Source: Patescibacteria group bacterium (GTDB lineage: Bacteria > Patescibacteriota > Microgenomatia > PFEM01 > JBHPGO01). Taken from it: 64,000 nucleotides of DNA. The position numbers and the translations under genes were made by a program. Position 1 is the first letter of the stretch, and each line of letters starts with the position of its first letter. Location of the stretch: positions 1,656 to 65,655 of the forward strand of contig JBHPGO010000001.1 of assembly GCA_042570465.1 (NCBI GenBank), given 5' to 3'. The notes beneath the pieces are model-generated. The model saw only the letters and a program-made list of their open reading frames with translations, did no database searches and was not told the origin of the DNA. Shown here piece after piece: positions 1-64,000 of this stretch.

Positions 1-67
1 TATCTTTCAACCACTCCTTCTTTTATTCAAATGCCCTTTTTACGAAGTGGCAAATTTAAAATTGAAA

Positions 68-150
68 TTACGCTCAAACTCTAATCTCTCATGAGCTTTT
101 ATGAGGCTAAGATGGGTTCTAACTTCATTGAATCTCTGACACCAATTTTT
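68..150. repeat. R1 intergenic repeat family, copy A (core tatgaggctaa[ag]at[ga]gg[tc]tctaacttc)
   Basis: This sequence matches copies at 928, 2930, 11222, 12630 and 13055, compared by eye. Confidence 0.7.
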
Positions 151-277
151 TAGCCTCAGAAAATAGATCAAAATGCAGTAACCCAAAACGGGATTAGAAC
201 CTCAACGGTCTTCAGAGAAAACCAAGTTTAAATTTCTTCGATTGCTTTTTAGAATCGTTCTTGGCTAAAATAAAGCC

Positions 278-922
278 ATGGTAAAGTCAAAGCCATGGAA
301 TTGGAAGATCAGCTCAGCTCCTTGGTGGAAAGAACCAGCTCCAGAAATTTACCCGTTGCTTAAAAGATGGCAAAAAAAGAAATTTCAAAGACTTCTTGAT
401 TTAGGTTGTGGAATTGGTAGGCATGCCGTGTTATTTGCCCAAGGTGGCTTCAAGGTTGATGCTTGTGATCTTTCACAAGACGGCATCAATAAAGTTAACG
501 AACTAGCTAAACAGAATAAGCTGAATATTAGTACAAAAGTTACCGATATGCTTTCTCTCCCTTATGAAGATAATTTGTTTGACTGCTTGGTAGCTTTTAA
601 TGTTATTTACCATGCTGACGATAAGGGGGTTGTAAAGACAATTAGCGAAATGAAAAGGGTTTTGAAGAAGAAGGGTGAAGCCTTCGTCACTTTTAATTCA
701 AAAAATAGTACTTCTTTTAAAGCAGAAAGCAACAAGCGGTTATCTGAAAACACGGTCATTAAAACCGAAGGGAATGAGGCTGGTATTCCTCACTACTACG
801 CCGATAAGGCTGATGTTGAAAAGCTAGTCAAAGATTTTAAAACTATTGAATTTTCCTATAAGGAAGAATATTATCCTGACTACGTTGGTGCCCACTATCA
901 TGTTCTATTAACAAAAGTGTAG
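278..922 (+). CDS. class I SAM-dependent methyltransferase
   Basis: Motif LDLGCGIGRHAVLFAQGGFKVDACDLS matches Rossmann-fold methyltransferase motif I; the ORF is 214 aa. Confidence 0.6.
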   Translation: MVKSKPWNWKISSAPWWKEPAPEIYPLLKRWQKKKFQRLLDLGCGIGRHAVLFAQGGFKVDACDLSQDGINKVNELAKQNKLNISTKVTDMLSLPYEDNLFDCLVAFNVIYHADDKGVVKTISEMKRVLKKKGEAFVTFNSKNSTSFKAESNKRLSENTVIKTEGNEAGIPHYYADKADVEKLVKDFKTIEFSYKEEYYPDYVGAHYHVLLTKV

Positions 923-927
923 TTATA

Positions 928-1005
928 GTTACGCTCAAGCTCCAGTCTCTCAGCAGCTTTTATGAGGCTAAAATAGGTTCTAACTTCATTGAGTCTAGGA
1001 CCCAG
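928..1005. repeat. R1 repeat copy B
   Basis: ttacgctcaagctccagtctctcagcagcttttatgaggctaaaataggttctaacttcattgagtc aligns to copy A. Confidence 0.7.
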
Positions 1006-1015
1006 AGAAAAAAAA

Positions 1016-1044
1016 GACTACCCCTTGTGGGTAGCCTTTTTTTC
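1016..1044 (+). terminator. rho-independent terminator after the methyltransferase gene
   Basis: Hairpin ctaccc-cttgt-gggtag is followed by cctttttttc. Confidence 0.55.
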
Positions 1045-1221
1045 TGGATGAAGCAGGATTTGAACCCCAATTCCACCCAAGGTTCAATTTACCAAAAACT
1101 TCCTAGTAAACGATTTCAAACTATCGAATTAAATAACGAGGTGTGGACCCTCTCAAATCCCTGCCTGCCGGCAGGCAGGTCCTGGGGTGGAGAAAGGTAT
1201 CTTAAGTGTCAGTTGTAAGCC

Positions 1222-2244
1222 TTGGTAGACTTAAGTATGATAAAAGAGATGAATGGAGTTAAAAACGTCATCAAAACAGTCCTTCTGGTTAGTCTTCTAG
1301 CTACAGTTTTTTCACTTGGGATTTGGATTTTACCAATCCAATCAGTTCAGGCTCAAAGTATTGACGAGGTTTTACTGGTTTTACAAAACTGGGGAACTAA
1401 TGGGCCTGATGGCGATTTCTATCAAGATGGCAAAGTAAATGAAATGGACTTTGGTTTGGTAATGATAGATTGGGGAATGGAACCCTCACCCTCACCCTCA
1501 CCCACCACAGGGCCAACAGTGGTTATCCACGCTCCGCACTACGATTGGTTCAAAAACAAGTTAAAGGCCGGTGACCAGGTGATTTCTGGTGTTAATCGAC
1601 AAAGTGAAGGGTCGCCGCCTAGTAGCAGTCTGTTCAATCAACGCTTGGATCTTCTTAATGCGATTGACGAGAATGAAATTGGTGTGATTAAAAGTTTTAT
1701 GTTTTCCTCTTACCATGATTGTGAAACTTATATTGACCAAATTCCCGATGATGTGACGATTATTTCCTATAATAATGAAGGTTCCATGACACCCTCAGAT
1801 GAACGAGGGGCAGGAGTTTTTAATGCGGTGCATCAATTTGCCAATTGCGTCCATGGGGCTGGTAAAATGTTTACATTTATTCCGGTCAGGAGTGTGTGGA
1901 CTAGTTGGAGCAATGATGAACTAAATCTTATCTTAACCGATGTTGACTCGATTGATTATCAAGGCCAAAACGAAATCAGTCAAGGATCTCAAAACTTCAT
2001 TAATATAGTCACCTCTGTTCATGACAAACTTAAGGCGGTTAATCCCAATTTTGAGATGTATGTCCAAGTTTGGATAAGTCGAGATGATAATCACCAGGAA
2101 GATATTGTTGCAGGCTTTAACGCGGTTCAAGATCTAATTGATTCCGCTTGGATTGTCGGCGCTCAACCAATGTATGATTCCCCTCCAACCTCATCAACTA
2201 TTAGCCAAACTGATTACATCCTCGACCGTCTCAATTGGCGATAA
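1222..2244 (+). CDS. secreted protein with N-terminal dockerin-like repeat
   Basis: A signal/TM segment LLVSLLATVFSLGIWIL is followed by VLLVLQNWG..DGDFYQDGKVNEMDFGLVMIDWG, which resembles the dockerin Ca-binding loop plus helix. The rest of the protein is unassigned. Confidence 0.45.
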   Translation: MVDLSMIKEMNGVKNVIKTVLLVSLLATVFSLGIWILPIQSVQAQSIDEVLLVLQNWGTNGPDGDFYQDGKVNEMDFGLVMIDWGMEPSPSPSPTTGPTVVIHAPHYDWFKNKLKAGDQVISGVNRQSEGSPPSSSLFNQRLDLLNAIDENEIGVIKSFMFSSYHDCETYIDQIPDDVTIISYNNEGSMTPSDERGAGVFNAVHQFANCVHGAGKMFTFIPVRSVWTSWSNDELNLILTDVDSIDYQGQNEISQGSQNFINIVTSVHDKLKAVNPNFEMYVQVWISRDDNHQEDIVAGFNAVQDLIDSAWIVGAQPMYDSPPTSSTISQTDYILDRLNWR

Positions 2245-2341
2245 ACTTTCCATTGATAACAACATGCTTAAAGGAAAGTCTCAAAAAGCCCTGTTAGTCT
2301 CCACTTTACATCAGCCTATAATATTGCTATAATACTTATTC

Positions 2342-2854
2342 ATGTTAACCAAAGAAAAAGAAACAAATCTAAAAAGTTGTTTTCCTGTTTCGGAAAAGGC
2401 TGTGAAATTGGCCAAAGCAGAAATAAGATCTAATCCTAGGCAACAATTAGAGGCTGAATGGGAAAATATAACTCGGCAAAATACGAGACTTGGGGAATTC
2501 TTAAAATTAAGCCATGATGCTATTAAGCAATCTGGCTACGAAAATAAATATACCGAGGGTGCTTTATGGGTCTATAAGACTATTAGAATTCAGGGAGAGC
2601 TAAGTGGAAGTCTGTCTCCAGTAGTTAGCCAGGAAGTAATAGCCGCATATTCTAGGGAAATAATTGATCAATGCGATGGTACTGGAAAAGAACTCGTAGA
2701 TTTATTTACTGAACTTAAATCAGAAATGGAAGAAAATGAACCCGCCCTTGGAAGGTTAATAAAAGAAGTAACCGCATATGAACCCTATCCAGAATATTAC
2801 TTCGGAGGAGCCTCTGATGTATATTGGCTTCTTGAGAGAGCTTCAGTAAATTAG
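2342..2854 (+). CDS. hypothetical protein
   Basis: A 170-aa ORF in an AT-rich background with no recognizable motif. An R1 repeat follows it. Confidence 0.35.
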   Translation: MLTKEKETNLKSCFPVSEKAVKLAKAEIRSNPRQQLEAEWENITRQNTRLGEFLKLSHDAIKQSGYENKYTEGALWVYKTIRIQGELSGSLSPVVSQEVIAAYSREIIDQCDGTGKELVDLFTELKSEMEENEPALGRLIKEVTAYEPYPEYYFGGASDVYWLLERASVN

Positions 2855-2929
2855 TTCGTATAAAATATCGGATTAATCTTCTTAGACTTAAAGTTGGCAA
2901 TATTAAAGTTGAGGATTAACTCAATATTT

Positions 2930-3025
2930 AGTCTTTCTTGAATTTTTATGAGGCTAAAATGGGTTCTAATTTCATTGAGTCCTCGACGAGATTATATTAA
3001 TTTTTCGTGGTTGAGTCCTCGACCC
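2930..3025. repeat. R1 repeat copy C (with ccacga..tcgtgg hairpin module)
   Basis: tatgaggctaaaatgggttctaatttcattgagtcctcgacgagattatattaatttttcgtggttgagtcc. Confidence 0.7.
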
Positions 3026-3039
3026 CCGAAGCAATAAAT

Positions 3040-3160
3040 TTTTGCCAGGTGCCAAGCTAATACACCTTCCAGGTGGACGGTACAGGTGGACGGTACAGGT
3101 GGACGGCACGACTCGGTCGTTCCGAGGCGGACCTAGGGCACCTGGAAGGTGTACGTTGGA
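3040..3160. repeat. GC-rich repeat cluster: 13-bp tandem (ggtggacggtaca x3) plus 16-mer cacctggaaggtgtac in inverted and direct copies
   Basis: The sequence shows tacaccttccaggtg at about 3061, ggtggacggtaca x3 at about 3071–3110, and cacctggaaggtgtacg at 3139. It embeds the GC motif gactcggtcgttccgaggcggacc. Confidence 0.6.
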
Positions 3161-3199
3161 AGGTGTACATTCTGGTAACTTAGGGGTAGGTGTGTCAAT

Positions 3200-3640
3200 C
3201 TAACAGCCGAACCATTCTTTTCTTATCTCTTCTTCCGTTTGATCGGGGGTAAACCCTCTCCTGATTTGATCTCTATGAGATAGAATATCATTCCTATATC
3301 CAACTTTAAGTAACATTAAAGTGTCATCTAGCGACAAGGCGATTTCTGCAGCAGAACCAAGGGGTCCGGACCATTCGTCTGGTTCCTTTGCTGCGTTCAA
3401 TAATCTATTTTGGGTCAATATTTGAGATTCTCTAACTCTTAATGTAGGCCTATGATTTATATCAACTATTTTTTCCATACGATTTAGCATTATATCATTT
3501 ACCATAAATTGAGGTGTTGGCAGGGGGTTTAAGAGATTTCTCAACGTTTTATCTGAACTGACTAGCAACCGTTGTAGACACCTGGAAGGTGTACGCCCTA
3601 AGCCAACAGTCAAAACATGCCAGGTGGACGGCATGTCCAC
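3200..3640 (-). CDS. hypothetical protein (N-terminus probably shorter; the first ~20 codons lie in the repeat)
   Basis: A 146-aa ORF is bounded by direct copies of cacctggaaggtgtacg at 3139 and 3583. Confidence 0.3.
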   Translation of the reverse strand: MDMPSTWHVLTVGLGRTPSRCLQRLLVSSDKTLRNLLNPLPTPQFMVNDIMLNRMEKIVDINHRPTLRVRESQILTQNRLLNAAKEPDEWSGPLGSAAEIALSLDDTLMLLKVGYRNDILSHRDQIRRGFTPDQTEEEIRKEWFGC

Positions 3641-3645
3641 GAAAA
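3583..3645. repeat. second copy of cacctggaaggtgtacg plus the ccaggtggacggca motif
   Basis: Direct repeat of 3139–3155; ccaggtggacgg also occurs at 3069. Confidence 0.55.
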
Positions 3646-3669
3646 TAGCTGTTGACTTCGTCGTAAAAA

Positions 3670-4803
3670 ATGATTACTCTGACAAAAACAGCGTTATTTC
3701 GCAATTCTTCAATAATGAAAAAAGATTTTAAATATCTACTTTTACTTTTGTTAATCTTCTTGTCCTCTTTGGCTGCCTTAGTAATTCCTAAAAAAAATAA
3801 ATTAAAAAAAAATTATTTAAACACCCCCGCAAACACCAAATCTAAAATGACCGACTCTAGCATTAATCAACAAGTTCAGGAAGAAACTGTTCTCGCTGCC
3901 AAAGATGCTCCGGAAAAAAGAACTGAAAATGATCAACAAATTAAAGTGGCCAATATCCGGTTTGGGGTAGTGGTCAAAGACTACTCAAATAACACTGGCC
4001 AGATTAGCGGACTGGAAAACACTTTAGAAAAAATAGTTTCCACAGTTGGCATCTACAAACAATTTGGCTTGCCGACAAACCAGTATCTAGTCGAAACCGA
4101 TCTGGCATATATTAAAAACGCCGGCAAAATCTTACTACTTGCTTGGGAACCATGGAACCCGAATGAGGGCACCAACCAAAGCATTGACTACCTTAAAGAA
4201 ATTGCTGAAGGAAAACACGATGACTACATCACTACTTTTGCCCGTCAAGTAAAAAATTACTCAAGCCCAGTCTTGTTAAGGTTCGCCCACGAGATGAACG
4301 GTAACTGGTATCCTTGGGGAACTAGGCCTTCAGAATATGTTTCAGCATACCGCCGGATTGTTGAAGTTTTTCACAGTCAAGGAACTGACAACGTTAAGTT
4401 TGTCTGGAGCATTAACCATGAATCTGTTCCCTACGAGCCGATCAGTCAATGCCAGAAGTATTTCCCCGGAGAAGCCTATGTTGATATTATTGGTATTGAT
4501 GGCTTTAATTTCGGAACATCAAGAAACAATTCAACTTGGAAAAGTTTTGACAATATTTTTTCACCGGCCTACTCGTTTGTCTCAACTGCTTATCCGGAGA
4601 AACCTATAATAATCACCGAAGTTGGCTCTACGGAGTTTGGCGGCAATAAAAATAAATGGATAGATGAGATGTTTGCTAGTTTAGCCAATATGCCCAAAAT
4701 CCAAGAAATTATCTGGTTCAACTTATTAAAAGAAACTGATTGGAGAATCGATTCTTCGACCACCAGCACCGAAGCCTTCCAACGCAACTTATCAACCCTA
4801 TAG
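3670..4803 (+). CDS. membrane-anchored/secreted glycoside hydrolase, GH26-like (clan GH-A)
   Basis: The ORF has an N-terminal hydrophobic segment. The motif RFAHEMNGNWYPWG matches the GH26 acid/base signature, and IIITEVGSTEFGG is a candidate nucleophile motif. Confidence 0.55.
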   Translation: MITLTKTALFRNSSIMKKDFKYLLLLLLIFLSSLAALVIPKKNKLKKNYLNTPANTKSKMTDSSINQQVQEETVLAAKDAPEKRTENDQQIKVANIRFGVVVKDYSNNTGQISGLENTLEKIVSTVGIYKQFGLPTNQYLVETDLAYIKNAGKILLLAWEPWNPNEGTNQSIDYLKEIAEGKHDDYITTFARQVKNYSSPVLLRFAHEMNGNWYPWGTRPSEYVSAYRRIVEVFHSQGTDNVKFVWSINHESVPYEPISQCQKYFPGEAYVDIIGIDGFNFGTSRNNSTWKSFDNIFSPAYSFVSTAYPEKPIIITEVGSTEFGGNKNKWIDEMFASLANMPKIQEIIWFNLLKETDWRIDSSTTSTEAFQRNLSTL

Positions 4804-4859
4804 TTTGACTTCTCATCGTTAGTCTTGTATAATATCCCATAGTATTACTAAGAACGCGT

Positions 4860-7562
4860 ATGGACTTTTTTCGAGTCCATATTTTTTTATCACCAAATAT
4901 GTTGCAAGACTTTTACCTGAAGGCGTCCAAAATCAAAAAGCTTCTGATCAAGCTGGGGATTGTCTATGGCCTAATCCTGACCACCGGCTATGCCCTGTTT
5001 CGGGCTTATTACATCAATTTTAATCCCTACCTGGTTATTCCCGCCATTCTTTTATATATGGCCGAGCTTCACACCATTATTCTTTTATACGGTTTTTTAT
5101 ATTCTCTTTGGCCAAGAAAATTCAAAACTTATTCTAAAATTAATCGCAACCGGAACCTGCAAGTTAACTTATTTATAACAACAGTCGGTGAACCGATAGA
5201 AATTGTCAGTCAAACCATTGAGCACGCTAAAAAAGCGGCCGATCACTACCGAAAAATTGTCAAACCTAAAAAAGCCCCCCGGGTGATTGTTCTTAACGAC
5301 GGCTTTGGTGCTAAGAAAGAAAACTGGTGGCAGGTCCGTGACTTTTGCCAAAAGGTGGGTGTGCTTCACCTTGCCCGAAAAACTAACGAAGGCTTTAAGG
5401 CCGGCAATATCAACAACGGTTTAAAAAAATTTCCAAGTAAAGATCCCCATAACACTATCGACTGCTATTTTGACGCTGACTTTTGTGCCAAAAAAGAATT
5501 TTTGATCGAGATCTTAAAACCCCTGGTTGACAACAAGGTTGACTTTGTCCAAAGCCCTCAGCGCTATAAAAACCTGACTACTTGGGTAGCCAAAGGGGCC
5601 GGAGCTCATCAAATTTTCTTTTTTGACTATGTTTGTCCGGCCAAAGCCTATGACAACGCTCTCTTTTTATGCGGCACTAATTATGCCATCAGAAGACAGG
5701 CGCTTTTGGATGCTGGCGGAGTTGACAATCGGTTTGTCACCGAGGATTACGCGACCTCGATCAAACTTCACTTGCTGGGCAAAAAAGGAGTTTTTGTTTC
5801 TAAGGTGCTGGCTTTGGGCATGGCCCCGATGAACCTTAAGGAATACTTTAACCAGCAAACCCGATGGTGCAAAGGCTGTCTTGATGCCAACGGAAAATAT
5901 CTCAAAGAATTGCTCTTTGGTCCGTTAAATTTCAGGCAAAAACTTCATTACTTTTTATCAACCGCTTATTACTTTATCGGGGTCAGGGATTTGATCTTGG
6001 TGCTGGCTCCCATCCCATATCTTTTTTTCGGCATTTCTCTGATCAGAGCCAATACCACCATGTACCTGGCTTTTGTCTACCTGCCATTAATGATCTTCAA
6101 TTTCAGCTTGTTTTTCCTGACTTTTCGCAGCCCCGTTAAAAGCTTGGTGCTGGATATTGTCACCTTTCCGGTCTTTGCCTTGGCTTTTGTATCCAGTGTT
6201 ATCAAAAAAAATCTTCCCTTTACCGTCACTATCAAAAAATATGAAAAAGAAAATCCTTTCCGGGTTTACAAAATTCAGCTGGCAGTAGCCACGCTCCTCT
6301 GCGCGGGAATTGCTTACAGCTTCCTGTTTAATAGAAACCACAACCCCTATGGGAAGTTTATTAATCACTTTTGGGCCACTTATAGCGCCACTTTTTTGTT
6401 GCTTGGTTTTTTCCTGGTCATCAGGGAAAACTATGATTTCAGTCGGCTTGAAAATCATTACTCAAACTTACTGGGAACCTTAAAAAATGCTCTCGGTTTC
6501 ACTAAAAGATTTGCCCTAAGGCCAGCGGTTGCTTTCGTCGCCGTCATTATCGCCTTTATCTTCCTTGGCTATAGCGTCAAAACCGGTGTTTTGGCTTACG
6601 ATGACATCCGAACAACTTTTAACAAAATCATCAAAAGAGAAGAGCTTTTAGTTCCCGACAATGGGGCTTACTATGGTTACTTTTTACCGGAGCTGAATTC
6701 GCACCCGGAAAGTCCGGTCATCTCGACCGTTGAGGGTGATCACCCAAGCCTGGTGATGTACTATCAAGATTTTAGCCCTGATTCGCAGTTTAACCTCAAG
6801 TTTATGAACATGCTTTATGAAAAAGGGTCAATCCCGATCGTTACCTGGGAGCCTTGGATCCGTGGCTCAGATCAGGAAAAGATTATTAACCAAGAAGGCC
6901 AAGCAGCCGAGGAAATATTATCGGGGAAATATAATGAGCATATCAGGCAATGGGCCAGAGGTGCTAAAAAATTTGGTAAACCTTTCTTTTTAAGGTTTGC
7001 CCACGAGATGAACGGCAACTGGTATGCCTGGGGTTCTTTTGATGAAAATAGCGCCAGTCAATACAAAAAAATGTGGAAGCATGTTTTTACCATCTTTAAA
7101 GAAGAGAAAGTTGACAACGCGATTTGGGTCTGGTCCCCCAACAACACCAACCAATACGGATTAGCCGACTCGATGCTTGATTTTTACCCTGGTTCTGAGT
7201 ACGTTGACTGGACCGGTTTTTCTGCTTTCAACTGGGGAAATTCTTATTCTGACAATCGTTGGATGGATTTTAAAACCAGTTGCTGGGAGGCTTACTCTAC
7301 CTTGGCCCAGTTGAACAAGCCAATCATGGTGGCCGAAACTTCTTCGGTTAGTATCGGTGGCGACAAAACCGAGTGGTTTAGGCAAACCCTCGAACAAGAC
7401 ATTCCCTCAATGCCTTTGATAAGGGGGGTAGTTTTATTCAATGAAGACTATCAGAATGCCGACTTTATCCTTGATAAAGGGATGGACGCCAACGAAATGG
7501 TCAAACATCATTTGCTCAACAATGGCTACTATCTAACCAATCCAATTCTCCAGTATCGGTAA
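4860..7562 (+). CDS. fusion protein: processive GT2 (cellulose-synthase-like) membrane glycosyltransferase plus C-terminal GH26-like domain
   Basis: DADF, TEDYAT and QQTRWCKG (QxxRW) motifs sit between TM helices. The C-terminal RFAHEMNGNWYAWG and IMVAETSSVSIGG are paralogous to the upstream GH26-like ORF. The true start may be an internal Met. Confidence 0.6.
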   Translation: MDFFRVHIFLSPNMLQDFYLKASKIKKLLIKLGIVYGLILTTGYALFRAYYINFNPYLVIPAILLYMAELHTIILLYGFLYSLWPRKFKTYSKINRNRNLQVNLFITTVGEPIEIVSQTIEHAKKAADHYRKIVKPKKAPRVIVLNDGFGAKKENWWQVRDFCQKVGVLHLARKTNEGFKAGNINNGLKKFPSKDPHNTIDCYFDADFCAKKEFLIEILKPLVDNKVDFVQSPQRYKNLTTWVAKGAGAHQIFFFDYVCPAKAYDNALFLCGTNYAIRRQALLDAGGVDNRFVTEDYATSIKLHLLGKKGVFVSKVLALGMAPMNLKEYFNQQTRWCKGCLDANGKYLKELLFGPLNFRQKLHYFLSTAYYFIGVRDLILVLAPIPYLFFGISLIRANTTMYLAFVYLPLMIFNFSLFFLTFRSPVKSLVLDIVTFPVFALAFVSSVIKKNLPFTVTIKKYEKENPFRVYKIQLAVATLLCAGIAYSFLFNRNHNPYGKFINHFWATYSATFLLLGFFLVIRENYDFSRLENHYSNLLGTLKNALGFTKRFALRPAVAFVAVIIAFIFLGYSVKTGVLAYDDIRTTFNKIIKREELLVPDNGAYYGYFLPELNSHPESPVISTVEGDHPSLVMYYQDFSPDSQFNLKFMNMLYEKGSIPIVTWEPWIRGSDQEKIINQEGQAAEEILSGKYNEHIRQWARGAKKFGKPFFLRFAHEMNGNWYAWGSFDENSASQYKKMWKHVFTIFKEEKVDNAIWVWSPNNTNQYGLADSMLDFYPGSEYVDWTGFSAFNWGNSYSDNRWMDFKTSCWEAYSTLAQLNKPIMVAETSSVSIGGDKTEWFRQTLEQDIPSMPLIRGVVLFNEDYQNADFILDKGMDANEMVKHHLLNNGYYLTNPILQYR

Positions 7563-7952
7563 AATACTCCCAGCCAACGATCCTGCTTCGGTACTATTTT
7601 TTCCTTATGGTTTTAGGGGACTTCTTTACTGAAAGACTTACCCACCTTCGATGGCCCAATTATTACAATAGCATGATATAATAACTTTGTTATCTAGAGG
7701 AGATCTATGACAGAAGTGTATGGGCCAAAAACAGAAACAACAGAAGAATTATCGGGGAAGATTGACATGGGAATTATTCTTTCTAGGATTGGAATTGCCC
7801 AGGTTGCTTTAAGCCTTGGTTTTCCACTTGGTTCTTTGCACTCACCAGAGGATACAGGAAAACCACCTGCTGTAAATGATCCGCCTGAAACACCCAAATA
7901 GCTTTTAACTATTTTCATTTTAAATCCTTTCATGGCCCCTTTTTTTGCAATA

Positions 7953-7967
7953 GGCTGGTATAATATG
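7953..7967 (+). promoter_or_regulatory. extended -10 promoter ggctggtataat, with AGGAGG RBS 5 nt before the ATG at 7993
   Basis: The sequence shows aataggctggtataat; the same 16-mer occurs at 10864. Confidence 0.45.
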
Positions 7968-7992
7968 CATAGTCGTTTGGAAAGGAGGAAAT

Positions 7993-8289
7993 ATGATAGA
8001 AAAAACTGTTGGGAATACAATTGAAGAGCCAGAAAGAGAAGAAACTAAACGTGAGAAAGAATTAAGGGAAGCACTCGGCTCTTTGGTGGCAGTAGTAAGA
8101 TTTAACGAGTTTTGTGGACAAGTGGAAACTAGACTTGAAGGATTGACGATTATGTCAGCCGATGTGAATCCTGCAAAACAAGAAGTTGGTAAGCCGCCTT
8201 CTAATGAAGCAGTCGAAATATTAATTAATGATGAAATCGATGAAATTGTTAGGAAATTCGGTAGACTACCTGCTCCAGACCAAGAATAA
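7993..8289 (+). CDS. small hypothetical protein (98 aa), acidic
   Basis: ORF with a canonical RBS and the conserved promoter; the antisense Ser-rich ORF 7920..8306 is judged spurious. Confidence 0.4.
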   Translation: MIEKTVGNTIEEPEREETKREKELREALGSLVAVVRFNEFCGQVETRLEGLTIMSADVNPAKQEVGKPPSNEAVEILINDEIDEIVRKFGRLPAPDQE

Positions 8290-8395
8290 TTCTTAACTGT
8301 CTTCATTTAAAATCTTCCTCAGTTGATTCATCAAAGTTTTATAAAGGTAACCCTGATACTTTGGGTGTTAACTGAAATTTCCTTGTTCGTCAACC

Positions 8396-8468
8396 CGTCT
8401 CGACTCGGCTCGCCTCGCGCCCGCCTTGTCTTCGACAAGTCGAGACAGGTCGAAGCGGGTCATTCCGA
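8396..8468. repeat. GC-rich palindromic insert (H2 family)
   Basis: The sequence cgtctcgactcggctcgcctcgcgcccgcc...gtcgagacag...ccgaggcggaccc shares cgactcgg..tccgaggcggacc with 3106 and 42362. Confidence 0.5.
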
Positions 8469-8689
8469 GGCGGACCCGTATCAAACCATGTTCGTGAAGT
8501 GCTTTCAATTACTATATTACTCCAGTGTATTTTGTCAACGACTTCTGAGTTATGGTCAAAAGAACAACCCTAAACCCTCCAACCCCTCGGCATAAGTGCC
8601 CCAGTACCAGTTCCGATCTAAAATCGGAACGATACGGGGTGAACTTCCTTATGATTTGGGGTTGCTTAATTTTTACCCCAGTGTCGAGG

Positions 8690-8747
8690 AGAAGTGGGGT
8701 CGTGTAATTCTTATTCTTGGGGTGAAGCACCCCCAATTGAAATTTTC
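8690..8747. repeat. R2 repeat (gaagtggggtcgtgtaattct..ttggggtgaagcacccccaattgaaa) copy 1
   Basis: Near-identical copy at 9093 and a partial copy at 9477. Confidence 0.65.
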
Positions 8748-8756
8748 AAAATATTC

Positions 8757-9005
8757 CTAAACATTATTTACTTGTGCTTGATTAGGATTACGGATAGCTT
8801 CTTTGAATCTAGCTTGAAATTTAGTTAATAGTTCTTGAGCAAGTTCTTTGCCATCGAATACTGGACTTTTTTCTTCAAAAATTGTCGAGGGGTCTCCAGA
8901 ACGTGGCGCTTCCATACCAAAATCTTCAAATATTTTTCTTATTTGTGCACGAACTCTTAAATCTTCTGGTGTAACTGGTTTTATATTTTCTAATTCAACT
9001 AGCAA
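8757..9005 (-). CDS. small hypothetical protein (82 aa)
   Basis: An ORF with a GGAGG RBS; an R2 element lies in its 5' region. Confidence 0.3.
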   Translation of the reverse strand: MLVELENIKPVTPEDLRVRAQIRKIFEDFGMEAPRSGDPSTIFEEKSPVFDGKELAQELLTKFQARFKEAIRNPNQAQVNNV

Positions 9006-9092
9006 TTTATTATCACCTCCTTTCTTTACCCCTCCGTAGTCCCGATTTAATATCGCGGACGAAGGAGGGCTGCCCCTTCCTCGCAGTTCTAT

Positions 9093-9150
9093 GCGAAGTG
9101 GGGTCGTGTAATTCTGTCCTTGGGGTGAAGCACCCCCAATGGAAAATTCG
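9093..9150. repeat. R2 repeat copy 2
   Basis: gcgaagtggggtcgtgtaattctgtccttggggtgaagcacccccaatggaaaattcg. Confidence 0.65.
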
Positions 9151-9166
9151 ATTAGTTTAACGCAAA

Positions 9167-9448
9167 CTATCTTTCAGTTTGATCAAGTTCACCTAGTCCT
9201 TCTTCTTGGCTCCTATCAATTTCTAAATCATAGGTCGCCTCCTCCTCGAGAGTCAGTCGTCTACCCATAACCGTTGTTTTATAAACACCATCTGGTCCAA
9301 CATCAATGCCAACCGAAACAACTTTCCTTCCAGGTTTAACCTCAGGTAGTTGCGGATCCCCTGGAGTTTCTCCTTCTGGTAGTTTTTCGGCTTCTTCCTC
9401 GGGAATATAGGTAATAATCGGTCTTGGCTCATAATGTTCAACAGGCAT
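9167..9448 (-). CDS. small hypothetical protein (93 aa)
   Basis: An ORF with an AGGAGG RBS, and a partial R2 copy upstream at 9477. Confidence 0.3.
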   Translation of the reverse strand: MPVEHYEPRPIITYIPEEEAEKLPEGETPGDPQLPEVKPGRKVVSVGIDVGPDGVYKTTVMGRRLTLEEEATYDLEIDRSQEEGLGELDQTER

Positions 9449-9476
9449 TATTTAATCCTCCTTTCTTGTTAATTAT

Positions 9477-9503
9477 TGGGGCCTACCCCCGATTGAAATT
9501 GTT
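9477..9503. repeat. R2 partial copy 3 (ggggcctacccccgattgaaattg)
   Basis: Shares the acccccaattgaaatt core. Confidence 0.5.
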
Positions 9504-9593
9504 AATCTATCCTCCCAAACTCACCTTTCGGCTTTTGGACGAAAATCTAGTTGGCACATCACCCGCCAATATGAAGAAAAAACAGATGTTTCT

Positions 9594-10199
9594 TCAGAGG
9601 CTCTCGTATGCCTCCACCTGATTTTCATATTCGTATTTAACCATGCCGTAGTCGTTTTCCCACTTTTGCATTGCACTTTTCATAATGTCTAAATGGGTAT
9701 TTTGTTTCGCCAGCCAGTCAAAGGATTCCATTTGTTCATCAATCTCGTATCTGACCATGCTGTAATCATCTTCCCATTTATTTTCGGCATCCGCCTTAAC
9801 AATGTCTTTTGCTTCTTCTCTGGATGGTAAAAGACTAGCTCCTGTTTGCTGTATTTTTATTGTAGGCGTGGGTGCTTCAGTTGTTTTTTCTTCTATCTTC
9901 TCCTCTGGTTTGACGGTGGCGGTTACTTCTACTTCTTTTACGGGTGTCGGTGTTAACTTCGAAGAATCACTTTTCTTGCTATCATCATTGCCGAAGACAC
10001 CAATTATTAAAAACAGCCCGAGAAAAAGACCAACCAGAATCAGGCATCCCTTAGCTTTTTTTGTACCCTCTCTCTTTTTCTCTTCCTTCTTAATGTCTTT
10101 CCTGACCTTGACGCGATGTTTTTCTTCTGCCTCAATTTTATTCTTTTTTTCTTCAGACAAGGTTTCTTTATCTTCTTTAATCATTTTTTCACCCACCAT
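9594..10199 (-). CDS. membrane-anchored Lys/Glu-rich protein with two tandem ~25-aa C-terminal repeats
   Basis: TM segment LILVGLFLGLFLIIGVF; the repeats KWEDDYSMVRYEIDEQ and KWENDYGMVKYEYENQ. Confidence 0.4.
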   Translation of the reverse strand: MVGEKMIKEDKETLSEEKKNKIEAEEKHRVKVRKDIKKEEKKREGTKKAKGCLILVGLFLGLFLIIGVFGNDDSKKSDSSKLTPTPVKEVEVTATVKPEEKIEEKTTEAPTPTIKIQQTGASLLPSREEAKDIVKADAENKWEDDYSMVRYEIDEQMESFDWLAKQNTHLDIMKSAMQKWENDYGMVKYEYENQVEAYESL

Positions 10200-10392
10200 C
10201 CCCTTAAAAACAAATAACCCGCCAACTAGCGGGTTGATAAAAATGAGTTTTTCTCGATATTTGGGAAGATTTTAAGTCTGTCCAACATTATGTACACGGT
10301 AGCAAACGCTAAGAAGACGTGTCAAGTGACGAATCCCATATACAATGTTATGAGATGTTGTTAATTATTAAAGGAGAATTGCCTGCTTTAAT

Positions 10393-10638
10393 CTAAGGCG
10401 TCTCTGTTAAAGGTGGAAAAACTAGCAATTCTCTCACTTCTTTTTCGTACCTATGGGGATCCAAGCCTTCTCCAGAAACAATATATTCCCTCATTTCTTC
10501 ATCAAATAAAGGCTCTCCTGCTCTAGCTCTAGCAATTTGTTCTTCATTAGCCATCCGCATAACTGGCAAAATATATTTTAAATCCATCACAGACCTATGT
10601 GTTCTTGCTTGGGATTCGGCACTAACTTCTACTCTCAC
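10393..10638 (-). CDS. small hypothetical protein (81 aa)
   Basis: An ORF with a GGAGGTGATAAC RBS region. Confidence 0.3.
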   Translation of the reverse strand: MRVEVSAESQARTHRSVMDLKYILPVMRMANEEQIARARAGEPLFDEEMREYIVSGEGLDPHRYEKEVRELLVFPPLTETP

Positions 10639-10742
10639 GTTATCACCTCCTAAAAAATTAACAATTTCATCTTACTGGTGTTTATACGAACTTCTACTTA
10701 TCCTTCAATATATCTTATCATGAGTAGACAAATTGGCTTCCC

Positions 10743-10777
10743 CACACCCGATGTGACACAGGTACCGCACATCGGGA
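10743..10777. repeat. REP-like palindrome (cacacccgatgtg-N13-cacatcggga)
   Basis: The same family occurs at 34193, 34251, 53753 and 54508. Confidence 0.6.
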
Positions 10778-10863
10778 CTTGCCTGCCTAACCTATGACAA
10801 TTTGACAGACCAAATCAAGTACTAAAACAAGCCTATCTTAATTAAGACTCCCCTATTTTTTGA

Positions 10864-10880
10864 AATAGGCTGGTATAATG
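10864..10880 (+). promoter_or_regulatory. extended -10 promoter aataggctggtataat inside inverted repeats (ttaagact..agtcttaa; cctatttttt/gaaatagg)
   Basis: Identical 16-mer to the one at 7952; it lies upstream of the ATG at 10914. Confidence 0.45.
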
Positions 10881-10913
10881 AAAATTAAGTCTTAAAGTTA
10901 GAAAGGGCAAGAG

Positions 10914-11198
10914 ATGTCTGAATTTGAGCCAAGAACACTAGAAGAATATTTGCGAATAAATGATATTCAATTGGGAGATGGAGTTAGAAAAATGCTGGAG
11001 GCAGACACGCTGATAGTAAATGGCCTTGCTGAAGGTTCAAGAAGAACTACAAAAGAAGGAGTGGTAAGTAGGGAAAACCTGCTAGACACTTTAATGCAAA
11101 GAAGAATGGCAAAGCTACCGATCGGAGAGCTTCTTGGTGGAGGGCTGGCTAGCGGATGGAAGTGTCGTTATAGTGGATCAGATAGGGAAATGGAATAA
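10914..11198 (+). CDS. small hypothetical protein (94 aa)
   Basis: An ORF with the shared promoter; an R1 repeat follows it. Confidence 0.4.
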   Translation: MSEFEPRTLEEYLRINDIQLGDGVRKMLEADTLIVNGLAEGSRRTTKEGVVSRENLLDTLMQRRMAKLPIGELLGGGLASGWKCRYSGSDREME

Positions 11199-11221
11199 TA
11201 TCCTTCAAGTTTAGATAATTT

Positions 11222-11335
11222 AAACTACGCTCAAATCCAAAATCTCAGTGGCTTTTTTGAGGCTAAAATAGGCTCTAACTACGCCTGCCACGAGATTATA
11301 TTAATTTTTCGTGGTTGAGTCCTTGACCCCGAGGT
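11222..11335. repeat. R1 repeat copy D
   Basis: acgctcaaatcc...tttgaggctaaaataggctctaactacgcctgccacgagattatattaatttttcgtggttgagtcc. Confidence 0.7.
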
Positions 11336-11347
11336 TCAAAAAAGCCC

Positions 11348-12106
11348 TTAACTAGCTCTCTCGAGTTTTTCCAATAGTTTTCTGTATCTACTTTGGTTTT
11401 CAACAACTTGGGAACAAGAAATCCATACCTCTCTTGTTTTGTCCCATTTATTTTTAAATGTCTTTAGTCCTTTTTTGTCCTCTTTTTTTGAAAGAATAAA
11501 TCCTCCTGTTGCTCCATAAAGGCGTTTGTGCATTGAGGGGTTCTTGGTGGTAAAACCCAAAGATTGGACAATCTTCATTCCGCCAAGGTGTGATAGGTCA
11601 GTCAAGGCGACAACATCACTGGGAAAATCTCCATTCTCAATGTCATCCCCCAATTCAATCAGCCCCCCCAAGAAATCTAGCAACATTGATCTGGAAAATT
11701 GAAATATGTTTCCTTGGTCAAGTTGATCAAGGTTCCTAACTAAGTCTATTTTCCCTATTCTGTCACCAGGTTTAATTCGTACATTGCCATCTAGTGTTTT
11801 TCGACGACCACGGTGACGAATAAAAGTAATTTTTCCATGATTTCCCATTTGATAATTTTCAGAAAGAGCGCCTTCAGCAATTTCAGACCAAATTTTGAAG
11901 TTCCAACCCTTCAATCCAAGTAGCAAGGCATCAGAAAATATTTCCGAACCTGTTTTTCCTTTCGCTATTCCAGCCGAAACTGCCGTAATTGACCCAGTCT
12001 TACTAAGTACCTTAGCTGAAGGCTTATACGCCAATTTTTTAAGGGTATTTCTCTGGCTTTGAGAATTACCTTCAGGGCTCAATGGAATTTCATCAGCTTC
12101 CGCCAT
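11348..12106 (-). CDS. hypothetical protein (252 aa)
   Basis: Long ORF with no recognized motif, bracketed by R1 copies D and E. Confidence 0.4.
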   Translation of the reverse strand: MAEADEIPLSPEGNSQSQRNTLKKLAYKPSAKVLSKTGSITAVSAGIAKGKTGSEIFSDALLLGLKGWNFKIWSEIAEGALSENYQMGNHGKITFIRHRGRRKTLDGNVRIKPGDRIGKIDLVRNLDQLDQGNIFQFSRSMLLDFLGGLIELGDDIENGDFPSDVVALTDLSHLGGMKIVQSLGFTTKNPSMHKRLYGATGGFILSKKEDKKGLKTFKNKWDKTREVWISCSQVVENQSRYRKLLEKLERAS

Positions 12107-12310
12107 ATTTAAACACTATCATGAAATCTCCAGGATTTCCAGGTAATTCAAATAACTCTCCATCTCCGATCTTTCTTTTGCACTGATAACGCCATAATGG
12201 ATTCGAACTTCCACCCTTCTCCGCCAGCTGGCGGATTCGGAATGGCACGGCGTTCTTTAGACCCAAAATTATCATTGACTGAAAATTGATCAATTGATAT
12301 CATTTAATTA

Positions 12311-12604
12311 ATGCTTACCAAAACCGACCTTTCCCAAATCAGAAAAGTTATCAGAGAAGAAATTGAAAACGAAGCCGACAGTTTGAAAAAAGATCTTCAG
12401 GGTGAGATGAAATTGGTTCGGATGGAGATTCAAAGAGATGTTCGGAAGTTGAGTGATGAGGTAAAGGACCTAAATATTAGGATCAGAAAAATTGAAAAAG
12501 ATATCAAAACCGTTGTAAATTTCTTCGACAAGGAATCTTTGAAGACAGGCCAGCGAATCAGCCAGATTGAAGATCATCTCAAAATCTCTTCTCCTGCATT
12601 GTAG
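12311..12604 (+). CDS. small coiled-coil protein (97 aa)
   Basis: Heptad-like charged sequence; R1 copy E follows it. Confidence 0.35.
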   Translation: MLTKTDLSQIRKVIREEIENEADSLKKDLQGEMKLVRMEIQRDVRKLSDEVKDLNIRIRKIEKDIKTVVNFFDKESLKTGQRISQIEDHLKISSPAL

Positions 12605-12629
12605 GGTTAAGTTTGAACTTTGGACTTCC

Positions 12630-12705
12630 ATAAGGATAAAATAGGCTCTAGCTTCGCCTGCCACGAGATTATATTAATTTTTCGTGGTTGAGTCTGGAAC
12701 CCCAA
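12630..12705. repeat. R1 repeat copy E
   Basis: aaaataggctctagcttcgcctgccacgagattatattaatttttcgtggttgagtc. Confidence 0.7.
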
Positions 12706-12775
12706 ATACCGAGGTGTGCTACCTGAGACGCCTCCAGGGTATATTTTATTTGCAAATGCTTGATAAAATATAATC

Positions 12776-13030
12776 ATGGCACGCAGTCCAGAATACCAAC
12801 TTTTTTTAGATATCGTTTCAGAGCGAAAACCAGATACTTTATCCAAAATCATAGAATATCCGGCAACTGAGCAAGAAGTGGGTTGGTGGAAACAACATCA
12901 GGTCAGGAGGGCCATTCGCAAATGTGGAAATGGATCCGCTACACCAGTTGACTATCACCTCGTGCGCAGAAAAACATCAATAATCCCCTCTCTTGCAACA
13001 AGAAAACGATTAAAACAACGATCATTATAA
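12776..13030 (+). CDS. small hypothetical protein (84 aa)
   Basis: An ORF; R1 copy F follows it. Confidence 0.3.
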   Translation: MARSPEYQLFLDIVSERKPDTLSKIIEYPATEQEVGWWKQHQVRRAIRKCGNGSATPVDYHLVRRKTSIIPSLATRKRLKQRSL

Positions 13031-13054
13031 TAGTTGGAGGATTCCACCTCATCT

Positions 13055-13125
13055 CTCGTAGCCGTAAAATAAGTTCTAACTTCGCCTGCCACGTTTATTT
13101 AATTTACGTGGTTGAGTCTAGGTCC
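13055..13125. repeat. R1 repeat copy F (diverged)
   Basis: gtaaaataagttctaacttcgcctgccacgtttatttaatttacgtggttgagtc. Confidence 0.6.
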
Positions 13126-13422
13126 CATATTAGCATCTTAAGATTTAGTTGATTAATTATATTAATGATGGAATAATCATTATTAATACATGATTAAGAA
13201 GTTCGCATTAATAGTTTCAATATTTCTAGTCTTAAATGGCCTTGTAGTTTTATTTGAATCTTTCAAATGTATGTCAACCCCCGTATGTCAACCCCCGAGG
13301 TTGACATAGGTAGCAACCTCGGGAACAAGCTTCAAGTTTTTGGATAAAACACTCCCAAGTAACAATTGCCGCCTGCTTGATTTTAACATCGCCTTTTACA
13401 GTTAAATAGAAAAGAGTTAGGG

Positions 13423-13686
13423 CTAGAGTATTTCCTGGGGTGGAGTCTCGCTATCGGGCGGTGAACCTAATTTTTCTTTCCAAGCTAAGATTCTTAGTCT
13501 TAGATCACGAGCATTTCTCATTCCTAAATATGTTAAAGAAGAGTAACTTGTGATAGTTGATGGAGGTTTTTTGCCTTGAGTTTCTTCGGCAACGACACGA
13601 GACATGGTTGTAATCAATGACATTGGGGAAGGAGGAAGATGAGGTTTCGGAGGGGGGACTTCATAAAACTTTGGTTTTTCTTTCAT
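13423..13686 (-). CDS. small hypothetical protein
   Basis: An 87-aa ORF with no other support. Confidence 0.2.
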   Translation of the reverse strand: MKEKPKFYEVPPPKPHLPPSPMSLITTMSRVVAEETQGKKPPSTITSYSSLTYLGMRNARDLRLRILAWKEKLGSPPDSETPPQEIL

Positions 13687-13788
13687 GAGTTATATTTTAC
13701 CACTTAAATCAAGAAAGTCCATGATTGCTAGATATTTTTGCCAATCCCCTATTATTCCCGATCATTTTTGAAGACAAAAATTATCTTG

Positions 13789-15366
13789 TTAAGGAATCTT
13801 GTCAGGTGTATTAAAGAAGTAGCTTGCCGGTGTCCGGCAAATGGTTGGCAGGCTCTCTTTTCCCTGGACTTCAAAACCATAAGTGTCAGTTCCCAATGAT
13901 TTTCCATTTTCTTTAATTTCTAAAGTTATTGCTTGAGGGCCAATACCTCTGAACAAGCACTCAATCGAGGTAAGCTGGGTGGTTAATTTGTCTTCAAAAT
14001 CTTCAGGATCGTTGATCGAAACATTGCCAAGAATTTCCCGGCCATTTTCATCGATCCCCACTTTTTTAAAAGCTGATTTTAGAAATTTAACTCCCTGGCC
14101 GGTCCAGGTAAGTTCAAAGCATCGCTCCTCTTTCTCACACATCTCTACCAAGCCCCGGTCGACATCATAGCCATAAAATATATGGCTCCACCTAAGAAAG
14201 TCTTCTTCGTTTTGGGTTCTGATCTTTTTCTCTTTTGAGGAGATAGTGATCGGGATATTTTCAGATGAGAGCTCAATACTAATCGGTTCAGAGTAATAAG
14301 TTTTAGTTTTAAAAAAAGTAAAGCCTTTCGCTTGAATGAGATAGGTTCCTGAAGCAGTAAAAGGGTACCCGTTAAGGTCGATACTGACCGTTTCAGTTCC
14401 AATTTTGGGGTCCAGCGATCCTCCGATCATCCCCATCACTGACTGGTCGGTGGCCTTGATTAAGTTAAGGGAATAGGGATAGGCTTTATCAACCGGAAGC
14501 AGTTCGACCCTAAGGTTAAATTTATCGGTTGAGCCAACTTTTTGGGGATAGTCTGAAAGTTTAATCTCGGGTTCCCAGTTTTCCATATAGACTCTGTCCA
14601 AAATTGCCCCGTTTCTGACTCGCAAAACAAGTGAATTTGTCCCGGTTGGCAAAACAATACTTTCATAAAAAAAGCCAGGAGAATCCCATTTGATATCCGG
14701 AAGGTCAGAGCTTCCAAAAGTAGAAACCGAGATTGGGCGCACCAAACCAACCGTATCATTAATGTCTCTGGCTTCAAGAATCATGAGTGAGGCGGCCGCT
14801 TCCAAATTGTTATTAACTGCTTCTTGATTACCCTTAAATTCAATGATTACATCTTCAGTTCCAGGACCCCCTGAAAGAGCCATTCCTCCAGCAAAGCTTC
14901 CGGAATATGAGTCACCTTGAGCTTGGGTCTCGCCGGTAACACTAATGGGAGTTTCTTGGTTTAAGGCATTGGTGGTGGGAATTTTCTCCAGAGTTTGGTT
15001 GACTGGTGAGTTCAATCTTTCAGTTTCTTGAGCAACTTCGATAACTTTTTCAATTTGATCCAGTTCTTCAGGGGAAGTTGCTTTTTCTGTAATTTTTGGT
15101 TTTTCGAGGAGGAAAAAAGCGCCGACTCCCCCGAGGCAAAAGATCAGAAAGAAAAGGACAAAAAAGGCAATCTTTTTTGAGTTTCTGGCCTTTGGCGGTT
15201 CGGCTGGGATGATTGGTGGGGCGATTGGGGTGGTTGGGACAGTGGGGGCAGGGTCGTCAGTTACTGGCAAGGGATTGGTGGGAGCAGGGATCGGATTTGG
15301 CAAAGGCGTTGAGCCAGTTGGAGGAGGGTTATTAGCCTGAGGAGAAAAGTCTTGGCCATGATCCAT
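13789..15366 (-). CDS. membrane-anchored extracellular protein (Pro-rich N-terminus, single TM, large ectodomain)
   Basis: TM segment IAFFVLFFLIFCLGGVGAFFLL; the ORF is 525 aa. Confidence 0.45.
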   Translation of the reverse strand: MDHGQDFSPQANNPPPTGSTPLPNPIPAPTNPLPVTDDPAPTVPTTPIAPPIIPAEPPKARNSKKIAFFVLFFLIFCLGGVGAFFLLEKPKITEKATSPEELDQIEKVIEVAQETERLNSPVNQTLEKIPTTNALNQETPISVTGETQAQGDSYSGSFAGGMALSGGPGTEDVIIEFKGNQEAVNNNLEAAASLMILEARDINDTVGLVRPISVSTFGSSDLPDIKWDSPGFFYESIVLPTGTNSLVLRVRNGAILDRVYMENWEPEIKLSDYPQKVGSTDKFNLRVELLPVDKAYPYSLNLIKATDQSVMGMIGGSLDPKIGTETVSIDLNGYPFTASGTYLIQAKGFTFFKTKTYYSEPISIELSSENIPITISSKEKKIRTQNEEDFLRWSHIFYGYDVDRGLVEMCEKEERCFELTWTGQGVKFLKSAFKKVGIDENGREILGNVSINDPEDFEDKLTTQLTSIECLFRGIGPQAITLEIKENGKSLGTDTYGFEVQGKESLPTICRTPASYFFNTPDKIP

Positions 15367-15853
15367 TAATGATCATTGTAGGTCAAGAGCGTTCACTGGG
15401 TCAAATATTTTTTATTAATTCTTTCAATTTTGTGTTGATTCAGGCGATTTCGAAGATTCTGATCAAGGCTTTAACTCCAGAAGGCTTGATCAGGCGGGCA
15501 AAAATACTATTTTTCAACCCGTTTATGAGTATTATAAAAACCCCGCACTTGCTGCGGTTATTGCCGATAAACTAGTTTATCGGTAGAAAAGTTCTCATGA
15601 TTTGGGTTGAATTAATTGTTTTGCTTCTTGTCGTTATCAGAGAGGAAGTATTAAAGGAAGGGAAATTATTGCTTTAGAGACCTCTTTTGCCTTATGTATT
15701 ACCAAAATTTTTGATCAATCGAAAATATTTGGCAATAATTTGCAGATAATCATCCTTTTAGCCCAATAATTTGAAGTTGAGTGATATTATAACTTCACTT
15801 GCCTGAAGGACAATCTTTTAGCGGCAAGAAGTCTTTTGTTTTCCAAAAATTGG

Positions 15854-16333
15854 TTACAAAATTTCCAGGGAAATGCTTTCTTCGATGGAGCTAATCTTTT
15901 CCTTGAAACGGCGATAAATTTCTTCAAGAACATTTTCATCTTCAATCCCTTTTAAAAATATTTTGCTATTAGTGGGGTCTAAGTATTCATATTCAATTGG
16001 GTAATTGTTGAGATATTCAAAAATATCAGCATTAACTAACTTTTGATCTTCGGCCGCCTTGGTTAGCTTGCTCAAGACACAGTCCCCCTTTTCATTTCGA
16101 TCAGTCATCAAATCACAGGAAGAGTAGTCCGGAATATTTTTTGAACTTAAGACGATGACATATTCATTTTGAATCGGATTTTGGCGCCTTTTAATGAGAG
16201 TCGAAACAGTTTCAGGTTTTTGATTATTCAAAAGTTTAGGCTCTGGACTGTCTTTAAAGAATAATAAAAAAATGACCAGCATCGCCAGAAGAATAATGGA
16301 AATAGTGATGACCTTTTTCCTAAGATGGTCCAT
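15854..16333 (-). CDS. membrane-anchored hypothetical protein
   Basis: N-terminal TM ITISIILLAMLVIFLLF; 159 aa. Confidence 0.4.
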   Translation of the reverse strand: MDHLRKKVITISIILLAMLVIFLLFFKDSPEPKLLNNQKPETVSTLIKRRQNPIQNEYVIVLSSKNIPDYSSCDLMTDRNEKGDCVLSKLTKAAEDQKLVNADIFEYLNNYPIEYEYLDPTNSKIFLKGIEDENVLEEIYRRFKEKISSIEESISLEIL

Positions 16334-16720
16334 AACAATTATTAATATAACACAAAAAAGATTGATTTGTGAATAAGGTATTTTAAGCTTCAGTGGAAAT
16401 TTATAAAATAATTAAGTTGTTATGGTATAATCGGACCGATGAAAATTAAAGTTGAGGGTATACCGATTGTTCCACTTGTTGGATTGAAAGAGGATTTTTC
16501 AGTCTACCGAAAAACACCTGGTCCCCATTGTCCTGGAAAAGGTGGTTATCGGGTGAGGGACGACTTTTATCTGCAAAGAGGGAAAGATGTAAGAATTCGA
16601 CAAAAGTTAAGTGCAAGAAGATAGAGAGCTATTATTCTAGTCCCATGATGCCCAATGACATTTTAAGGAGAACTTGTTTATGATTGACGGTTTAAGAATG
16701 ACAAGTAAGGTGCTTGTTTA

Positions 16721-19570
16721 CTAAAGCGACCAATTAGCAATCACAAGAGCAAGGTCCAAAATGTTAACTATTTGATCGTCATTAAGATCAGTAGCTTGAG
16801 CTTGGCCTAGAGGGTCTGCTCCCCAGTTTTCCAAAACAAGCTTTAAGTCTTGAGTGTTAACTTCGCCGCTACCATCAACATCACCAAGAATCGGAGCTGG
16901 AGATGGGTTGGTAAATAAAACTTCAACCGGTCCGTGGTAGCTTCTTAGACCACTGGTATCAATATCTTCCAATAAATAGTGATAAGTGGTTCCCGAGACC
17001 ACATCCTCATCCAGATATTCATAGAAAGAAGGAGTGGCACAACCTAAACATTGGCTGAGAATTATTTGATTGTTGATTTGAGTAAAAGTTGACTGATAGG
17101 GATCAGCCGGGTCATAGTCCGAGCTGCGGTGGAGGTTAAAACCAAGATTATCTATTTCTTGGGCCGTTTCCCATTCAATCAAAACTTTTTCTGGACTGTC
17201 AGTGGCAGAAAAACTACTTAAGAAAATTGCTACTGGTCCTCCTGGAGCACATTGAGAACAGTCGAAGACACAGTCAGGGTGATCTATGATCGGGCTGCAA
17301 TTCACTATGTTTGAACATTCCCATGTTTCATGATCACAACTGAAGCCGTTCATCATTGGCGGTGGTGGGGTTGGAGTCGTCAGCAAGGAAGAGTCAATGA
17401 AATGGAGATATAATTCATCGAAATATACGGTTGCATTACTCCCTTCGTCGAAGCGGAAAAATATTTTGATGCTTTCCGTACCTGAAGGAACGGTAGTTCC
17501 GGAAAGGGTGAAATCCTGCCAGAAACCGGTGGCTATGTTCATGTCAAACATTTCTTGGCCAAGGAGGCCAGTATCCCAGTATTGAATGCCGACTTTGATT
17601 TTGACAGGACCGTTCATGCTGGCGATAAAATATTTGCCGGAAGCTTTGACAATATCTGAAGGGTTGATGTTAGTGGTAAGATTAGTGTAGAGAGCCCACT
17701 CTTGATTGCCGGCCGCGTAGTCGGCCCTGAGAGCATAGTTGCCCTGAAAGGCTTGTTGGCTTGAAGCAGACTCAACTAAGCTGCCAGATGATGAATCTGA
17801 AGACCAGGCATAAAAATCTTCACCGCATTCAAAGTTGTGTTGAAGGGGAGAAAGCTTTCCAGCCGTGTATGGATCAACCAAGTTCCAGGAAGAGCTGTTT
17901 TTATGGCAGCAATAGTTGTCAATGACTTGAGAGTTTTGAGCTTCTAGAGAAAAACTCCAGCCTGGGTCATAGCTGGCCGCACAAACATACCATTGACTGG
18001 CGTTGGTTTGGGCACTGCATAAAAAACGATTGTCAGGCCAATCTTCTCCGGTTTGATACTTCATAGCCAAGGTTGAACCCTTGCCGCACCAGAAGCCGGC
18101 GCAGGTATTGTAAGGAGAATGTTGGTCGCAAACATTTGGCCGCCCCCATTCAACGATGACCGGATCGTTAGAAACTGAAATTTTGACCTGACCATTGGCT
18201 GAGCCGTCGGTATCACCACTACCGCCATCAGTAATATATGTTTTAACGCCAGCTTTATTGGTTTTAATCACTGAAGAAGCGAAATAATCTCTGTTTTCAG
18301 TTGTGGCTGACCTTGACCATAAGATTTCCTTGAACTTGCCGCTGAGATGGTTATGGATAAAAACATAGCCCTCCAGCAAACTGTTGGCCTCTTTGGCTAA
18401 GTAGGAGTAATTTTTCATTTCATCAACAAGAATTTTGAAAGTACCAAATGAGGGCCTGATGGTATTATCCAGTCTGACAAATCCATAATCGGCTTCAAAG
18501 TAATCTTTGAGGGTAAACCATAGGAGGGGTCCCTCGCCGGTAGAGATGCTTTGAGAAAAGAGTTTAAATACTAGTCTGGCTTGGGTTTCTTCACTGACGG
18601 TTTCGTTGACTGGCTGACCAATTTCAGAAAATAAAATTGGTTTGTCACCGGCGCCATATTGGGCCATTAAGTTTTTAGCCCAATGGATTTTGCCCCTGAC
18701 GCCGCCGCCACTATAGTTGTCATTTTCATGACCGGTCCAATTGTTATAAAAAGCCTCATAATAGTGGAGGTTCATGTAGTCAAAAAATTGTTTTCCCCAA
18801 GTTTGGTAAGAATAAGCTAAAACATTTTCTAAAAAGTTGATGTTAAACACACAACAATCTTCGAGCGCCATGCCGGAAAATAAGATGATGGCGCTAGGAT
18901 TAGCCGCCTTAATTTCATTATAAAAGGTTCTTTGAAGAATAGCGTAATCTTTGTAATCATCAAGGCCGTTGTTATTTAAATCGTCGTCAGAGCCATATTT
19001 ATGGAAGCTATCAATTTCGTTTAGGGGTTCGAAATGATTTAAAATTGGGTTACCGGGAGCGTCGTTAATGCCGTCGCCATCATATCTTTCGGCTAATAAC
19101 CTTAATAATTCCCCATATTCTCCCAGATCTTCATCATCCATTGGTCCCCCGACATTTCTACCCGATTCTTCAACCGCCCAATCCGGAAATTCATATAAGC
19201 TCATCGAAACTAAGATATCATGCTGATTGTAAGCTTTAATATTTGAATCCAGCTCATCCCAAGTGTAAACATTTTTGGTCGCTTCAATGTCTTTCCAGCG
19301 ATAAAGATGGTTTTCAACTTTAGCACCGCTTTCCAGGAAAAGCTGGCCGACCGGGCCATATACAGGGTCAAAAGGAAATTCCCTAACCGTGTTAATGCCA
19401 AAAGCCATTTGGTCAAAATCACGGGTAAAAATGAACGGGCTGGTCGAGGCTTGGGCAATCATGCCTATTTTTTCAACTTCTCTTTTTTTAGTAGAATTCA
19501 GGAAAAGGATGAAGATCAACAACGGTATTGAAAAGACAGCTAGAATTTTAATAAAACCAAATCTTTTCAT
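16721..19570 (-). CDS. secreted glycoside hydrolase (GH5-like, clan GH-A) with Cys-rich region and C-terminal dockerin
   Basis: EPLNE is a candidate acid/base and ILFSEIGQ a candidate nucleophile. The C-terminal DVDGSGEVNTQDLKLVLENWG...DLNDDQIVNILDLALVIANW has two dockerin Ca-loop/helix repeats. There is an N-terminal TM/signal. Confidence 0.55.
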   Translation of the reverse strand: MKRFGFIKILAVFSIPLLIFILFLNSTKKREVEKIGMIAQASTSPFIFTRDFDQMAFGINTVREFPFDPVYGPVGQLFLESGAKVENHLYRWKDIEATKNVYTWDELDSNIKAYNQHDILVSMSLYEFPDWAVEESGRNVGGPMDDEDLGEYGELLRLLAERYDGDGINDAPGNPILNHFEPLNEIDSFHKYGSDDDLNNNGLDDYKDYAILQRTFYNEIKAANPSAIILFSGMALEDCCVFNINFLENVLAYSYQTWGKQFFDYMNLHYYEAFYNNWTGHENDNYSGGGVRGKIHWAKNLMAQYGAGDKPILFSEIGQPVNETVSEETQARLVFKLFSQSISTGEGPLLWFTLKDYFEADYGFVRLDNTIRPSFGTFKILVDEMKNYSYLAKEANSLLEGYVFIHNHLSGKFKEILWSRSATTENRDYFASSVIKTNKAGVKTYITDGGSGDTDGSANGQVKISVSNDPVIVEWGRPNVCDQHSPYNTCAGFWCGKGSTLAMKYQTGEDWPDNRFLCSAQTNASQWYVCAASYDPGWSFSLEAQNSQVIDNYCCHKNSSSWNLVDPYTAGKLSPLQHNFECGEDFYAWSSDSSSGSLVESASSQQAFQGNYALRADYAAGNQEWALYTNLTTNINPSDIVKASGKYFIASMNGPVKIKVGIQYWDTGLLGQEMFDMNIATGFWQDFTLSGTTVPSGTESIKIFFRFDEGSNATVYFDELYLHFIDSSLLTTPTPPPPMMNGFSCDHETWECSNIVNCSPIIDHPDCVFDCSQCAPGGPVAIFLSSFSATDSPEKVLIEWETAQEIDNLGFNLHRSSDYDPADPYQSTFTQINNQIILSQCLGCATPSFYEYLDEDVVSGTTYHYLLEDIDTSGLRSYHGPVEVLFTNPSPAPILGDVDGSGEVNTQDLKLVLENWGADPLGQAQATDLNDDQIVNILDLALVIANWSL

Positions 19571-19614
19571 ACATATAAACTATAGCACAAAACTTTTCCT
19601 ATGTGTTTCCACCC

Positions 19615-19670
19615 CAGTTTTTCCACCCCATTTTCCACCCCAGGGGTGACTTAGGTTGACACCCCTGGTA
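19615..19670. repeat. left inverted repeat (ccaccccaggggtgacttaggttgacacccctgg)
   Basis: Reverse complement of 20391–20450. Confidence 0.6.
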
Positions 19671-19848
19671 TTTCTACAATTTCAAAGGATAAACCAAACA
19701 CTTTAAATTAATCCCACCCCCTGGGCATATCAATTGATTTCCTAGGTCATTTTTCCAATAATGGCAAAATTACTCCATTAGCTACATTTCATTAATAATT
19801 AAAATATTTATGCAATAAGCAAGAATTTGTGATACATTTAAAATAATA

Positions 19849-20298
19849 ATGAAAAGCAAAATCGTAGGGCTACTTTTTATTGCTACCGGTGCCTTAATGC
19901 TGGGTACTTTTATCCTTTCAATGCTAATGTTTTTTGGTGATGGGGAAGACAGGGCATTAATAGGTGGTGTTTTTTCTCTTATTCTTGGAATTTATAGTAT
20001 AGTCCTAGGGTCTGCGATAAGGGGAAGGAAAAAATGGGCTTGGTATGCAGGAATAATTACTTTATCATTGGCACTCGTAGGAAATGTAATAACATTATTT
20101 GTTAACTTTTCTTCCTTTTTGATTTTACCTATTGTGTTGGAAGTTGTTTCAATTTATGCGATGTATGCAGATAAAAGCCAATTCTTAACCGAATCAGAAA
20201 CAACCTCAAGTACTGTGATGCCCGCTACTGAACCACAGACAGAGATTATCAATATCCAACCAAGTCCACCGCAACCAATTAATCAAGATAGTCAATAG
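19849..20298 (+). CDS. small multi-TM membrane protein (149 aa)
   Basis: Three hydrophobic helices; lies between the inverted repeats. Confidence 0.4.
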   Translation: MKSKIVGLLFIATGALMLGTFILSMLMFFGDGEDRALIGGVFSLILGIYSIVLGSAIRGRKKWAWYAGIITLSLALVGNVITLFVNFSSFLILPIVLEVVSIYAMYADKSQFLTESETTSSTVMPATEPQTEIINIQPSPPQPINQDSQ

Positions 20299-20390
20299 CT
20301 TCAAGATCCCCACAAGTCATCCACTCCTGGTGTAACTTAGGTCTTTCTCTCAAAAAGTCAATCAAATTTAACCAGAAAACTGTAGATTCC

Positions 20391-20450
20391 CAGGGGTGTC
20401 AACCTAAGTCACCCCTGGGGTGGATTTCGTGGGGTGGATTTCGCATCGCT
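20391..20450. repeat. right inverted repeat (ccaggggtgtcaacctaagtcacccctgg + ggggtggatttcg x2)
   Basis: Reverse complement of 19615–19670. Confidence 0.6.
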
Positions 20451-20583
20451 TTTGAGCGGGATGCGGGATTCGGAGGGTCCGAAACTTCTTGTTTAGTTTG
20501 AATCTTCCCAGGGAGATCTCCAATTGTCGTCTTTAGTTTGAAAGTTAGGTGGAGTTTGGGTTCGAATCTATGCATCCCTTTTG
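20442..20583 (-). pseudogene. partial copy of tRNA-Gly(TCC) 3' end (T-loop TTCG + GACCCTCC + GAATCCCGCATCCCGCTCA) with a 130-bp unit
   Basis: gcatcgcttttgagcgggatgcgggattcggagggtccgaaac repeats the tRNA 3' terminus at 20572–20600. Confidence 0.6.
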
Positions 20584-20654
20584 AGCGGGATGCGGGATTC
20601 GAACCCGCGTCTTCACCTTGGAAGGGTGATGTTGAGCCTCTCAACTAATCCCGC
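20584..20654 (-). tRNA. tRNA-Gly(TCC)
   Basis: Hand-folded cloverleaf: acceptor GCGGGAT/ATCCCGC, anticodon loop CTTCCAA, T-arm GCGGG-TTCGAAT-CCCGC. Confidence 0.75.
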
Positions 20655-20726
20655 TGATTTTTTAGATAGTTTTCCAGTCTTCTTTTTAAATATCCTCTGC
20701 CAAACCCAGTTTTTAATTGTTTTTCT

Positions 20727-20889
20727 CGTCTTCACCTTGCCCGACAAAAGGTTCGAGACTTCGACCGCATTTAGTCGGGTCCGCCAAATTGCGTTCTGCA
20801 GTACAGAACCTTTTGGCGTGAGAAGGGTGATGTTGAGCCACCCCGCCGAAAAGCTTCGCATTTTTGCGGGCAGGTCAACTAATCCTGCT
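20727..20889 (-). pseudogene. 5'-portion copy of tRNA-Gly(TCC) interrupted by a ~34-nt insert in the D-loop and a ~85-nt insert in the anticodon loop
   Basis: The sequence matches the tRNA 5' half (including the ctgattttt flank) once the insertions are removed. Confidence 0.55.
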
Positions 20890-20956
20890 GATTTTTCAAA
20901 TATTAGAATTTATATTCAAGCCAGATTCGCAGTAATTTAATACTATTTTATCAAAA

Positions 20957-21724
20957 TTGACCTCTTTGATCAATGACTGTATAGTTAGGGAAATGGCTAA
21001 GAAAATCAACGTTATCAAGCACGGTGGCTCTTCTGAACTATACGATCGGCAAAAAGTTTTGCAGTCAATCCTTCGTTCTCAAGTCAACGATCATCAAGCT
21101 CAGGAAATTTTATCCAGAGTTGAAAAAAGGCTTCATGATGGGATCAGCACAAAGAGTCTTTACCAAATCGTTAACCGGGAAATTGTTCGTCAGGATCTTC
21201 CCCACTGCTCTGATCTTTACCGACTCAGAGAAGCAGTGGCGACGATGGATTCAATTGATTTTGAAAAATTTGTCAAAGAAATTTTGACCAAAGAGGGCTT
21301 TGAAGCTCAGTGGAATTTGATATTAAACGGTTTATGCATTGACCATCAGATCGATGTCGTGGCTAAAAATAAGAATGGCCAGGTTTATTACGTGGAGGTT
21401 AAACACCACCGCCATTACCACCGTGATACAGGCTTGGGAACCGTAATTGAGCTTTGGGGTCGCTACAAAGACTTGATGGATGGCTACCATAAAAGTCGTC
21501 AACCTTATGATTTTGCTTCGGCATGGCTGATCACCAACACCAAGTTTTCCCGACACGCAAAGAAGTTTTCGGCATGCAAAAACTTAAGATTAACCGGCTG
21601 GCATTATTTTTTAAAGGAAAAAGGACAGGAAAGTAAGAATGGTTTGGAAAAAGAGTTTGAAAGCTTAGGGGTGGACCAGGTTAGCCTCCTGGTGAAAAAA
21701 GTAATTGAGGGAAGTTTATCGTAA
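20957..21724 (+). CDS. ATP-cone domain fused to Mrr-like (PD-(D/E)xK) restriction endonuclease domain
   Basis: N-terminal INVIKHGGSSELYDRQKVLQSI..STKSLYQIVNREI is ATP-cone-like. The central FEKFVKEILTKEGFEA..IDHQIDVVAKNKNGQVYYVEVKH matches the Mrr_cat D...D/E-x-K core. Confidence 0.5.
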   Translation: MTSLINDCIVREMAKKINVIKHGGSSELYDRQKVLQSILRSQVNDHQAQEILSRVEKRLHDGISTKSLYQIVNREIVRQDLPHCSDLYRLREAVATMDSIDFEKFVKEILTKEGFEAQWNLILNGLCIDHQIDVVAKNKNGQVYYVEVKHHRHYHRDTGLGTVIELWGRYKDLMDGYHKSRQPYDFASAWLITNTKFSRHAKKFSACKNLRLTGWHYFLKEKGQESKNGLEKEFESLGVDQVSLLVKKVIEGSLS

Positions 21725-21759
21725 TTGACTTCTGTGAAAAATTTGATACCATTTGGTTA

Positions 21760-22908
21760 ATGATGAAAAAGGTTATTGGTCTAACTATCTTTCTAATTTT
21801 GTCCTCTCTTTTCTTAGGAACTGCTCAAGCACAGGAAACCCCAAGAGTTGTTTTTGTTAATTCTCGAGAAGAGATCAACCACGATTATTTAAACGCCGGA
21901 GAAAGCGTGACAATTTCTGGTGTTGTTAATGGTGATGTTTATTTGGCGGGGGTCAATGTTATTGTTGATGGCCAGGTCAACGGTGATCTATTAGTGGCGG
22001 CTGGTAATTTAAGCTTGTTGGGTGAGGTTTCTGGTGATGTTCGGGCTGTTGGAAGCCATGTTTTGGTTAATGGCTTAGTTGGAAAAAACATGTCTTTTGC
22101 CGGAGGAACATTGGTCACCACCGAGCAATCAGTCATTACCGGCAGTTTGATGGCGGCTGGCTCTAACCTTGAAATCAATGGTCCAATTGGACTAGACGCT
22201 CAAGTTTATGCCAAGGAACTAACTTTGAATAATCAAATCGGTCGAGATTTAAAAGGGGGTTTTGAAGTTTTAACTCTTACTTCGGGAGCCAGTATTAACG
22301 GAAATTTAGACTACAAAAGCCCTCAAGAAGCAGAAATTGTCGGAGGAGTTGTTGGGGGTTTGACTAATTATGAGAAAGTCGCCACTGGCTCAGTGAAAAA
22401 GAGCCAAGAAAAGAACCGACCTCTTAAAAAACCCAATCTCTTTACCGGACTGCCAAGCCTTATCTTTACTTTTTTTCTCGGCTGGTTTTTTATCCGTCTT
22501 TTTCCTCAGAGAGCCAAGGGAGTGGTTGATGTTTTGGGCTCTCGTCTTTTTTTGTCTTTTGGCTTGGGATTAGTTTTCTTAATCATGCTGGCTCCGTTTT
22601 TTGTTTTCCTGGCGCTGACAATTATCGGCATCCCCTTTATTCCTCTTCTGATTCCGGTCATTGGTTTATTAATTTATTTGGTGAGAGTTTTTCCGGCTCT
22701 TTGGTTGGGCCAAAAAATTCTTTCCCGAAAAGACTTTTCAAAAAATCAAACACTGCCTCTTCTAGTTGGTTTGCTATTATATTTCGCTCTCCGACATGTT
22801 TGGGTCCTGGGTAGCTTGACTCTTTTTGTTTTTGTTTGCCTTGGTTTGGGGGCCTTTATTTTAGACCAAAAGAACCTTCGAAAGGCTAAGAAAAAAGCCA
22901 AAAAGTAG
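21760..22908 (+). CDS. secreted beta-helix repeat protein (bactofilin/DUF4097-like V-x-G repeats) with C-terminal multi-TM domain
   Basis: Signal peptide; repeated GDV..G.V..G.V motifs; four or more C-terminal hydrophobic helices. Confidence 0.4.
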   Translation: MMKKVIGLTIFLILSSLFLGTAQAQETPRVVFVNSREEINHDYLNAGESVTISGVVNGDVYLAGVNVIVDGQVNGDLLVAAGNLSLLGEVSGDVRAVGSHVLVNGLVGKNMSFAGGTLVTTEQSVITGSLMAAGSNLEINGPIGLDAQVYAKELTLNNQIGRDLKGGFEVLTLTSGASINGNLDYKSPQEAEIVGGVVGGLTNYEKVATGSVKKSQEKNRPLKKPNLFTGLPSLIFTFFLGWFFIRLFPQRAKGVVDVLGSRLFLSFGLGLVFLIMLAPFFVFLALTIIGIPFIPLLIPVIGLLIYLVRVFPALWLGQKILSRKDFSKNQTLPLLVGLLLYFALRHVWVLGSLTLFVFVCLGLGAFILDQKNLRKAKKKAKK

Positions 22909-22959
22909 CTCTGTCATTTTCTTCTTGACACTTCGAATAAACAAGATTATATTTAAATT

Positions 22960-23601
22960 ATGCTTCATAAGATTGGGGTTGGTAAATTTCTGCTGGTTTT
23001 GATTGTTCTGGGTCTGTTTTTGAGCTTTTCAAATCTTGCTCAGGCCAATGTGGTTTCTTCTTTAGCTGTTCCTACTCCTAAAGATAAAGTGGCTCCTAAA
23101 GATAAAGTGGCTTCTTCAATGACTGTGCCAGCCACTGGCAGTGGAAAAAACCTAAAGGAAATTCGTGAGAAGGTTGAAGAAAAGCGCGCTTCAATTTCAG
23201 CGAAGTTAACTGCCCGGCGGCAAGAAAGAATCAGGGCTTTTCACCAGAGGATGATGAAGCGGTTTGAGGCGGCCTTAAATCGCTTAGAATTATTAATTGA
23301 GCGAATGAAATCTCGCTTGGAAAAAATTGAATTGGCCGATGAGGAAATTGAGACAACTGAAATCAAGGAAAAGCTCGATGAGCTTGAGTCTGAATTAGTC
23401 GAGATTTCTGAGGCTTTAAGTGAGGCCGAGGCGGCTTTAGAAGGAGTGCTGGTTTCTGATGACCCTAAGGGGGCTTATCAAGAAGTTCGTGACTTAGTCA
23501 AGGAAATTAAGGGCCAGATGGTCGAGGTCCACCGCTCGCTAGTCGAGTTAATTGGAGACATGAAAGGTTTAAGGGTTGGGCAAATTGAAGAAGAAAGTTA
23601 A
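22960..23601 (+). CDS. secreted coiled-coil protein
   Basis: Signal peptide; internal duplication VPTPKDKVAPKDKVAS; long charged heptads. Confidence 0.4.
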   Translation: MLHKIGVGKFLLVLIVLGLFLSFSNLAQANVVSSLAVPTPKDKVAPKDKVASSMTVPATGSGKNLKEIREKVEEKRASISAKLTARRQERIRAFHQRMMKRFEAALNRLELLIERMKSRLEKIELADEEIETTEIKEKLDELESELVEISEALSEAEAALEGVLVSDDPKGAYQEVRDLVKEIKGQMVEVHRSLVELIGDMKGLRVGQIEEES

Positions 23602-23603
23602 AG

Positions 23604-24137
23604 ATGAAAAAAACTAAAGCAGCTAAACCGGAAATATTTCTTGAATCAGTTGAGGTTGAGGATAAAGCCGAAGACAAGCTTGATGACCAGGAATCTAAAG
23701 AAATTAAGGTGGAAGACAGGACTGAAGATCTAAAAGTTAAAGAAAGTGAGCTTGAAGATAAAGTTGAGGACATGGAAGTCAGGAAAGACAAAGATGGCAC
23801 TCCTAAAAAATCTTTAAATAAATTGTGGATATTGTGGCTCTTTTTGGCTTTTGTCTTGGCCTTTGCCGTTGGAGGTTTCTCTTGGTTTTTACAGAACAAA
23901 TTTTTTGGAAATCAGTCGACCCCAATTGGAAAAGAGTCTAGTTCTATCTCAGTTGATTATAATTCTGAACTTCCTGTTGGGGAAGAGCCAGTCAGCCACG
24001 CCGTAGAAATGGTTAAGCTGGAAACACAAAGTAGCTCTGACGAGATTGACTCAATCGAAAAAGATCTTCAAGCAACTGACTTTTCAAGTCTTGATAGTGA
24101 GCTGATTGAGATTGAAGCAGAAATTTCTTCTGAATAA
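23604..24137 (+). CDS. acidic single-TM membrane protein
   Basis: Charged N-terminus; TM WILWLFLAFVLAFAVGGFSWFL. Confidence 0.4.
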   Translation: MKKTKAAKPEIFLESVEVEDKAEDKLDDQESKEIKVEDRTEDLKVKESELEDKVEDMEVRKDKDGTPKKSLNKLWILWLFLAFVLAFAVGGFSWFLQNKFFGNQSTPIGKESSSISVDYNSELPVGEEPVSHAVEMVKLETQSSSDEIDSIEKDLQATDFSSLDSELIEIEAEISSE

Positions 24138-24184
24138 TCCTGAATTGTTTATCTTGTTTCCTTTTTTTGCTATAATTTCCTTAC

Positions 24185-24336
24185 TAAGGTTATTGTTTTT
24201 ACACTAAAAGATATTTTCCATGGGAAATAGTTTATTCAGAGACATTTAATACACTAAATAAGGCGAGAGGGCGAGAAAGATATTTAAAATCATTTGCTGG
24301 CAGGAAGTGGATGAAGAAATTTGTTTTTAAAAACTA
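24185..24336 (+). pseudogene. degenerate 3' remnant of a GIY-YIG gene copy
   Basis: The sequence acactaaaagata..ccatgggaaatagtttattcag...gtttttaaaaactag aligns to the 3' ends of the two intact copies. Confidence 0.5.
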
Positions 24337-24417
24337 GCCGAGGTGGCGAAATTGGCCCGCCTCGACTCGCGGAGATAAATATTCGAGTCGACGCGAGGCG
24401 GGCAGACGCGAAACAAA
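24337..24417 (+). repeat. tRNA-Leu(TAA) 5' fragment (gccgaggtggcgaaattggc) + 46-nt GC-rich palindrome + cagacgcgaa, copy 1
   Basis: Identical to tRNA positions 1–20 and 21–30 at 24989, with the insertion ccgcctcgactcgcggagataaatattcgagtcgacgcgaggcggg between them. Confidence 0.65.
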
Positions 24418-24663
24418 ATGTATTTTGTTTATCTGCTTAAAAGCAAGAAACATAATAAAAGCTATGTAGGAATGACTAAAGATTTGGAAATAAGACTTAG
24501 GCGACATAATCAAGGGTATTATAATTACACTAAAAGATACTTGCCATGGGAAATAGTTTATTCAGAAAAAATTGATACATTGGAGAATGCGACCAAGCGT
24601 GAGAAGTATCTTAAATCAGCAGCTGGTCGGAAATGGTTGAAAAGAGTTGTTTTTAAAAACTAG
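24418..24663 (+). CDS. GIY-YIG nuclease family protein (short YhbQ/Slx1-N-like, 81 aa)
   Basis: YFVYLLKS..YVGMT.DLE.RL..HN motif; the stop codon abuts the tRNA 5'-fragment repeat. Confidence 0.65.
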   Translation: MYFVYLLKSKKHNKSYVGMTKDLEIRLRRHNQGYYNYTKRYLPWEIVYSEKIDTLENATKREKYLKSAAGRKWLKRVVFKN

Positions 24664-24743
24664 CCGAGGTGGCGAAATTGGCCCGCCTCGACTCGCGGAG
24701 ATAAATATTCGAGTCGACGCGAGGCGGGCAGACGCGAAACAAA
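24663..24743 (+). repeat. tRNA-Leu(TAA) 5' fragment + GC palindrome, copy 2 (326-bp tandem unit)
   Basis: Exact repeat of 24337–24417. Confidence 0.65.
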
Positions 24744-24989
24744 ATGTATTTTGTTTATCTGCTTAAAAGCAAGAAACATAATAAAAGCTATGTAGGAATG
24801 ACTAAAGATTTGGAAATAAGACTTAGGCGACATAATCAAGGGTATTATAATTACACTAAAAGATACTTGCCATGGGAAATAGTTTATTCAGAAAAAATTG
24901 ATACATTGGAGAATGCGACCAAGCGTGAGAAGTATCTTAAATCAGCAGCTGGTCGGAAATGGTTGAAAAGAGTTGTTTTTAAAAACTAG
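24744..24989 (+). CDS. GIY-YIG nuclease family protein, identical second copy
   Basis: Identical 81-aa translation to 24418..24663. Confidence 0.65.
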   Translation: MYFVYLLKSKKHNKSYVGMTKDLEIRLRRHNQGYYNYTKRYLPWEIVYSEKIDTLENATKREKYLKSAAGRKWLKRVVFKN

Positions 24990-25072
24990 CCGAGGTGGCG
25001 AAATTGGCAGACGCGAAGGACTTAAAATCCTTTGGTGGCAACACCGTGTGGGTTCGACTCCCTCCCTCGGCA
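24989..25072 (+). tRNA. tRNA-Leu(TAA), long variable arm
   Basis: Acceptor GCCGAGG/CCTCGGC, D-arm GCGAAATTGGCAGACGC, anticodon stem AAGGA/TCCTT with loop CTTAAAA, T-loop TTCGACT, discriminator A. Confidence 0.75.
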
Positions 25073-25236
25073 CTTCTGCTAAGCAGAATATCTCATGGGA
25101 GGTAGAGTCGAACCCATTGAGAACCAAGCTACGAATAAGTAAGGTGCTTTGGAAATAAATTTAACAAGGTTGATTGAAATAAAACGGAATGGACACTCCG
25201 ACTCCCTGCCTGCCGGCAGGCAGGCCTCCCTCGGCA
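25073..25236 (+). repeat. 164-bp tandem unit 1 ending in a copy of the tRNA-Leu 3' end split by a 20-nt perfect palindrome (gcctgccggcaggcaggcct)
   Basis: The unit ends ...cgactccct[gcctgccggcaggcaggcct]ccctcggca. The same palindrome occurs at 1160–1179. Confidence 0.65.
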
Positions 25237-25400
25237 CTTCTGCTAAGCAGAATATCTCATGGGAGGTAGAGTCGAACCCATTGAGAACCAAGCTACGAAT
25301 AAGTAAGGTGCTTTGGAAATAAATTTAACAAGGTTGATTGAAATAAAACGGAATGGACACTCCGACTCCCTGCCTGCCGGCAGGCAGGCCTCCCTCGGCA
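25237..25400 (+). repeat. 164-bp tandem unit 2
   Basis: Near-exact repeat of 25073–25236. Confidence 0.65.
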
Positions 25401-25495
25401 CCCTTCGACTACGCTCAGGGTAAACTTCCTGCAAAGCAGGTTGCCTGCATTGACACCATAGGTGTGCAGAAGGTATACTTTGGATAAATATAAAA

Positions 25496-25696
25496 ATGGA
25501 AATCGTCAAAGTCAAAGATCAAGAGCAACTAACCCCTGACCTGGAAGAGTCTATGCCAGGCATTAGTGGTATTATTGACAGTGCCGGCAGAGGTGATATT
25601 AATTCGATAAGTGCGCTTAGAATTATAATGGGTTTAAGAATGGAAAATCTTGAGACAAGGGAAAGACTGATTAATCATCTTCATGACTCTCTTTAA
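25496..25696 (+). CDS. small hypothetical protein (66 aa)
   Basis: A short ORF with no other support. Confidence 0.2.
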   Translation: MEIVKVKDQEQLTPDLEESMPGISGIIDSAGRGDINSISALRIIMGLRMENLETRERLINHLHDSL

Positions 25697-25823
25697 TAAT
25701 ATTAATAACCTCTTCACTTACTAGTTTCTCACACCTCCGGTGTGTACTAGCTAGACACCTAAGGTAAATCGTTATTTATTGTTGAACATCTGCCTCTTTT
25801 GAGTTAAAATATAACCAACTAAG

Positions 25824-26027
25824 ATGCCTGAAGGATTACCTATTCTTTCTGATATTTCCAGGACTGAGGAAAAAGGACTAGTCAAAGTTCTACAGGCCAT
25901 GGGTACATATCGCCCAACTGGGCAAGAATATCGAGTTGATGGGCTAGCAGGTTTTAAGAACTTGCTAGCTAGGTCACAAGCAATAGTTATTCACTTGCCT
26001 GAATCAAACCAACTAGATAAAAGATAA
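25824..26027 (+). CDS. small hypothetical protein (67 aa)
   Basis: A short ORF with no other support. Confidence 0.2.
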   Translation: MPEGLPILSDISRTEEKGLVKVLQAMGTYRPTGQEYRVDGLAGFKNLLARSQAIVIHLPESNQLDKR

Positions 26028-26042
26028 ATAATTTTTTTACTT

Positions 26043-26240
26043 ATGAAAGAGCTTGCTAAAAAACATGAGGGTGAGCCTGAAAAGCCGATAGCTTATCCTA
26101 AGGCCGTTGGAATAATCGGAAGAGAGTGCTTGACTTATGTCTTCCCTGGCCAAGAGCCTGAGGGCTACCTAGAAGCTTTAGAGACTCTCAATCGTGAGAG
26201 CCCTTTCAAAATAGTCATTACTCGCCTTGGGTCTATTTAA
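26043..26240 (+). CDS. small hypothetical protein (65 aa)
   Basis: A short ORF with no other support. Confidence 0.2.
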   Translation: MKELAKKHEGEPEKPIAYPKAVGIIGRECLTYVFPGQEPEGYLEALETLNRESPFKIVITRLGSI

Positions 26241-26261
26241 GAAGTTAGTTAAAAAACCATA

Positions 26262-26334
26262 CGGAGAGTGGCGCAGCTGGTAGCGCGCGCGCTTTGGGAG
26301 CGCGAGGTCCCGGGTTCGAATCCCGGCTCTCCGA
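26262..26334 (+). tRNA. tRNA-Pro(TGG)
   Basis: Acceptor CGGAGAG/CTCTCCG, D-arm GCGC-AGCTGGTA-GCGC, anticodon stem CGCGC/GCGCG with loop TTTGGGA, T-arm CCGGG-TTCGAAT-CCCGG; 73 nt. Confidence 0.8.
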
Positions 26335-26391
26335 CTTGTTCTTTCTTTCAGGCTAAATTGGGGCTTTTCAAGGCACTGAAAGATTGCTACA

Positions 26392-27054
26392 ATGCTTTTT
26401 AGTCAAATGAAAGCTGTCAAAAAAATTAATAAAGATTTGAAGAAAAAAATTCCTGTTAAGTTTAAACTTAATAAATCTGTCAGGAATGTATTGATTGTTT
26501 TTCTTCTGGCTTTAGTCGTTGGTGGCATTTTTTGGCGTTTTAAGCACTATTTAATTGCTGCTTCGGTCAACAATCAGCCAATATACCGACTCTCGATTAT
26601 TAGTGAGCTCGAAAAACAAGCCGGCCAGCAAGCCTTGGAAAGCCTAGTTGCCAAAGAACTGGTTTTTCAGCAAGCCAAAAAATTAAATGTCAGTGTAGCT
26701 GAGGTTGAGCTTAAAGGTGAGATCGCTAAGATTGAAGAGCAGTTCAGTACTCAAGATTCTGACCTTGATAGTCTTTTAGAGGTTCAAGGCAGAAGCAGAG
26801 AAGATCTTCTTGAAGAGATTAAAATCCAACTTTTGATCGAAAAAATATTGGGCAAAGAAGTTGAGGTGACTGATCAGGAAGTGGCCGATTATTATGAAGA
26901 AAATCAAGATCTTTTTCCCGAAGAAAGCACTTTTGAAGAATTAGAGCAAAATCTTCAAGATCAACTCAGGCAGCAAAAACTAGGTGAAAAAGTTCCCGCT
27001 TGGCTGGAGGAAATAAAAGCTCAGGCAAATATTAAATACTTTCTCAAGTACTAA
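26392..27054 (+). CDS. membrane-anchored SurA-N/PpiD-like chaperone domain protein
   Basis: N-terminal TM; LESLVAKELVFQQAKKLNVSVAEVE resembles the SurA N-terminal domain. Weak. Confidence 0.35.
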   Translation: MLFSQMKAVKKINKDLKKKIPVKFKLNKSVRNVLIVFLLALVVGGIFWRFKHYLIAASVNNQPIYRLSIISELEKQAGQQALESLVAKELVFQQAKKLNVSVAEVELKGEIAKIEEQFSTQDSDLDSLLEVQGRSREDLLEEIKIQLLIEKILGKEVEVTDQEVADYYEENQDLFPEESTFEELEQNLQDQLRQQKLGEKVPAWLEEIKAQANIKYFLKY

Positions 27055-27124
27055 GTTAACTTCTTTTTAAAACGATTCATTCCTTAAACAGTTGTTTTGC
27101 TTTTTTGTGTAGTTGGTCAATTTC

Positions 27125-30100
27125 CTATCTTTTTCTATACCAGGCGTCGTAGACCAAGGGAATAAAAAAAAGCATGATAATTCCTGAAAGAGTCAGGCCT
27201 GAAATAATCGCTCCTCCTAGTCCTCGCCACATGGGGTCAGATAAGGTAATCGGGGTCAAGCCGATGATGTTAGTGACCGAGCTAAAAATAATTGGTTCCA
27301 ACCGACTTGAGGCTCCATCGGCAATCGCTTCATCAAAAGAAAGGCCAATCTTTAAGTTGCGGTTAATTTTGTCGACAATCATAATCGAATTCTTGACGAC
27401 AATACCGAAAAGAGCCAAAATTCCGATCAGGGCCGGAAATGAAAGAGGGGTTCCGGTCAAACCAAAGACAATGAAAACTCCTGAAATAGCCAAAGGAATC
27501 ACCAGCATGACGATGACCGCCTGCCGGAAAGATTTCAGCTCAACAACCATCGTGGCCAAAATTAAGATTATCGCCAAGATCATGGCTTGGATGATTGAGT
27601 TAACTGAGCTTTCGTTTTCCTGATTAGCCCCACCAGTTTGCCAACTATAGTTGGCCGGTAACTCCATTTCCTGATCAACAAATTTTTCTAATTCTTGGCC
27701 GATTTGGACTTTATTGAAATCCGGAAGAACCGAAGCGCTGATGGTAATTGATCTTTGGCCATCGACCCGAGTGATTTTTGTCGGGCTTTCATTTAGCTTT
27801 AGTTCGCCTAAAGAAAGAAGATTGAACGACTCGCCCCAGTTGTTTGAAAGAGTAATTTTTGAAAGCTCTTGGGGAGCAAGATTCCCGTGGCTCAGCCTCA
27901 GTTGAATTGGACATTCGTTTTGACAACCATTTTCTTGCAGTGTAAACGTGTCTAACCTCATTCCGGATAAATAGGTTCTTAGCGTTAGGGCCATTTGCTC
28001 AATTGAAACGTCGGCTTGATAAAGTTGGTGAGGGGTGGGAACAAAGACAAGTTTACTTAAGCCAGGGACAATCGAAAGGTTTACATTGGTTGTTCCCGGA
28101 TGAGATTCCAGCTTAGCCTGAACAATTTGGGCTAGCTCCTGAAGCTTGATGGTTTCTTCGCCCAAAAGGGTCATTTCAATATCCGCCCCAGTTGGTGGTC
28201 CACCAGAAATTTCAACAATTTGAAGCTTGCCAAGGGTATAGTCACTAAACTTTTCTCTTAAATCTTGGGCAATTTCAATTGAACTGGATTTTCGATCTTC
28301 TCTGAGTTTTAGAGAAAACCTTACTTTGTGGGATTGATTAATCTGGTTTGCCAGGCCCATTTCAATATCTGCTCCAATATCAGCCAAAACATATTCCGTG
28401 TCGTCAGTAGACCTGATAATTTCCAGTAGCTTGAGGCCTTCTTTTTCTGCTTGTTCTAGGCTTGTCCCAACTGGGAGCTCAAGACTAAGGTAAAGATTAT
28501 CTTCGTCTGTTTTGGGAAAAAATTCGTTTTGGACCAGCCCCAGTGGGACCAAGAGGTAAGAAAAGATCGAAAAAGCTAAAATACCGAAGATAATTTTTCT
28601 TTTGGCTCCTCTTGAGCGAAGAATTTTTTTAAGAATTTTTTTATAAGCATAGATTGGGCCTTTGATAGTTAAAAAGCCGTCTTGAAACCTTTTCTTGAAA
28701 GCAAAGTTTCTCAATTTATTCTTGAAGTAAAGCCGATAAATTTTCTGATAATTATTTTTGAGCTCTTTTTTAATTATCAGAAACATTCCACCCAGGGCCA
28801 GATAGGCCAAAATTATTAACCATGCAAAGGGATTGCCCGAAGTTGTGGCCATAATTATTATTAAAGGCAGTAATCCAGCCAGTAGGGAAACCAAAATTAA
28901 AACCCGAGTTGGGATCTTAGGTTTTAAAACAACGACCATAAAAGGAATGGCAACCAACAAGGCTATCGCAGTTGAGGCCACCAGAGCAATTGTCACCACA
29001 AAGGAAATCACTTTCGTAAACTCTCCAATAATGCCGGTGGCAATCAAAAGAGGTAAAAACGACCAGACATTTGTTAAGTTACTGGACAAAGTCGGCGACC
29101 AAAAGTCGTTCCAGACTAAAACCGCCGTTTGCTTGGGGGTGAATTTTCCGTTTTGGTAATAGTCGGTCATGGCGGAAATCATGACAATTGCGTCATCGAC
29201 GATCATTCCCAGGCCCAAAAGCAAGGAAAAGATTGAAAGAAATGAAAGTTGAATGTCGACAACGTACATCGCCGCAAAAGTAGCCAAAAAACTCAAAGGA
29301 ATCACAAAAGAGGCAATCGCTGCCTGCCTCAGGCCAAGAAAGATTAATAAAGTTAAAAAGACCAAGAAAAGACTGGTTGAAAAGTCTTTAATTAGACCTT
29401 GAAATTGGTCTGATATTTGTTTGGAAAAGTCAGTTAATATTTTCATTTGGTAATGAGAGTTTGCCAAGCTAATTGTTTTTTCAGCTGTCTGGCGGGACAA
29501 CCGGGCTGATTCTTCTAAGTCAGCCGAAACTGTTTTAAAGACAGAAAAAGTAACCGTTCTCAGGGGTTTTACTTCATGATCTGCAAAAAAACTATTGGCC
29601 TGCAAAGGTGAAGAACGAAGAGAAATATCAGCGATTTGGGAAAGAACAATTTTGTTTTCATTAAGCTTGATGGGCAGGTTTCGAAGGGTCTCAGTTGTTT
29701 TGCCAGGAAGGTCAAGGCTGAAAGATAAGTTTGAGCGATCAGTCTGAACAATTCCGAGCGGATAATCAGTCAAAGAATTGCGAACAGCCTGAGAAACGAT
29801 TAAAGGAGAAACCCGGTAAGTAAGGTAAGTTTCAGGTTTGATAAATATTTCCAGCTCGGTTTCTTCCAAGCCAGAGACAGTCACTTTCTGAATTTCCGGC
29901 AGACTCTCGAGTTTTTTTTGTAAGGAACGGGAAAAGTTCATCAATGAAACCGGGTCGATTTGAGAAGTCAAGGCAAAAGTAACCACCGGAACATCCTCAA
30001 AGTCAAGAGGCATGACAATTGGTTTTTGGCTTTCGTTTGGCAAGTCAGTCACTGAGCCGATTGAAGTTTGAATATCGGCGGTGGCTTGATCATTGGCAAT

Positions 30101-30451
30101 GGTTGATTCAAATTCAACGACAATCGAAGAGTGGTTCTCTTGGGAGGCTGAAGAAACAGTTTTAATACCCGGGACACTTTCAATCGCTTCTTCAAGAGGA
30201 ATAGTTACTTGCTGCTCGACATCCTTTGGGCTGGCCCCGGGAAAAATTGTTGAAACAAAAATATAAGGAATTTCGACGTCAGGGTTGATTCGTCGTGGTA
30301 GTTTGACATAACTAAAGGATCCGGCGATCAAGATAGTGATCACCAGCAAGATAATTAGTCGTAAATTGCTTAAAAATGAATAAGCCCAGGTTTTTTTTAG
30401 TTCGGGCGAAAACTTAAGCTTTTTTAAATAAGAGGACTTGGGGTTACTCAT
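27125..30451 (-). CDS. RND family efflux transporter permease (AcrB-like)
   Basis: A 1108-aa ORF with 12 predicted TM helices in two blocks and large periplasmic loops, overlapping a membrane-fusion-protein (MFP) gene. Confidence 0.85.
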   Translation of the reverse strand: MSNPKSSYLKKLKFSPELKKTWAYSFLSNLRLIILLVITILIAGSFSYVKLPRRINPDVEIPYIFVSTIFPGASPKDVEQQVTIPLEEAIESVPGIKTVSSASQENHSSIVVEFESTIANDQATADIQTSIGSVTDLPNESQKPIVMPLDFEDVPVVTFALTSQIDPVSLMNFSRSLQKKLESLPEIQKVTVSGLEETELEIFIKPETYLTYRVSPLIVSQAVRNSLTDYPLGIVQTDRSNLSFSLDLPGKTTETLRNLPIKLNENKIVLSQIADISLRSSPLQANSFFADHEVKPLRTVTFSVFKTVSADLEESARLSRQTAEKTISLANSHYQMKILTDFSKQISDQFQGLIKDFSTSLFLVFLTLLIFLGLRQAAIASFVIPLSFLATFAAMYVVDIQLSFLSIFSLLLGLGMIVDDAIVMISAMTDYYQNGKFTPKQTAVLVWNDFWSPTLSSNLTNVWSFLPLLIATGIIGEFTKVISFVVTIALVASTAIALLVAIPFMVVVLKPKIPTRVLILVSLLAGLLPLIIIMATTSGNPFAWLIILAYLALGGMFLIIKKELKNNYQKIYRLYFKNKLRNFAFKKRFQDGFLTIKGPIYAYKKILKKILRSRGAKRKIIFGILAFSIFSYLLVPLGLVQNEFFPKTDEDNLYLSLELPVGTSLEQAEKEGLKLLEIIRSTDDTEYVLADIGADIEMGLANQINQSHKVRFSLKLREDRKSSSIEIAQDLREKFSDYTLGKLQIVEISGGPPTGADIEMTLLGEETIKLQELAQIVQAKLESHPGTTNVNLSIVPGLSKLVFVPTPHQLYQADVSIEQMALTLRTYLSGMRLDTFTLQENGCQNECPIQLRLSHGNLAPQELSKITLSNNWGESFNLLSLGELKLNESPTKITRVDGQRSITISASVLPDFNKVQIGQELEKFVDQEMELPANYSWQTGGANQENESSVNSIIQAMILAIILILATMVVELKSFRQAVIVMLVIPLAISGVFIVFGLTGTPLSFPALIGILALFGIVVKNSIMIVDKINRNLKIGLSFDEAIADGASSRLEPIIFSSVTNIIGLTPITLSDPMWRGLGGAIISGLTLSGIIMLFFIPLVYDAWYRKR

Positions 30452-31955
30452 CAGAATTAAAAACTACTGGCTCGTCTTGATTAACATTTCGGGAAGTAAT
30501 TAATAGGTCACCATTTTTGAGTCCTTCCAGGACCTCGACATAGCCCCCCAAGACTTGACCAAGAACAATTTTTTGAGAAATGGCCTTGTTTTCTTTGGCC
30601 AGGTAAACATAGGCCTCATCCTTGAGCTGGTAAACAGCGTCGATGGGGATCGAAGGAATCGTGCTGACTGAATCAGGGTAACCGATGGGCAGTCTAAGAG
30701 AAAGAAATTGTCCATCAAAAACTTGGCTTGAGATTTCCAGGGGGAGATTAAAGATGACGCGGTGCTGGCCATCTAAAATTGGCTCTAAGGTGATGTGTTC
30801 GGGCATTAATTCAATCGAACCGGAGGGTAAGTCAATAGTTGAAGTTTCGGTTTTTGAGATTTTTTGTGCGACCTTGGGTGAGACCCGGACAACCAACTTC
30901 ATTTGATCACTAGTCCCACTGAGAGTTACCAGGGGTTGGCCAGGAGAAACCATTTGCCCCAAGCGAACATGAACCCTTTCAATTGTCCCCTTAAATGGAG
31001 CCCCAGGCGACATTAAAGCCGCTGCAACTCGGGCGATTTGGTAATTAAGCCTTGAGACTTCGAGGTTTAATTCAAGCGATTTTTCTTGAACATAAAGCTG
31101 CTTAAGGGCAATTTCTTTTTGCAGACTAGCTAGTTGAGCCGGAGACTCATCATCACTGCTTTGGTATTCAGTCGACCTGATCAATTGCTTTAATTGGTTG
31201 ACAGCCGAAAGAAATTGAGATTTTAATTGCTGAGTACTTAAGATTAGGCTGTCATTTTCAGCGCTTTGAGTCGCTGACTGAAGAGTACTCAAGTTAACTT
31301 CAATTGAACTTAATATTGTTTCGTTTAACTGAAGCTGGCCTTGAGACTCTTCTTTAGCTTGACGGCCAATTTCTCGCAGCTGATTTGAGTTTTCTTGAGA
31401 CTTTTCGGCTAATTCTTTTTGGTTATCAACAATTTCTTTTTGATGATCAAAATTGTCAAAATTAAATTGATATTGGCTATAAGCTAAGTTTCGTTGAAGA
31501 AGGGGGATGTTTCCACCCTGATAATTTGAGCTAAATTGGACAAGTGCTTGACCCTGGCTAACTAACTGGCCGTGATAAATATTAATTTTTTTAACAACGC
31601 CGCTTACTTGAGCCAAAACAGTGATTGTGCCGGCTTTTTCAATTTGCCCCTCAAGGATGATTTTAGGAGTTTGGCCGATAGCAAAAGATGTCGCTTGTTT
31701 AGCGGGAATTTCTTTGGATATTTCAGTTTTTTGGCGATCCCGAAGAAAATTACCAAAAATAATTAAAAAAAGAATCAGAGCGATAAGGCTGAAAAATGAG
31801 GTCGTTGGTCTTTTCCTGAGCCAAAGGGTTAATTTTTGCGAAATCAGCCTTGTCTTTTTTTTAGCTTCTTTCTGGGCTTCTTCCGTAAAAATAAGCCATT
31901 TTTTAAAAGCAATCTTTAATTGTTTCAAAAAGTATATTTGGTTGGTTTTGGCCAT
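30444..31955 (-). CDS. RND efflux periplasmic adaptor (HlyD/MFP family)
   Basis: N-terminal TM, long coiled-coil, and biotinyl-lipoyl-like segments TVLAQVSGVVKKINIYHGQLVSQGQALVQF; 8-nt overlap with the RND gene. Confidence 0.7.
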   Translation of the reverse strand: MAKTNQIYFLKQLKIAFKKWLIFTEEAQKEAKKKTRLISQKLTLWLRKRPTTSFFSLIALILFLIIFGNFLRDRQKTEISKEIPAKQATSFAIGQTPKIILEGQIEKAGTITVLAQVSGVVKKINIYHGQLVSQGQALVQFSSNYQGGNIPLLQRNLAYSQYQFNFDNFDHQKEIVDNQKELAEKSQENSNQLREIGRQAKEESQGQLQLNETILSSIEVNLSTLQSATQSAENDSLILSTQQLKSQFLSAVNQLKQLIRSTEYQSSDDESPAQLASLQKEIALKQLYVQEKSLELNLEVSRLNYQIARVAAALMSPGAPFKGTIERVHVRLGQMVSPGQPLVTLSGTSDQMKLVVRVSPKVAQKISKTETSTIDLPSGSIELMPEHITLEPILDGQHRVIFNLPLEISSQVFDGQFLSLRLPIGYPDSVSTIPSIPIDAVYQLKDEAYVYLAKENKAISQKIVLGQVLGGYVEVLEGLKNGDLLITSRNVNQDEPVVFNSDE

Positions 31956-32049
31956 AGTAATTAAATATATTTGAATTAAAAGGGGGCTATCTTTCGGAAT
32001 AAATAATTACCGAGAGATTATAGCAGAATTTCTCATCAAATGAAAAAGC

Positions 32050-32070
32050 AATTTTAGGCAAGAGTGCTAT
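32050..32070 (+). promoter_or_regulatory. extended -10 promoter tgctataat 11 nt upstream of the glyA ATG (leaderless or near-leaderless)
   Basis: agagtgctataatacaagcATG, with no Shine-Dalgarno sequence. Confidence 0.4.
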
Positions 32071-32079
32071 AATACAAGC

Positions 32080-33372
32080 ATGAGTGATCAACAGATCATT
32101 TCCTTGATCAAAAAAGAAATAAGACGACAGCAAGACACCCTGATGCTGATTCCTTCAGAAAACTATGTTTCTTTAGAAGTGAGAAAAACTTTGGGGAGTG
32201 TTTTAACCAATAAATATTCAGAAGGCTATCCGGGAAAAAGGTATTACCAGGGGAACGCCTTGATTGATCAAGTTGAAGCTTTGGCCCAAGAAAGAGCCCA
32301 AAAAATATTTAGTGTCCCCCACGCCAATGTTCAGGCTTATTCCGGCTCGATTGCTAATTTGGCGATTTTGAATTTATTTCTGGAGCCACAAGATGTTCTT
32401 TTATCTCAATCGTTGGAAATGGGCGGCCATTTGTCGATGGGCCAGTCAGCTTCAGCCACTTCACGCTATTACCAGGCTCAGCATTATCGATTGACTGAAA
32501 AAGGCGAAATCGACTGGTCAGACCTTGAAGAAAAAGTAAAAAAATATTCCCCCAAATTAATATTTTGTGGGGGAACAGCCTATACAAAGGTTTTAGATTT
32601 TGCTCGTTTTGCTCAAATTGCAGACCAGGCCAAGGCCTTTTTGGTGGCTGATATTTCTCATGTGGCGGGCTTAGTTGTCGGTGGCGTTCACCCCTCCCCT
32701 GTTAAGCACGTTCACCTAGTGATGACGACAACTCATAAAACCTTGCGAGGGCCAAGAGGGGCGATTATTATGGCCACCCAAAAGGGATTGCAGAAAGATC
32801 CAAAAATAGCTGAAAAAATTGACCGTTCGGTTTTCCCGGGCCTTCAGGGAGGTCCACACAACAATAATATAGCCGCCATCGCTGTTTCTCTTTTTGAGGC
32901 CCAAGCACCGTTATTTAAAGAATACGCCCACCAAGTGGTGATTAATGCTAAATTTTTAGCACAAAGCTTGGTCAAACATGGCTATGATTTAGTTGGCCAA
33001 GGAACGCAAAATCACATGATCTGGCTGGATTTGAGCGAGAGCAAGGTCGAGGCTTGGGTTGCCGCCCTGGCCCTTGAGGTGGCCGGGATGATCGTTAACC
33101 GCCAGATGGTTCCCTTTGATCGTCAGACGGCTTATTACCCCTCTGGAATACGTTTGGGAACGCCGGCGGTGACTACCCGAGGAATGAGGGAAAAAGAAAT
33201 GAAGCTGGTGGCCGACTTGTTTCACCAAACAATTTCTGTTGCTAGTGAAAGTTTTTCCTCTGATGACTTAAAATCAAAAAAAGAGATCAAAGGAAAAATT
33301 ATGCTGAACAAAAAATTATTAAATCTTAAAGATCAGGTGGCTAAGCTTTGTCACTCATTTCCGATTGAATAA
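32080..33372 (+). CDS. glyA: serine hydroxymethyltransferase
   Basis: PLP-lysine motif TTTHKTLRGPRGA; 430 aa. Confidence 0.9.
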   Translation: MSDQQIISLIKKEIRRQQDTLMLIPSENYVSLEVRKTLGSVLTNKYSEGYPGKRYYQGNALIDQVEALAQERAQKIFSVPHANVQAYSGSIANLAILNLFLEPQDVLLSQSLEMGGHLSMGQSASATSRYYQAQHYRLTEKGEIDWSDLEEKVKKYSPKLIFCGGTAYTKVLDFARFAQIADQAKAFLVADISHVAGLVVGGVHPSPVKHVHLVMTTTHKTLRGPRGAIIMATQKGLQKDPKIAEKIDRSVFPGLQGGPHNNNIAAIAVSLFEAQAPLFKEYAHQVVINAKFLAQSLVKHGYDLVGQGTQNHMIWLDLSESKVEAWVAALALEVAGMIVNRQMVPFDRQTAYYPSGIRLGTPAVTTRGMREKEMKLVADLFHQTISVASESFSSDDLKSKKEIKGKIMLNKKLLNLKDQVAKLCHSFPIE

Positions 33373-33374
33373 AA

Positions 33375-34211
33375 ATGTTTGTTTTTGACAGCCGAGATAT
33401 TGCCCTAGAAAGGAATAAAGAGCTCGCCAAAAAAATCGAGACTTTGAAAAAAAATTCCTCGTTTAAACCGGTGCTGGAAACAATTCTGATTGGTGAGAAG
33501 ACTTCTTCCAGGCAATTCTTTGAGGCTCTTAAGGCAGTGGCTCTCGAAGTTGGTGTTTTGTATCACCAAAATAATCTTTCGGCCAATATTAGTCTTGCCA
33601 AAATATCTTCTCTGGTTGAGGGTCTTAATGAAAACCCACAAGTCAATGGCATTGTTTTAGCTCTCCCGGTCCCCTCCCGAATTGCCATCAATAACAATCA
33701 GCCTCTTCAAGACAAGATTTTACCCTCTAAAGATATTGATTGCTTGACGACCGAGAATCTAAGTAAGCTTGAAGAGGGTCAAGAAGTTTTTGTGCCTCCA
33801 GTGGTCAAGGCAGTTTTGGGTGTTTTGCCAATGCTGGGCAACTATCGCCAGAAAAAAATTGTTGTTGTCGGAGCCACTGGCCGGGTTGGTCGGTCTTTAG
33901 TAATTCAGTTGAAGAAACTTGGCTTAAGTCCAGGGTTGGTCGATGAACACACCAAAAATTTGGTTCAGAAAACAAAAGCGGCCGAAATATTAATTTCCGC
34001 CACCGGACAAGCCGGACTGATTAAGGAAGAAATGGTTAAAAAAGGGGCGGCAATCATTGATTTAGGCTCTCCTCAAGGAGATATTGACTTTAATAGTGTC
34101 AGTAAAAAAGCAGCTTGGCTTTCCCCTGTTCCCGGAGGCATTGGCCCTCTCACTCTTATCTGCCTGCTCGAAAACCTTTTTAAAGTCACTTTCACACCCG
34201 ATGTGAAATAG
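33375..34211 (+). CDS. folD: bifunctional methylenetetrahydrofolate dehydrogenase/cyclohydrolase
   Basis: VVVGATGRVGRSL and the C-terminal PVPGGIGPLT motif; adjacent to glyA. Confidence 0.75.
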   Translation: MFVFDSRDIALERNKELAKKIETLKKNSSFKPVLETILIGEKTSSRQFFEALKAVALEVGVLYHQNNLSANISLAKISSLVEGLNENPQVNGIVLALPVPSRIAINNNQPLQDKILPSKDIDCLTTENLSKLEEGQEVFVPPVVKAVLGVLPMLGNYRQKKIVVVGATGRVGRSLVIQLKKLGLSPGLVDEHTKNLVQKTKAAEILISATGQAGLIKEEMVKKGAAIIDLGSPQGDIDFNSVSKKAAWLSPVPGGIGPLTLICLLENLFKVTFTPDVK

Positions 34212-34228
34212 GTTCCCTACATCGGGAG
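34193..34228. repeat. REP-like palindrome
   Basis: cacacccgatgtgaaataggttccctacatcgggag. Confidence 0.6.
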
Positions 34229-34250
34229 ATTGATTCGGATGGCGAGTATT

Positions 34251-34291
34251 TATCCCGATGTGCAAGGGGTAAGGCACATCAGGTGTATCGG
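34251..34291. repeat. REP-like palindrome (inverted orientation)
   Basis: atcccgatgtgcaaggggtaaggcacatcaggtgtatcgg. Confidence 0.55.
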
Positions 34292-34586
34292 AATAATTGA
34301 GATTCAGAGAGTTAAATCAAAAATCGTTCTTAGAGCCTTTTGTGGAAGACTTAGTCTTGAGGCAGGTGTGTTTCTGACTAGAGTTTGGTAGGAAATTGTT
34401 CCATTTACCCATTGGGTAACTAATGGTCTAAATTGGTTTTCGCCAGGATCTTCTTCAACAACTGTTCCGATTGGATATATATTCTTAGCAATCTCTTTCA
34501 TAGGATAATATTATCATGAAAATTATCATTTTTCAAAATGAATTAATTTCGAAGAACCTCTTTTTTGATTAATTAAAGTGATGTTA

Positions 34587-35231
34587 TTAATTGAAGCCTG
34601 AGGCCAGCTCTAAAAGTTTCTTTTCAGGACTTAGGGCCTTGATGACGGCTGAAGCAAGAATGACTCCTTTTCCTCCGGCGGCTAAAGTTTTTGAAACATG
34701 TTCTTTGGAAGTGATTCCGGCTCCAACGATCAAAGGTTGAGGCAAGGTTTTGGCTAGTTTTTTAATATTGGACTCCTCGACATCGATCATCGAGATCGGG
34801 CCGGCAATCAGCTTAGCTTTTTCATAGGCAATATACTTGGGTTTCCACAAGGAAACTTTTTTAGCTTGCTGAGTTGTTTCACAGATGACCAGGGTTTTCA
34901 GCCCATGTTGGTGGGCTTTTTCAAGACTGACCTTTATCGTACTGAGTTTTATGGGGTGCTCACCATGATTAAGAACCGTCCCGGTAGCTCCGGCCTGCTT
35001 AAGGCTGTGGGGAGATATCCAACCGGAATTTCGGCCCGGGTCAATCGGGTCGCAGTGCTGGGCCCAAACTTCAATACCTAGCTCTTTTTTGATTCTGAAA
35101 ATATCTGTTGCTTGAGCACAAGGAATAATCGGAACGTTATTTTTTGCAGAAACTTTTTTGACAATCTTAAGAAGCTTGATGACCTTATCGGCCGTAGATT
35201 CAGGGTATGTTTTTAAAGAAAGCCAAATCAT
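34587..35231 (-). CDS. tpiA: triosephosphate isomerase, archaeal-type short form
   Basis: VWAQHCDPIDPGRNSGWISPHSLKQAGATGTVLNHGEH and IVGAGITSKEHV..GVILASAVIK align to archaeal TIMs of about 220 aa. Confidence 0.75.
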   Translation of the reverse strand: MIWLSLKTYPESTADKVIKLLKIVKKVSAKNNVPIIPCAQATDIFRIKKELGIEVWAQHCDPIDPGRNSGWISPHSLKQAGATGTVLNHGEHPIKLSTIKVSLEKAHQHGLKTLVICETTQQAKKVSLWKPKYIAYEKAKLIAGPISMIDVEESNIKKLAKTLPQPLIVGAGITSKEHVSKTLAAGGKGVILASAVIKALSPEKKLLELASGFN

Positions 35232-35261
35232 AAATAATATTTTAGCACAGTCTACCCCAAC

Positions 35262-36473
35262 TCAATCAACAAAAGTTAAGGCAACGCCCTTTTTGCCAAT
35301 TCTTCCAGTTCGACCAATCCGGTGCACATAATCATCATATGTTCCTGGAACATCGTAGTTAATCACATGAGTCACATTATCTATGTCTAGTCCTCTTGAA
35401 GCCACATCAGTGGCCAGTAAAACCTGAACTTCGTTATTTTTTAACTGCCTTAAAGCTCTTAGCCTTTGTCCTTGGCTTTTATTGCCATGAATTGCTGCGG
35501 CCCTAAAGCCTCTTCTAGTAAGACTTTGTTCAAGTTTGTTTACTCCCCACTTGGTTCGGCCAAAAACTAAAACCTTTCTAAATTCCTCTTTGATCAGTAA
35601 ATCATGAAGAATCTCAAGTTTGTTTTTGCCTTGTGTTCGGATGATGTCTTGATCGACATTTTGAGGAGTTGCGTCTTTTACCACTGAGACCGTCACCGGA
35701 TTTACAGAAAACTGCTGCATGAGCACTTTAGTTTCCTTTGGAATTGTTGCCGAGAAGAACAGTGATTGACGACTTTTTGGTAAAAATGAAACAATCTGCC
35801 TTACATCATGAATAAAACCCATGTCTAGCATGCGGTCCACCTCATCAAGAACGACATTATTATACTGACCTAATTTTAAAATCCGTCGATCCTCTAGATC
35901 TTTAATTCTTCCGGGAGTTCCGATCACAAAATTTGGTTGCCGTGACAATTCACTTGCCTGCCTGTTTAACGAGGCTCCCCCAATGCAGAGTGTGGAGAAA
36001 ATTCCCATTTTGAAACTAAATAATTTAAGCTCGTCTTGGATCTGAACCGCCAGTTCACGGGTTGGGGTGACAATCAACACCTTTTGGCTTCGATCTTTCG
36101 ACACCTTTGTAATCAGAGGCAATAAAAAGGCGGCCGTTTTTCCGGTTCCAGTATTAGCAATGCCAACCAGGTCCCTTCCTTCCAATATCGGAAAGATTGA
36201 CTGATCTTGGATTGCGGTTGGCTTGTCATAGCCATGGTTCAAAATATTATTTAAAATTGATTCGTCCAAAGGAAAGTCAGAAAACTTGTTCACCGGAACG
36301 TAAGGAGTCTCGATAACCTCAATAGCTTTCCTAACAAACATCAGTGGATTTAAAGAAGCACCTTTATTTCGGTATCGACCCCGACCACCCGATCTCCTTG
36401 GTCGATTACGACCATACGACCGATTATTTTGGCCACGAAAACTACGTGAGCGACCATGCCGCATATTTCTCAT
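35262..36473 (-). CDS. DEAD-box ATP-dependent RNA helicase
   Basis: Motifs GTGKTAAF, PTRELA, DEVD, SAT and HRIGRTGR; R/G-rich N-terminus. Confidence 0.85.
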   Translation of the reverse strand: MRNMRHGRSRSFRGQNNRSYGRNRPRRSGGRGRYRNKGASLNPLMFVRKAIEVIETPYVPVNKFSDFPLDESILNNILNHGYDKPTAIQDQSIFPILEGRDLVGIANTGTGKTAAFLLPLITKVSKDRSQKVLIVTPTRELAVQIQDELKLFSFKMGIFSTLCIGGASLNRQASELSRQPNFVIGTPGRIKDLEDRRILKLGQYNNVVLDEVDRMLDMGFIHDVRQIVSFLPKSRQSLFFSATIPKETKVLMQQFSVNPVTVSVVKDATPQNVDQDIIRTQGKNKLEILHDLLIKEEFRKVLVFGRTKWGVNKLEQSLTRRGFRAAAIHGNKSQGQRLRALRQLKNNEVQVLLATDVASRGLDIDNVTHVINYDVPGTYDDYVHRIGRTGRIGKKGVALTFVD

Positions 36474-36667
36474 AATTTGTTGAATAAACGCTTTTAAAAT
36501 GGAGACGATTCAAAAGAGGGGAAGATACGAATACCTAAACCAAGTAAACCGACTCAAATCAGTATTTACCACTGATCAATCTTTAAAGCTAACAAAAAGA
36601 ATTTTAACACGTTTGATTATCTTTGTCAAACTATAGGTTGTTTACTTCGGGGCGTTTTGGTCTAGCT

Positions 36668-36735
36668 GGGGAGCGTGGACACCTGCCCGCCAGTTGCTGC
36701 GCCGCCAGGCGCTGGCAGGCGGGGAGTTCGAACCT
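36668..36735 (-). pseudogene. tRNA 3'-end-like fragment (GGTTCGAACTCCCC...CGCTCCCCA) split by a ~45-nt GC-rich insert
   Basis: Followed by the same 22-mer (gctagaccaaaacgccccgaa) that follows tRNA-Gln at 39746. Confidence 0.4.
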
Positions 36736-36786
36736 TTTTTATGACAAATTTTATTGAAATTCCCATTTTTAATTATAGTTTCTAAT

Positions 36787-37569
36787 TTAAGATATTTCCT
36801 TTGTTAAAAACTCATAAAAATTATCCTTTGCGTATTTTTCATACCATGGGTGATGTCCACATCTTTTTATCAAAATTAATCGGAAGTTCTTTATTGTCTC
36901 TGCTAGAGGTTTTTTTATTCCCTCGGCTGGATGTGGGTCATAGTCTCCATGAATCGCAACAACAGGGCATCTAATTTGTTTTCCTAAAGCAAGAAGCTTC
37001 CCTTCTTCCCTGAGTTTACTAGCCTCATCCCAAACAGGCTCATATATTTCTGGCTGTGTTTTTGTTACTTCACTTTTGTGCGGAATTGAACTATAAGAAT
37101 CAGCCTTATCTATAAGTTTGCCAATTTTGCTAAATGCCTTTTCTTGCTTTTTACCTTTCAAATTATTCAGACTAGTAAATAATGAGTCCAATTCGTCTCT
37201 TTCTTCTTTAGATAACCTACTCATTCTGGTTTTCATTATTCGTTTTGCATATCTGGCTTCAAATGGTCCACTGCTCACAAGAATAAGTTTCTTAACTAAC
37301 TTAGGATATTTAGCGGTTAAGATGTAACTTAACCAAGCACCCCATGACCAACCAATAAGTACGACTGGGTGTTTTGCATTATTTTCAATTACTAGTTTTA
37401 GTTCTTGAACTTGCCCATCAACAGAGTTTTCAGTTTGAATCGGTTCTAACACTCCGCACTCTTTAGATAAGTGTCTAGCAACTGGGGCCATTTCTCCAGG
37501 CGCACCAGGGCCACCGTGGATTGCAACTATATTAAAAGGAGGCTTCCCGTATGTTCTTAAATTTTTCAT
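36787..37569 (-). CDS. alpha/beta-fold hydrolase
   Basis: GWSWG nucleophile elbow and HGGPG oxyanion region; 260 aa. Confidence 0.6.
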   Translation of the reverse strand: MKNLRTYGKPPFNIVAIHGGPGAPGEMAPVARHLSKECGVLEPIQTENSVDGQVQELKLVIENNAKHPVVLIGWSWGAWLSYILTAKYPKLVKKLILVSSGPFEARYAKRIMKTRMSRLSKEERDELDSLFTSLNNLKGKKQEKAFSKIGKLIDKADSYSSIPHKSEVTKTQPEIYEPVWDEASKLREEGKLLALGKQIRCPVVAIHGDYDPHPAEGIKKPLAETIKNFRLILIKRCGHHPWYEKYAKDNFYEFLTKEIS

Positions 37570-37624
37570 AGTATTAGTTATTTGAAGTATAACAAAAGTT
37601 TTGAAATCCGGAGAAATCCGAAGA

Positions 37625-37735
37625 TGTGCTGCGGGGCCAGGACTCCCCGAAAAACTCTTACTTCGCGCCGGAGGCTTCCAGCCTCGCGCTCGCGAAGAGC
37701 GAGTATCGGGGCAGGCGAAGAGGTCCGAAGTTTAT
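37625..37735 (-). pseudogene. tRNA-Gln-like 3'-end fragment with ~85-nt GC-rich insert after T-loop TTCG
   Basis: gctgcggggccaggactc matches the tRNA-Gln 3' end (39767–39785); about 90% identical to 39527–39640. Confidence 0.5.
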
Positions 37736-37962
37736 GCTTAGCTCATTCCTCTCCAAATTAATTCCCAAATATTTGTTCTTGAAACTTGTTGGTTTGTGGG
37801 TACTAGGGGTTTTCACCCGTCCACACCTGCAAAATTTTGGGGCCTTGAGCCCCAGAATTTTGCTGAGCAGGCCGGTCTAGGACCTTTCGGGCCCATAACC
37901 AATTACTCCGAGTGTACCACTTTGAGGCTAAATAAGACAAATGAGACACTATAAAAAAGAGG

Positions 37963-38865
37963 TCAATCTAGTTGTATATTTTCGTCACGAAGATTTGAGT
38001 AGTAAGCTTTTCTTATAAACATGGGGTCATAATGAATCGAAGATTTGCCGGTGGTGGCGTAATTATATAGCGCAGTAACATAAATACTCTGTAGGTTGTG
38101 AAAAAACACTGCCACTCCAACAAAATAAAATATTATCAAAGAAAATATCAAGGAATCTGTAAGCATATTAGTTGTATTCGAACCAATAATTCCTCCAATA
38201 AACACAAAAGGGAAAGCGGCAAACCATAAAATGACAAAAATTAACCTCATTGAAAATTGACCAGTCAAAGATTTTCCCCAAGTTTTATTAAATAATTCGC
38301 CTGATTTTTTTATTGACTCCTTTATAGTCAAATCATTAAAAATCATCACGGGTATGATAAAAAAATTTATCAAACTCCAGCTAACAAGACTTACGGATCC
38401 AAATATTTTGAATATCACCCTTTCGTTTTTAAAGATCGTTCTAAAAATGAAAACAACCGTTCCGGAAAGTAAAGACCATATAAATATTTCCCCAATGTGT
38501 TTTTGGGCCTTACTAAAACCATCCCTAAAGGTGGGATTTCCGCCGTCAAGTCTGATATTAACGCAAGTCATTAGCCCTGCCTTAAAAAAAGTCGTAATAA
38601 AAGAACTTAAAATATAGAATAACAAGGTAGAAATTAAAAAAAGAGGGATAAAGCCATACATATAAGGCTGAAAACTTGCCTGGTTTTCCACACCCCCTGC
38701 TTTTAAATTAACAATAAACAGATAAAATGGACCCAGGAAACAAACAACCAATGCCAATATATTCAAAAACAAAGAAAATAGTGAGAACCAGATTAATTCC
38801 TTATCTTTCTTAAGTATTGCAAAACTTTGCGATAATAATTGAAAACTAGACCTTACCGGTGACAT
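37963..38865 (-). CDS. polytopic membrane protein
   Basis: Six or more hydrophobic helices; 300 aa. Confidence 0.4.
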   Translation of the reverse strand: MSPVRSSFQLLSQSFAILKKDKELIWFSLFSLFLNILALVVCFLGPFYLFIVNLKAGGVENQASFQPYMYGFIPLFLISTLLFYILSSFITTFFKAGLMTCVNIRLDGGNPTFRDGFSKAQKHIGEIFIWSLLSGTVVFIFRTIFKNERVIFKIFGSVSLVSWSLINFFIIPVMIFNDLTIKESIKKSGELFNKTWGKSLTGQFSMRLIFVILWFAAFPFVFIGGIIGSNTTNMLTDSLIFSLIIFYFVGVAVFFHNLQSIYVTALYNYATTGKSSIHYDPMFIRKAYYSNLRDENIQLD

Positions 38866-38945
38866 TAAATCAACTTCTTGTAAAACTTTATAATGATCTA
38901 ACAGTTAAAGCATTATAACTGTATACAATATTTCAAGATCATAAA

Positions 38946-39440
38946 CTAATCAGTACCTAAATGGTTTTTAAAATATTCTAAAATCTTCCCTTTATTGTAC
39001 CAATCATCAATAATTGGTTTTTCAATTGGCAAAAGAAAAAGTAATCGCTTATCCCAAAGCTTAATCGCCTTGCCGCTATCAAAAAGAACGATTTCAGGAA
39101 TTCCGGGACAATTTTTCCCAAGATATTTATTATCCTTTTCTGAATTAATAATTTTTTTATAAAAACTAAGTTTATAGTGGTTTTCCTTGGCGATATCTTC
39201 AAAGATTGCAGTTATGTTGCAACAAAAATCATATGCCCCTCCGCAGAAAACCACCATGGCTAAACTATCAGCGTTGAGAACCTCATTTTTAAAACTATCG
39301 TCATCAATCTTTTTAACCCATTGACTGTCTTTAGCCCACCACTTATTGCAATTACCCTTTCTAATTTTACTAATTACCAATAGGCCCGAAAGGGCTACCA
39401 GTAAAATAATGATTACGACTAGCCCCTTCTTATTAGTCAT
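38946..39440 (-). CDS. membrane-anchored hypothetical protein (possible thioredoxin-like fold)
   Basis: N-terminal TM; Cys cluster VVFCGGAYDFCC. Weak. Confidence 0.3.
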   Translation of the reverse strand: MTNKKGLVVIIILLVALSGLLVISKIRKGNCNKWWAKDSQWVKKIDDDSFKNEVLNADSLAMVVFCGGAYDFCCNITAIFEDIAKENHYKLSFYKKIINSEKDNKYLGKNCPGIPEIVLFDSGKAIKLWDKRLLFLLPIEKPIIDDWYNKGKILEYFKNHLGTD

Positions 39441-39526
39441 GCCAATCTGCTTCTTATTCTAACATAAATAAGTCTGCTATAGATTTATTAAAAAGTTGCG
39501 TCTCGGTCGGTTGAGGTGCCCGTTCT

Positions 39527-39640
39527 GGCTGCGGGGCAGGGATTCCCCGAAAAACTCTTACTTCGCGCCGGAGGCTTCCAGCCTCGCGCTCACGAAGGGC
39601 GAATATCGGGGCAAGCGATGAGGGTCCAGGCCTCCATATT
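39527..39640 (-). pseudogene. tRNA-Gln 3'-end fragment with GC-rich insert (second copy)
   Basis: Minus-strand reading GACCCTCATCGC...TTTTTCGGGGAATCCCTGCCCCGCAGCC. Confidence 0.5.
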
Positions 39641-39766
39641 TTGTTCGTAGCTTTCTATTCGTTTCTTAATACGGATTCATCTTGTTTGAAAGTCAAGTGG
39701 AGTTGCAGGTTCAAGTCCCCACAAGCTAGACACAAAAACACCCCTTTCGGGGCGTTTTGGTCTAGC

Positions 39767-39835
39767 TGCGGGGCCAGGACTCGAACCTGGATTAATGCCT
39801 TCAAAGGGCACGGTCCTACCATTAGACGACCCCGC
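39767..39835 (-). tRNA. tRNA-Gln(TTG)
   Basis: Acceptor GCGGGGT/GCCCCGC, anticodon stem GTGCC/GGCAT with loop CTTTGAA, T-arm CCAGG-TTCGAGT-CCTGG; the D-arm is short. Confidence 0.65.
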
Positions 39836-39892
39836 AATAAATAATTCACAATTTACAATTACCAATTTTCATATAGGCACGCTAACGCGTGC

Positions 39893-40035
39893 CTCATTTG
39901 GAGCGAGGGACGGGGGTCGGAGGGTCCGAAACAATTTATTTCCTCGAAACCCCTGAACTTAATCCCCCTATCTCTAACTTAATTTGAAAGGTACTCTCAA
40001 CGCGGGTTCTCGCCCAGTCCCACGCAAAATCTTAC
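39893..40035 (-). repeat. ~143-bp tandem unit containing a tRNA-Gly(GCC) 3'-end copy preceded by GGACCCTCC
   Basis: ggagcgagggacgggggtcggagggtccgaaac... is identical to 40036–40182. Confidence 0.65.
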
Positions 40036-40182
40036 AAATATGGAGCGAGGGACGGGGGTCGGAGGGTCCGAAACAATTTATTTCCTCGAAACCCCTGAAC
40101 TTAATCCCCCTATCTCTAACTTAATTTGAAAGGTACTCTCAACGCGGGTTCTCGCCCAGTCCCACGCAAAATCTTACAAATA
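40036..40182 (-). repeat. second tandem unit (tRNA-Gly(GCC) 3'-end copy)
   Basis: Exact repeat; it abuts the genuine tRNA. Confidence 0.65.
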
Positions 40183-40258
40183 TGGAGCGAGGGACGGGGG
40201 TCGAACCCGCGACCTTCTCGTTGGCAACGAGATGTTCTGCCAGCTGAACTACCCTCGC
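40183..40258 (-). tRNA. tRNA-Gly(GCC), CCA encoded
   Basis: Acceptor GCGAGGG/CCCTCGC, D-arm GTTC-AGCTGGCA-GAAC, anticodon stem TCTCG/CGAGA with loop TTGCCAA, T-arm GCGGG-TTCGACC-CCCGT. Confidence 0.8.
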
Positions 40259-40500
40259 GTATTAGTAATGTTTTGGCTTATTTGTCTAACGTAGGTTCTC
40301 CTCTTAGAACAGATTGATTGATTTTTTCATGTAATTCTCTCGAATCCCGGACAGTTAAGGTTGCTTGCCTTCTTGCCATTTCAGGAGACATTCCTGAGGT
40401 CGTAAATTGATTTGTCAAGTGGTCTCTGAATTTTCGATCTACTCCACAAATAATAATAGATGTTTCCATTTTTAATCCTCCCTTCTTTCAATATTCACTG

Positions 40501-40573
40501 TGCCAGGGAGCAGAATCGAACTGCTATCTCATGTTTTTCAGACACGCGCCGTGACCACCTTGGCTACCCTGGC
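40501..40573 (-). tRNA. tRNA-Phe(GAA)
   Basis: Acceptor GCCAGGG/CCCTGGC, anticodon stem CGTGT/ACATG with loop CTGAAAA, T-arm AGCAG-TTCGATT-CTGCT. Confidence 0.75.
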
Positions 40574-40820
40574 AAACATTTATTAATCTCCTCATTTCGA
40601 CATTACCTTTGCCCGTGTTTTTAAAATACCACTCTCTCTTAAATGCCTCACTTTTATTAGTATACTCTTCGAAATATATTAGTTTTAAGGGTTTTCGATA
40701 CTTTGTTGATTTGTTTTTGCCTTGGTTATGTTCTTCTAGTCTGTTTTCTAAATTATTGGTTGCTCCGATATATAGATTACTGTCTTTTTTACTTTTCAAA
40801 ACATAGACATAAAATTTCAT
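40524..40820 (-). CDS. GIY-YIG nuclease family protein (YhbQ-like); the nominal reading frame runs into the tRNA-Phe gene
   Basis: MKFYVYVLKSKKDSNLYIGATNNLENRLEEHNQGK; the upstream in-frame extension to 40910 is a tRNA-Phe 5' fragment and not coding. Confidence 0.55.
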   Translation of the reverse strand: MKFYVYVLKSKKDSNLYIGATNNLENRLEEHNQGKNKSTKYRKPLKLIYFEEYTNKSEAFKREWYFKNTGKGNVEMRRLINVCQGSQGGHGACLKNMR

Positions 40821-40827
40821 AAAATTT

Positions 40828-40895
40828 GTGACCACCCCCGAGGGGGCCCTTTCAGGGTCCTGATAGGACGCCTTCGGCGCTTGGCTACCCTGGCA
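40828..40895 (-). repeat. tRNA-Phe 5' fragment (GCCAGGGTAGCCAAG...GTGGTCAC) split by a ~45-nt GC-rich hairpin insert in the D-loop
   Basis: Compared with 40546–40573; the insert is cgccgaaggcgtcctatcaggaccctgaaagggccccctcgggg. Confidence 0.55.
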
Positions 40896-41019
40896 GTTAG
40901 TCTTGGGCAATAAGATTTTAACAAAAAATGACTAAGATAACAATAATCTTGACCTAAGTATAGAATTATTCACTTGACAGAAGATAGTCGGGCTGATAAA
41001 TTTAATTAAGGAAAAAACT

Positions 41020-41829
41020 ATGGCTGATGATGAAAAAAAACTGAGCGAGGAAGAAGAAAAAAAAGAGGAAGAAAGCAAGGAAGAAAAGCCTGAAGAAGTG
41101 GAGTCTATGGAAGAAACTAAGGAAAAAGAAAAGCCCGTTGAAGAAGTTACTGAAAAAAAGTCAGAGGAATCTGATTCTGAATCTAAAACAGGGCAAAGCT
41201 TGACTGAAGAAGGAGAGGCAAAAGAAAGCTCTTCTGATGAGACTGAAGAGACGGCTGAATATTCAAGCGAATTAATTGTCGACGAAGCTTCATCTGGGAA
41301 AAAGAGCTTCTTTAGTAAAAAACTTCTTTTAATTGTTTTACTCGTGGCAGCCACTGTTTCTTTGATCACCGGAGGTATATTAGTCTACCGAAAAGCAATC
41401 AATAAGCAAGAAAACAAGGCCTCTGTGACAGAGATTGAAAGTAGTCCGACCCCACTTCCAGCCACGGCTGACGCGGCCTCACCTTCGGCCAAATTAAAGA
41501 GAGACGAGTTAAAAGTTCAAGTGCTTAATGGCTCCGGAGTTCCAGGTGCCGCCGGGGTTGGTCAGGAATTTCTTGAAAGCCTTGGTTACCAAGAAGTAGA
41601 AACAGGTAATGCTGATAATTATGACTTTGAAGATTCAGTTGTTTCGCTAAACGAAGAAAACAAGGAATTATTTGCTGAAATTAAAAAAGATTTATCTGAA
41701 AAGTATTCGGTGGGTGAAAAAGCAGAAGTTCTGGAAGAATCCAGTGAATATGATCTTGTCATCACCCTAGGTCAAGAGCTGGAAGAGGCTGAGACTGAAG
41801 AGGAAGAAGCAGAGGCAGAAGAAGAATAA
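41020..41829 (+). CDS. acidic membrane-anchored LytR_C (LytR C-terminal) domain protein
   Basis: TM LLLIVLLVAATVSLITGGILV; LKVQVLNGSGVPGAAGVGQEFLESLGY matches LytR_C. Confidence 0.5.
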   Translation: MADDEKKLSEEEEKKEEESKEEKPEEVESMEETKEKEKPVEEVTEKKSEESDSESKTGQSLTEEGEAKESSSDETEETAEYSSELIVDEASSGKKSFFSKKLLLIVLLVAATVSLITGGILVYRKAINKQENKASVTEIESSPTPLPATADAASPSAKLKRDELKVQVLNGSGVPGAAGVGQEFLESLGYQEVETGNADNYDFEDSVVSLNEENKELFAEIKKDLSEKYSVGEKAEVLEESSEYDLVITLGQELEEAETEEEEAEAEEE

Positions 41830-41848
41830 ACATTCCTAAAAATTACTC

Positions 41849-42121
41849 CTATTTTCTTGGATTATCGTCTTTGGTTGTGCCGTACCAGGTATACAGGTCA
41901 GCAGCATGCTCATCAATTTTCCTCAATTCTTCGACAATCTTCATTCGAACAATGAATGAGGAAACAACGGGTTGATCTCTTTCTTCAATCCAAGAAGCAA
42001 CAGTTTCTGCCAATGAATCCGCTTGCTCTGGAGCCAAACCAGCTGATTGTGCGACTTTAGAGACTTTCTTGGGATCAAAGTCTTCGACTACCCCATCTCT
42101 TCTAATGACTTTAATATTCAT
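41849..42121 (-). CDS. stand-alone ATP-cone domain protein (~90 aa)
   Basis: MNIKVIRRDGVVEDFDPKKVSKVAQSAG. The ORF-track extension to 42259 overlaps tRNA-Val and is rejected. Confidence 0.5.
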   Translation of the reverse strand: MNIKVIRRDGVVEDFDPKKVSKVAQSAGLAPEQADSLAETVASWIEERDQPVVSSFIVRMKIVEELRKIDEHAADLYTWYGTTKDDNPRK

Positions 42122-42146
42122 ATTTATTGTTTTAATAAGCCTCCAG

Positions 42147-42220
42147 TGGGTCCACCAGGAGTCGAACCTGGAACCTTTGCGATGTAAACGCAACGCTCTA
42201 GCCAGTTGAGCTATGGACCC
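42147..42220 (-). tRNA. tRNA-Val(TAC)
   Basis: Acceptor GGGTCCA/TGGACCC, anticodon stem TTGCG/CGCAA with loop TTTACAT, T-arm CCAGG-TTCGACT-CCTGG. Confidence 0.8.
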
Positions 42221-42346
42221 AGACCACTTGATTTTATCTAAGAACCAGTGTTTTTGCAACTATTGCCATTATTCATCGTTGCTCATGATTGGCACCTGGC
42301 TTTAGTTTTTTAATGATTGGAATTTAGCGTATTTTTGGAAAATTCC

Positions 42347-42412
42347 AGGGGTGTCAACCCGTCTCGACTCGGGTCGATCCGAGGCGGACCTAAGTCACCC
42401 CGGGGGTGGACG
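42347..42412. repeat. palindromic 23-mer (ggggtgtcaacc..taagtcacccc) interrupted by an H2 GC-rich insert
   Basis: The same 23-mer occurs at 19641 and 20398; the insert cgtctcgactcgggtcgatccgaggcggacc matches 3106 and 8396. Confidence 0.55.
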
Positions 42413-42438
42413 TGGTGCAAGAGAAATATATATAATAG

Positions 42439-42521
42439 TGCGCTCGGTGGGACTCGAACCCACACGCCCCGAAGAGCATAGGTCCTCAACCTATTGCGTA
42501 TGCCAATTCCGCCACGAGCGC
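42439..42521 (-). tRNA. tRNA-Leu(GAG)
   Basis: Acceptor GCGCTCG/CGAGCGC, anticodon stem ATAGG/CCTAT with loop TTGAGGA, long variable arm, T-loop TTCGAGT. Confidence 0.75.
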
Positions 42522-42607
42522 AAATATCAGCTAATTTTCAGTTAAATCTTACCAAATTTTAAGGCTCTTGGCTAGACATGTAAAAGAATTTCAAATAAAA
42601 TATCATT

Positions 42608-43390
42608 GTGAATATCAATCAAAAACCAACTGTTTCAGTCGTAATTTGTGCTTATAATGAGGAAAAATATCTTGGCCAAACCATTTCTTCAGCCCTGAAA
42701 TGCCCCACGGCCGAAGAAATTATCGTCGTCAATGACGGTTCGACTGACAAGACAAAAAATGTGCTTAAATCCTTCAAGGATAAGATAATCAGCGTTTCCT
42801 ATAAAAAGAATAAAGGTAAAGGATATGCTTTTTCAAAAGGAATAAAAGCCGCCAATGGGCAGATCATAGTCATGCTTGACGCTGATTTAAAAAATCTTCA
42901 AGAAAAGCACCTTAAGAAAATGGTCAAGCCGATTTTAAAAAGAGAAACAAACTTTGTTCTTGTTCAGTTACACAAAAAAAACTTGCTTTTATCCTTAACT
43001 GGTCAAAGAGCCTACTTAAAAGAACTTCTAGTTCCCTACCTTTCTATAATTAAAAATTCTCGTTACGGGCTGGAAACATATTTAAATGATATTTACAAAA
43101 TAAGATGGGGGAAAACTGTTAAACTCAGTGACCTAGGACACTACTTAACAACTGAAAAAACATCGGGCAATGAAGTTATCAATAAATACATTCAAGAAAT
43201 TATTGAAATTTCAAAATCCAGAGCCGAAATTCAGCTTAGGAAATATAAAACTCTCAAAAAATTACTTAATCGTAAAGAAATTAAATCTCTCCGTTCTTTG
43301 CACAAGACGCTTAATGAAATCAAAGATAAGGAAATCTCCGAACTTGCAGATACCTACTTTATTCCCTATCTTAAAAAGAACCTCAGGTAA
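42608..43390 (+). CDS. family 2 glycosyltransferase (Dpm1/DPG-synthase-like)
   Basis: VSVVICAYNEEKYL...VVNDGSTDKT...LDAD. Confidence 0.7.
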   Translation: MNINQKPTVSVVICAYNEEKYLGQTISSALKCPTAEEIIVVNDGSTDKTKNVLKSFKDKIISVSYKKNKGKGYAFSKGIKAANGQIIVMLDADLKNLQEKHLKKMVKPILKRETNFVLVQLHKKNLLLSLTGQRAYLKELLVPYLSIIKNSRYGLETYLNDIYKIRWGKTVKLSDLGHYLTTEKTSGNEVINKYIQEIIEISKSRAEIQLRKYKTLKKLLNRKEIKSLRSLHKTLNEIKDKEISELADTYFIPYLKKNLR

Positions 43391-43525
43391 ATTTTGTGAA
43401 AGTCAGTTTCTTAAGACCATTATTTGAAAACAGCTAGTATATTTTCTATACTGAAGACAATAACAACTTCATATTTTATACAATCAACTGGTCATTGATT
43501 TGAAGGTTGGGGGGAAAAACAGGAT

Positions 43526-44797
43526 ATGATTAGAAGATTATTGATTCTCTTTTCTCTTTTTGGAATAATCTTTTTATTAGCTTTAAGTTCAAGTTTTCCA
43601 AAAACAAACCTCTTTGTTAAAGAAATTGAAGCCTCCTCGGTATTAAGTTTTCCTGAAGATCACTCAGAGCACCCCACCTTTAATGCTGAATGGTGGTACC
43701 TCAACCTGCTTACCCGAACATTAAAAACTGACGGAACTGACCAAAGAGATTTGGCATATGTATTGTCATTTTCACGAATTCTGGGTTCCAATAATTTGCT
43801 TAGTAGTAGGTATGATGATGTCTCAAAATCCTTCGGAGAAAATACCGAACAAAATGGCAGCTTAGTAGTTCAACTATTGGACGGTAATCGGTTATTTGTT
43901 CAATTTAGTAAAAACCTTGAGATCTCCACTTTAGAGGAATTACCCACAGGAATTGACAGGAAAAGAGTTTATCATCTAGCAGGGAGGACGGCTGATATGG
44001 GAGTTTTTGACCTCACGCTCAAAGAAAGATCAGTTGTTTCTTCAGGCTTTAACTCTCCGCTTCTTTGGGGAGGAACAACTGGTAATTGCCAGGGAAGAAT
44101 TTCAGTTTTTTCCCAAGACGATACATATTATTACAGCGTTCCTGATCTTGATATCTCGGGAACAATTACAGAAAATGACGGAACTGAAAGAAATGTATTA
44201 ATCGGTAAGGCTTGGATTGACCATCAATGGTTTAATAGTGGACCGCCAACAGATTGGCTGGGACACTATTGGACCAATCTTCATTTTACTCACTCAACCA
44301 GCTTGTATAGCCCCGGACCACATCAGGCCTTTGGGTATGTAACCCAAATATATAATGATGGTCCTCGATACTCTTATTGGGTAAAAAGAAATACTGATGG
44401 AACAAATGAGTGCGGAAGCGATGGAACGATGATTATCAACAGCTTTGGTTCCACCGACTATCCAAATTTTTGGACCGTTAACAACGGAATTCTTAGGGCA
44501 AATGGATATTCCTTTTCAGATAATCAAATTTACCAACCCCCGACTGGACCAAGCTTTATTGAAGCAGCTTCGTTTTATTCAGGGACACTGAGTGGAACGC
44601 CTTTTACTGGCTTAGGCTTCTTTGAAACCCATCTTATGTTAGGAGACTTTAATGGTGACGGCGAGATCAATAGTTTTGAGGTAAAGTTACTTTTGTCTCA
44701 CTGGACTCAGTTAGATTTACCAAGTTACGATTTAGTAGAAGATAACAAAATTAATGTCCTTGACCTTTCGACAATAATTAATCTATGGAAACCTTGA
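43526..44797 (+). CDS. secreted AttH/CrtC-like (lipocalin-like) domain protein with C-terminal dockerin
   Basis: Signal peptide; FPEDHSEHPTFNAEWWYLNLL matches the AttH family N-terminus. The C-terminal DFNGDGEINSFEVKLLLSHW...DLVEDNKINVLDLSTIINLW is a dockerin pair. Confidence 0.5.
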   Translation: MIRRLLILFSLFGIIFLLALSSSFPKTNLFVKEIEASSVLSFPEDHSEHPTFNAEWWYLNLLTRTLKTDGTDQRDLAYVLSFSRILGSNNLLSSRYDDVSKSFGENTEQNGSLVVQLLDGNRLFVQFSKNLEISTLEELPTGIDRKRVYHLAGRTADMGVFDLTLKERSVVSSGFNSPLLWGGTTGNCQGRISVFSQDDTYYYSVPDLDISGTITENDGTERNVLIGKAWIDHQWFNSGPPTDWLGHYWTNLHFTHSTSLYSPGPHQAFGYVTQIYNDGPRYSYWVKRNTDGTNECGSDGTMIINSFGSTDYPNFWTVNNGILRANGYSFSDNQIYQPPTGPSFIEAASFYSGTLSGTPFTGLGFFETHLMLGDFNGDGEINSFEVKLLLSHWTQLDLPSYDLVEDNKINVLDLSTIINLWKP

Positions 44798-44870
44798 CTT
44801 ATGATTGTCTGCCTTGGGAACTCATTGAAGTCTGTTAAAACCCACCTAAAACTAAGCTGTTTCGAGAATT

Positions 44871-45188
44871 TTAGTAGGTCCTTTTTATCCTAGAAGGAGT
44901 CATTTCTCTTTTGACAGGTTCACCATTGAGTGTGCAGCCCTCAAGGTCCTTTCTCCCATTTAATGTTCCTGCAGCTTGCAAAATATTCTTACCCAGACCT
45001 AGGGCAATTTCATCTCTTTCTGCAAGTAAGGCACGATTATCTTCAAGGGTAATCGTACCCCCACCCTTTTTTTCGAACCTTATCCTTGTTCTCACAAGCG
45101 CCGCAGTAGAATTGTCTACCAACCAATTCGCATATGTATTAAAGTCAACTTTTTTGACCCTTGCTTCATTATTCTTTACTCTTTCCAT
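44871..45188 (-). CDS. hypothetical protein (105 aa)
   Basis: An ORF with no other support; the antisense ORF 44911..45228 was judged less likely. Confidence 0.3.
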   Translation of the reverse strand: MERVKNNEARVKKVDFNTYANWLVDNSTAALVRTRIRFEKKGGGTITLEDNRALLAERDEIALGLGKNILQAAGTLNGRKDLEGCTLNGEPVKREMTPSRIKRTY

Positions 45189-45454
45189 CTCAGCATCTTC
45201 TCCTTTTTATAATTTAATTTATTTATAAATAAAATTAAAATAGCCTGTTTGTTCAGTATTATAGCAATTTTCTACAAAATCTACAAGTTTTTGGTCTTTA
45301 GTTGATTAACAAATAAGCAATGAAAAAGTTGTATTTATTCAAGTCTTTTGTTCACTTCTGAGGGTTTCTCGTTTCTCCACAAGTAAATTCTGTTTTGCAG
45401 AAGTGCCCTAGGGGAGAGTCGTCACGCACCAGAGTCCGGCGAAGCCGGACACGA

Positions 45455-45560
45455 AGCATGACACCCTATACCGTGTTTGCTGAAGGCGAATTCTGGTATA
45501 CGGGCGAACCCACATGGATTTGCATCCACACAGTCCTGAACTCCGCCAAAGGCGGACAGG
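45455..45560 (-). pseudogene. internal copy of tRNA-Leu(CAG) (anticodon arm to T-loop TTCG) with a 20-nt hairpin insert in the anticodon stem
   Basis: Minus-strand reading CACG[cctgtccgcctttggcggag]TTCAGGACTGTGTGGATGCAAATCCATGTGGGTTCG, then diverges. Confidence 0.55.
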
Positions 45561-45584
45561 CGTGCGCTTGTACCTCCAAATAAG

Positions 45585-45668
45585 TGCCGATGGTGGGAGT
45601 CGAACCCACATGGATTTGCATCCACACAGTCCTGAACCGTGCGCGTCTGCCAATTCCGCCACATCGGC
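45585..45668 (-). tRNA. tRNA-Leu(CAG)
   Basis: Acceptor GCCGATG/CATCGGC, D-arm GCGG-AATTGGCAGA-CGC, anticodon stem CACGG/CTGTG with loop TTCAGGA, long variable arm, T-loop TTCGACT. Confidence 0.75.
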
Positions 45669-45790
45669 ATATTTTGGTCTGTCTGCCCGCCTCGCGTCGA
45701 TGAGCGACACGAGTCGAGGCGGGCCCGCCTCGCGTCGACTCGAATATTTATTTCCGCGAGTCGAGGCGGGCCAATTCCAGCACCAGGGGC
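45669..45790 (-). repeat. tRNA-Leu D-arm fragment (ggaattggc) followed by two tandem ~46-nt GC-rich palindromes (H1 family), then cagac, immediately 5' of tRNA-Leu(CAG)
   Basis: cccgcctcgactcgcggaaataaatattcgagtcgacgcgaggcggg is near-identical to the insert at 24356 and 24682. Confidence 0.6.
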
Positions 45791-45814
45791 CTGCTTTTTA
45801 ATTATAACACTGGC

Positions 45815-47152
45815 TTACTGCCGCTCAATGGTATAAACGATCGGGTGAAAAAGAAAAATTGCCGGTGTTTCTTCAACAATAAAGCGCTGAAAATCATCAT
45901 AAAATTTTTCTCTTTCCTTTTGGTTAAGGGTTTTTCTTCCATCTTCAAGAAGTTTGTCAATTTTTGGGTTCTTGTAGCCAGTGATATTATTTACCTGAGT
46001 TGAATGCCAAAAAGAATATTGGTCCGGATCAATCGGAATAGTTTGGGTGAGTAGTAAAACCTCAAAATCTTCCTCCAAAGTGCTGGCAAGCCTGACCTTG
46101 GTTTCTATTCCTAGTTGCAGCCAGTCTGAGGCAATTTTTTCAGCTTCTTTCAGCAGTGAGGGAGTGGTCGTCAATACTATTTCAATTTTTTCTTGACCTT
46201 CTTCATCTTCTTCAAAAGATTTTTTGAACAAAGTTTTGGCGTTTTCAAGGTCATAATCATAGTCCTTCACAGAAGGGTTGTAGGCCCAGGAGAGGGGCGA
46301 GATGGGGCTAATCGCTCTCGAGGACCAATCTTTTTTAATCGAATAGGCTAATGCTTGTCGAAAAGACTTGTCTGACAACCTGTTTGATTGGGTATTAAAA
46401 AAGAGAGCCACATATTGGTTTTTCTCAACTTTTTCGGTGATCTTAATCTCTGGCCAAAGCTCAAATTTTTCAGAGGAATTGATATTTTTAAGAGTGTCAA
46501 TCTCGCCAAGCTTAAAGGCAGTGATCGCCGCTGTCTCATTGGGGTATAGGCGGTAGTTAAGAATGGGTTTTGAACTATCATTTGGAACTAGGATAATTTC
46601 TTCAACGATTTCTCCTTGCCGAGAAAGCGACTTGACCCTGTACTCCCCAACCCCCACTAAGCCTTTTTTAAAGACCGGCCGAGAAACAATCGTTGGAAAT
46701 GGAGAAAATGGTTCCAATAGTTGAAAAACTAGTGTTTTTTCATTGATGACGGTCGTCGTCACGTCTGAAAAATTATAGTTAATCTCTTTGGCTGTCAGTG
46801 GCGATCCGTCTTGCCAGTATAAATTTTCCTTAAGGGTAAAATGATACTCTTTACCTGATTTTTTGGCTGACCATGAACCAGCCAATGATGGCTCGACTTC
46901 TTTACTGGCATTTATCTTGGTTAAGCCAAGGCTAATCTTCTCTTGGATCTCCAAGGGAAGATTGCTGGCCTGAAAACGACCAACCAGACCAATTCTTTCA
47001 ATTTTTTTTTGAAAAACTTGAAAATAGAGTTTTGGGGCCAAATAAAAAATTAATCCGCCAACTATAAAACCAAGTAAGATGGTTCGACGTTGTTTTTTGA
47101 TAAAGACAGGAAAAAGACGAAAGTAATATCGGATTTTTTTGATCAGCTTCAT
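45815..47152 (-). CDS. membrane-anchored solute-binding protein (ABC transporter SBP family 5-like)
   Basis: N-terminal TM; 445 aa; weak similarity to oligopeptide/nickel-type SBPs. Confidence 0.45.
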   Translation of the reverse strand: MKLIKKIRYYFRLFPVFIKKQRRTILLGFIVGGLIFYLAPKLYFQVFQKKIERIGLVGRFQASNLPLEIQEKISLGLTKINASKEVEPSLAGSWSAKKSGKEYHFTLKENLYWQDGSPLTAKEINYNFSDVTTTVINEKTLVFQLLEPFSPFPTIVSRPVFKKGLVGVGEYRVKSLSRQGEIVEEIILVPNDSSKPILNYRLYPNETAAITAFKLGEIDTLKNINSSEKFELWPEIKITEKVEKNQYVALFFNTQSNRLSDKSFRQALAYSIKKDWSSRAISPISPLSWAYNPSVKDYDYDLENAKTLFKKSFEEDEEGQEKIEIVLTTTPSLLKEAEKIASDWLQLGIETKVRLASTLEEDFEVLLLTQTIPIDPDQYSFWHSTQVNNITGYKNPKIDKLLEDGRKTLNQKEREKFYDDFQRFIVEETPAIFLFHPIVYTIERQ

Positions 47153-47376
47153 ACCAAAAGACTAGCCACCGAAGAAAGAAAAAACAAAACTCCAAGAACA
47201 ATGGTGGCCAGAAAAAGAATTCTTTCGACCCCTCTTTTAGAACGATAAGATTCCCCTCCCCCACCAAAGGCACTTCCTAAGCCAGTTCCCCGAGACTGAA
47301 GAACAACAGCCACAATCAGCGAAACCGAAATTATTATTTGAAAAATGACAATGATATTTTTCATTTTCTTAACCAA
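47149..47376 (-). CDS. secG: preprotein translocase subunit SecG
   Basis: A 75-aa ORF with two TM helices flanking the Gly-rich loop LQSRGTGLGSAFGGGGESYRSKRG. Confidence 0.65.
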   Translation of the reverse strand: MVKKMKNIIVIFQIIISVSLIVAVVLQSRGTGLGSAFGGGGESYRSKRGVERILFLATIVLGVLFFLSSVASLLV

Positions 47377-47789
47377 AAAAGAAAGCTAATAATCAGACTA
47401 ATGACAAAAGACGTTAAAATAAAGACTCCAAAAATACCGAGATTAAGGGAGGGTATCACAAATCCTTGATAAGTATAGCCCTTAAAAAGATAGGCTTTGA
47501 TTTCAAACTGGGGAACAATCAGAGTCACCAGGTAAAGAGTGACGACGTTGATCAGCCAACGAAAAGCTCCCAGAGTTAGTAAATTAACCGGTAAAAATAA
47601 GAGCTTAATCAAAGGCCTGACAAAAAGATTGACCAAGGTTAGGACCAGGCCGGCTAGAAAAAGAGTTTTGTAACCTCCCAGAAGGGTAACGCCTTCAAGC
47701 ATGTAGGAAGTAATTTTCAAAGCCGCCAAATTATAGACATATGAGCGAAAATGTTTTTTAATCTTCATCTTTAATTGAAACAGGCACAA
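47361..47789 (-). CDS. membrane protein (4 TM)
   Basis: Hydrophobic helices; 142 aa. Confidence 0.35.
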   Translation of the reverse strand: MCLFQLKMKIKKHFRSYVYNLAALKITSYMLEGVTLLGGYKTLFLAGLVLTLVNLFVRPLIKLLFLPVNLLTLGAFRWLINVVTLYLVTLIVPQFEIKAYLFKGYTYQGFVIPSLNLGIFGVFILTSFVISLIISFLFWLRK

Positions 47790-47792
47790 AGA

Positions 47793-49655
47793 TTATTTTC
47801 TTTGCCTTTTATTTTTAACACGCAAGGCTAGAAAAGTCAAAGAAATGATCAATAAAATTCCGGGCAAAACTCTTTCAATTATCAATGAACCCAGTCTTAA
47901 AGAATAGGAAAAACTTTGATCATTGATCAAGGCTTTAATCTCTCTTTTCTGAATTTTTACTGATCGGGAGGTAATTTCGATTGGAATTTGAGCTTGTCCA
48001 AATGGCAAAAGGGTCTTGATTTGTTTTGTAATTGGCTGAGAACCATCACTCAAATGTATTTCGATCGGTAGTTGGTAAACTGCGCTCGGACCAAAATTTT
48101 TGACAATAATTTGACCTTGACCACCAAGCTCTGAAAATATTGTTTTACTAAAATCAAAGACAATATTGAGCTTATTTGGATTTTCTTCATGAAATCGCCC
48201 AAAATTGACCTGAACATCCTTGGAATCAAGACCACCTGATTTATAAGAACCTGCCGGAAGAGGTTTTTGACTGTCTTGCCCATGAATTACAAAAGCAAAA
48301 TGATTCATGTCAAACTTATGAAAATAATCAGTTCCGCCGGTCGTTTTTGCCCAGGTTGGATCGACCGGTACCCAAAGGTTCTTTTCATCATCATAGTACT
48401 CTGGCCATGAGTGAAGAATGTCGGTTACCAAACCAAGGGGTTTAAGTTTTGAATTAGTTGTGTAGGCAAAGCCATTAATTTCCCTGGCCGGAATTCCGAT
48501 CGACCTGGCTAAGGTGATAAACAAGTCAGTAAACTCAGTGCAAATGGCGTCTTGGGGCTTTCCTAAGGCTCCAAGAGCTCCCAAGCGCTTTGAAGGCTTA
48601 TCGACCAGCTCATAATTATATTCCAAATAATTTACCACAAAATCAAAAACTTCTTCAATAGACTCCAAACGCTGGCTGATCTCAACAATCATTGGGTCTT
48701 TAACCGGCCAATATTCACTTTCCGCTAAATTTGATTCAAGCCCCTTCAAGCTTGGGGAAAAATTTTCTGAAAGAGGAGCGATTGGATCAGAAAAAACTTT
48801 GACATACCCAGTTAAGACAACGTTGATATTTTCCTCTCCTTTTAGCTGATAGGAGGCCAACCAATTACCATCAGAATCTTTTTCAATAATTTCTGGCTGG
48901 GGCTCAAGCTGCTCGAAATATACTTTTTGGTAGCTGGTGTCCGGGGGCAGGGCAATTTTAGTCTGGGCCGAAATTAATCCCGTGTTTTGGAGATGATAGG
49001 TTAAGGAAAAGTCAAATATTTGAAAATTCCCAAAAGCAGCCCTGACTCCTGAATGAAGCTGGTTCTTTTTAAATTCAAATCGGTGCCACTGGTCATTGCT
49101 TTCAAAATCAAGCGGTTGAGGAGAAGCATAGGCTAATTTTCCGAATTCAACAGGAACCCTTAATGAAAGCTGGTAATCGTTAATGTTTTCAGGGTTGAGC
49201 AATCTCGGCAGATTGATTTCCCAGATCTGTCCGATTTTTGTCACAACCGAAGCTTGTTCGTAACTGAGAAGAACAGTTTGCTCATTACCTTTGCCGACTA
49301 TTTTTTGGTTAAAAATTAATTTAATGGTCGTTAAGCTATTTCCTTTCTTGACTTCTGTTTTTATTGGACCCAAATTGTCTGAGGCACTAATATTTTCCAG
49401 CTGATCAGTTTTCAAGTTAAGAGTTAGACTATTGGCATAAGTCGAAGAATTTAAGTTTTTCAAAGAAATTTCCTGCACAACTTGAGCTTTTCCAGAGGGA
49501 TCAATTTCATAACTAACCAGGTAAGATGATTCAAATTCAGTAGAGGCCAAGACTGTCGATGGCCAAGCAGCTGAGATAAAACCAAAAACTAGTGCCAGCA
49601 AGACTAACTTAAATTGCTTGAACCGATTAATAAGACTAGACATTTTTCTTCTCAT
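47793..49655 (-). CDS. membrane-anchored transglutaminase-like (Cys-protease fold) domain protein
   Basis: DAICTEFTDLFITLARSIGIPAREINGFAY matches the transglutaminase-like core; TM segments at the N- and C-termini. Confidence 0.55.
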   Translation of the reverse strand: MRRKMSSLINRFKQFKLVLLALVFGFISAAWPSTVLASTEFESSYLVSYEIDPSGKAQVVQEISLKNLNSSTYANSLTLNLKTDQLENISASDNLGPIKTEVKKGNSLTTIKLIFNQKIVGKGNEQTVLLSYEQASVVTKIGQIWEINLPRLLNPENINDYQLSLRVPVEFGKLAYASPQPLDFESNDQWHRFEFKKNQLHSGVRAAFGNFQIFDFSLTYHLQNTGLISAQTKIALPPDTSYQKVYFEQLEPQPEIIEKDSDGNWLASYQLKGEENINVVLTGYVKVFSDPIAPLSENFSPSLKGLESNLAESEYWPVKDPMIVEISQRLESIEEVFDFVVNYLEYNYELVDKPSKRLGALGALGKPQDAICTEFTDLFITLARSIGIPAREINGFAYTTNSKLKPLGLVTDILHSWPEYYDDEKNLWVPVDPTWAKTTGGTDYFHKFDMNHFAFVIHGQDSQKPLPAGSYKSGGLDSKDVQVNFGRFHEENPNKLNIVFDFSKTIFSELGGQGQIIVKNFGPSAVYQLPIEIHLSDGSQPITKQIKTLLPFGQAQIPIEITSRSVKIQKREIKALINDQSFSYSLRLGSLIIERVLPGILLIISLTFLALRVKNKRQRK

Positions 49656-49756
49656 TCCTAGAAAAATTTTAACTCAACCTCTTGGCGACATCCAGGGGCA
49701 AAAATTGTCAAAAACTAGTCCTTGACAGCCGTTAAAACTTCGGGTAATCTTAGGGT

Positions 49757-50371
49757 ATGCCAGTAACAATTTATCGCCGCCAAAAGCAAATTCTCGACTT
49801 TCTCGTTCAATATATCCAAAAATACGGATTTTCCCCAACCCTTTCTGAAATTGCAAAAGCGATCGGTGTCTCTTCTTTGGCCACAGTTCATGAACATCTT
49901 TCAAGTTTGGTAAAAAAGGGCCTTGTCAAGCGCTATGAAGGCGCAGTCAGAGGAATTGAGGTTATCAACCAAAAAATTGCTCAAATTACTGAAGGGATTG
50001 AATTGCCGGTCTTGGGCTTTATCGCCGCCGGAAAGCCGATTGAACCCTTCACTGACCCTAATGCGACTCTCTCGGTTTCTCCGAGCATGATTTCCGGAAA
50101 AAAAAGAGCTTTTGTTCTTAAAGTTAAGGGGGAGTCAATGATTGATGATGGGATTTTGGATGGTGACTATGTGGTTGTTGAACAACAAGATGAAGTTAAC
50201 AATGGTGAGATAGCGGTTGCCTTACTGGAAAATGGCTTTGCGACCCTCAAGCGATTTTTTAAGGAGGCCACTCGGATCAGATTAGAGCCGGCCAATTCTC
50301 AAATGTCACCTATTTTTGCCAAGAGTGTCAAAATTCAGGGCAAAGTCGTCGGAGTAATTCGCCGTTTCTAG
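49757..50371 (+). CDS. lexA: LexA repressor (S24 peptidase)
   Basis: Winged-HTH LSEIAKAIGVSSLATVHEHLSSLVKKGLVKR, AAG cleavage site, GESM Ser and the LKRF Lys of the catalytic dyad. Confidence 0.8.
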   Translation: MPVTIYRRQKQILDFLVQYIQKYGFSPTLSEIAKAIGVSSLATVHEHLSSLVKKGLVKRYEGAVRGIEVINQKIAQITEGIELPVLGFIAAGKPIEPFTDPNATLSVSPSMISGKKRAFVLKVKGESMIDDGILDGDYVVVEQQDEVNNGEIAVALLENGFATLKRFFKEATRIRLEPANSQMSPIFAKSVKIQGKVVGVIRRF

Positions 50372-50380
50372 GGGACGAGA

Positions 50381-51013
50381 TCAATTTATCTTCAACTTCT
50401 TTTTAGCCATCGCCCATAAAGGTTGGCGGTACTCTTTCCAGAAGTGGTAAAGACCCGGTGAGGCTGAAACTAAAATGACAACCAGGATGATCAAGTGAAA
50501 GTATTTCTCTATTCCAGGAATTGTGCTGCCCAATAAGTAGCCACCCAAGGTAGTTGAGCCAACCCAAATAATTCCCCCGATAACATTGAAAAATAAAAAT
50601 CGACGGTACTCCATTTTGCCAATTCCAGCCACAATCGGGGCAAAAGTCCTGATAAACGGCATAAATCGGGCAATAATTATTGTTTTGCCGCCGTGCTTTT
50701 CGTAGAACTGGTTGGCCCGGATAATATTTTTCTTATGAAAAAGGAGAGAGTCTTCTTTTTTAAAAATTTTTGGGCCGGTTTTTTTACCAAACCAATAACC
50801 AACGCTATCACCACTAATAGCAGCGATTATCCCCCCAATCAATAAGACGGTAATGTCGAGAAAATTTTGTGAAGCCAGCAAACCGGCGGTAATCAAAAGA
50901 CTGTCACCAGGAAAGAAGAAACCAAATAATAAACCTGACTCAGCAAAAACCATGCCAAAAATACCAAAATAGCCAGTCGTCATAATGATTTCTTTAAGAT
51001 CGAAATGTGGCAT
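50381..51013 (-). CDS. DedA/TVP38 family membrane protein
   Basis: FFPGDSLLITAG motif; 210 aa. Confidence 0.7.
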   Translation of the reverse strand: MPHFDLKEIIMTTGYFGIFGMVFAESGLLFGFFFPGDSLLITAGLLASQNFLDITVLLIGGIIAAISGDSVGYWFGKKTGPKIFKKEDSLLFHKKNIIRANQFYEKHGGKTIIIARFMPFIRTFAPIVAGIGKMEYRRFLFFNVIGGIIWVGSTTLGGYLLGSTIPGIEKYFHLIILVVILVSASPGLYHFWKEYRQPLWAMAKKKLKIN

Positions 51014-51164
51014 GGGTATGATTGAAAGTAATTATTTTGATAATTAAAATTTTGAATTTGGATATTGTTTTGGTTTTAGAAATTAGAGCTTAGTATTTGC
51101 TGTCACAAAACTCAGACTTTCAAATATTAACAGAGATTGGGCATTTAATTCAAGAGGTTTTACT

Positions 51165-51404
51165 TTATTTATCTACCCTTAAAGCCAAATCAGGACAAGT
51201 TGTTTCACAAATTCCGCAAAAGGTGCACTTTTTAATGTCTATTTCAACTGAAGGAGTGCCATAAACTCCAACCTTATCTTTGGAAAAAGAGATGGCTCCA
51301 AAAGGGCATTTTTCAAGGCAAAGTCCACAGCCCTTGCAAAGACCAAGAAATAAGGTGACTTTTTTCTTTTGGTTGGCGACGGTTATTGGCTTGAAATTTT
51401 TCAT
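51165..51404 (-). CDS. 2-oxoacid:ferredoxin oxidoreductase, delta subunit (2x[4Fe-4S] ferredoxin)
   Basis: CKGCGLCLEKCP and CTFCGICETTCP. Confidence 0.75.
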   Translation of the reverse strand: MKNFKPITVANQKKKVTLFLGLCKGCGLCLEKCPFGAISFSKDKVGVYGTPSVEIDIKKCTFCGICETTCPDLALRVDK

Positions 51405-51886
51405 CCTTCAAGTGCCTCCAGATCAATTTTTTTCAGTTGAGGGTCTTTTTCAAAGTACTTAGCAAAACGAGTCGTCAGCGCCTTAAGTAAATTCGCTGGC
51501 TGGACAAACTTACCCTGGCGATTAACTTCACCTAAAACAACCACGTTATAAGCCTTAGGAGGGCTTTTTGTTTGAAGCCCCTTTTTAACCGCCGGCCCTA
51601 AAATAACCTTGGTTTGAGGACCGATAAACGGTTGGGCTCTTTCGACCGAGCGATCGGAAAGAATGGCCAAGCAATCGGCCTTTTCAAACTTTGGGTAAAC
51701 AATTTCAGCTGAGCTGATAATCACAAAAGCCAATGAGACTCCACCTCTTTGTTCAACTCCAAAATTAGGGATATAACTGGCGTCTTTGCCCTCGGCAATG
51801 GCGGCTTTAGCCAATATTTCAGCAATGACCTGAACACCTTGGCCCCCTTCTCCGGCAAATAGTATTTTCTTTCGTGTTTGACTCAT
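51401..51886 (-). CDS. 2-oxoacid:ferredoxin oxidoreductase, gamma subunit
   Basis: GEGGQGVQVIAEILAKAA is the POR gamma N-terminal motif; 4-nt overlaps with the neighbouring genes. Confidence 0.75.
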   Translation of the reverse strand: MSQTRKKILFAGEGGQGVQVIAEILAKAAIAEGKDASYIPNFGVEQRGGVSLAFVIISSAEIVYPKFEKADCLAILSDRSVERAQPFIGPQTKVILGPAVKKGLQTKSPPKAYNVVVLGEVNRQGKFVQPANLLKALTTRFAKYFEKDPQLKKIDLEALEG

Positions 51887-51887
51887 C

Positions 51888-52622
51888 TTATTTTTTGATT
51901 TCTCCGAGTTGGAATATATTTTCTAATTCATTGACTCTTTTAATCGTCTCTTTGGCATTAGTTTTCCAATTAAGCGGGCAAGCAGACAAAGATTCAACTA
52001 AAGAAAAGTTGCCCTCAAGTTGAGCTTGAATCGCTTTTTTTAGGTATTGCTTTAAAACAATTGATTTTTCAGTTGATCCCCTGGCTAAATAGGCGTCCTT
52101 ATGGTTTAGCCATGAAAGAGTTTCCGGCCCATGCAAGACCTTGCCTCTTTTTTTGGGGTCTCGACCTTTGGGAGTGGTGGTGGTCACTTCTTGAGCGGTC
52201 GTTGTCGGGGCCATCTGACCACCAGTCATTGCGTATAAGGTGTTGTTGACCACAATCGTCGTGATTGGGTCATTGCGAAGACAAGCGCTCATCACATGTT
52301 GTAGGCCAATCGCGTATCCCCCACCATCACCAACATAAGCAAAAACTATTTTTTTCGGATTGGCTTTTTTGAAACCAACGGCGGTGGGAACGGTTCTTCC
52401 ATGATGAGTTTGGGAAGTGGGTAGATCAAAAAAGTCCCAGGCCAGTAAAGAGCAACCAATATCGATCAAAAAGATGGCCTTGTCAGCGATATTGAGCTCA
52501 TCGATCACTTGACCCAAGGTTTTCAAGACTATCGGGTGCCCACAGCCCGGGCAAAATTTATGCGGCTTAGAATCTGCCTGAACACATTTAGGAAATCTGG
52601 GTTCTAAAGTTTGCTTGTTCAT
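51888..52622 (-). CDS. 2-oxoacid:ferredoxin oxidoreductase, beta subunit (TPP-binding)
   Basis: CPGCGH..GDGGGYAIG TPP motif. Confidence 0.8.
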   Translation of the reverse strand: MNKQTLEPRFPKCVQADSKPHKFCPGCGHPIVLKTLGQVIDELNIADKAIFLIDIGCSLLAWDFFDLPTSQTHHGRTVPTAVGFKKANPKKIVFAYVGDGGGYAIGLQHVMSACLRNDPITTIVVNNTLYAMTGGQMAPTTTAQEVTTTTPKGRDPKKRGKVLHGPETLSWLNHKDAYLARGSTEKSIVLKQYLKKAIQAQLEGNFSLVESLSACPLNWKTNAKETIKRVNELENIFQLGEIKK

Positions 52623-52647
52623 TTGACGATCAAGATAGTTTAAATAA

Positions 52648-53694
52648 TTAAGATAATGCTTTTTGTGTTAATTTAACAATTTCTTCAGGGGTAAACCCCA
52701 CCGCTGGTTTATTGACTTCAAGAAGCAGCGGACCACTGTGATAGAATTCATTTTTGAAAAGTTCAGCTAACTGCCCCAAAGCAGATTCAAAAACAATGAT
52801 TTTTTTAACTTTTTTAAGATATTTTTTCGCTTGAGAGCTGGGAAATGGCCGGAGGGTGATTGGCCTGAAAAGACCAACTTTTAGACCCTTTTTCCTTAAA
52901 ATTCTAACTGCCTCTTTGACAGCCGCCCCGACAATCCCGTGAGCCAAAAGCATGACTTGAGCATCGGCCATTTCGTAGGCTTCACTTTCCTCTATTTCGG
53001 GTCGGATTTTTTCAAAATCTTGATAATAGTCCAGGATAACTCGGCCAATTTCCTCTTCAAGATTATAACAATTTCTAAGATTAACTCCTTTTTTAAGAAT
53101 TGGCTTAAATAATGACTTTTTTACTTTGGGCTTGTTTAAGCTTACTAAACCCTTGGTTTTTCCTTGATAGCCGTCAGCCAAAATAAAGGTAGGGTAACGG
53201 TATTTCCAGGCAACCTCAAAGGCCTTAATAGTCAAGTCATAAAGATCTTGAAGACCAGCGGTGGAGTAAACAATCCGAAAGCCTTCTCCATTGCCCCCAA
53301 AACATGTTAGGCGAACCTCTTCTTGGGAATAGATGACAGTCGAAGTTGAAAGTCCGCCCCGTTGGACGATCATGGCCACTGTCGGAATCCTTAAGGCTTC
53401 GGCCATAGAAAAGGCGTCTTGCATCAAAACATTTCCCGGACCAGCGGTGGCCGTAAAAGTAGGGGTCCCAGCCAGACAAGCCCCAATCGTGGAAAATCCG
53501 GCCGACATTTCATCTTCAGTCTGCATAAAATCGATTTTTTTGTCTTCTTGGCAAAGCTTAACCCAAGTTTCAAGGATTTCTGAAGCTGGAGTGATCGGGT
53601 AACCAAACATTAACTTGGCCCCTGCGTCTTTAGCGGCCATCGCCAAAACCTTATTGCCCATCATGAATTTTTTATCCATCGTTTTATCCATCAT
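52648..53694 (-). CDS. 2-oxoacid:ferredoxin oxidoreductase, alpha subunit
   Basis: N-terminal POR domain; 348 aa; operon with the beta/gamma/delta subunit genes. Confidence 0.8.
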   Translation of the reverse strand: MMDKTMDKKFMMGNKVLAMAAKDAGAKLMFGYPITPASEILETWVKLCQEDKKIDFMQTEDEMSAGFSTIGACLAGTPTFTATAGPGNVLMQDAFSMAEALRIPTVAMIVQRGGLSTSTVIYSQEEVRLTCFGGNGEGFRIVYSTAGLQDLYDLTIKAFEVAWKYRYPTFILADGYQGKTKGLVSLNKPKVKKSLFKPILKKGVNLRNCYNLEEEIGRVILDYYQDFEKIRPEIEESEAYEMADAQVMLLAHGIVGAAVKEAVRILRKKGLKVGLFRPITLRPFPSSQAKKYLKKVKKIIVFESALGQLAELFKNEFYHSGPLLLEVNKPAVGFTPEEIVKLTQKALS

Positions 53695-53752
53695 TGTATC
53701 TATCGTTGTATAATGATTATGAACAATGTATTAAAAAACATCAAGAAGCATT

Positions 53753-53789
53753 TCACACCCGATGTGATTCTCTATTTGCACATCGGGAG
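53753..53789. repeat. REP-like palindrome upstream of the Y1 transposase
   Basis: tcacacccgatgtgattctctatttgcacatcgggag. Confidence 0.6.
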
Positions 53790-53829
53790 CTTACGCGAGA
53801 AATATTAACATTAAATTATTTTAAATCTG

Positions 53830-54507
53830 ATGCCAATAAGAGAAACTCCCTTGATAAATAACGAAATCTATCATTTATTCAATCGAGGTGTTGACAGTTG
53901 TCCGACCTTTTTGACCTCTGTAGATTACCGGCGTTTTCTAAAAACAATCAATTTTTATCGATACTTTCCTCTTCCTGTCAGGTTAAGCCAATTTCTGGAT
54001 TACTCTATTAAAGAAAAAGAAAATATTTTGAATGACTTAGCCAGTAGCATGAAGGATCAGGTCTCAATATTATCTTTTTGCCTTATGCCCAATCACTACC
54101 ATATTCTTGCAAGACAGATAAAAGATAACGGCATTTCAAACTTTTTAAGGCTGGTTCAAAACAGCTACACAAAATACTTTAATATTAAAAAAGAAAGAAT
54201 CGGACCGTTGTTCCAGGGTCCTTTTAAAGTTGTCAGGGTAGAAACTGACGAACAACTAATCCATCTCTCCAGATACATCCACCTTAATCCCTATTCTTCA
54301 TATGTGGTCAAATCAATTGAGGATCTGGTAAAATATCCCTGGTCTTCTTTCACAAATTATCTTGGGAAAAATAGCCATCAATTTGTAAATAAACGATTTG
54401 TATTAGGAATGTTTAAAAGCAAAAGAGAATATCAAAATTTTGTGTTTAACCAAGCAGATTACCAAAGACAATTTGAGATTATTAAACATCTAGCCTGGGA
54501 ACATTAG
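53830..54507 (+). mobile_element. IS200/IS605-like HuH Y1 transposase (RAYT-like), 225 aa
   Basis: LMPNHYHILAR HuH motif and downstream Tyr-containing helix; flanked by inverted REP copies. Confidence 0.6.
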
Positions 54508-54543
54508 TCCCGATGTAGGGAACCTGTTTCACATCGGGTGTGG
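54508..54543. repeat. REP-like palindrome downstream of the transposase (inverted relative to 53753)
   Basis: The reverse complement cacacccgatgtgaaacaggttccctacatcggga matches 34193. Confidence 0.6.
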
Positions 54544-54550
54544 AAAAACT

Positions 54551-55252
54551 ATGGGGTTATTGTACGTGGTGTCGACACCAATTGGAAATCTAAAAGATAT
54601 TACCTTAAGGGCGATTGAGGTTTTAAAGTCAGTGGATTACATTGCCTGCGAAGACACCAGAAAAACCGGTCAACTCTTAAAAACTATCCGTGGCGATCAA
54701 AAAGTTGAGATATCAAAAAAACCGCGACTAATTTCATATTTTGAGAATAATGAGGCCAGAAGAATCCCTCAAATCATTTCTTTACTAGAAGACGATTATT
54801 CCGTTGCCCTTGTTTCCAACGCCGGTACCCCAACCATAGCTGACCCTGGTTTTAAGCTTGTTAAAGAGTGCCTAGGGCTTGGCATCAGGGCTATTCCTAT
54901 CCCTGGACCTTCGGCGATATTAGCGGCTTTGGTGGCCTCAGGACTACCAACCGACAAGTTTTACTTTTGGGGTTTTTTACCGAAAAAAAGGGGAAAGAGG
55001 CAGAAATATCTGGAAAAGATTTTCAAAACAAACAAGACTTCTTCGGCAACTAACATTATCTTTCTAAGTCCCCATCGGCTTTTAAAAGAGTTAGAGGAAT
55101 TTAAAGGAGTTTTTGGCAACTCCTATGTTGTTATTTGCCAAGAACTAACTAAAATCCACGAGAAAGTTGAAAAAAATAAGGTGGACAAAATAATCGAAAA
55201 TTTCCAAAAACTAAAACTAAAAGGAGAGTTTGTCTTAGTTTTTAAAACATGA
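54551..55252 (+). CDS. rsmI: 16S rRNA (cytidine1402-2'-O)-methyltransferase RsmI-like (tetrapyrrole methylase fold)
   Basis: LYVVSTPIGNLKDITLRAIEVLKSVDYIACEDTR. Confidence 0.75.
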   Translation: MGLLYVVSTPIGNLKDITLRAIEVLKSVDYIACEDTRKTGQLLKTIRGDQKVEISKKPRLISYFENNEARRIPQIISLLEDDYSVALVSNAGTPTIADPGFKLVKECLGLGIRAIPIPGPSAILAALVASGLPTDKFYFWGFLPKKRGKRQKYLEKIFKTNKTSSATNIIFLSPHRLLKELEEFKGVFGNSYVVICQELTKIHEKVEKNKVDKIIENFQKLKLKGEFVLVFKT

Positions 55253-55291
55253 GTAAATGATAAGAAGAAATTGGGCAAGAGTTTTAAGGCT

Positions 55292-55555
55292 CTAGAACAT
55301 CTCTTTGCCGAATCTAGGACAATCAAATACTGTAGCTTGGTCTGGCCAATATTTACCGCTCTGAGTCGGACCAGAATAATCACGAAGAAGAGCTTTCTCT
55401 TCGTGATAATTCATAGGTTTTGCCTCGGATTTCCGCTTCAATAATCGAGCCTCGCCCATTTTCTCCCAGTCTTCATCATCTATTTCCCGCCAAAGCCTCT
55501 CCATTCTAATAATAGTCCATTTTAACTGATCAGTCTGTCCTTGCGGTGATTTCAT
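55292..55555 (-). CDS. small hypothetical protein
   Basis: An 87-aa ORF with no other support. Confidence 0.25.
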   Translation of the reverse strand: MKSPQGQTDQLKWTIIRMERLWREIDDEDWEKMGEARLLKRKSEAKPMNYHEEKALLRDYSGPTQSGKYWPDQATVFDCPRFGKEMF

Positions 55556-55582
55556 TTTTATAGACCTTTAAACCTTTAGTAG

Positions 55583-55852
55583 TTATTCACCAAATTCCAT
55601 AGGTTCTTGAGGGGTAATCGCTTGTTTAATTTCTTTTTCAAGACGATTTGAAAGAGCCAGTGCCTCTGCTCCAATATTAACGTAAACGATGGACAATCTT
55701 CGGTGTGGGGCTGTTTGAGCATTATCTTCACCAGCTTCTTCCTGAAGAAAACTTACTCTTCGAGACGAATCTTCTGCATGCAGGATTAAATTTTCGCCAA
55801 CTAATCTTAATGCTTCAGCTTCTGGATGAAGTATCTTTTCAGGACTACCCAT
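55583..55852 (-). CDS. small hypothetical protein
   Basis: An 89-aa ORF with no other support. Confidence 0.25.
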   Translation of the reverse strand: MGSPEKILHPEAEALRLVGENLILHAEDSSRRVSFLQEEAGEDNAQTAPHRRLSIVYVNIGAEALALSNRLEKEIKQAITPQEPMEFGE

Positions 55853-55914
55853 ATGGGAATTATATCAAAAAAAAATTTGGAGTCAAGGCATTGGGCCTAT
55901 GAATCGGTGATTTT

Positions 55915-57618
55915 CTAATAAACCACTGTTGAAGTATCCCCAGTTGGCAAACCAAGCTCCTGAGCTTTAAGTAATCGTCTCATAATCTTTCCTGACCGAG
56001 TCTTAGGTAATTTCTCGACAAACTCAATCTCTCTTGGGTAAGCGTGGCCGGCTAATTCTTTTTTAACATACTTTTTAATTGTCTCCTCAAATTTAGCTGA
56101 GGCTTTTTTTCCGGGTCTTAAAGCCACAAAAGCCTTGATGATTTCTCCTCTCATTTGGTCTGGCTTCCCAATAACTCCGGCTTCAATAATATCAGGATGA
56201 GAAACCAAAGCCGATTCAACCTCAAAAGGCCCCACTCTTTCACCGGCCGTTTTGATGACATCATCAGCCCGACCGACAAACCAAAAATAGCCACGACCAT
56301 CTTTATAGGCTAGGTCACCACTAATGTACCAGCCTTTTTTAAAATAACTTTGGTATTTTTTTGGTCGGCGCCAAATTTTATTCATCATTGATGGCCAACC
56401 AGGCTTGACGGCCAAGTTGCCAATCTTATTGGCCGGAAACTCTTTCCCTTGATCATCGACAATGCCAGCCACCACCCCCGGAACCGGTTTCCCCATTGAG
56501 CCCGGTTTAATATCGAGGCAGGGAAGGTTAGCAATGAGTATTCCTCCGGTCTCAGTTTGCCACCAATTGTCATGAAAAGGCAGCCCAAAGGTTTTCAAAC
56601 CCCAATAAATTGCTTCCGGATTTAAGGGTTCACCGACACTGGCCAAGTGCCTCAAAGAACTAAAATCATATTTCTTGGCTAAGGCTGGGCTGGCAGCAGA
56701 AAGCATTCTGATGGCTGTCGGAGCCGTGTACCAAACATTAACCCGATGTTCCTGAATTAACTGATACCATTTCTCAGGTGAGAATCGACCCTCATAAACT
56801 AAAGAAGCGGCTCCATTACTCCAAGAACCTAAAATCTCATAAGCAATCCCGGTTACCCAGCCCGGATCAGCCGTACACCAATAGACATCGTCTTCCTGAA
56901 GATCCAAAACCCAATGAGCCGTCATGTGTTCGTGCAAGATAGCTCGATGAACATGAATCACCCCTTTTGGTTTACCAGTCGTTCCGGAAGTATAGAGCAT
57001 AAATGCCGGCTCGTCAGGCTTCATTTTGGCGCATTTAAATTTGTCCGGCATTTTGTTCAAAAGGTTTTCTAAATTTTCAACTAAAATTACTTTTTTTAGA
57101 TTCGGTAATTTTGAAGCAATCTTCTCAACTCGAGGATAAAGCTTTTTATTGGTCACAAGGAATTTTGCGTCAGAATTTTCCAGTCGGTCAAAGAGAGCTT
57201 TGGGCCCAAAAGCAGAAAACATTGTTCCAGCGATTGCTCCGGTTTTTAAAGTTCCCAAAAAACCAAAGTACAACTCAGGTACACGAGGTAAGAAAAAGAA
57301 AACCCGTTCCCCTTTCTTGATCCCCTGTTTTTTTAAAAGATTGGCAAATTGATTAGAAAGCTTGTAAAGCTCAAAAAAAGTGAACTTTTTTTTCTGACCG
57401 TCTTGGCCTTCCCAATATAGAGCCACCTTGTTCTTTCTTGGTCCTTCAATGTGACGATCAATGGCGTTGTGAGCAGCGTTTAGCCTAGATTGGGGAAACC
57501 AATCGAGATTTTTTTCCGCCTTTTTCCAGCTAAAAGAACGATAAGTTTTTTGATAATCAACCAAATTTGGTTTTCTCAAAAGATATTTTTTTGTTTTTTT
57601 AATCAGGTCTTTTTTCAT
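55915..57618 (-). CDS. acs: AMP-forming acetyl-CoA synthetase / acyl-CoA ligase
   Basis: YTSGTTGKPKG AMP-binding motif; 567 aa. Confidence 0.75.
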   Translation of the reverse strand: MKKDLIKKTKKYLLRKPNLVDYQKTYRSFSWKKAEKNLDWFPQSRLNAAHNAIDRHIEGPRKNKVALYWEGQDGQKKKFTFFELYKLSNQFANLLKKQGIKKGERVFFFLPRVPELYFGFLGTLKTGAIAGTMFSAFGPKALFDRLENSDAKFLVTNKKLYPRVEKIASKLPNLKKVILVENLENLLNKMPDKFKCAKMKPDEPAFMLYTSGTTGKPKGVIHVHRAILHEHMTAHWVLDLQEDDVYWCTADPGWVTGIAYEILGSWSNGAASLVYEGRFSPEKWYQLIQEHRVNVWYTAPTAIRMLSAASPALAKKYDFSSLRHLASVGEPLNPEAIYWGLKTFGLPFHDNWWQTETGGILIANLPCLDIKPGSMGKPVPGVVAGIVDDQGKEFPANKIGNLAVKPGWPSMMNKIWRRPKKYQSYFKKGWYISGDLAYKDGRGYFWFVGRADDVIKTAGERVGPFEVESALVSHPDIIEAGVIGKPDQMRGEIIKAFVALRPGKKASAKFEETIKKYVKKELAGHAYPREIEFVEKLPKTRSGKIMRRLLKAQELGLPTGDTSTVVY

Positions 57619-57629
57619 CGTCGTTTTGT

Positions 57630-59252
57630 TTATTCAAGTAAGTTGCGTCCGGTCATTAAGGTTGGTTTTTCAATTCCCAGTAAACCTAATATCGTTGGGG
57701 CGACATCGGCTAAAATTCCTCGCGATAAAACCCTGTTTCCGACTATTGCCTTGCCAACAATAATCAGGGGAACTGCGTTGGTTGAATGTTTGGTGTCAAT
57801 TTCACCGGTTTCAAGGTCGATCATTTCCTCAGCATTACCATGATCAGCCGTAACCACCGCCGCCCCATCAATACTTAATACTATTTTTATCAGTTTCTCT
57901 AGACAATTGTCAACTACCTCACAAGCCTTGCTTCCAGCCTCTAAAACTCCGGTGTGACCGACCATGTCAGGGTTGGCAAAATTAATAACAAAAAAATCAA
58001 AGATATTTAGCCTTAACTGCTTAATGACTGTTTCGGTTACTCCGTGGGCCGACATTTCTGGCTTTAAGTCATAGGTAGCAACACTTGGAGAAGGAATTTC
58101 CATCCTAACTTCGCCCGGAAAAACATCCTCCCTTTGACCATTGAAATAATAGGTCACGAATCTTTCTTTTTCTGTCTCGGCGATACGAAATTGCCTAATC
58201 CCCCTTTCTGACAAAGCCCTTGCCAAAGGGTATTTGACCTTTTCCGGTGGAAAAGCAGACTGAGCCGGTAAGCCTGGCTCATACTCTGTCATTGTCACAA
58301 AGATCAAGTCTTCGACAATTTTTTCCCGTTTAAAAGTAGCTCTCCCTGCTGGGGCTTCATAAACTTTCAAGCCGTACCTTTCAGCGTAGGGGTCAAAGGC
58401 AGCCTTGCTGATTTTGACATTTTCAAAATCAGGCAAAACAAAGGCCTTAGTTATCTGACGAGGGCGGTCGATCCGGTAGTTAAAAAAGATGACAGCGTCA
58501 TGGTCTTCAATCAAGCCCTCAGGATCAATTAAAGTTGGCTCAATAAATTCATCCGTTTGCTTGGCTTGATAAGCCAAATTAATTCCGTCGGAAGCTGAAT
58601 TAGCCCGGTTGCCCTTCCCCTGGACCAATAACTCATAAGCTTTTTTGGTTCTTTCCCAACGATAATCTCTGTCCATCGCAAAGTAGCGACCACAAATAGT
58701 CGAGATTTTGCCCAAGCCAAGTTTTCTTGAAACTTGCTCTACTTGAGTCACAAATGCTCGTGCTGAGGTTGGAGAAGAATCTCTTCCGTCAGTAAAAAGA
58801 TGTAAATAGACTTTTTTTAAACCAGCCGCACTGGCGAGTTTCATTAAGGCAAAAAGATGGTCCATGCTGGAGTGAACCCCACCTCCACCAACCAAGCCCA
58901 TTAGGTGAAGCTTAGACTGGTTTCGAGTGGCGTGATCAGTGGCCATCTTAAAAGCTGGAATTTGAAAAAAACTCTCATCGGCGATAGCCATATCAATTCT
59001 GGGCAAATCTTGAAAAACAATCTGGCCCGCTCCAAGATTCAAATGGCCTGTTTCTGAATTTCCGTCTTCACCACGAGGCAGACCAACGGCTTCACCAGAA
59101 GCCACCAGTTGAGTGTGAGGAAAGTTTGACCAAAGCCGATTAAAATAAGGCGTTTTTGCTTTAGTCACCGCATTGCCAGGACCATCAGGAGCAATTCCCC
59201 ATCCGTCAAGAACGATGAGAACAACAGGTTTAAAATTTTGGCCTTTAATCAT
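57630..59252 (-). CDS. gpmI: 2,3-bisphosphoglycerate-independent phosphoglycerate mutase
   Basis: N-terminal VLIVLDGWG; 540 aa; 4-nt overlap with eno. Confidence 0.85.
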   Translation of the reverse strand: MIKGQNFKPVVLIVLDGWGIAPDGPGNAVTKAKTPYFNRLWSNFPHTQLVASGEAVGLPRGEDGNSETGHLNLGAGQIVFQDLPRIDMAIADESFFQIPAFKMATDHATRNQSKLHLMGLVGGGGVHSSMDHLFALMKLASAAGLKKVYLHLFTDGRDSSPTSARAFVTQVEQVSRKLGLGKISTICGRYFAMDRDYRWERTKKAYELLVQGKGNRANSASDGINLAYQAKQTDEFIEPTLIDPEGLIEDHDAVIFFNYRIDRPRQITKAFVLPDFENVKISKAAFDPYAERYGLKVYEAPAGRATFKREKIVEDLIFVTMTEYEPGLPAQSAFPPEKVKYPLARALSERGIRQFRIAETEKERFVTYYFNGQREDVFPGEVRMEIPSPSVATYDLKPEMSAHGVTETVIKQLRLNIFDFFVINFANPDMVGHTGVLEAGSKACEVVDNCLEKLIKIVLSIDGAAVVTADHGNAEEMIDLETGEIDTKHSTNAVPLIIVGKAIVGNRVLSRGILADVAPTILGLLGIEKPTLMTGRNLLE

Positions 59253-60526
59253 GTCGCCGGAACTCCTTTTTCTGCCAGCTCGAGCTCGCTTTCAATTTTT
59301 AACAGTCGGTTATATTTGCTGACCCTTTCTCCTCGAGCCGGAGCGCCAAACTTAACAAACCCGGCCCCAGTCCCAACTGCAAAATCAGCGATAAAATCGT
59401 CATTTGTTTCTCCACTGCGATGGGAAACTACGGTTTGAAACCTGTTTTCATGAGAAACTCTGATCACTTCAGCCGCCTCAGAAATTGTTCCAATTTGATT
59501 TGGCTTCACTAAAACACCGCTGCAAGCCTTTTCTTTAATCGCCTTTAAAATCCTTGTTTTATTGGTGGCCAGCAAATCATCACCAACAACAATCGTCTTT
59601 GGCAAGTCCTTAGTAATTCCCTTCCAACCTTTCCAGTCATCTTCATGAAAAGGATCCTCAAGAAGCATCAGGTGATATTGGCTGTTAATGTCCCGATAGT
59701 ATTCCACCAGCTCACCGGTATCCATCGGCATTGTTTTGTCTCGAATTTTGTATTTTCCGCCTTCATAAAACTGTGAAGCAGCCACATCTAAACCCAAGAA
59801 AACATCTTCCTCAAGATTGTAACCAGACTCTCCGATTGCCTCTTTTAAGACTTCCAAGGCATCAACATTAGTAAAAAGATGCGGGGCAAAGCCACCTTCG
59901 TCACCAACGCTCTGATCAGCTCCATGACGCATTAAGACTTTTTTAAGCGTTTGGTAGATTTCTTCCGCCACCCTTAAAGAAACTGGAAACTCCATTTCAC
60001 TTTTGGGAATAACATGAAACTCTTGAAAATTTAAATTCCCAGCTCCGTGCTTGCCGCCATTAATCAGATTAAAAGTGGCCGTCGGGATTTTAAGATTTTT
60101 TTTACCGGGAAAAAAAGTATCCCTCACATGAAGATAAATTGGAATTTTTTTAGCGGCCGCTCCGGCCTTACAAACCGCTTGAGAAACTGAAAGAATGGCG
60201 TTTGCCCCTAGTTTTGATTTATTCTCAGTTCCATCAAGAGTCACCAAAATCTCATCAATTCTCATTTGCTGAATCGGGTCAAGACCAATCACTTTTTTGG
60301 CCAAAACCTGATTAACGTTGGCGACTGCTCCTAAAACTCCCATTCCACCGTAGCGTTTTGGATCATTGTCTCTGAGCTCAACAGCTTCATAATTGCCTAA
60401 AGAAGCTCCGGCGGGAACAGAGGCCTTAACCACCAATTCATTATCAAGAATTATCTGAGTTTCGATGGTTGGGTTGCCTCTGGAGTCTAGAATTTCCCTG
60501 GCTTTAAGGAGTTTAATTTTTGCCAC
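59249..60526 (-). CDS. eno: enolase
   Basis: SHRSGETNDDFIADFAVG; 425 aa. Confidence 0.9.
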   Translation of the reverse strand: MAKIKLLKAREILDSRGNPTIETQIILDNELVVKASVPAGASLGNYEAVELRDNDPKRYGGMGVLGAVANVNQVLAKKVIGLDPIQQMRIDEILVTLDGTENKSKLGANAILSVSQAVCKAGAAAKKIPIYLHVRDTFFPGKKNLKIPTATFNLINGGKHGAGNLNFQEFHVIPKSEMEFPVSLRVAEEIYQTLKKVLMRHGADQSVGDEGGFAPHLFTNVDALEVLKEAIGESGYNLEEDVFLGLDVAASQFYEGGKYKIRDKTMPMDTGELVEYYRDINSQYHLMLLEDPFHEDDWKGWKGITKDLPKTIVVGDDLLATNKTRILKAIKEKACSGVLVKPNQIGTISEAAEVIRVSHENRFQTVVSHRSGETNDDFIADFAVGTGAGFVKFGAPARGERVSKYNRLLKIESELELAEKGVPAT

Positions 60527-62882
60527 GTTTAGTCACCAATCTTTTTTCTACTTGATAAACTAGTCCTCTGGTCCGGTCAATAGCGTCCGGGTTAACTGAC
60601 AGACTAGTCACCCCCCACTTAACTAGATTCTCAACCAGGTCGGGATATGTCGAAGCAGCTTGACCACAGATAGAGGCGGTAACTTTAGCCCGATGACAAA
60701 CTTCAATCGTCCTTTTTATGGCCCACAAAACAGCCGGGTTTTGCTCATCAAATCCCTTGGCTAGCTCTTCATTGTCACGATCAATTCCCAAAGTAAGCAT
60801 CGTCAAATCATTTGAGCCGATAGAAACCCCATCAAGGCCAACTTTAATAAAGTCTTCTAGTAAAATAACGTTAGCTGGAATTTCAACCATTAACCAAAGT
60901 TTAAAACTTGGACTTCTGAACAAGCCTCGAGAACCAATAATTTTTTTAACCTCTTTTAGTTCTAAAGGGGTTCGGCAAAAGGGAACCATCATCCAAAGAT
61001 TTTTTAATCCCATTTTATTTCTGACAACCTTAATCGCCTCTAATTCAAGCTCAAAAGTTTTCGGATCAGAAAGATAACGAAAAGCACCCCGAAAACCAAT
61101 AAATGGGTTAGACTCAACTGGTTCAAAAGCCTTACCTCCAACTAAATTCCGATACTCGTTAGTCTTAAAGTCGCTGCTGCGATAGATGACTGGCCGGGGA
61201 GAAAAATGTTGACAAAAGGTCGCCATCCCTTCGGCTAATTTATTGATATACTCTTTGCTTTTTTTGTCTTTGATGGCTTTTTTAGGGTGAACTCCAATTT
61301 CTGCCATCATAAACTCGGCTCTTAGCAAGCCAACTCCCTCAACATTCATTTTACTGACTTCTAAAGCTCTTTCAGGTTCTCCCAAATTAACGTAAATTTT
61401 TGTGGCTGTTTTAATTGAAGACAAAACAGAGTGCGGTTTATTTTTTTCAGATAAACCTCTGATTTCTTTGCTTGGCCTGGCCTTTATTCCTCCTTTTAGA
61501 ATTTCTCCTGAGCTTCCATTAACAGTCACAATCTGCCCTTTATCGAGGGCCTTGGTGGCACTCTCAGTTCCAACAACACAAGGAATCCCCAGCTCGCGAC
61601 TGACAATCGCCGCGTGGGAAGTTTGGCCGCCCTTGTCTGTAATAATCGCCATTGCTTTTTTCATTGCCGGAACAAAGTCAGGGGTTGTCATCGAAGTTAC
61701 CAAAATATCACCTTTATTAATTTTGTAAATCTCTTTAGCTGACTTGATGATTTTAACCGGACCACTGACAATTCCCGGACTGGCGGCGGCGCCGGTTAGT
61801 AAAGTTGGTTTTCCCCTCAGCTGTTTTTCAAGACCGGTTTCTTTTGCTTTTTTAGTTTCCTTAATCGTTGTCACCGGCCTGGTTTGTAAAATCCAAAGCT
61901 TACCATCTGCCAGGGCCCATTCAATGTCTTGGGGGAAGAAATAATGGCGATGGATTTTTTTGCCCAATGTTGCCAGCTCCTTGATTTGATGATTAGTTAA
62001 TTTTCTTTTAACTTGGAATTTGTGAGAAACCTTTGTTTCTTTGTTCAAAGTTTCAGCTTTGACTAATTGAATTAATTGTTTGGCGACATAAATATCAAGA
62101 ATTTTCAAATCGCTTTTTCTGACCAGGTAGCGATCAGGAGTAACCTTTCCCTGAACAATATACTCGCCCAAACCATAAATTGCCTCGATAATCAGCGATT
62201 TTTTGTCGTTGGTTATCGGGTCAATCGTAAACATCACCCCTGAAACATCAGAAGAAACCATCTTTTGAATCGGGACTGCCATGCCAACCTTCATGTGCTT
62301 AAAGCCTTTTTCTTCACGATAAAATATCGCTCTGGCCTCAAAAAGAGAAGCCCAGCAGTCTCTAACCGTCTGAACGACATTGGCTTCTCCTTTGACATTC
62401 AAGTAAGTTTCTTGCTGACCGGCAAATGAGGCTCCAGGCAAATCTTCGGCCGTGGCTGAAGAACGAACCGCAACCAATACCTGTTTAAAATGAGAGCCAA
62501 GCTGAAGATAGTTCTTAATAATATCTTGAGAAATATCTTTTGGAATCGGACTTTTCCTGATGATTTTTTTAATTTTCTCTGAGGCATGAGCAAAAGTCTC
62601 GGGTCGGTCCTTGTCAAGGTGTTTTAAATGATCTTTAATGACCCCCTTCAAATTATTGCTTTTAATAAACTGATAATATGCATGACTGGTGACGACAAAA
62701 CCGTCCGGTACAGGGATTTTAAAAGAAAACATTTCTCCCAAATTGGCTCCTTTGCCCCCAACTTGACCGCCATCATCTTTATCAATTTCTTTAAACCAAA
62801 GAATGTTCTTGCTTTTCTTTTGTTGCTTCATTTTAAAAACCTTTTTTAACCTTTGAGCGCCTTTTTTAAATAAATAATCCAA
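60513..62882 (-). CDS. ppsA: phosphoenolpyruvate synthase (PEP-utilising enzyme; PPDK is a less likely alternative)
   Basis: Phosphohistidine domain GGQTSHAAIVSRELGIPCVVG; 789 aa, typical of PpsA. Confidence 0.75.
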   Translation of the reverse strand: MDYLFKKGAQRLKKVFKMKQQKKSKNILWFKEIDKDDGGQVGGKGANLGEMFSFKIPVPDGFVVTSHAYYQFIKSNNLKGVIKDHLKHLDKDRPETFAHASEKIKKIIRKSPIPKDISQDIIKNYLQLGSHFKQVLVAVRSSATAEDLPGASFAGQQETYLNVKGEANVVQTVRDCWASLFEARAIFYREEKGFKHMKVGMAVPIQKMVSSDVSGVMFTIDPITNDKKSLIIEAIYGLGEYIVQGKVTPDRYLVRKSDLKILDIYVAKQLIQLVKAETLNKETKVSHKFQVKRKLTNHQIKELATLGKKIHRHYFFPQDIEWALADGKLWILQTRPVTTIKETKKAKETGLEKQLRGKPTLLTGAAASPGIVSGPVKIIKSAKEIYKINKGDILVTSMTTPDFVPAMKKAMAIITDKGGQTSHAAIVSRELGIPCVVGTESATKALDKGQIVTVNGSSGEILKGGIKARPSKEIRGLSEKNKPHSVLSSIKTATKIYVNLGEPERALEVSKMNVEGVGLLRAEFMMAEIGVHPKKAIKDKKSKEYINKLAEGMATFCQHFSPRPVIYRSSDFKTNEYRNLVGGKAFEPVESNPFIGFRGAFRYLSDPKTFELELEAIKVVRNKMGLKNLWMMVPFCRTPLELKEVKKIIGSRGLFRSPSFKLWLMVEIPANVILLEDFIKVGLDGVSIGSNDLTMLTLGIDRDNEELAKGFDEQNPAVLWAIKRTIEVCHRAKVTASICGQAASTYPDLVENLVKWGVTSLSVNPDAIDRTRGLVYQVEKRLVTKRGKN

Positions 62883-63916
62883 TCTTCAGGACCAGGGTCT
62901 TCGTGGTTGGCAATTGAAAGATAGGCGCTGGTAAAACCACCAAGGTTGACTAACTCAAGGACTTGAGCTAGCTTTGATTCAGAGCGCATTTCATAAGCGA
63001 GGTTTTTAATCTTAAATTGATTAAGAACTTTTTGAGTTGCCTGGTACCTTTTTTGATTTCTTGGGTGGTAGTCAGAAGAAACGATCATCAAGTAAACCAT
63101 GTGCTTAATGAACATTTCAGGCTTTCCAAAGGCCTCCACTAGGTGGTGGTTCATCTCAGGCAGATCATAAAAATGAGCGTTGGTATGGGCAATCTCATTT
63201 AATTGAGTTCTGAAAGTAAAAGTGGCGCCGTTAAGGTGTTGGCTGGAGATTAAAAATGGCACCAAGCCTTTGAATTCAAGGGCAAGTTTTTTGGCTGGAT
63301 TTTCAACTGTTGGTGCCTGAGGAAAAAATTTCATTTGGACCGCCTCAAATTCAGCCAGGGCCTTATTTAATAAGTCAGTAGACAAGTTAATCAAGTTCAA
63401 GTGAGAAAAAACTGCTAGCAGCGACCCAAGAGAATAGCCAACAGCGGTTTTGGGGTAACCCAAAGGGTTGTACCTAGGGTGATAGATAAAACCATCTTGT
63501 TTGTGACTTTCAATCATTTGACCGATTTTACCGTCAGTCGTGATCGCAAACGATTTGGCTTTTTTTTGTTTGGCTTGCTCCAGGCAGCTTAAAGTTTCTT
63601 CGGTGTTGCCTGAGTAGCTCGAAATGATCAGGAAAGTATCATGATCAATGTGGTTTGGCAAGTCGTATTCGGTGATTATTTGAAAAGGAAACTTTAATTC
63701 ATCTTGATAAAGAAATCTAACAATTCTCCCGGCTAAAGCCGAACCACCCATACCTGCCAAAGCAATTTTTTTAAACCCGGTCATTCTTTGAAGCACGGCC
63801 GCCTTATTAAAGTCATTAAAAACATTTCTAATTTGCTTAGGAAGGGCTTCGATCGAGCCAAGAGCGTCAGATTTGTCGATCTTTTTGAGGTTATTGATAT
63901 CGTCGAGCAGATTCAT
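62846..63916 (-). CDS. bifunctional phosphoglucose/phosphomannose isomerase (SIS domain, archaeal-type)
   Basis: GMGGSALAGRI SIS motif; 356 aa. Confidence 0.65.
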   Translation of the reverse strand: MNLLDDINNLKKIDKSDALGSIEALPKQIRNVFNDFNKAAVLQRMTGFKKIALAGMGGSALAGRIVRFLYQDELKFPFQIITEYDLPNHIDHDTFLIISSYSGNTEETLSCLEQAKQKKAKSFAITTDGKIGQMIESHKQDGFIYHPRYNPLGYPKTAVGYSLGSLLAVFSHLNLINLSTDLLNKALAEFEAVQMKFFPQAPTVENPAKKLALEFKGLVPFLISSQHLNGATFTFRTQLNEIAHTNAHFYDLPEMNHHLVEAFGKPEMFIKHMVYLMIVSSDYHPRNQKRYQATQKVLNQFKIKNLAYEMRSESKLAQVLELVNLGGFTSAYLSIANHEDPGPEDWIIYLKKALKG

Positions 63917-64000
63917 ACGACTAATTTTTGCAGATTAGGCAAAAGATAGCAAGAGGAGATTAATCCTTTGATTTAATTCCTCCAAGAGATTCTATTTGTT

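Follow-up and report, generated by a model that had tools for sequence, protein, structure and literature searches.

The first 13.2 kb of the 64-kb window (the whole stretch of DNA that was analysed) contains an array of direct repeats, designated R1, with small genes lying between them. These cargo genes are either orphans or of typical accessory kinds; several of them carry promoter-like sites of their own, and one is inverted relative to the others. The minus-strand translation of every R1 copy yields one peptide family ending in a stop codon, which is referred to below as the tail. The features of the array are as follows:

43–200, minus strand: R1 copy c1, the longest tail gene fragment; peptide ending in NEVRTHLSLIKAHERLEFERNFNFKFATS and the stop (43–45); core at 103–123; homology to relatives runs on to ~195 (GAGGCTAAAAAAT 'EAK' block, TTTTGGGTTAC)
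278–922, plus strand: class I SAM-dependent methyltransferase (MTase), 214 aa; its final 11 nt lie inside the c1/c2 homology
901–1003, minus strand: copy c2, short type without the hairpin; peptide GPRLNEVRTYFSLIKAAERLELERNYNYTFVNRT and stop; sharp boundary past GGACCC (~1001)
1018–1034: bidirectional terminator, after c2
1222–2244, plus strand: 340-aa orphan, secreted-looking
2342–2854, plus strand: 170-aa orphan; promoter-like site at 2305–2333
2854–3028, minus strand: copy c3, hybrid type; peptide GLNEIRTHFSLIKIQERLNIELILNFN, continuing to a stop; 39-nt in-frame insertion, imperfect hairpin at 2984–3010, duplicated TTGAGTCCTCGAC on its flanks
10914–11198, plus strand: 94-aa orphan ORF; promoter-like TTGAAA-N17-TATAAT at 10851–10879
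11202–11332, minus strand: copy c4, hairpin type (CCACGA 11288–11293, TCGTGG 11309–11314); TTGAGTC at 11315–11321; peptide (V)AGVVRAYFSLKKATEILDLSVV and stop, with a TAA stop upstream, within the hairpin loop; boundary past GACCCC at 11330
11348–12106, minus strand: 252-aa orphan, NCBI MFC1726909.1 (ACFL0Y_00080, Patescibacteria group bacterium); no homologue besides this entry among 5.8 billion proteins
12122–12256, minus strand: copy c7, divergent; peptide RVEVRIHYGVISAKERSEMESYLNYLEILEIS and two stops; a different hairpin (CCGCCAGCTGGCGG) at the equivalent position
12311–12604, plus strand: 97-aa coiled-coil orphan; promoter-like site at 12275–12303
12629–12705, minus strand: copy c5, hairpin type (hairpin 12661–12687); tail ends after ~15 codons
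12776–13030, plus strand: 84-aa orphan ORF
12996–13129, minus strand: copy c6, hairpin type (hairpin 13089–13111); diverged tail (beginning GEVRTYFTATRDEVESSNYYND); overlaps the 3' end of the 84-aa ORF

The six R1 copies reported in the initial annotation were found at their places, all in a single (+) orientation, with direct-repeat spans of 51–140 (c1), 912–1001 (c2), 2898–3026 (c3), 11222–11330 (c4), 12630–12703 (c5), and 13055–13126 (c6). The 21-nt core GAGGCTAAAATRGGYTCTAAC gave five matches at ≤3 mismatches in the 64-kb window against 0.02 expected, and the motif CGTGGTTGAGTC gave four against 0.11 expected; all the motif matches fell within the first 13.2 kb. The gene-then-repeat layout also held, as each of the six copies begins 0–45 nt past a plus-strand ORF, which is far beyond chance. 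The pairs are the MTase and c2, the 170-aa ORF and c3, the 94-aa ORF and c4, the 97-aa ORF and c5, and the 84-aa ORF and c6, and an open + frame enters c1 from the window edge.

The repeat had been described as ~80–115 bp long, but profile searches extended its 5' side (c1 43–~200; c2 901–1009; c3 2854–3028; c4 11202–11332; c6 12996–13129). The divergent seventh copy, c7, was recognised with a peptide-profile E value of 3e-16; it has no plus-strand gene before it and lies just upstream of the minus-strand 252-aa ORF. With nhmmer, neither the 8.3 kb separating c3 from c4 nor the remaining window yielded an additional copy. Identity between the copies is 62–90%, and they are of two structural types, with and without a 31–39 nt insert. 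This insert is the ccacga/tcgtgg hairpin, which neither c1 and c2 nor any relative outside the window possesses. The hairpin is present in the four copies for which it had been claimed, but its loop has 15 nt rather than 16, and in c3 it is imperfect because the left arm is CGACGA.

In c2–c6, the similarity is lost within 1–2 nt past GACCC(C), and the sequence beyond is unrelated. The upstream homology of c1 is ~50 nt longer than in these copies, so the boundaries are not all coincident. The R1-bounded units measure 860, 2025, 926, 447, and 423 bp, with one of 8304 bp containing many genes. The single orientation, the position beside the 3' ends of small orphan genes, and the common end nucleotide of five copies support the view that R1 acts as a unit boundary. 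This positional part of the first reading is therefore retained, while its other part, that R1 is an integron attC site, is not.

The attC reading drew on the gene-then-repeat layout, the terminal GTTGAGT matching GTTRRRY, and the short hairpin in four copies. The candidate was rejected, as no copy showed an attC-like bottom-strand fold. Folding of both strands as single-stranded DNA gave only the local 6–7 bp hairpin in c4–c6 and no R''/R' pairing; c1 and c2, which have no hairpin, gave folds no more stable than those of shuffled controls (z = 0.04 to 1.2). RNAalifold found 0 conserved base pairs among ten family members. The proposed boxes TTCTAAC/CTCTAAC and GTTGAGT are complementary at 3/7 positions only (AAC/GTT), no L''/L' and spacer symmetry was seen (8–9 nt against 0 on the opposite side), and a GTTGAGT(-like) box was found in no relative outside the window. 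Moreover, unlike attC sites, R1 is protein-coding (in antisense) over its conserved part. The statement that the window holds no integrase was borne out, since recombinase Pfam domains were absent from the ~50 window ORFs scanned. The search beyond the window gave no integrase or recombinase in the 8–10 kb around five relatives either; no intI was found, and no recombinase or transposase was present in or beside the array, in any unit, or beside any relative. That R1 is nevertheless a true attC family, forming a CALIN-type array without an integrase, is thus extremely improbable.

The terminator, attenuator, and MITE alternatives raised in the initial annotation did not survive either. A 3'-UTR element would agree with the constant location of R1 in intergenic 3' regions, three copies lying between convergent genes. 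Yet the terminator scan does not call R1, the R1 hairpin, with its 15-nt loop, has no T-run after it, and c2 is followed by a separate canonical terminator. Neither the Rfam 15 covariance models nor ARAGORN (tRNA/tmRNA fragments) gave a match to R1, and no conserved structure was found. A MITE is rejected because R1 lacks both terminal inverted repeats and target duplications; besides, all copies are confined to 13 kb. We regard this whole group of explanations as very improbable. The sole transposase-like ORF (Y1_Tnp, 53830–54507) has no R1-like hairpins near it. The TR/VR pair of a diversity-generating retroelement was considered as well and rejected: c4 and c5 do not differ in an A-specific way, and the scanned ORFs contain no RT domain.

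R1 is the antisense image of the last ~26–35 codons of a small gene family, including the stop codon and a few bases past it. Relatives of the tail are carried by eight independent groundwater/CPR contigs; a DNA scan and protein searches yielded the loci L001 (Ca. Daviesbacteria), L002, L003, L006–L009, L011, and L026. The relatives belong to other Microgenomates-type CPR genomes, as a rule with one per locus. They have in common the consensus WGPLANDVRTYFSLCKPQELEIYRQIL followed by the stop and differ by third-position and Arg CGA/AGA/AGG/CGG changes. On seven of the eight relative contigs, the tail frame has a dN/dS of 0.07, whereas the other five frames have 0.29–1.9, indicating that the tail is under strong purifying selection in the relatives. 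A few relatives are intact ORFs of 58–92 aa, with intact small ORFs at L009 and L011, and the complete ORF is weakly predicted to adopt a beta-beta-beta-beta-alpha fold. Over ~30 nt (GCGWACGATGTTAGAACCTATTTT), the synonymous positions are kept even in the loci that came from the protein searches, whereas elsewhere the tail is saturated (dS ~2.3); there may be a nucleotide-level site within this part of the coding region. In several relatives outside the window, the similarity upstream of W-G-P fades gradually with no sharp break, which could simply reflect a fast-evolving N-terminus. The population-level evidence is thin because only ~10 related sequences exist among 1.8–5.8 billion proteins.

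The copies in the window are non-functional relics, as they have no start codons (c2 and c3), often contain in-frame stops (within the hairpin loop in c3–c6), and evolve near-neutrally, the dN/dS of c1–c3 being 0.27–0.73, with no difference from the other frames. A six-frame profile search of the window found no intact tail gene, including at either array end. Copy c6, the most upstream one in the tail gene's own direction, has no 5' part, and the sequence to its right is non-coding.

The leading proposal, to which we give about an even chance, is that modules of accessory genes entered the tail gene serially at a single point, each event adding one copy of its 3' end. The insertion point would lie just 5' of the GGGGTCC (W-G-P) codons, and each insertion would have carried in or left behind one extra 3' end by a site-specific (or short-homology) recombination step. 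The array would then resemble a cassette array or an integration hot-spot, with R1 as the junction sequence, and would not be an integron. What points to such a history is that seven truncated copies stand head-to-tail within 13 kb, each beside different orphan accessory genes, and that these repeats are gene 3' ends in direct orientation with a common 5' breakpoint in c2–c6. The relatives are consistent with it. The sequence upstream of the tail is the end of a NUDIX gene in L003, a truncated His-phosphatase N-terminus in P0003/L007, the end of a transglutaminase-like gene in L006, and the end of an LPxTG protein in L026. In L011, the NUDIX gene is followed by an intact tail gene, while in L006, 6 kb of cargo separates NUDIX from the tail. 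Synteny between L001 and L003 extends over one side, but beside the tail their gene content differs. The order of tail then Q-block in L003 against Q-block then tail in L011 is a circular permutation.

Several observations stand against serial insertion. Neither a recombinase or transposase nor, at the array ends in the window, an intact tail gene accompanies the copies; the c1 boundary differs from the others, several relatives show the gradual upstream fade, and the 8.3-kb unit contains many genes. R1 does not flank the MTase homologues of other genomes; therefore, no cassette is seen moving as a unit.

An unlikely alternative is that R1 is the recombination site of a dedicated, functionally integron-like cassette system. 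Its recombinase, with a gene directly left of the contig start or at another place in the genome, would insert and excise gene and R1 units, and the antisense coding signal would be a by-product of the site's origin. The uniform orientation, the boundary common to five copies, the units of 423–2025 bp with one or two orphan genes each, and the ~30-nt core with suppressed synonymous change all suit such a system. The L003 and L011 permutation is as expected from a circular intermediate, and the analysed sequence opens ~50 nt before c1, so an adjacent platform is possible. This alternative is opposed by the recombinase searches of the window and around the five relatives, the missing conserved secondary structure, the single-copy relatives, the cargo genes' own promoter-like sites, and the MTase homologues without R1; the dN/dS of 0.07 means that the sequence is kept as a protein, not merely as a site.

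Alternatively, the copies could be decayed paralogues of a locally duplicated small gene, with the intervening genes being ordinary neighbours and no insertion having taken place. This would explain why the copies are gene fragments at differing stages of decay, and it accords with the intact family ORFs elsewhere (L009 and L011) and the gradual upstream fade. We consider it rather improbable, as seven strictly direct copies all lack the 5' part, five of them are cut at the identical nucleotide, and no flanking sequence was co-duplicated. In addition, separate origins are favoured by the two structural types and by the 62–90% identity.

Little is understood of the routes by which CPR bacteria, whose genomes are tiny, gain accessory genes. 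The gene-end repeats bounding orphan genes point to a defined hot-spot of gene gain, and the tail peptide or the 21-nt core is a searchable marker that could reveal such hot-spots in other Microgenomates. It is a speculative and rather doubtful extension that CPR/Patescibacteria carry an undescribed gene-cassette system, an analogue of integrons, in which small accessory-gene modules form circles and integrate again at a ~30-bp site within the 3' coding part of a tiny nucleic-acid-binding-like gene. Such a system would use an unknown recombinase or a recombinase-independent mechanism driven by competence and homology, and the permuted tail and Q-block of L003 and L011 would be a trace left by such circles. 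The array also calls for caution in attC hunting, since antisense gene fragments can give a gene-then-repeat layout with a GTTRRRY-like end.

The array shares several features with integrons, including CALIN arrays and sedentary chromosomal integrons, whose attC repeats are near-identical: a repeat of ~100 bp comes after the gene, the orientation is uniform, the ORFs are small and either orphan or accessory, and the repeat stops sharply at its 3' edge. It differs in that R1 consists of antisense coding sequence and has no attC fold, paired R''/R' or L''/L' boxes, or extrahelical-base architecture; IntI, attI, and Pc were not seen with the array, several cargo genes have promoter-like sites of their own, and the R1 relatives are single.

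In the Rhs/CDI 'orphan' CT-immunity arrays of polymorphic toxin loci, a row of displaced modules likewise results from successive replacement or insertion, each module keeping a short conserved coding piece at a fixed breakpoint. However, R1 keeps the conserved C-terminal end instead of an N-proximal motif, and the modules between the copies are unrelated genes on the other strand with no toxin/immunity signature.

Where elements integrate repeatedly into the 3' end of a tRNA, tmRNA, or icd gene, a row of displaced gene ends results, and in the case of phage 21 and e14 at icd, the element carries a surrogate gene end. R1 differs from these systems in that its units have no integrase and may be as small as 423 bp, no intact target gene stands at the array end in the window, and the target would be an ORF that is tiny, rare, and poorly conserved, not a housekeeping gene. 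What they have in common with R1 is direct repeats that are gene 3' fragments in one orientation with a common breakpoint, partly synonymous changes between the copies, and unrelated accessory DNA between them.

The repeat R1, about 100 bases long and found after small accessory genes, is present in seven copies in the window. Six of them (c1–c6), already listed in the initial annotation, were confirmed by direct-repeat detection and by reading the sequence directly, and the family was extended by a divergent copy, c7, which has 62% identity as a repeat and was confirmed at the peptide level.

R1 copies in the window
51-140, plus strand, copy c1
912-1001, plus strand, copy c2
2898-3026, plus strand, copy c3
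11222-11330, plus strand, copy c4
12630-12703, plus strand, copy c5
13055-13126, plus strand, copy c6
12122-12256, divergent copy c7

No further copies were detected by nhmmer anywhere in the window. The 21-nt R1 core was matched five times (0.02 expected by chance) and CGTGGTTGAGTC four times (0.11 expected), all these matches being confined to the first 13.2 kb. The previously described gene-then-repeat layout also holds, as c2–c6 each start 0–45 nt past the stop codon of a plus-strand ORF. These ORFs encode a class I methyltransferase and then orphan products of 170, 94, 97 and 84 aa, and at the window edge an open plus-strand frame extends into c1. R1 comes in two structural types, c1 and c2 without a hairpin and c4–c6 with CCACGA-N15-TCGTGG. 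A hairpin ccacga-N16-tcgtgg had been reported in four copies; its stem is indeed present in c4–c6, but the loop is N15, and the hairpin of c3 is imperfect and flanked by duplicated TTGAGTCCTCGAC. The hairpin represents an insertion of 31–39 nt relative to c1, c2 and all relatives outside the window, and is a lineage-specific trait, not a defining feature of R1.

The minus-strand translation of the R1 copies gave a shared peptide ending in a stop codon (c1, NEVRTHLSLIKAHERLEFERNFNFKFATS; c2, NEVRTYFSLIKAAERLELERNYNYTFVNRT; c3, NEIRTHFSLIKIQERLNIELILNFN with further residues before the stop; c4, VVRAYFSLKKATEILDLSVV; c7, VEVRIHYGVISAKERSEMESYLNYLEILEIS). In this frame, dN/dS averages 0.07 over seven genomes, compared with 0.29–1.93 in the other five frames, indicating that the conserved part of R1 is antisense protein-coding sequence. 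It is the C-terminal ~26–35 codons of a small gene, referred to here as the tail. The ~30-nt stretch GCGWACGATGTTAGAACCTATTTT retains its synonymous sites, also in the loci that came from protein searches, whereas substitutions are saturated over the remainder of the tail, a pattern suggestive of a nucleotide-level site within the coding sequence. Within the window, no in-frame ATG, GTG or TTG is present in c2 and c3, a stop codon lies in the hairpin loop of c3–c6 just upstream of the tail, and the dN/dS among c1–c3 (0.27–0.73) is not distinguishable from that of other frames. The window copies are relics, not working genes. That such relics came about through the decay of local paralogues seems to us quite unlikely.

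When public collections were scanned with the core, one tail copy each turned up in L001, a Candidatus Daviesbacteria MAG, in a second MAG, L002, and in L003, a contig from a metagenome that is the same as L005; protein-level searches added the loci L006–L009, L011 and L026. All relatives encode WGPLANDVRTYFSLCKPQELEIYRQIL followed by a stop, or close variants, and the differences among them fall mostly at third codon positions, including Arg CGA/AGA/AGG/CGG switches. At two loci, L009 (58 aa, with a strong Shine-Dalgarno sequence) and L011 (92 aa), the tail forms the end of a complete ORF that has a start codon. A word-indexed profile search of 5.8 billion proteins with the tail peptide gave four matches, all short. 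Exhaustive searching of 1.84 billion representatives with HMMER yielded 11, nine of them short ORFs of 36–111 aa with unrelated N-termini and two rejected as repeat-protein false positives. A long parent protein for the tail does not exist. Pfam and NCBIfam recognised nothing in the tail peptides, and neither tail relatives nor R1 were found in viral contigs, phages or plasmids.

The AlphaFold model (AF2) of the 61-aa relative P0004, of modest to weak confidence (pLDDT 63), predicts a ββββα topology in which the tail would make up β4 and the helix. The best PDB matches of this model were PUR repeats with non-significant E-values, and we treat the likeness as a lead rather than a finding. Upstream in the small gene, an in-frame TGA in L001 (6566–6611, minus strand) occupies exactly the position of a GGG (Gly) codon in L006 (8594–8650, plus strand), perhaps by chance or perhaps as a vestige of a donor lineage in which UGA encodes Gly.

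The initial annotation had compared R1 with integron attC sites, taking TTCTAAC, apart from its first base, as R'' and GTTGAGT as R', and had called the comparison speculative. When both strands of each copy were folded as ssDNA, only a local stem of 6–7 bp appeared, in c4–c6, and the folds of c1 and c2 were no better than those of shuffled sequence. R'' and R' were paired in no ssDNA fold of the R1 copies. The proposed boxes are complementary only at AAC/GTT and asymmetrically spaced, with 8–9 nt from R'' to the stem and 0 nt from the stem to R'. RNAalifold predicted no conserved base pairs for ten family members, and GTTGAGT is missing from the relatives, where the equivalent segment is TCGCTAGGGGACCC. 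No recombinase domains were detected in the about 50 window ORFs, in line with the initial remark that no integrase is visible there, nor were any found around the tail relatives. Lacking an attC fold and paired boxes and being antisense coding sequence, R1 is most improbable as a true attC; the cassette-like organisation itself is real. The terminator and MITE alternatives are likewise very doubtful, since the terminator scan does not call R1 and R1 has no terminal inverted repeats; a canonical terminator stands separately after c2.

Several other identities were rejected. Neither Rfam (gathering and E-value thresholds) nor ARAGORN matched R1 to a known RNA or a tRNA or tmRNA fragment. A tmRNA-like tag, that is, an ORF without a start codon, was ruled out by the lack of a tRNA-like domain and the varying C-termini, a DGR by the lack of A-specific changes and of an RT, and an IS200/IS605 end by the lack of a conserved 4–5 nt target before the boundary and of a link to a Y1 gene. 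The only transposase-like ORF seen (225 aa, 53830–54507) has an IS200-like Y1 domain with the HUH motif MPNHYHIL; it lies 40 kb from the R1 array, and no R1-like hairpins occur near it. The six-gene tRNA cluster (Gln, Gly, Phe, Val, Leu, Leu) on the minus strand at 39765–45668 is unrelated to R1.

Copies c2–c6 all stop resembling one another at the same position, immediately behind GACCC(C), and each continues into a different sequence. Copy c1 has about 50 nt more upstream homology than the others, and in some relatives the upstream similarity fades gradually.

Sequences joined upstream to the tail outside the window
L003, stop of a NUDIX gene
L007 (protein P0003), codons 1–30 of a histidine phosphatase
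L006, end of a transglutaminase-like gene
L026, LPxTG protein; second breakpoint within the tail, after CKPQE

L011 has the gene order DEAD helicase, NUDIX, intact tail gene. In L006, DEAD helicase and NUDIX come in the same order and are separated from the tail by 6 kb of unrelated genes, and L003 likewise has NUDIX before the tail. The block VDDQFAEEVMIYTILLGNSATK follows the tail in L003 and stands directly upstream of it in L011. The order of the tail and this "Q block" (..DQFAEEV..) is thus reversed between L003 (4680–4854, minus strand) and L011 (1033–1197, plus strand), an arrangement that amounts to a circular permutation. One flank of the tail shows synteny between L001 and L003, and the genes adjoining the tail differ.

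Two further elements border R1 copies. Immediately right of c3 (3045–3175), the 13-nt tandem repeat CAGGTGGACGGTA (x2.8, 3070–3106) is nested in the inverted repeat ACACCTTCCAGGTG...CACCTGGAAGGTGT, and the whole resembles a structured or protein-bound site. Just right of c6 (13269–13325), two tandem copies of GTATGTCAACCCCC precede the perfect 10-bp hairpin CCCGAGGTTG-N10-CAACCTCGGG; within this element, ACCCCCGAGGTT is similar to GACCCCGAGGTT at the right edge of c4.

The cargo between the R1 copies consists of orphans or typical accessory genes; its ORFs had no matches in PHROGs and PADLOC, and for a 252-aa ORF the sole match is its own sequence. One unit of the array measures 8.3 kb. Inside this segment, two ~60-nt direct repeats of a second family (8684–8745 and 9088–9148, 89–93% identical, containing the hairpin TTGGGGTGAAGCACCCCCAA) flank an 82-aa minus-strand ORF (8757–9005), with which they may form another small bounded unit. 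The promoter-like box CCCyTTTTTTTGmAATAGGCTGGTATAAT, repeated at 7936–7964, 10851–10879 and also 7654–7682, precedes small ORFs, the 94-aa cargo gene among them. Two adjacent GH26-domain genes (3670–4803 and 4860–7562, the second a 900-aa GT2+GH26 fusion) have a stretch of 49 nt in common at 90% identity and are likely to be paralogues.

Taken together, the shared boundary of c2–c6, the varied upstream junctions, the rearranged relatives, the constraint on GCGWACGATGTTAGAACCTATTTT and the orphan or accessory cargo lead us to propose, with about even confidence, that accessory modules were inserted serially into the tail gene at a single point, and that every insertion left another tail-gene 3' end. 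Against this stand the failure to find a recombinase, the lack of an intact tail gene at either end of the array, the longer homology of c1, the gradual loss of similarity in some relatives, the size of the 8.3-kb unit, and 14 other loci with methyltransferase homologues (60–70% identity), none flanked by R1. As the contig starts about 50 nt before c1, there is room further left for the platform or recombinase of a dedicated, undescribed cassette system, an alternative that we consider rather unlikely.

Displaced ends of tRNA, tmRNA or icd genes are known to occur in rows, and serial insertion would make the R1 array analogous to them, with successive insertions each leaving one 3' end. R1 would then be a set of direct repeats derived from a gene end at a hot-spot of insertion, significant mainly for its occurrence in a CPR genome and as a searchable marker, and a variant of this known arrangement.

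Follow-up and report, generated by a model that had tools for sequence, protein, structure and literature searches.

Almost all synthase-dependent polysaccharide systems come with a glycanase or lyase of their own, among them those for bacterial cellulose, alginate, Pel, Psl, and PNAG. Plant cellulose (KORRIGAN) and tunicate cellulose (GH6) are further cases of a synthase paired with a glycanase. Why synthases need an enzyme that destroys their product is still debated. Roles in chain release or length control are filled by separate proteins such as BcsZ, CcsZ, PslG, or AlgL, and BcsA itself ends in a cytoplasmic PilZ domain that binds c-di-GMP. Glycoside hydrolases are near-universal in the operons for synthase-dependent exopolysaccharides, and their presumed function there is polymer release (PMC7710045).

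In the BcsA-BcsZ (GH8) and clostridial CcsA-CcsZ (GH5) pairs, the synthase is a processive family-2 glycosyltransferase (GT2). It carries D, DxD, TED, and QxxRW motifs and a gating loop of the FxVTxK type, forms its own channel across the membrane, and has the gene for a dedicated endoglucanase as a neighbor (PMC7710045). Tunicate CesA joins a cellulose-synthase-type GT2 to a C-terminal GH6 domain that lacks its catalytic Asp and is considered inactive, while an intact free paralog, GH6-1, is present in the genome (PMC10334666). Family GH26 includes characterized beta-1,3/1,4-glucanase activity (PMC10470212; PMC6556568). One such enzyme, CtLic26A, is the lichenase module of Clostridium thermocellum CelH, a secreted cellulosomal protein that degrades plant glucan and has neither a membrane tether nor a link to a synthase.

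Here we describe a two-gene unit from a Patescibacteria bacterium, located in a window of 64,000 nt, in which a gene for a GT2-GH26 fusion lies next to a gene for a free GH26 enzyme (Table 1). It is likely, judging from the encoded sequences, that these genes form a minimal, c-di-GMP-independent, and self-contained synthase-dependent exopolysaccharide module whose GH26 activity would be directed at the nascent chain, probably a beta-glucan. A literature search found no publication on the GT2-GH26 fusion architecture.

Architecture of the synthase-hydrolase fusion

A first-pass annotation of this DNA had described two proteins, of 377 and 900 aa, and both open reading frames (3670-4803 and 4860-7562) are present. 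Its proposal of a processive, cellulose-synthase-like GT2 joined to a GH26 domain, with a free-standing GH26 paralog adjoining, is borne out by the GT2 motifs and by Pfam matches to GT2 and Glyco_hydro_26 models. The length of 900 aa given for the fusion is probably an overestimate. The NCBI record that is 100% identical to it (P0001, named 'glycosyl hydrolase [Patescibacteria group bacterium]') and the closest homologs have 887 aa, and the ATG at 4860 is part of a hairpin that precedes a T-run; for these reasons the start codon is most likely at 4899.

Table 1. Features of the GH26 and GT2-GH26 genes, in window positions; residue numbers of the fusion refer to the 887-aa protein counted from nt 4899
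Feature	Position (nt)	Strand	Residues, basis, or remark
Stand-alone GH26 gene	3670..4803	+	377 aa; Pfam, motif location
Possible alternative start of free GH26	3715	+	M16
N-terminal hydrophobic anchor or signal	3733-3786	+	22-39
Low-complexity linker, then GH26 barrel		+	barrel about 96-377 of free enzyme
Acid/base E208 in RFAHEMNG	4279-4302	+	204-211
Nucleophile E317 in ITEVGS	4612-4629	+	315-320
Intergenic leader	4804..4898	+	between free GH26 gene and fusion start
Sigma-70-like site, TTGACT-17-TATAAT	4805-4833	+	
10-bp hairpin and T-run	4858-4890	+	directly ahead of probable start codon 4899
GT2-GH26 fusion gene	4899..7562	+	887 aa; mechanical ORF from 4860 (900 aa)
N-terminal TM hairpin	4941..5087	+	TM1 15-33, TM2 45-63; hydropathy
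Cytoplasmic GT-A catalytic domain	5088..5951	+	64-351; Pfam, NCBIfam, phmmer, motifs
GT-A motif NDG	5295-5303	+	133-135
GT-A motif GFKAGN	5391-5408	+	
GT-A motif DAD	5472-5480	+	192-194
GT-A motif LFLCGTN	5661-5681	+	
GT-A motif TED (catalytic base)	5739-5747	+	281-283
GT-A motif QQTRW	5853-5867	+	319-323
Channel-forming membrane region	5952..6422	+	TM3 352-382, TM4 390-408, interface helix 417-435, TM5 459-477, TM6 490-508
Gating loop FTVTIK	6219-6236	+	441-446; FxVTxK type
Segment in place of PilZ	6423..6635	+	AF2 model and hydropathy
Amphipathic cytoplasmic helix	within 6423..6635	+	509-537; 5 K/R
Extra TM7	6510-6566	+	538-556
Flexible linker after TM7	within 6423..6635	+	roughly 20 residues; model pLDDT <50 at 561-576
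GH26 (beta/alpha)8 domain, predicted extracytoplasmic	6636..7559	+	about 580-887; Pfam, PDB match, Foldseek
WEPW motif of fused GH26	6846-6857	+	
Acid/base E703 in RFAHEMNG	6993-7016	+	699-706
Nucleophile E813 in VAETSS	7329-7346	+	811-816

Residues 1 to ~510 of the fusion are a BcsA-type processive family-2 glycosyltransferase. Pfam matches several GT2 models to the 900-aa protein (Glyco_trans_2_3 at 6.9e-19, and Cellulose_synt at its gathering score), and the NCBIfam CelA/BcsA model TIGR03030 scores 184.5 bits (E 2.5e-54), which does not reach the equivalog cutoff of 699.1; NF008558 likewise remains under its cutoff (117 bits vs. 992). The D, DxD, TED, and QxxRW motifs are invariant among 69 aligned homologs, and re-inspection for the last of these, as had been suggested earlier, located it as QQTRW. 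Residues 440-446 (PFTVTIK) align with RFAVTAK of BcsA in phmmer comparisons with 5ej1/4hg6, and V443, T444, and K446 of this gating loop are invariant in alignment A1. Foldseek matches the fusion to BcsA (4p00_A) with an E-value of 1.7e-26 and a TM-score on target of 0.61 over 541 columns, and the AF2 model places helices (H11-37 and H46-70) at the N-terminal TM hairpin.

The fusion departs from BcsA after TM6. No PilZ domain (PF07238) is found in it by Pfam, and an amphipathic helix, TM7, and the GH26 domain follow instead; relatives that do bear PilZ, P0112 among them, share only 25-30% identity with it. A count of hydrophobic segments, set in the register of BcsA, gives seven TM helices with the C-terminus outside, and five K/R residues occupy the loop ahead of TM7. 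This topology prediction, proposed earlier as a way to learn on which side of the membrane the hydrolase domain lies, indicates by inference that GH26 is held outside the cell, beside the channel exit, by TM7 and the linker. The AF2 model is continuous (mean pLDDT 90.6), with the linker as its sole disordered stretch, and its pTM of 0.61 makes the placement of GH26 relative to the channel unreliable.

Other components of cellulose synthesis complexes were also sought. The flanking ORFs at 1222-2244, 2342-2854, 3200-3640, and 9594-10199 match no Pfam family, and so none is of the BcsB type. No BcsB family appears in the other window ORFs scanned, a set exclusive of small ORFs at 7.6-9.5 kb, or is recorded in related loci, and BcsC is absent from the fusion and the ORFs scanned. 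Thus, compared with Bcs and Ccs systems, this one is without PilZ, BcsB/CcsB, and BcsC in the ORFs scanned, its hydrolase is from GH26 and one copy is joined covalently to the synthase by way of an additional TM helix, and its GT domain shares only 27-30% identity with genuine BcsA proteins and falls under the CelA equivalog cutoff. The earlier comparison with the BcsA-BcsZ partnership is reasonable. In both, a processive GT2 has a dedicated glycoside hydrolase encoded beside it.

Without a PilZ domain, regulation of the fusion gene appears to be transcriptional, through either its own promoter-like site and hairpin or an ECF sigma factor/DUF5667 pair. The order of promoter-like site, hairpin, T-run, and ATG recurs, with a different stem sequence in the hairpin, in five loci (L001, L010, L018, L030, and L031). 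In some other genomes, genes for an ECF sigma factor and a DUF5667 protein lie between the free GH26 and fusion genes.

Two GH26 modules of the lichenase branch

Both proteins match Glyco_hydro_26 (PF02156) above the gathering score, at 3.2e-21 for residues 663-804 of the 900-aa protein and at 1.4e-16 for the 377-aa protein. No family outside the glycoside hydrolases scores better with the C-terminal domain of the fusion, for which GH26 is the best match. CtLic26A is the best PDB match for the fused module (E 2.1e-32) and for the free one (2bvd, E 2.1e-46), while the best mannanase reaches only 6e-11 and 1e-12 with the two modules. Foldseek superimposes the fused module on CtLic26A structures with TM-scores on target of 0.84-0.88 (0.88 for 2cip). 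By these comparisons, both modules fall with CtLic26A in the lichenase branch and not in the mannanase branch, and they are far from the xylanases as well. Of the mannanase/lichenase type first suggested for the hydrolase, only the lichenase half is retained.

The residues needed for catalysis are present in both copies. E703 and E813 of the fused module, like E208 and E317 of the free one, correspond in alignments to the acid/base (E109) and nucleophile (E222) of CtLic26A, with which WEPW, HExNGxWYxW, and many cleft residues are also held in common, despite an overall identity of only 30-42%. Among the 59 fusion homologs, E703 is kept in all and E813 in 58, and most of the aromatic residues of the cleft are kept as well. 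The free enzyme carries an N-terminal hydrophobic segment, from which it is predicted to be membrane-anchored or secreted.

The fused and free modules are 31% identical (BLASTP E 9e-40) and their homologs form two separate clades in a tree, which argues that the duplication was an old one and that neither copy has been lost since. Members of the free clade are 36-42% identical to CtLic26A, which a neighbor-joining tree places with them, and those of the fused clade 30-36%. A few positions specific to the fused clade differ from both the free copy and CtLic26A, including W264 to F856 and D183 to S775 (CtLic26A to fusion), and so the fused GH26 may not be a simple hydrolase.

An extension of this idea is that the fused domain is not mainly a hydrolase, and that it serves as a BcsB-like outer guide, a carbohydrate-binding platform, or a transglycosylase for joining or cross-linking chains, leaving the free GH26 as the only true hydrolase. 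GH26 enzymes are retaining and therefore able to transglycosylate, the fused clade has diverged further from CtLic26A with substitutions of its own, and the long retention of both copies suggests nonredundant roles. The fused GH6 of tunicate CesA, thought to be noncatalytic beside its intact free paralog, offers a precedent. That resemblance is architectural only, since the C-terminal domain here is GH26, not GH6; the tunicate enzyme is inverting, GH26 is retaining, and the hosts are a eukaryote and a bacterium. Unlike the tunicate domain, the fused clade shows almost no variation at either catalytic glutamate or in RFAHEMNG, which argues that catalysis is retained, and we judge a mainly nonhydrolytic role to be unlikely.

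The polymer and a proposed mechanism

The product is most likely a beta-glucan with Glc-beta1,3-Glc-beta1,4 or beta1,4 linkages, either mixed-linkage or cellulose-like, an assignment that derives solely from the nearest characterized hydrolase at 30-42% identity. RiGT2 of Romboutsia ilealis and BgsA of Sinorhizobium meliloti, which we liken to this synthase by description, are BcsA-like GT2 enzymes with a lichenase-cleavable product (PMC10374906), and no fused hydrolase is reported for them. A product of that type is what the lichenase-type GH26 points to here. RiGT2 has been expressed heterologously in yeast. The first-pass annotation had named a mannan or a mixed-linkage beta-glucan as the product. 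Of these, beta-glucan is now favored and mannan disfavored because both GH26 modules lie in the CtLic26A branch, although synthases fused to a CE4 deacetylase (see below), which that annotation did not foresee, count against a firm assignment.

A beta-1,4-mannan or glucomannan, with both GH26 modules acting as mannanases, would accord with the fact that beta-mannanases make up most characterized GH26 enzymes (PMC6556568), and JGI labels one related fragment 'beta-mannanase'. We regard it as highly improbable, given that CtLic26A outscores every mannanase by 20-35 orders of magnitude for both modules, that the free clade groups with CtLic26A, and that the nearest relatives of the GT are BcsA proteins, which use UDP-glucose.

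Caution about a plain glucan is warranted because two sister synthases (P0064 and P0067) bear, where GH26 sits in the fusion, a CE4 deacetylase in which none of the five family motifs is missing. They are 42% identical to it in a full-length alignment (55% in the best local BLASTP alignment), share GFKAGN, FLCGTN, TEDYATS, QQxRW, and VTIKKYE with it, and have an equivalent hydrophobic segment ahead of the C-terminal domain. Large CE4 proteins also adjoin the GH26 pair in three of about 14 loci (L008, L016, and L029). The CE4 domains of sisters and neighbors hint at an acetylated or amino-sugar polymer, and BcsA-like GT2 enzymes can polymerize sugars other than glucose, as does Listeria PssC.

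If so, the product would be an acetylated or N-acetylhexosamine glycan, comparable to PNAG, Pel, or the ManNAc polymer of Listeria Pss, with CE4 in the same pathway and GH26 of a new specificity. The GT, however, scores 184 bits with the CelA model and only 35 bits with that for PgaC/IcaA, and a Pfam scan gives it no Chitin_synth match. Moreover, each CE4 gene in L016 is paired with a separate PgaC-like GT2 that could be its real partner, no CE4 or acetyltransferase occurs among the window ORFs scanned, and GH26 shares its RxxHExNG, WEPW, and nucleophile regions with a glucan-specific enzyme. Overall, such a polymer seems to us quite unlikely.

Under the favored beta-glucan reading, the GT2 would polymerize a nucleotide sugar, most probably UDP-glucose, at the cytoplasmic face, and the growing beta-linked chain would be threaded through the channel of the synthase itself, as expected for its family. 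The tethered GH26, a catalytically intact retaining endoglycanase of the lichenase type, may then cut or transglycosylate the emerging chain, and by doing so could determine how long chains become, free the polymer from the synthase, and remove chains that have stalled. The free upstream enzyme, an older paralog, would trim, remodel, or disperse polymer that has already been released.

A bolder proposal, which we hold to be doubtful, is that one polypeptide combines synthase, translocon, and outside endo-/trans-glycosylase, and that ultra-small Patescibacteria need nothing beyond it and the free GH26 to make a coat of mixed-linkage beta-glucan. In place of both BcsB and BcsZ, the tethered GH26 would serve as a built-in chain-length ruler or cross-linker, and the C-terminal module would be an exchangeable tailoring cassette, GH26 or CE4 according to lineage. 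This would be the first natural 1:1, structurally tractable complex to fix the debated role of synthase-associated glycanases.

A hydrolase that is covalently fixed to its synthase with catalytic residues intact could reveal why synthases need a partner hydrolase. With two genes from a reduced genome and no PilZ, BcsB, or outer-membrane parts, the module is a compact candidate for cryo-EM and heterologous reconstitution, and a possible new bacterial source of mixed-linkage or cellulose-like glucan. For Patescibacteria, in which little is understood of how cells attach to one another, it supplies a concrete candidate for the surface polymer. The exchange of GH26 and CE4 at one position suggests a general modular rule for the tailoring of nascent polysaccharides, and echoes the hydrolase-deacetylase pairing of PgaB (CE4 and GH153) and PelA (GH166 and CE4), which are likewise extracytoplasmic and dedicated to a synthase polymer. 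Those two are separate periplasmic proteins rather than parts of the synthase, and involve other hydrolase families and polymers.

Distribution of the pair

Because the contig belongs to a metagenome-assembled genome, the fusion could in principle be an artifact of assembly or gene calling. The probability of this is negligible: the gene is a single uninterrupted ORF with a confident and continuous AF2 model, the same architecture occurs in the 59 full-length homologs (42-74% identical) from independent assemblies and sources, and matches to dozens of 50%-identity clusters extend over both domains.

Of 14 distinct, closely related loci from Patescibacteria-type MAGs, 13 have a free GH26 gene next to the fusion gene. 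A free GH26 gene also lies beside distant fusions in L007, L032, and L033; distant fusions (about 30% identical) with this neighbor come from an Actinomycetota MAG, from a contig with CW_binding_2 cell-wall-binding proteins, and from Bacteroidota. The free and fused pair is a deeply conserved module in several phyla. The free GH26 of L033 bears CW_binding_2 cell-wall-binding repeats, and a GH16 gene is found near the pair in L008.

The fusion protein and its synthase part

Two ORFs share one strand within nt 3670-7562 of the window, which is a chromosomal piece of a CPR genome of Microgenomates/Woesebacteria-like type. The first encodes a free 377-aa GH26 protein that has a hydrophobic anchor or signal at its N-terminus, and the second encodes a fusion of GT2 domains with a C-terminal GH26 domain. 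The first-pass annotation had placed GH26 domains in both proteins, and Pfam agrees (1.4e-16 for the free module and 3.2e-21 for the fused one). The 900-aa ORF of the fusion has an exact counterpart (100% identity) at NCBI, a protein of 'Patescibacteria group bacterium' whose database copy is 887 aa long. Because the nearest homologs are also 887 aa and the ATG at 4860 lies inside a hairpin and T-run, the start was taken as nt 4899. The closest relatives are found in MAGs of Woesebacteria, Microgenomates, Blackburnbacteria, and Levybacteria. An artefactual fusion was ruled out by 59 full-length homologs and many distant fusions.

The synthase part most closely resembles bacterial cellulose synthases. 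Its top NCBIfam model is CelA/BcsA (184.5 bits, E 2.5e-54, well short of the equivalog cut-off of 699), far ahead of PgaC/IcaA at 35 bits, and phmmer searches of the PDB recover BcsA of Rhodobacter (E 4e-31) and Escherichia coli (E 1.5e-28). The alignment with BcsA runs from the first membrane hairpin to the gating loop, where PFTVTIK stands against RFAVTAK of BcsA. The D and QxxRW motifs of processive GT2 enzymes, claimed when the sequence was first read, are indeed present, and the full set of catalytic signatures (NDG133, GFKAGN165, DAD192, LFLCGTN255, TED281, and QQTRW319) is invariant across 69 aligned homologs. A tblastn search against plasmids gave 27-30% identity to bcsA genes, a comparison that does not tell synthase types apart.

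An AlphaFold2 model built from the 69-homolog alignment has a mean pLDDT of 90.6 and a pTM of 0.61, with disorder only at residues 561-576. When this model was compared with known structures by Foldseek, the N-terminal 540 residues matched BcsA (4p00; TM-score on target 0.61, E 1.7e-26). Over its C-terminal 300 residues, the model matched CtLic26A, a GH26 module of Clostridium thermocellum CelH (TM-score on target 0.84-0.88). Pfam detects no PilZ domain in the fusion, and control by c-di-GMP was ruled out on this ground. Likewise, the flanking ORFs scanned match no Pfam family, and thus no BcsB-type partner was found among them.

The GH26 modules and their predicted location

Both GH26 modules are closest to CtLic26A (E 2.1e-46 for the free module, 2.1e-32 for the fused one), a beta-1,3/1,4-glucanase module that represents the only characterized glucanase branch of the family (PMC10470212, PMC6556568). 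The best mannanase matches are far weaker, at 6e-11 and 1e-12 for the two modules. Therefore, of the earlier description of the hydrolase as 'mannanase/lichenase-type', the lichenase half is retained and the mannanase half is dropped as the leading option. In alignments with CtLic26A, the acid/base glutamate falls on E109 and the nucleophile on E222. Among the 59 fusion homologs, which are 42-74% identical, all keep E703 and 58 keep E813. The same set shows no variation in the WEPW strand or in the whole RFAHEMNG-WY-W block.

In a neighbor-joining tree, the free and fused modules form separate clades that each cover the same genomes, and CtLic26A joins the free clade, to which it is 36-42% identical (fused clade, 30-36%). 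Because the two clades span the same genomes, the duplication is, on the evidence of this tree, an old one in which both copies have been retained. Forty-one conserved positions are identical between the clades, and most of these match CtLic26A too. Clade-specific sites are few; for example, the fused clade has F856 where CtLic26A and the free clade have W264, and S775 in place of D183.

Hydropathy analysis of the fusion protein yields eight hydrophobic segments. Read in the BcsA register, segment 417-435 would correspond to interface helix 3, before the cytoplasmic gating loop, leaving predicted spans at 15-33, 45-63, 352-382, 390-408, 459-477, and 490-508 plus an extra helix at 538-556, which is preceded by a K/R-rich loop (5 K/R in 29 residues). 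With seven spans and a cytoplasmic N-terminus and GT domain, the fused GH26 domain is predicted to be extracytoplasmic. Such a topology fits the signal or anchor of the free GH26 paralog, as well as the cell-wall-binding CW_binding_2 repeats carried by the free GH26 protein of a distant locus.

Conservation, spread, and leader of the pair

A same-strand free GH26 gene lies upstream of the fusion in 13 of 14 distinct closely related loci; the exception, L012, has none within 6 kb. Flanking genes vary from locus to locus, and therefore the two genes travel as a unit. Three loci additionally have genes for an ECF sigma factor and a DUF5667 protein next to the pair (see table). Two of these, L003 and L005, have in common the word GTGTTACGTTT, which lies some 40-60 nt before the start of the fusion gene and is possibly an ECF-type promoter.

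Coordinates of the gene pair, its leaders, associated genes, and other features of the window
Feature	Locus	Coordinates	Strand	Remark
Free GH26 gene	window	3670-4803	+	
Fusion gene	window	4860-7562 (4899-7562 from the adopted start)	+	
Leader	window	4804-4898	+	sigma-70-like site, hairpin and T-run, fusion start codon
Leader	L001	7867-8000		
Leader	L010	2464-2557		
Leader	L018	~6667-6785		
Leader	L030	7903-8000		
Leader	L031	7878-8000		
ECF sigma and DUF5667 genes	L003	6695-7923		between free GH26 and fusion gene
ECF sigma and DUF5667 genes	L005	6388-7904		between free GH26 and fusion gene
ECF sigma and DUF5667 genes	L008	1563-2819		nearby
Large CE4 protein	L008	4753-6447		adjoins pair; 564-924 aa across the four CE4 rows
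Large CE4 protein	L016	2679-5453		adjoins pair
Large CE4 protein	L016	9471-11801		adjoins pair
Large CE4 protein	L029	1833-4427		adjoins pair
Oddly labelled MAG	L013/L008			DATBWR010000001.1
Oddly labelled MAGs	L015-L017, L026, L028			
Repeats	window	3061-3169, 3579-3633		window-unique
Small ORF	window	3200-3640	-	146 aa, no Pfam match
Short overlapping ORFs	window	7563-9590	both	downstream of fusion gene
Secreted protein	window	16721-19570	-	949 aa
RND transporter region	window	27125-31955	-	AcrB-family protein, 1108 aa

The leader between the two genes carries a strong sigma-70-like site (TTGACT-17-TATAAT, 11/12 matches). The same order of promoter (TTGACW-17-TATAAT), GC-rich hairpin, T-run, and start codon recurs in five further loci where the GH26 gene directly precedes the fusion, and is missing where ECF sigma and DUF5667 genes intervene. 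Because the hairpin stems differ between loci, it is the structure that has been kept rather than the sequence. From this arrangement, the terminator-like hairpin may either end GH26 transcription as an overlapping terminator or attenuate the synthase transcript from within its leader. Rfam, searched at a permissive threshold over nt 2800-9600, matches neither the leader nor the downstream region to a known RNA.

HMMER was run exhaustively against 1.84 billion cluster representatives, and the best 150 were counted by hand. Among these, about 40 (25-36% identical to the query) match both domains in one stretch and about 20 more match them as two stretches, falling into length classes of ~810-980 aa and ~1060-1390 aa. 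Judged from these matches, the GT2-GH26 architecture extends well past CPR. Named short forms come from an Actinomycetota MAG and Christiangramia, and long forms from Pontibacter, Pedobacter, and Arcticibacter; the Bacteroidota forms sampled are ~1210-1270 aa. In the Pontibacter protein P0088, the GT2 and GH26 parts are followed by a second GH-A-type barrel with weak GH2_C/GH72 matches.

Separate GH26 genes also accompany some of the distant fusions. One is convergent and directly downstream in the Actinomycetota locus, and a divergent GH26-CW_binding_2 gene lies upstream of the fusion in another locus, which encodes CW_binding_2 proteins. The Arcticibacter locus (L007 6676-13514) has an overlapping upstream GH2_C-like gene and an adjoining convergent gene for a 568-aa protein with two GH26-like stretches.

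Some MAGs that carry the CPR-type module bear the names 'Candidatus Nanoarchaeia archaeon' or 'uncultured Gammaproteobacteria bacterium'. The former label looks wrong because the contig also encodes MurT, a GatD-like GATase_3 protein, FemAB, and ECF sigma factors. Among the records with the latter label, one is a single-chromosome assembly of 1.61 Mb.

Candidate polymer and surrounding genes

In nearly every synthase-dependent exopolysaccharide (EPS) operon there is a gene for a hydrolase or lyase, such as BcsZ (GH8), CcsZ (GH5), or AlgL, that is thought to release or trim the polymer (PMC7710045). The simplest reading of the pair would be such a system cut down to two genes, in which fusion of one GH26 copy to the synthase would place the hydrolase where the chain emerges. 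A beta-glucan of mixed-linkage or cellulose-like type is suggested by the lichenase character of GH26, by donor and acceptor motifs like those of BcsA, and by the presence of a GH16 gene in one locus.

The sister synthases call for caution. Relatives that share only the GT part (~50-55% identity across it) are known from Abditibacteriota and other bacteria, and two of them, P0064 and P0067 (L009 8001-10496), carry a CE4 deacetylase exactly where GH26 sits, after an equivalent hydrophobic segment. None of the five catalytic CE4 motifs (TFDDG, HSWSH, RPP, DxxDW, and LHD) is missing from this domain, and the GT active-site motifs equal those of the window fusion. In three loci, the pair also has large CE4 proteins as neighbors; the two from L016 that were scanned have an N-terminal CE4 domain and a long C-terminal part. 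From these fusions and neighbors, the polymer might be acetylated or contain amino sugars, and O-acetylated cellulose systems are known (PMC7710045). However, every CE4 gene in L016 is paired with a separate PgaC-like GT2, which may be the true CE4 partner, and Pfam finds no acetyltransferase or other EPS gene among the window ORFs scanned. Nor does phmmer find window ORFs resembling the CE4, GH16, ECF sigma, or DUF5667 proteins of related loci. Alternatively, the synthase family may bear exchangeable outside 'tailoring' modules that act on different products.

Our literature search found no published description of a BcsA-GH26 fusion, and database names are confined to 'glycosyltransferase family 2', 'glycosyl hydrolase', and 'cellulose synthase (UDP-forming)'. 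The bacterial mixed-linkage glucan synthases RiGT2 and BgsA are of BcsA type, but these still have PilZ or c-di-GMP binding, and no hydrolase fusion has been reported for them (PMC10374906). In architecture, the nearest precedent is tunicate CesA, whose GT2 part is followed by a C-terminal GH6 domain missing a catalytic Asp and which is accompanied by an intact free paralog, GH6-1 (PMC10334666). Both systems thus possess one fused and one free hydrolase copy, although the window pair is bacterial, uses another hydrolase family, and has intact catalytic residues. The pair is unsurprising in principle, yet it is uncharacterized and phylogenetically broad, and offers a compact handle on the open role of synthase-associated glycanases.

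The window otherwise holds housekeeping genes, including those for glycolysis, folate metabolism, tRNAs, and an RND pump. Just upstream of the free GH26 gene, repeats flank a small minus-strand ORF. CACCTGGAAGGTGTA has three copies, one of them inverted, which creates a perfect inverted repeat of 15 nt with arms 63 nt apart; CAGGTGGACGGYA has four copies, three in tandem at 3070-3108 and one at 3621. Chance expectations in the window are 0.1 and 0.03, respectively, and the repeats could be an operator array or mark a small repeat-flanked insert. Downstream of the fusion gene there are only short overlapping ORFs, and the AT skew falls to -0.136 at 8-10 kb.

The AcrB-family transporter (E 2e-140) adjoins an HlyD-type membrane-fusion protein, and no outer-membrane factor was identified among the window ORFs scanned. 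Finally, the C-terminus of the secreted 949-aa protein matches a type I dockerin (Pfam E 2.2e-4, slightly below the gathering score), with no further Pfam domain in the protein. To our knowledge, a dockerin-like module is unusual for a Patescibacteria genome.

What the first reader, a model, noticed from the sequence alone, without database searches (positions are those of the whole stretch)
20957..21724. ATP-cone sensor domain fused to an Mrr-like PD-(D/E)xK nuclease
The N-terminal ~90 aa read as an ATP-cone, the ATP/dATP-binding regulatory module of NrdR and ribonucleotide reductases (motif VIKHGGSSELYDRQKV...). The rest carries the Mrr catalytic-domain signature (IDHQIDVVA...VYYVEVKH). In this protein the ATP-cone replaces the usual Mrr winged-helix DNA-binding N-terminus. 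A nucleotide-sensing regulator joined directly to a restriction-type nuclease suggests a defence effector switched by dNTP/ATP pool changes during infection. I do not recall this architecture being experimentally characterised. The gene lies in a tRNA- and repeat-rich island immediately downstream of a duplicated tRNA-Gly(TCC) locus. A second, stand-alone ATP-cone protein is encoded at 41849..42121 beside tRNA-Val.
Basis: partly seen in the sequence, partly recalled or inferred. Interest (0 to 1): 0.75.

Follow-up and report, generated by a model that had tools for sequence, protein, structure and literature searches.

The report
ATP-cone-gated Mrr-type nuclease
The gene really does encode a nucleotide-sensing ATP-cone fused to an intact restriction-type nuclease, but it belongs to a large uncharacterised family whose gene neighbours point to controlled nucleic-acid breakdown and nucleotide salvage in tiny-genome microbes, not to phage defence.

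Summary
The window encodes a 243-aa protein (most likely start ATG 20993, not TTG 20957). It has an N-terminal ATP-cone (Pfam 31.1 bits, cut-off 25.8) and a C-terminal Mrr_cat PD-(D/E)xK nuclease (44.4 bits, cut-off 21). The AlphaFold model is confident (pLDDT 88.6).

The protein is not a one-off. At least 511 clusters at 50% identity, in at least 474 species, share the architecture, mostly DPANN archaea and CPR/Patescibacteria. Databases call them only "restriction endonuclease" or "ATP cone domain-containing protein". The nearest solved structure is the uncharacterised AF1548 (1Y88).

Cone ligand residues (K9, K21, T53) and catalytic residues (E91, D121, E135, K137) are 93-100% conserved, but the cone's canonical Arg is absent.

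The defence reading is not supported. No defence or methyltransferase neighbours recur, no viral copies were found, and local composition is normal. Instead, relatives sit in operons with AMP phosphorylase, R15P-isomerase-like protein, RuBisCO and phosphoglycerate mutase (archaea). In two bacterial plasmids the partners are a β-CASP nuclease, AMP-type phosphorylase and PRPP synthetase. In CPR the flanks are MnmA, a Cas4-like nuclease, UDG and MGMT.

Best reading (about 0.45): an adenine-nucleotide-gated nuclease for nucleic-acid turnover and salvage. This window's copy shows no such linkage.

The parts
20957..20985 (+). Promoter-like site: -35 TTGACC (20957-20962), 17-nt spacer, -10 TATAGT (20980-20985). 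It would start transcription at or next to ATG 20993, giving a possibly near-leaderless mRNA.
   Evidence: 10 of 12 consensus matches; sequence. This is a consensus match only, not proof of function.
20993..21724 (+). Coding sequence of the 243-aa ATP-cone/Mrr_cat protein (stop TAA at 21722-21724). Identical to NCBI MFC1726918.1, 'restriction endonuclease [Patescibacteria group bacterium]'.
21005..21241 (+). ATP-cone domain (residues 5-83): beta-hairpin 6-8/14-16 followed by helices 19-27, 33-45, 53-66 and 70-83. Inner-site positions are V7 (21011), K9 (21017), H10 (21020, where canonical cones have Arg), E15 (21035) and K21 (21053). T53, Y57, Y76 and R79 are also conserved.
   Evidence: Pfam 31.1 bits against 25.8; model; NrdR/RNR cone matches; NrdR V48/K50/R51/E56/K62; conservation; coordinates.
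21239..21592 (+). Mrr_cat / AF1548-type PD-(D/E)xK nuclease domain. Key residues: E91 (21263), H118 (21344), D121 (21353), E135 (21395), K137 (21401), H139 (21407), D160 (21470), N182 (21536), K184 (21542).
   Evidence: 44.4 bits against 21; family profile against 1Y88, E 1.3e-37; Foldseek, rmsd 1.4 A, 34% identity; 97-100% conservation.
21644..21721 (+). Short C-terminal helical tail (residues 218-243, lower confidence). It stands where most family members carry the ~56-aa AF1548-like_C domain (PF22357), which this protein lacks.
   Evidence: helices 218-225 and 227-242; pLDDT 38-77; no PF22357 hit; PF22357 in P0024, P0028, P0031, P0043, P0060; typical length 270-290 aa.

Best explanation
The gene encodes a soluble, stand-alone endonuclease of the AF1548 clade of Mrr-like PD-(D/E)xK enzymes. 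An N-terminal ATP-cone places its activity under the control of the adenine-nucleotide pool.

Proposed mechanism:
1. The cone binds an adenine nucleotide (ATP or dATP, possibly a lower phosphate because the canonical Arg is missing) in the inner site formed by V7, K9, E15 and K21.
2. As in RNRs and NrdR, occupancy changes the oligomeric state or the packing of cone against nuclease. This switches the D121/E135/K137 active site between an inactive and a cleavage-competent assembly.
3. The most likely sense is negative feedback: off when the pool it helps to replenish is full.

Physiological role: a chromosomal housekeeping function, not restriction or defence. The enzyme would carry out gated breakdown of DNA (or RNA) for nucleic-acid turnover and nucleotide salvage. 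It would act upstream of a second nuclease and of the AMP-phosphorylase / pentose-bisphosphate pathway where that is present. This would suit organisms such as CPR and DPANN that live on scavenged nucleotides.

Shown: the domains, intact catalytic and ligand residues, family size and distribution, and gene linkage.

Inferred: nucleotide binding, the oligomeric switch, the direction of regulation, the substrate and the physiological role.
For: - Domains and fold.
- Both functional sites are under strong constraint in 180 diverse members. K9 99%, G12 97%, K21 97%, T53 93%, K/R79 99%; E91, D121, K137 and D160 100%; E135 and N182 99%.
- The cone's V7/K9/E15/K21 have the same spacing as NrdR V48/K50/E56/K62, whose mutation abolishes nucleotide binding and changes oligomeric state (PMC9110341).
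- Archaeal linkage, with the target as the last co-directional gene. RuBisCO-phosphorylase-ApgM-T in L004 and L008. IF-2B-like-phosphorylase-(ApgM)-T in L005, L006, L011 and Bathyarchaeia L065. GAPDH-PGK-x-iPGM-T in L002 and L003.
- Bacterial linkage, RefSeq-annotated: Criblamydia and Pontibacter plasmids carry ATP-cone protein - beta-CASP/RMMBL nuclease - AMP-phosphorylase-type enzyme - PRPP synthetase (stop/start overlaps in Criblamydia). The phosphorylase scores E 1e-104 against 4GA5 but no better than 1e-38 against true thymidine/pyrimidine phosphorylases, and is 39% identical to the Bathyarchaeia neighbour.
- CPR relatives lie in a conserved housekeeping array, often directly followed by a second nuclease (PDDEXK_1).
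- The family is concentrated in DPANN and CPR. The literature proposes that these organisms feed nucleic acids into this pathway using unassigned 'encoded nucleases' (PMC7414124).
- There is no defence context, no viral copy and no compositional anomaly.
Against: - The window's own gene has no salvage neighbour. It sits between tRNA-Gly and a bactofilin-like membrane protein, and tblastn finds no AMP phosphorylase, RuBisCO or IF-2B in the window.
- Only 8 of 86 loci show the phosphorylase linkage. The Aenigmatarchaeota cases may share ancestry, and the two plasmid operons may be a single transfer.
- The large CPR block may be inherited synteny without functional meaning. Its flavour (UDG, MGMT, Cas4-like) fits DNA repair at least as well.
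- Mrr-type enzymes make double-strand breaks, not mononucleotides.
- Nucleotide binding is not demonstrated, the canonical Arg is missing, and E15 is only 71% conserved.
- Solitary type IV restriction enzymes need no methyltransferase, so the absence of one does not exclude defence.
- Defence systems of CPR and DPANN are poorly represented in PADLOC.
Confidence: 0.45

Rival explanations
1. Defence effector. This would be a solitary type IV-like or abortive-infection nuclease that the ATP-cone keeps silent. It would be unleashed when phage infection perturbs the ATP/dATP pool.
For: Mrr_cat is the catalytic domain of type IV restriction enzymes and of many defence effectors. The best PADLOC hit is the Mrr-like nuclease end of ZorD (E 1.4e-6). 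The gene is solitary, as type IV enzymes are. The gene tree is patchy: Aenigmatarchaeota proteins are closer to this Microgenomates protein (44%) than most other CPR proteins are (about 31-35%), which suggests horizontal transfer. One of 146 neighbours hits a MADS component strongly. The gene lies next to tRNA remnants and repeats.
Against: No defence or methyltransferase families recur among 146 immediate neighbours. About 30 CPR genomes keep the gene in the same housekeeping array, which is unlike fast-turnover defence genes. Operons with metabolic enzymes occur in four deep lineages. No viral copies were found. There is no GC anomaly in the window. Neighbours in the window and in close relatives are housekeeping genes.
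Confidence: 0.15
2. DNA-repair or recombination nuclease. It would be a structure- or lesion-specific endonuclease in the manner of EndoMS/NucS. The ATP-cone would license cutting only when dNTPs are available for repair synthesis.
For: After AF1548, the next structural matches are the EndoMS/NucS repair endonucleases (5GKE, 2VLD). In CPR the gene is flanked by a Cas4-like PDDEXK_1 nuclease (11 loci), family-4-type UDG (14 loci) and an MGMT-like protein (7 loci). RecO lies three genes upstream in L081, MGMT-like is at -2 in L082, and RecR is nearby in 3 loci. Most members carry a small C-terminal AF1548-like_C domain. I recall this as helix-hairpin-helix-like, which is memory and was not tested.
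Against: There is no sequence-level relation to NucS: only 1Y88 passes in the PDB sequence search. The repair genes are neighbours only within one superphylum, and among tRNA-synthetase genes, so this may be synteny. It does not explain the AMP-phosphorylase, RuBisCO and beta-CASP operons. The window protein lacks the C-terminal domain.
Confidence: 0.2
3. NrdR-like transcription factor. The nuclease fold would serve only as a sequence-specific DNA-binding module, and the ATP-cone would control repression of nucleotide-metabolism genes.
For: Cone plus DNA-binding domain is exactly the NrdR logic. Foldseek aligns the cone with NrdR cones. Several PD-(D/E)xK domains are known to be inactive binders, and Pfam NA-iREase1 gives a weak hit in P0007.
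Against: The catalytic E91, D121, E135 and K137 are 99-100% conserved across 180 members, which is not expected for a binding-only module. There is no Zn-ribbon. No RNR genes recur beside it.
Confidence: 0.06

Closest known systems
AF1548 of Archaeoglobus fulgidus (PDB 1Y88), a structural-genomics 'protein of unknown function'; Pfam Mrr_cat plus AF1548-like_C
   Same: The nuclease domain is clearly homologous. The family profile scores E 1.3e-37 against 1Y88. Foldseek gives E 1e-10, 34% identity and rmsd 1.4 A over 141 columns. It has the same D...ExK triad, predicted as D38/E51/K53 in PMC1821046, and the same TNTKF motif.
   Different: AF1548 has no ATP-cone; the alignment starts at its residue 22. 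It has the C-terminal AF1548-like_C domain that the window protein lacks. Its function is also unknown, so it gives no functional anchor.
Ribonucleotide reductase alpha subunits and NrdR (ATP-cone-regulated proteins)
   Same: Same N-terminal sensor fold. The inner-site positions V/K/E/K have identical spacing to NrdR V48/K50/E56/K62. The cone is fused N-terminally to the effector it presumably controls, as in RNR alpha subunits. The expected mechanism is a nucleotide-driven change of oligomeric state.
   Different: The effector is a nuclease, not a reductase or a Zn-ribbon DNA binder. The canonical Arg (NrdR R51) is not retained; the commonest residues at that position are Ala 45%, then Tyr, Ser, His and Gln. 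Sequence similarity to solved cones is weak (E about 0.03-0.08). Nucleotide binding is untested.
E. coli Mrr and other type IV restriction endonucleases
   Same: Mrr_cat catalytic domain above Pfam threshold. Solitary gene with no methyltransferase.
   Different: No Mrr_N winged-helix domain. No defence context. Conserved metabolic and housekeeping linkage. Nearest relative is AF1548, not Mrr.
Archaeal AMP-phosphorylase / pentose-bisphosphate nucleotide-degradation pathway (DeoA, R15P isomerase, form III RuBisCO)
   Same: Family members are encoded in the same co-directional clusters as these enzymes in Aenigmatarchaeota and Bathyarchaeia. Two bacterial plasmids pair them with an AMP-phosphorylase-type enzyme. 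The published pathway lacks an assigned nuclease step.
   Different: No nuclease is a described component of the pathway. The linkage is seen in 8 of 86 loci and not in this window.

Membership tests
ATP-cone (PF03477) | Sequence match above Pfam's gathering score | tested here: met
   31.1 bits against a cut-off of 25.8, residues 17-81 of the 255-aa ORF. 27 of 31 relatives carry the precomputed PF03477 hit.
ATP-cone (PF03477) | Fold: N-terminal beta-hairpin 'roof' followed by a helical bundle | tested here: met
   The AF2 model has strands 6-8 and 14-16 and helices 19-27, 33-45, 53-66 and 70-83, with pLDDT 82-96 over residues 1-90. Foldseek probability 1.00 to NrdR (9FVR, 9GEX, 7P37) and RNR cones.
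ATP-cone (PF03477) | Inner-site ligand residues V-x-K-R...E...K (NrdR V48, K50, R51, E56, K62) | tested here: inconclusive
   V7, K9, E15 and K21 are present at identical spacing. K9 is 99% and K21 97% conserved. The Arg position is His here and is not retained in the family. E15 is E in 71% and Q in 16%.
ATP-cone (PF03477) | Binds ATP/dATP and changes oligomeric state or activity | not testable with these tools
   Needs ITC, SEC-MALS and activity assays.
Mrr_cat / PD-(D/E)xK nuclease (PF04471) | Sequence match above Pfam's gathering score | tested here: met
   44.4 bits against a cut-off of 21, E 2.2e-11.
Mrr_cat / PD-(D/E)xK nuclease (PF04471) | Catalytic D...(D/E)xK triad, plus the upstream helix Glu | tested here: met
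   E91, D121, E135 and K137 are present and 99-100% conserved in 180 members.
Mrr_cat / PD-(D/E)xK nuclease (PF04471) | Alpha-beta-beta-beta-alpha-beta core fold | tested here: met
   Model elements H87-100, E104-112, E117-125, E131-137, H148-166 and E174-181. Matches to 1Y88, EndoMS, MspJI and FokI.
Mrr_cat / PD-(D/E)xK nuclease (PF04471) | Metal-dependent nucleic-acid cleavage | not testable with these tools
   Requires biochemistry.
AF1548-like proteins (1Y88) | Homologous nuclease domain | tested here: met
   Profile against 1Y88, E 1.3e-37. Foldseek rmsd 1.4 A.
AF1548-like proteins (1Y88) | C-terminal AF1548-like_C domain (PF22357) | tested here: not met
   No PF22357 hit at E <= 1 in the window protein, which ends after a 26-residue helical tail. 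The domain is present in most longer relatives.
Classical Mrr / type IV restriction enzyme | N-terminal winged-helix Mrr_N DNA-recognition domain | tested here: not met
   The N-terminus is an ATP-cone; no Mrr_N hit.
Classical Mrr / type IV restriction enzyme | Modification-dependent cleavage of foreign DNA | not testable with these tools
   Requires assays on methylated and unmethylated DNA.
Anti-phage defence system (PADLOC catalogue / defence island) | Full-length match to a defence protein model, or recurrent defence-gene neighbours | tested here: not met
   Only a domain-level hit to the ZorD nuclease end (24.4 bits). Of 146 neighbours, only cross-hits plus about 4 singletons. No methyltransferase among recurrent Pfam families.
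NrdR | N-terminal Zn-ribbon DNA-binding domain preceding the cone | tested here: not met
   The cone starts at residue 5 and there is no Zn-ribbon.
Nucleotide-salvage / pentose-bisphosphate gene cluster (proposed accessory component) | Encoded next to AMP phosphorylase, R15P isomerase or RuBisCO | tested here: not met
   Met in 8 of 86 family loci: L004, L005, L006, L008, L011, L065, L085 and L086. Not met in this window, where tblastn finds none of these genes.

The most novel reading that the evidence does not exclude
This family may be a third class of ATP-cone-controlled effector, after ribonucleotide reductases and NrdR. It would be an adenine-nucleotide-gated endonuclease forming the regulated entry step of nucleic-acid catabolism and salvage. 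It would feed the AMP-phosphorylase / R15P-isomerase / RuBisCO pathway (or PRPP formation) together with a partner exonuclease. That would explain how tiny-genome CPR and DPANN organisms can keep an intracellular DNase and live on scavenged nucleic acids without digesting themselves.
Probability: 0.33. Interest if true: 0.75.

Novelty: new variant of a known kind. Interest (0 to 1): 0.58.

Why it matters
ATP-cones are studied almost entirely as the master switch of dNTP synthesis in RNRs and in NrdR. A nuclease under the same switch would extend that regulatory logic from making deoxynucleotides to releasing nucleotides from polymers.

CPR bacteria and DPANN archaea are thought to depend on scavenged nucleic acids and on the AMP-phosphorylase/RuBisCO pathway, yet the nuclease that feeds the pathway, and its control, are unassigned (PMC7414124, PMC5113843). 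This family is abundant in exactly those lineages and is operonic with the pathway in several genomes, so it is a concrete and testable candidate.

Testing is practical. The proteins are small, and one carrier, Pontibacter actiniarum DSM 19842, is a deposited culture-collection strain.

For annotation, the label 'restriction endonuclease' on hundreds of these genes probably gives a wrong picture of the defence repertoire of these organisms.

Tried and rejected
- NCBIfam: no family-level model. Only noise hits at 11-15 bits.
- Literature searches: 'ATP-cone' combined with restriction endonuclease, Mrr, nuclease plus defense, or AMP phosphorylase returned nothing relevant. 'AF1548' returned only the 2007 GOS prediction.
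- Viral contigs: the pattern scan gave 29 candidates, none confirmed. BFVD gave only single-domain matches, TMq <= 0.45.
- AFDB Foldseek library was unavailable.
- Cone-only profile against PDB sequences: the right families (NrdR, RNR), but weak E-values of 0.03-0.08 and one designed-repeat false positive on top. The cone assignment therefore rests on Pfam and the fold.
- The idea that the two ATP-cone proteins of the window are paralogues is rejected: BLASTP finds no alignment.
- The idea that the second tRNA-Gly-like stretch is an intron-bearing tRNA is rejected: ARAGORN with introns allowed does not call it, and at a relaxed threshold gives only an implausible tRNA-Trp. Rfam finds nothing extra.
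- The idea of a foreign island is not supported: GC is 0.40 in the gene against 0.35-0.47 around it.
- The idea of an R-M pair is rejected: there is no methyltransferase in the window neighbourhood or among relatives' neighbours.
- Caveat: neighbourhood clustering used my own crude ORF caller and BLAST clusters. Three loci gave no called target, although tblastn finds the gene there.
Full report
**1. The observation**

- Pfam places Mrr_cat at 44.4 bits (curated cut-off 21) and ATP-cone at 31.1 bits (cut-off 25.8).
- The exact protein, starting at ATG 20993 (243 aa), is NCBI MFC1726918.1, 'restriction endonuclease [Patescibacteria group bacterium]', on a 68.7-kb contig.
- The TTG at 20957 coincides with the -35 hexamer of a promoter-like site, TTGACC-17-TATAGT. 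That site would start transcription at about the ATG. I therefore take 20993-21724 as the gene. All residue numbers below refer to the 243-aa form.

**2. Anatomy**

An AlphaFold2 model built on 30 relatives is confident (mean pLDDT 88.6, pTM 0.79).
- Residues 5-83 form a beta-hairpin plus helical bundle.
- Residues 87-201 form an alpha/beta PD-(D/E)xK core.
- Residues 218-243 form a weaker helical tail.

Foldseek against the PDB gives AF1548/1Y88 as best match (E 1e-10, 34% identity, rmsd 1.4 A). Next come EndoMS/NucS and MspJI for the nuclease half, and NrdR and RNR ATP-cones (probability 1.00) for the N-terminal half. A family profile hits 1Y88 at E 1.3e-37 and nothing else in the PDB by sequence.

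AF1548 is a structural-genomics protein of unknown function. It was only predicted to be a restriction endonuclease, with D38/E51/K53 as catalytic residues (PMC1821046). It lacks the cone.

**3. Both sites look functional**

In 180 diverse family members aligned to the profile:
- Nuclease: E91, D121, K137 and D160 are 100% conserved; E135 and N182 99%; H118 and H139 97%.
- Cone: K9 99%, G12 97%, K21 97%, T53 93%, Y76 92%, K/R79 99%.

In S. coelicolor NrdR the inner nucleotide site uses V48, K50, R51, E56 and K62. Mutating V48, K50, E56 or K62 impairs nucleotide binding and alters oligomerisation (PMC9110341). The window protein has V7, K9, H10, E15 and K21 at exactly the same spacing.

The one systematic departure is the Arg position. 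It is His here, and across the family the commonest residues are Ala 45%, then Tyr, Ser, His and Gln. The phosphate-binding mode, and perhaps the preferred ligand, may therefore differ. Binding itself is untested.

**4. Size and spread of the family**

- A word-indexed search found 31 relatives.
- The exhaustive profile search found 2099 cluster representatives at E <= 1e-3 and 511 at E <= 1e-30. The 150 best that were listed nearly all match end to end and are typically 270-290 aa.
- The extra length is a C-terminal AF1548-like_C domain (PF22357), which the window's Microgenomates-type subfamily lacks.
Of the 80 best, 35 are archaeal: Aenigmatarchaeota, Micrarchaeota, Woese-, Nano-, Alti-, Undin- and Iainarchaeota, plus Geoglobus, Thermofilaceae, Bathyarchaeia and Methanomassiliicoccus.
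- The other 45 are bacterial, mostly Patescibacteria, plus Nitrospirota, WOR-3, Bacteroidota and Actinomycetota.
- RefSeq names members 'ATP cone domain-containing protein'.

The architecture is thus catalogued. Five literature searches found no functional study.

**5. Context in the window**

Upstream lie a dockerin-bearing 949-aa protein, a 149-aa membrane protein and tRNA-Gly(TCC). Downstream lie a bactofilin-like membrane protein and coiled-coil proteins. Further away are an RND pump, SHMT, FolD, TIM, a DEAD-box helicase and a lower-glycolysis cluster.

There is no methyltransferase, integrase or defence gene, and GC content is ordinary. Close relatives sit among RecO, a class II tRNA synthetase, Maf and MraZ-RsmH; among Pth, MGMT-like, SDR and Trx-TrxR; or between FtsW and IleRS.

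**6. Context across the family**

I called ORFs in 84 fetched loci plus the window, clustered them by BLAST and annotated recurrent clusters with Pfam.

(a) About 30 Patescibacteria share a co-directional array: LeuRS - sigma-like - unknown - MltG-like - MnmA - TARGET - [PDDEXK_1 Cas4-like nuclease or MgtC] - [UDG or MGMT-like] - AlaRS. MnmA is directly upstream in 18 loci.

(b) In Aenigmatarchaeota and related archaea, the target is the last gene of several cluster types:
- RuBisCO - AMP/nucleoside phosphorylase - ApgM - T (L004, L008).
- IF-2B(R15P-isomerase-like) - phosphorylase - (ApgM) - T (L005, L006, L011, and Bathyarchaeia L065).
- GAPDH - PGK - x - iPGM - T (L002, L003).

(c) In RefSeq-annotated plasmids of Criblamydia sequanensis and Pontibacter actiniarum, the gene heads a four-gene operon (stop/start overlaps in Criblamydia): ATP-cone protein - MBL-fold hydrolase - thymidine-phosphorylase-family protein - ribose-phosphate pyrophosphokinase.
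- The MBL protein is a beta-CASP/RMMBL nuclease.
- The phosphorylase is 39% identical to the Bathyarchaeia neighbour. It matches PDB 4GA5 at E 1e-104, against no better than 1e-38 for true thymidine/pyrimidine phosphorylases. I recall 4GA5 as Thermococcus AMP phosphorylase; that is memory, and the deposit is titled 'putative thymidine phosphorylase'.

The phosphorylase lies within the fetched locus in 8 of 86 loci, spanning four deep lineages.

Among 146 immediate neighbours, no DNA methyltransferase family recurs. PADLOC yields only QueC-on-MnmA and Cas4-on-PDDEXK_1 cross-hits plus about 4 singletons. No relative is found on viral contigs, and BFVD has only single-domain matches.

**7. Interpretation**

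Secure at the level of sequence and structure: an apparently active AF1548-type nuclease carries an apparently ligand-competent ATP-cone.

Physiological role: the defence-island prediction fails. The gene is repeatedly linked to the AMP-phosphorylase / pentose-bisphosphate nucleotide-degradation pathway and to a second nuclease. The literature holds that DPANN and CPR organisms channel nucleic acids into this pathway via unassigned nucleases.

I therefore favour (about 0.45) a nucleotide-pool-gated nuclease for nucleic-acid turnover and salvage. By analogy with RNR and NrdR, cone occupancy would switch the oligomeric or packing state and so the activity, most plausibly as negative feedback. 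The direction of regulation, the ligand, the substrate (DNA or RNA) and the oligomeric switch are all inferences.

Rivals:
- A DNA-repair nuclease (0.2). It is supported by the CPR flanks (UDG, MGMT, Cas4-like) and the EndoMS structural similarity.
- A solitary defence nuclease (0.15). Type IV enzymes need no methyltransferase, and CPR/DPANN defence systems are poorly catalogued.
- An NrdR-like regulator (0.06). The invariant catalytic residues argue against it.

Caveats: the window's own copy shows none of the informative linkages, so its role is inferred from the family. The Aenigmatarchaeota clusters may not be independent of one another.

**8. Novelty and score**

This is not a new architecture, because databases hold hundreds of copies. 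It is an uncharacterised one, and it would be a new type of effector for a well-studied sensor, so I rate it a new variant of a known kind.

The family-level link to nucleotide salvage appears unreported in the searchable literature and is directly testable. Interest: 0.58.

Noticed in passing
window 20443-20472, and about 20727-20902 (minus strand), beside tRNA-Gly(TCC) at 20583-20654: There is only one intact tRNA-Gly(TCC). A 30-nt copy (97%) of its 3' end plus flank lies 129 nt away. A second tRNA-Gly-like copy is broken by insertions: an exact 18-nt D-arm/anticodon-stem piece at 20822-20839, an 89% 5'-end piece at 20875-20902, and 'cgtcttcacctt' at about 20727-20745. It looks like decayed tandem duplication or old integration scars. 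Neither ARAGORN (introns allowed) nor Rfam calls it a tRNA.
   Followed up: partly
window 19634-19668 and 20390-20424; tandem 14-mers at 19603-19642 and 20416-20443: A perfect 35-nt inverted repeat brackets a 721-nt segment that holds only a 149-aa membrane-protein ORF (19849-20298, weak DUF7144 hit). Each arm is itself a 9-bp hairpin and is flanked by mirrored 14-nt tandem repeats. The hairpin motif occurs exactly twice in the window, against 0 expected. It could be an invertible segment, a miniature mobile element or paired terminators.
   Followed up: partly
window 41849-42121 (minus strand), next to tRNA-Val at 42146-42220: A stand-alone 90-aa ATP-cone protein (Pfam 34.4 bits). Its motif V-I-R-R-D-G...E...K is more canonical than the nuclease's cone and keeps the Arg. 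BLASTP finds no similarity to the nuclease's cone, so it is not a recent paralogue. The mechanical ORF (41849-42259) overlaps the tRNA, so the real start is presumably the internal ATG.
   Followed up: partly
window 20957-20995: The ORF finder's TTG start is the -35 hexamer of a promoter-like site. The -10 ends 7 nt before ATG 20993, suggesting a leaderless or near-leaderless mRNA with no room for a normally spaced Shine-Dalgarno sequence.
   Followed up: partly
family alignment, position 10 of the 243-aa protein (window 21020-21022): The whole ATP-cone/nuclease family lacks the canonical phosphate-binding Arg of the K-R-D-G motif; the commonest residues are Ala 45%, then Tyr, Ser, His and Gln. 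A K/R at position 79 in the last cone helix is 99% conserved. This may mean a different phosphate-binding mode or ligand, such as a mono- or diphosphate.
   Followed up: no
P0116 (523 aa) and L073:658-1497: One family member is fused C-terminally to a serine beta-lactamase/PBP-like domain (PF00144). In L073 (Paceibacterota) the gene is split into two ORFs, which suggests a frameshift or pseudogene.
   Followed up: no
L004:5929-6873(-), L005, L008 and L011 (position +1, opposite strand), compared with MnmA at position -1 in CPR loci: In archaea a PP-loop, TtuA/NcsA-like tRNA-thiolation-type protein sits beside the target. In CPR the neighbour is MnmA, the bacterial tRNA 2-thiouridylase. Two different PP-loop tRNA-thiolation enzymes next to the same nuclease family in two domains may be coincidence, or may hint at an RNA/tRNA connection.
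   Followed up: no
window 57630-63916 (minus strand), and 9 tRNA genes across the window: A lower-glycolysis cluster: PGI-like SIS protein, PEP synthase/PPDK-type enzyme, enolase and iPGM. It lies about 36 kb from the target. The window carries 9 tRNA genes in all. No RNR, NrdR, AMP phosphorylase, RuBisCO or IF-2B-like gene was found among the ORFs scanned or by tblastn.
   Followed up: partly
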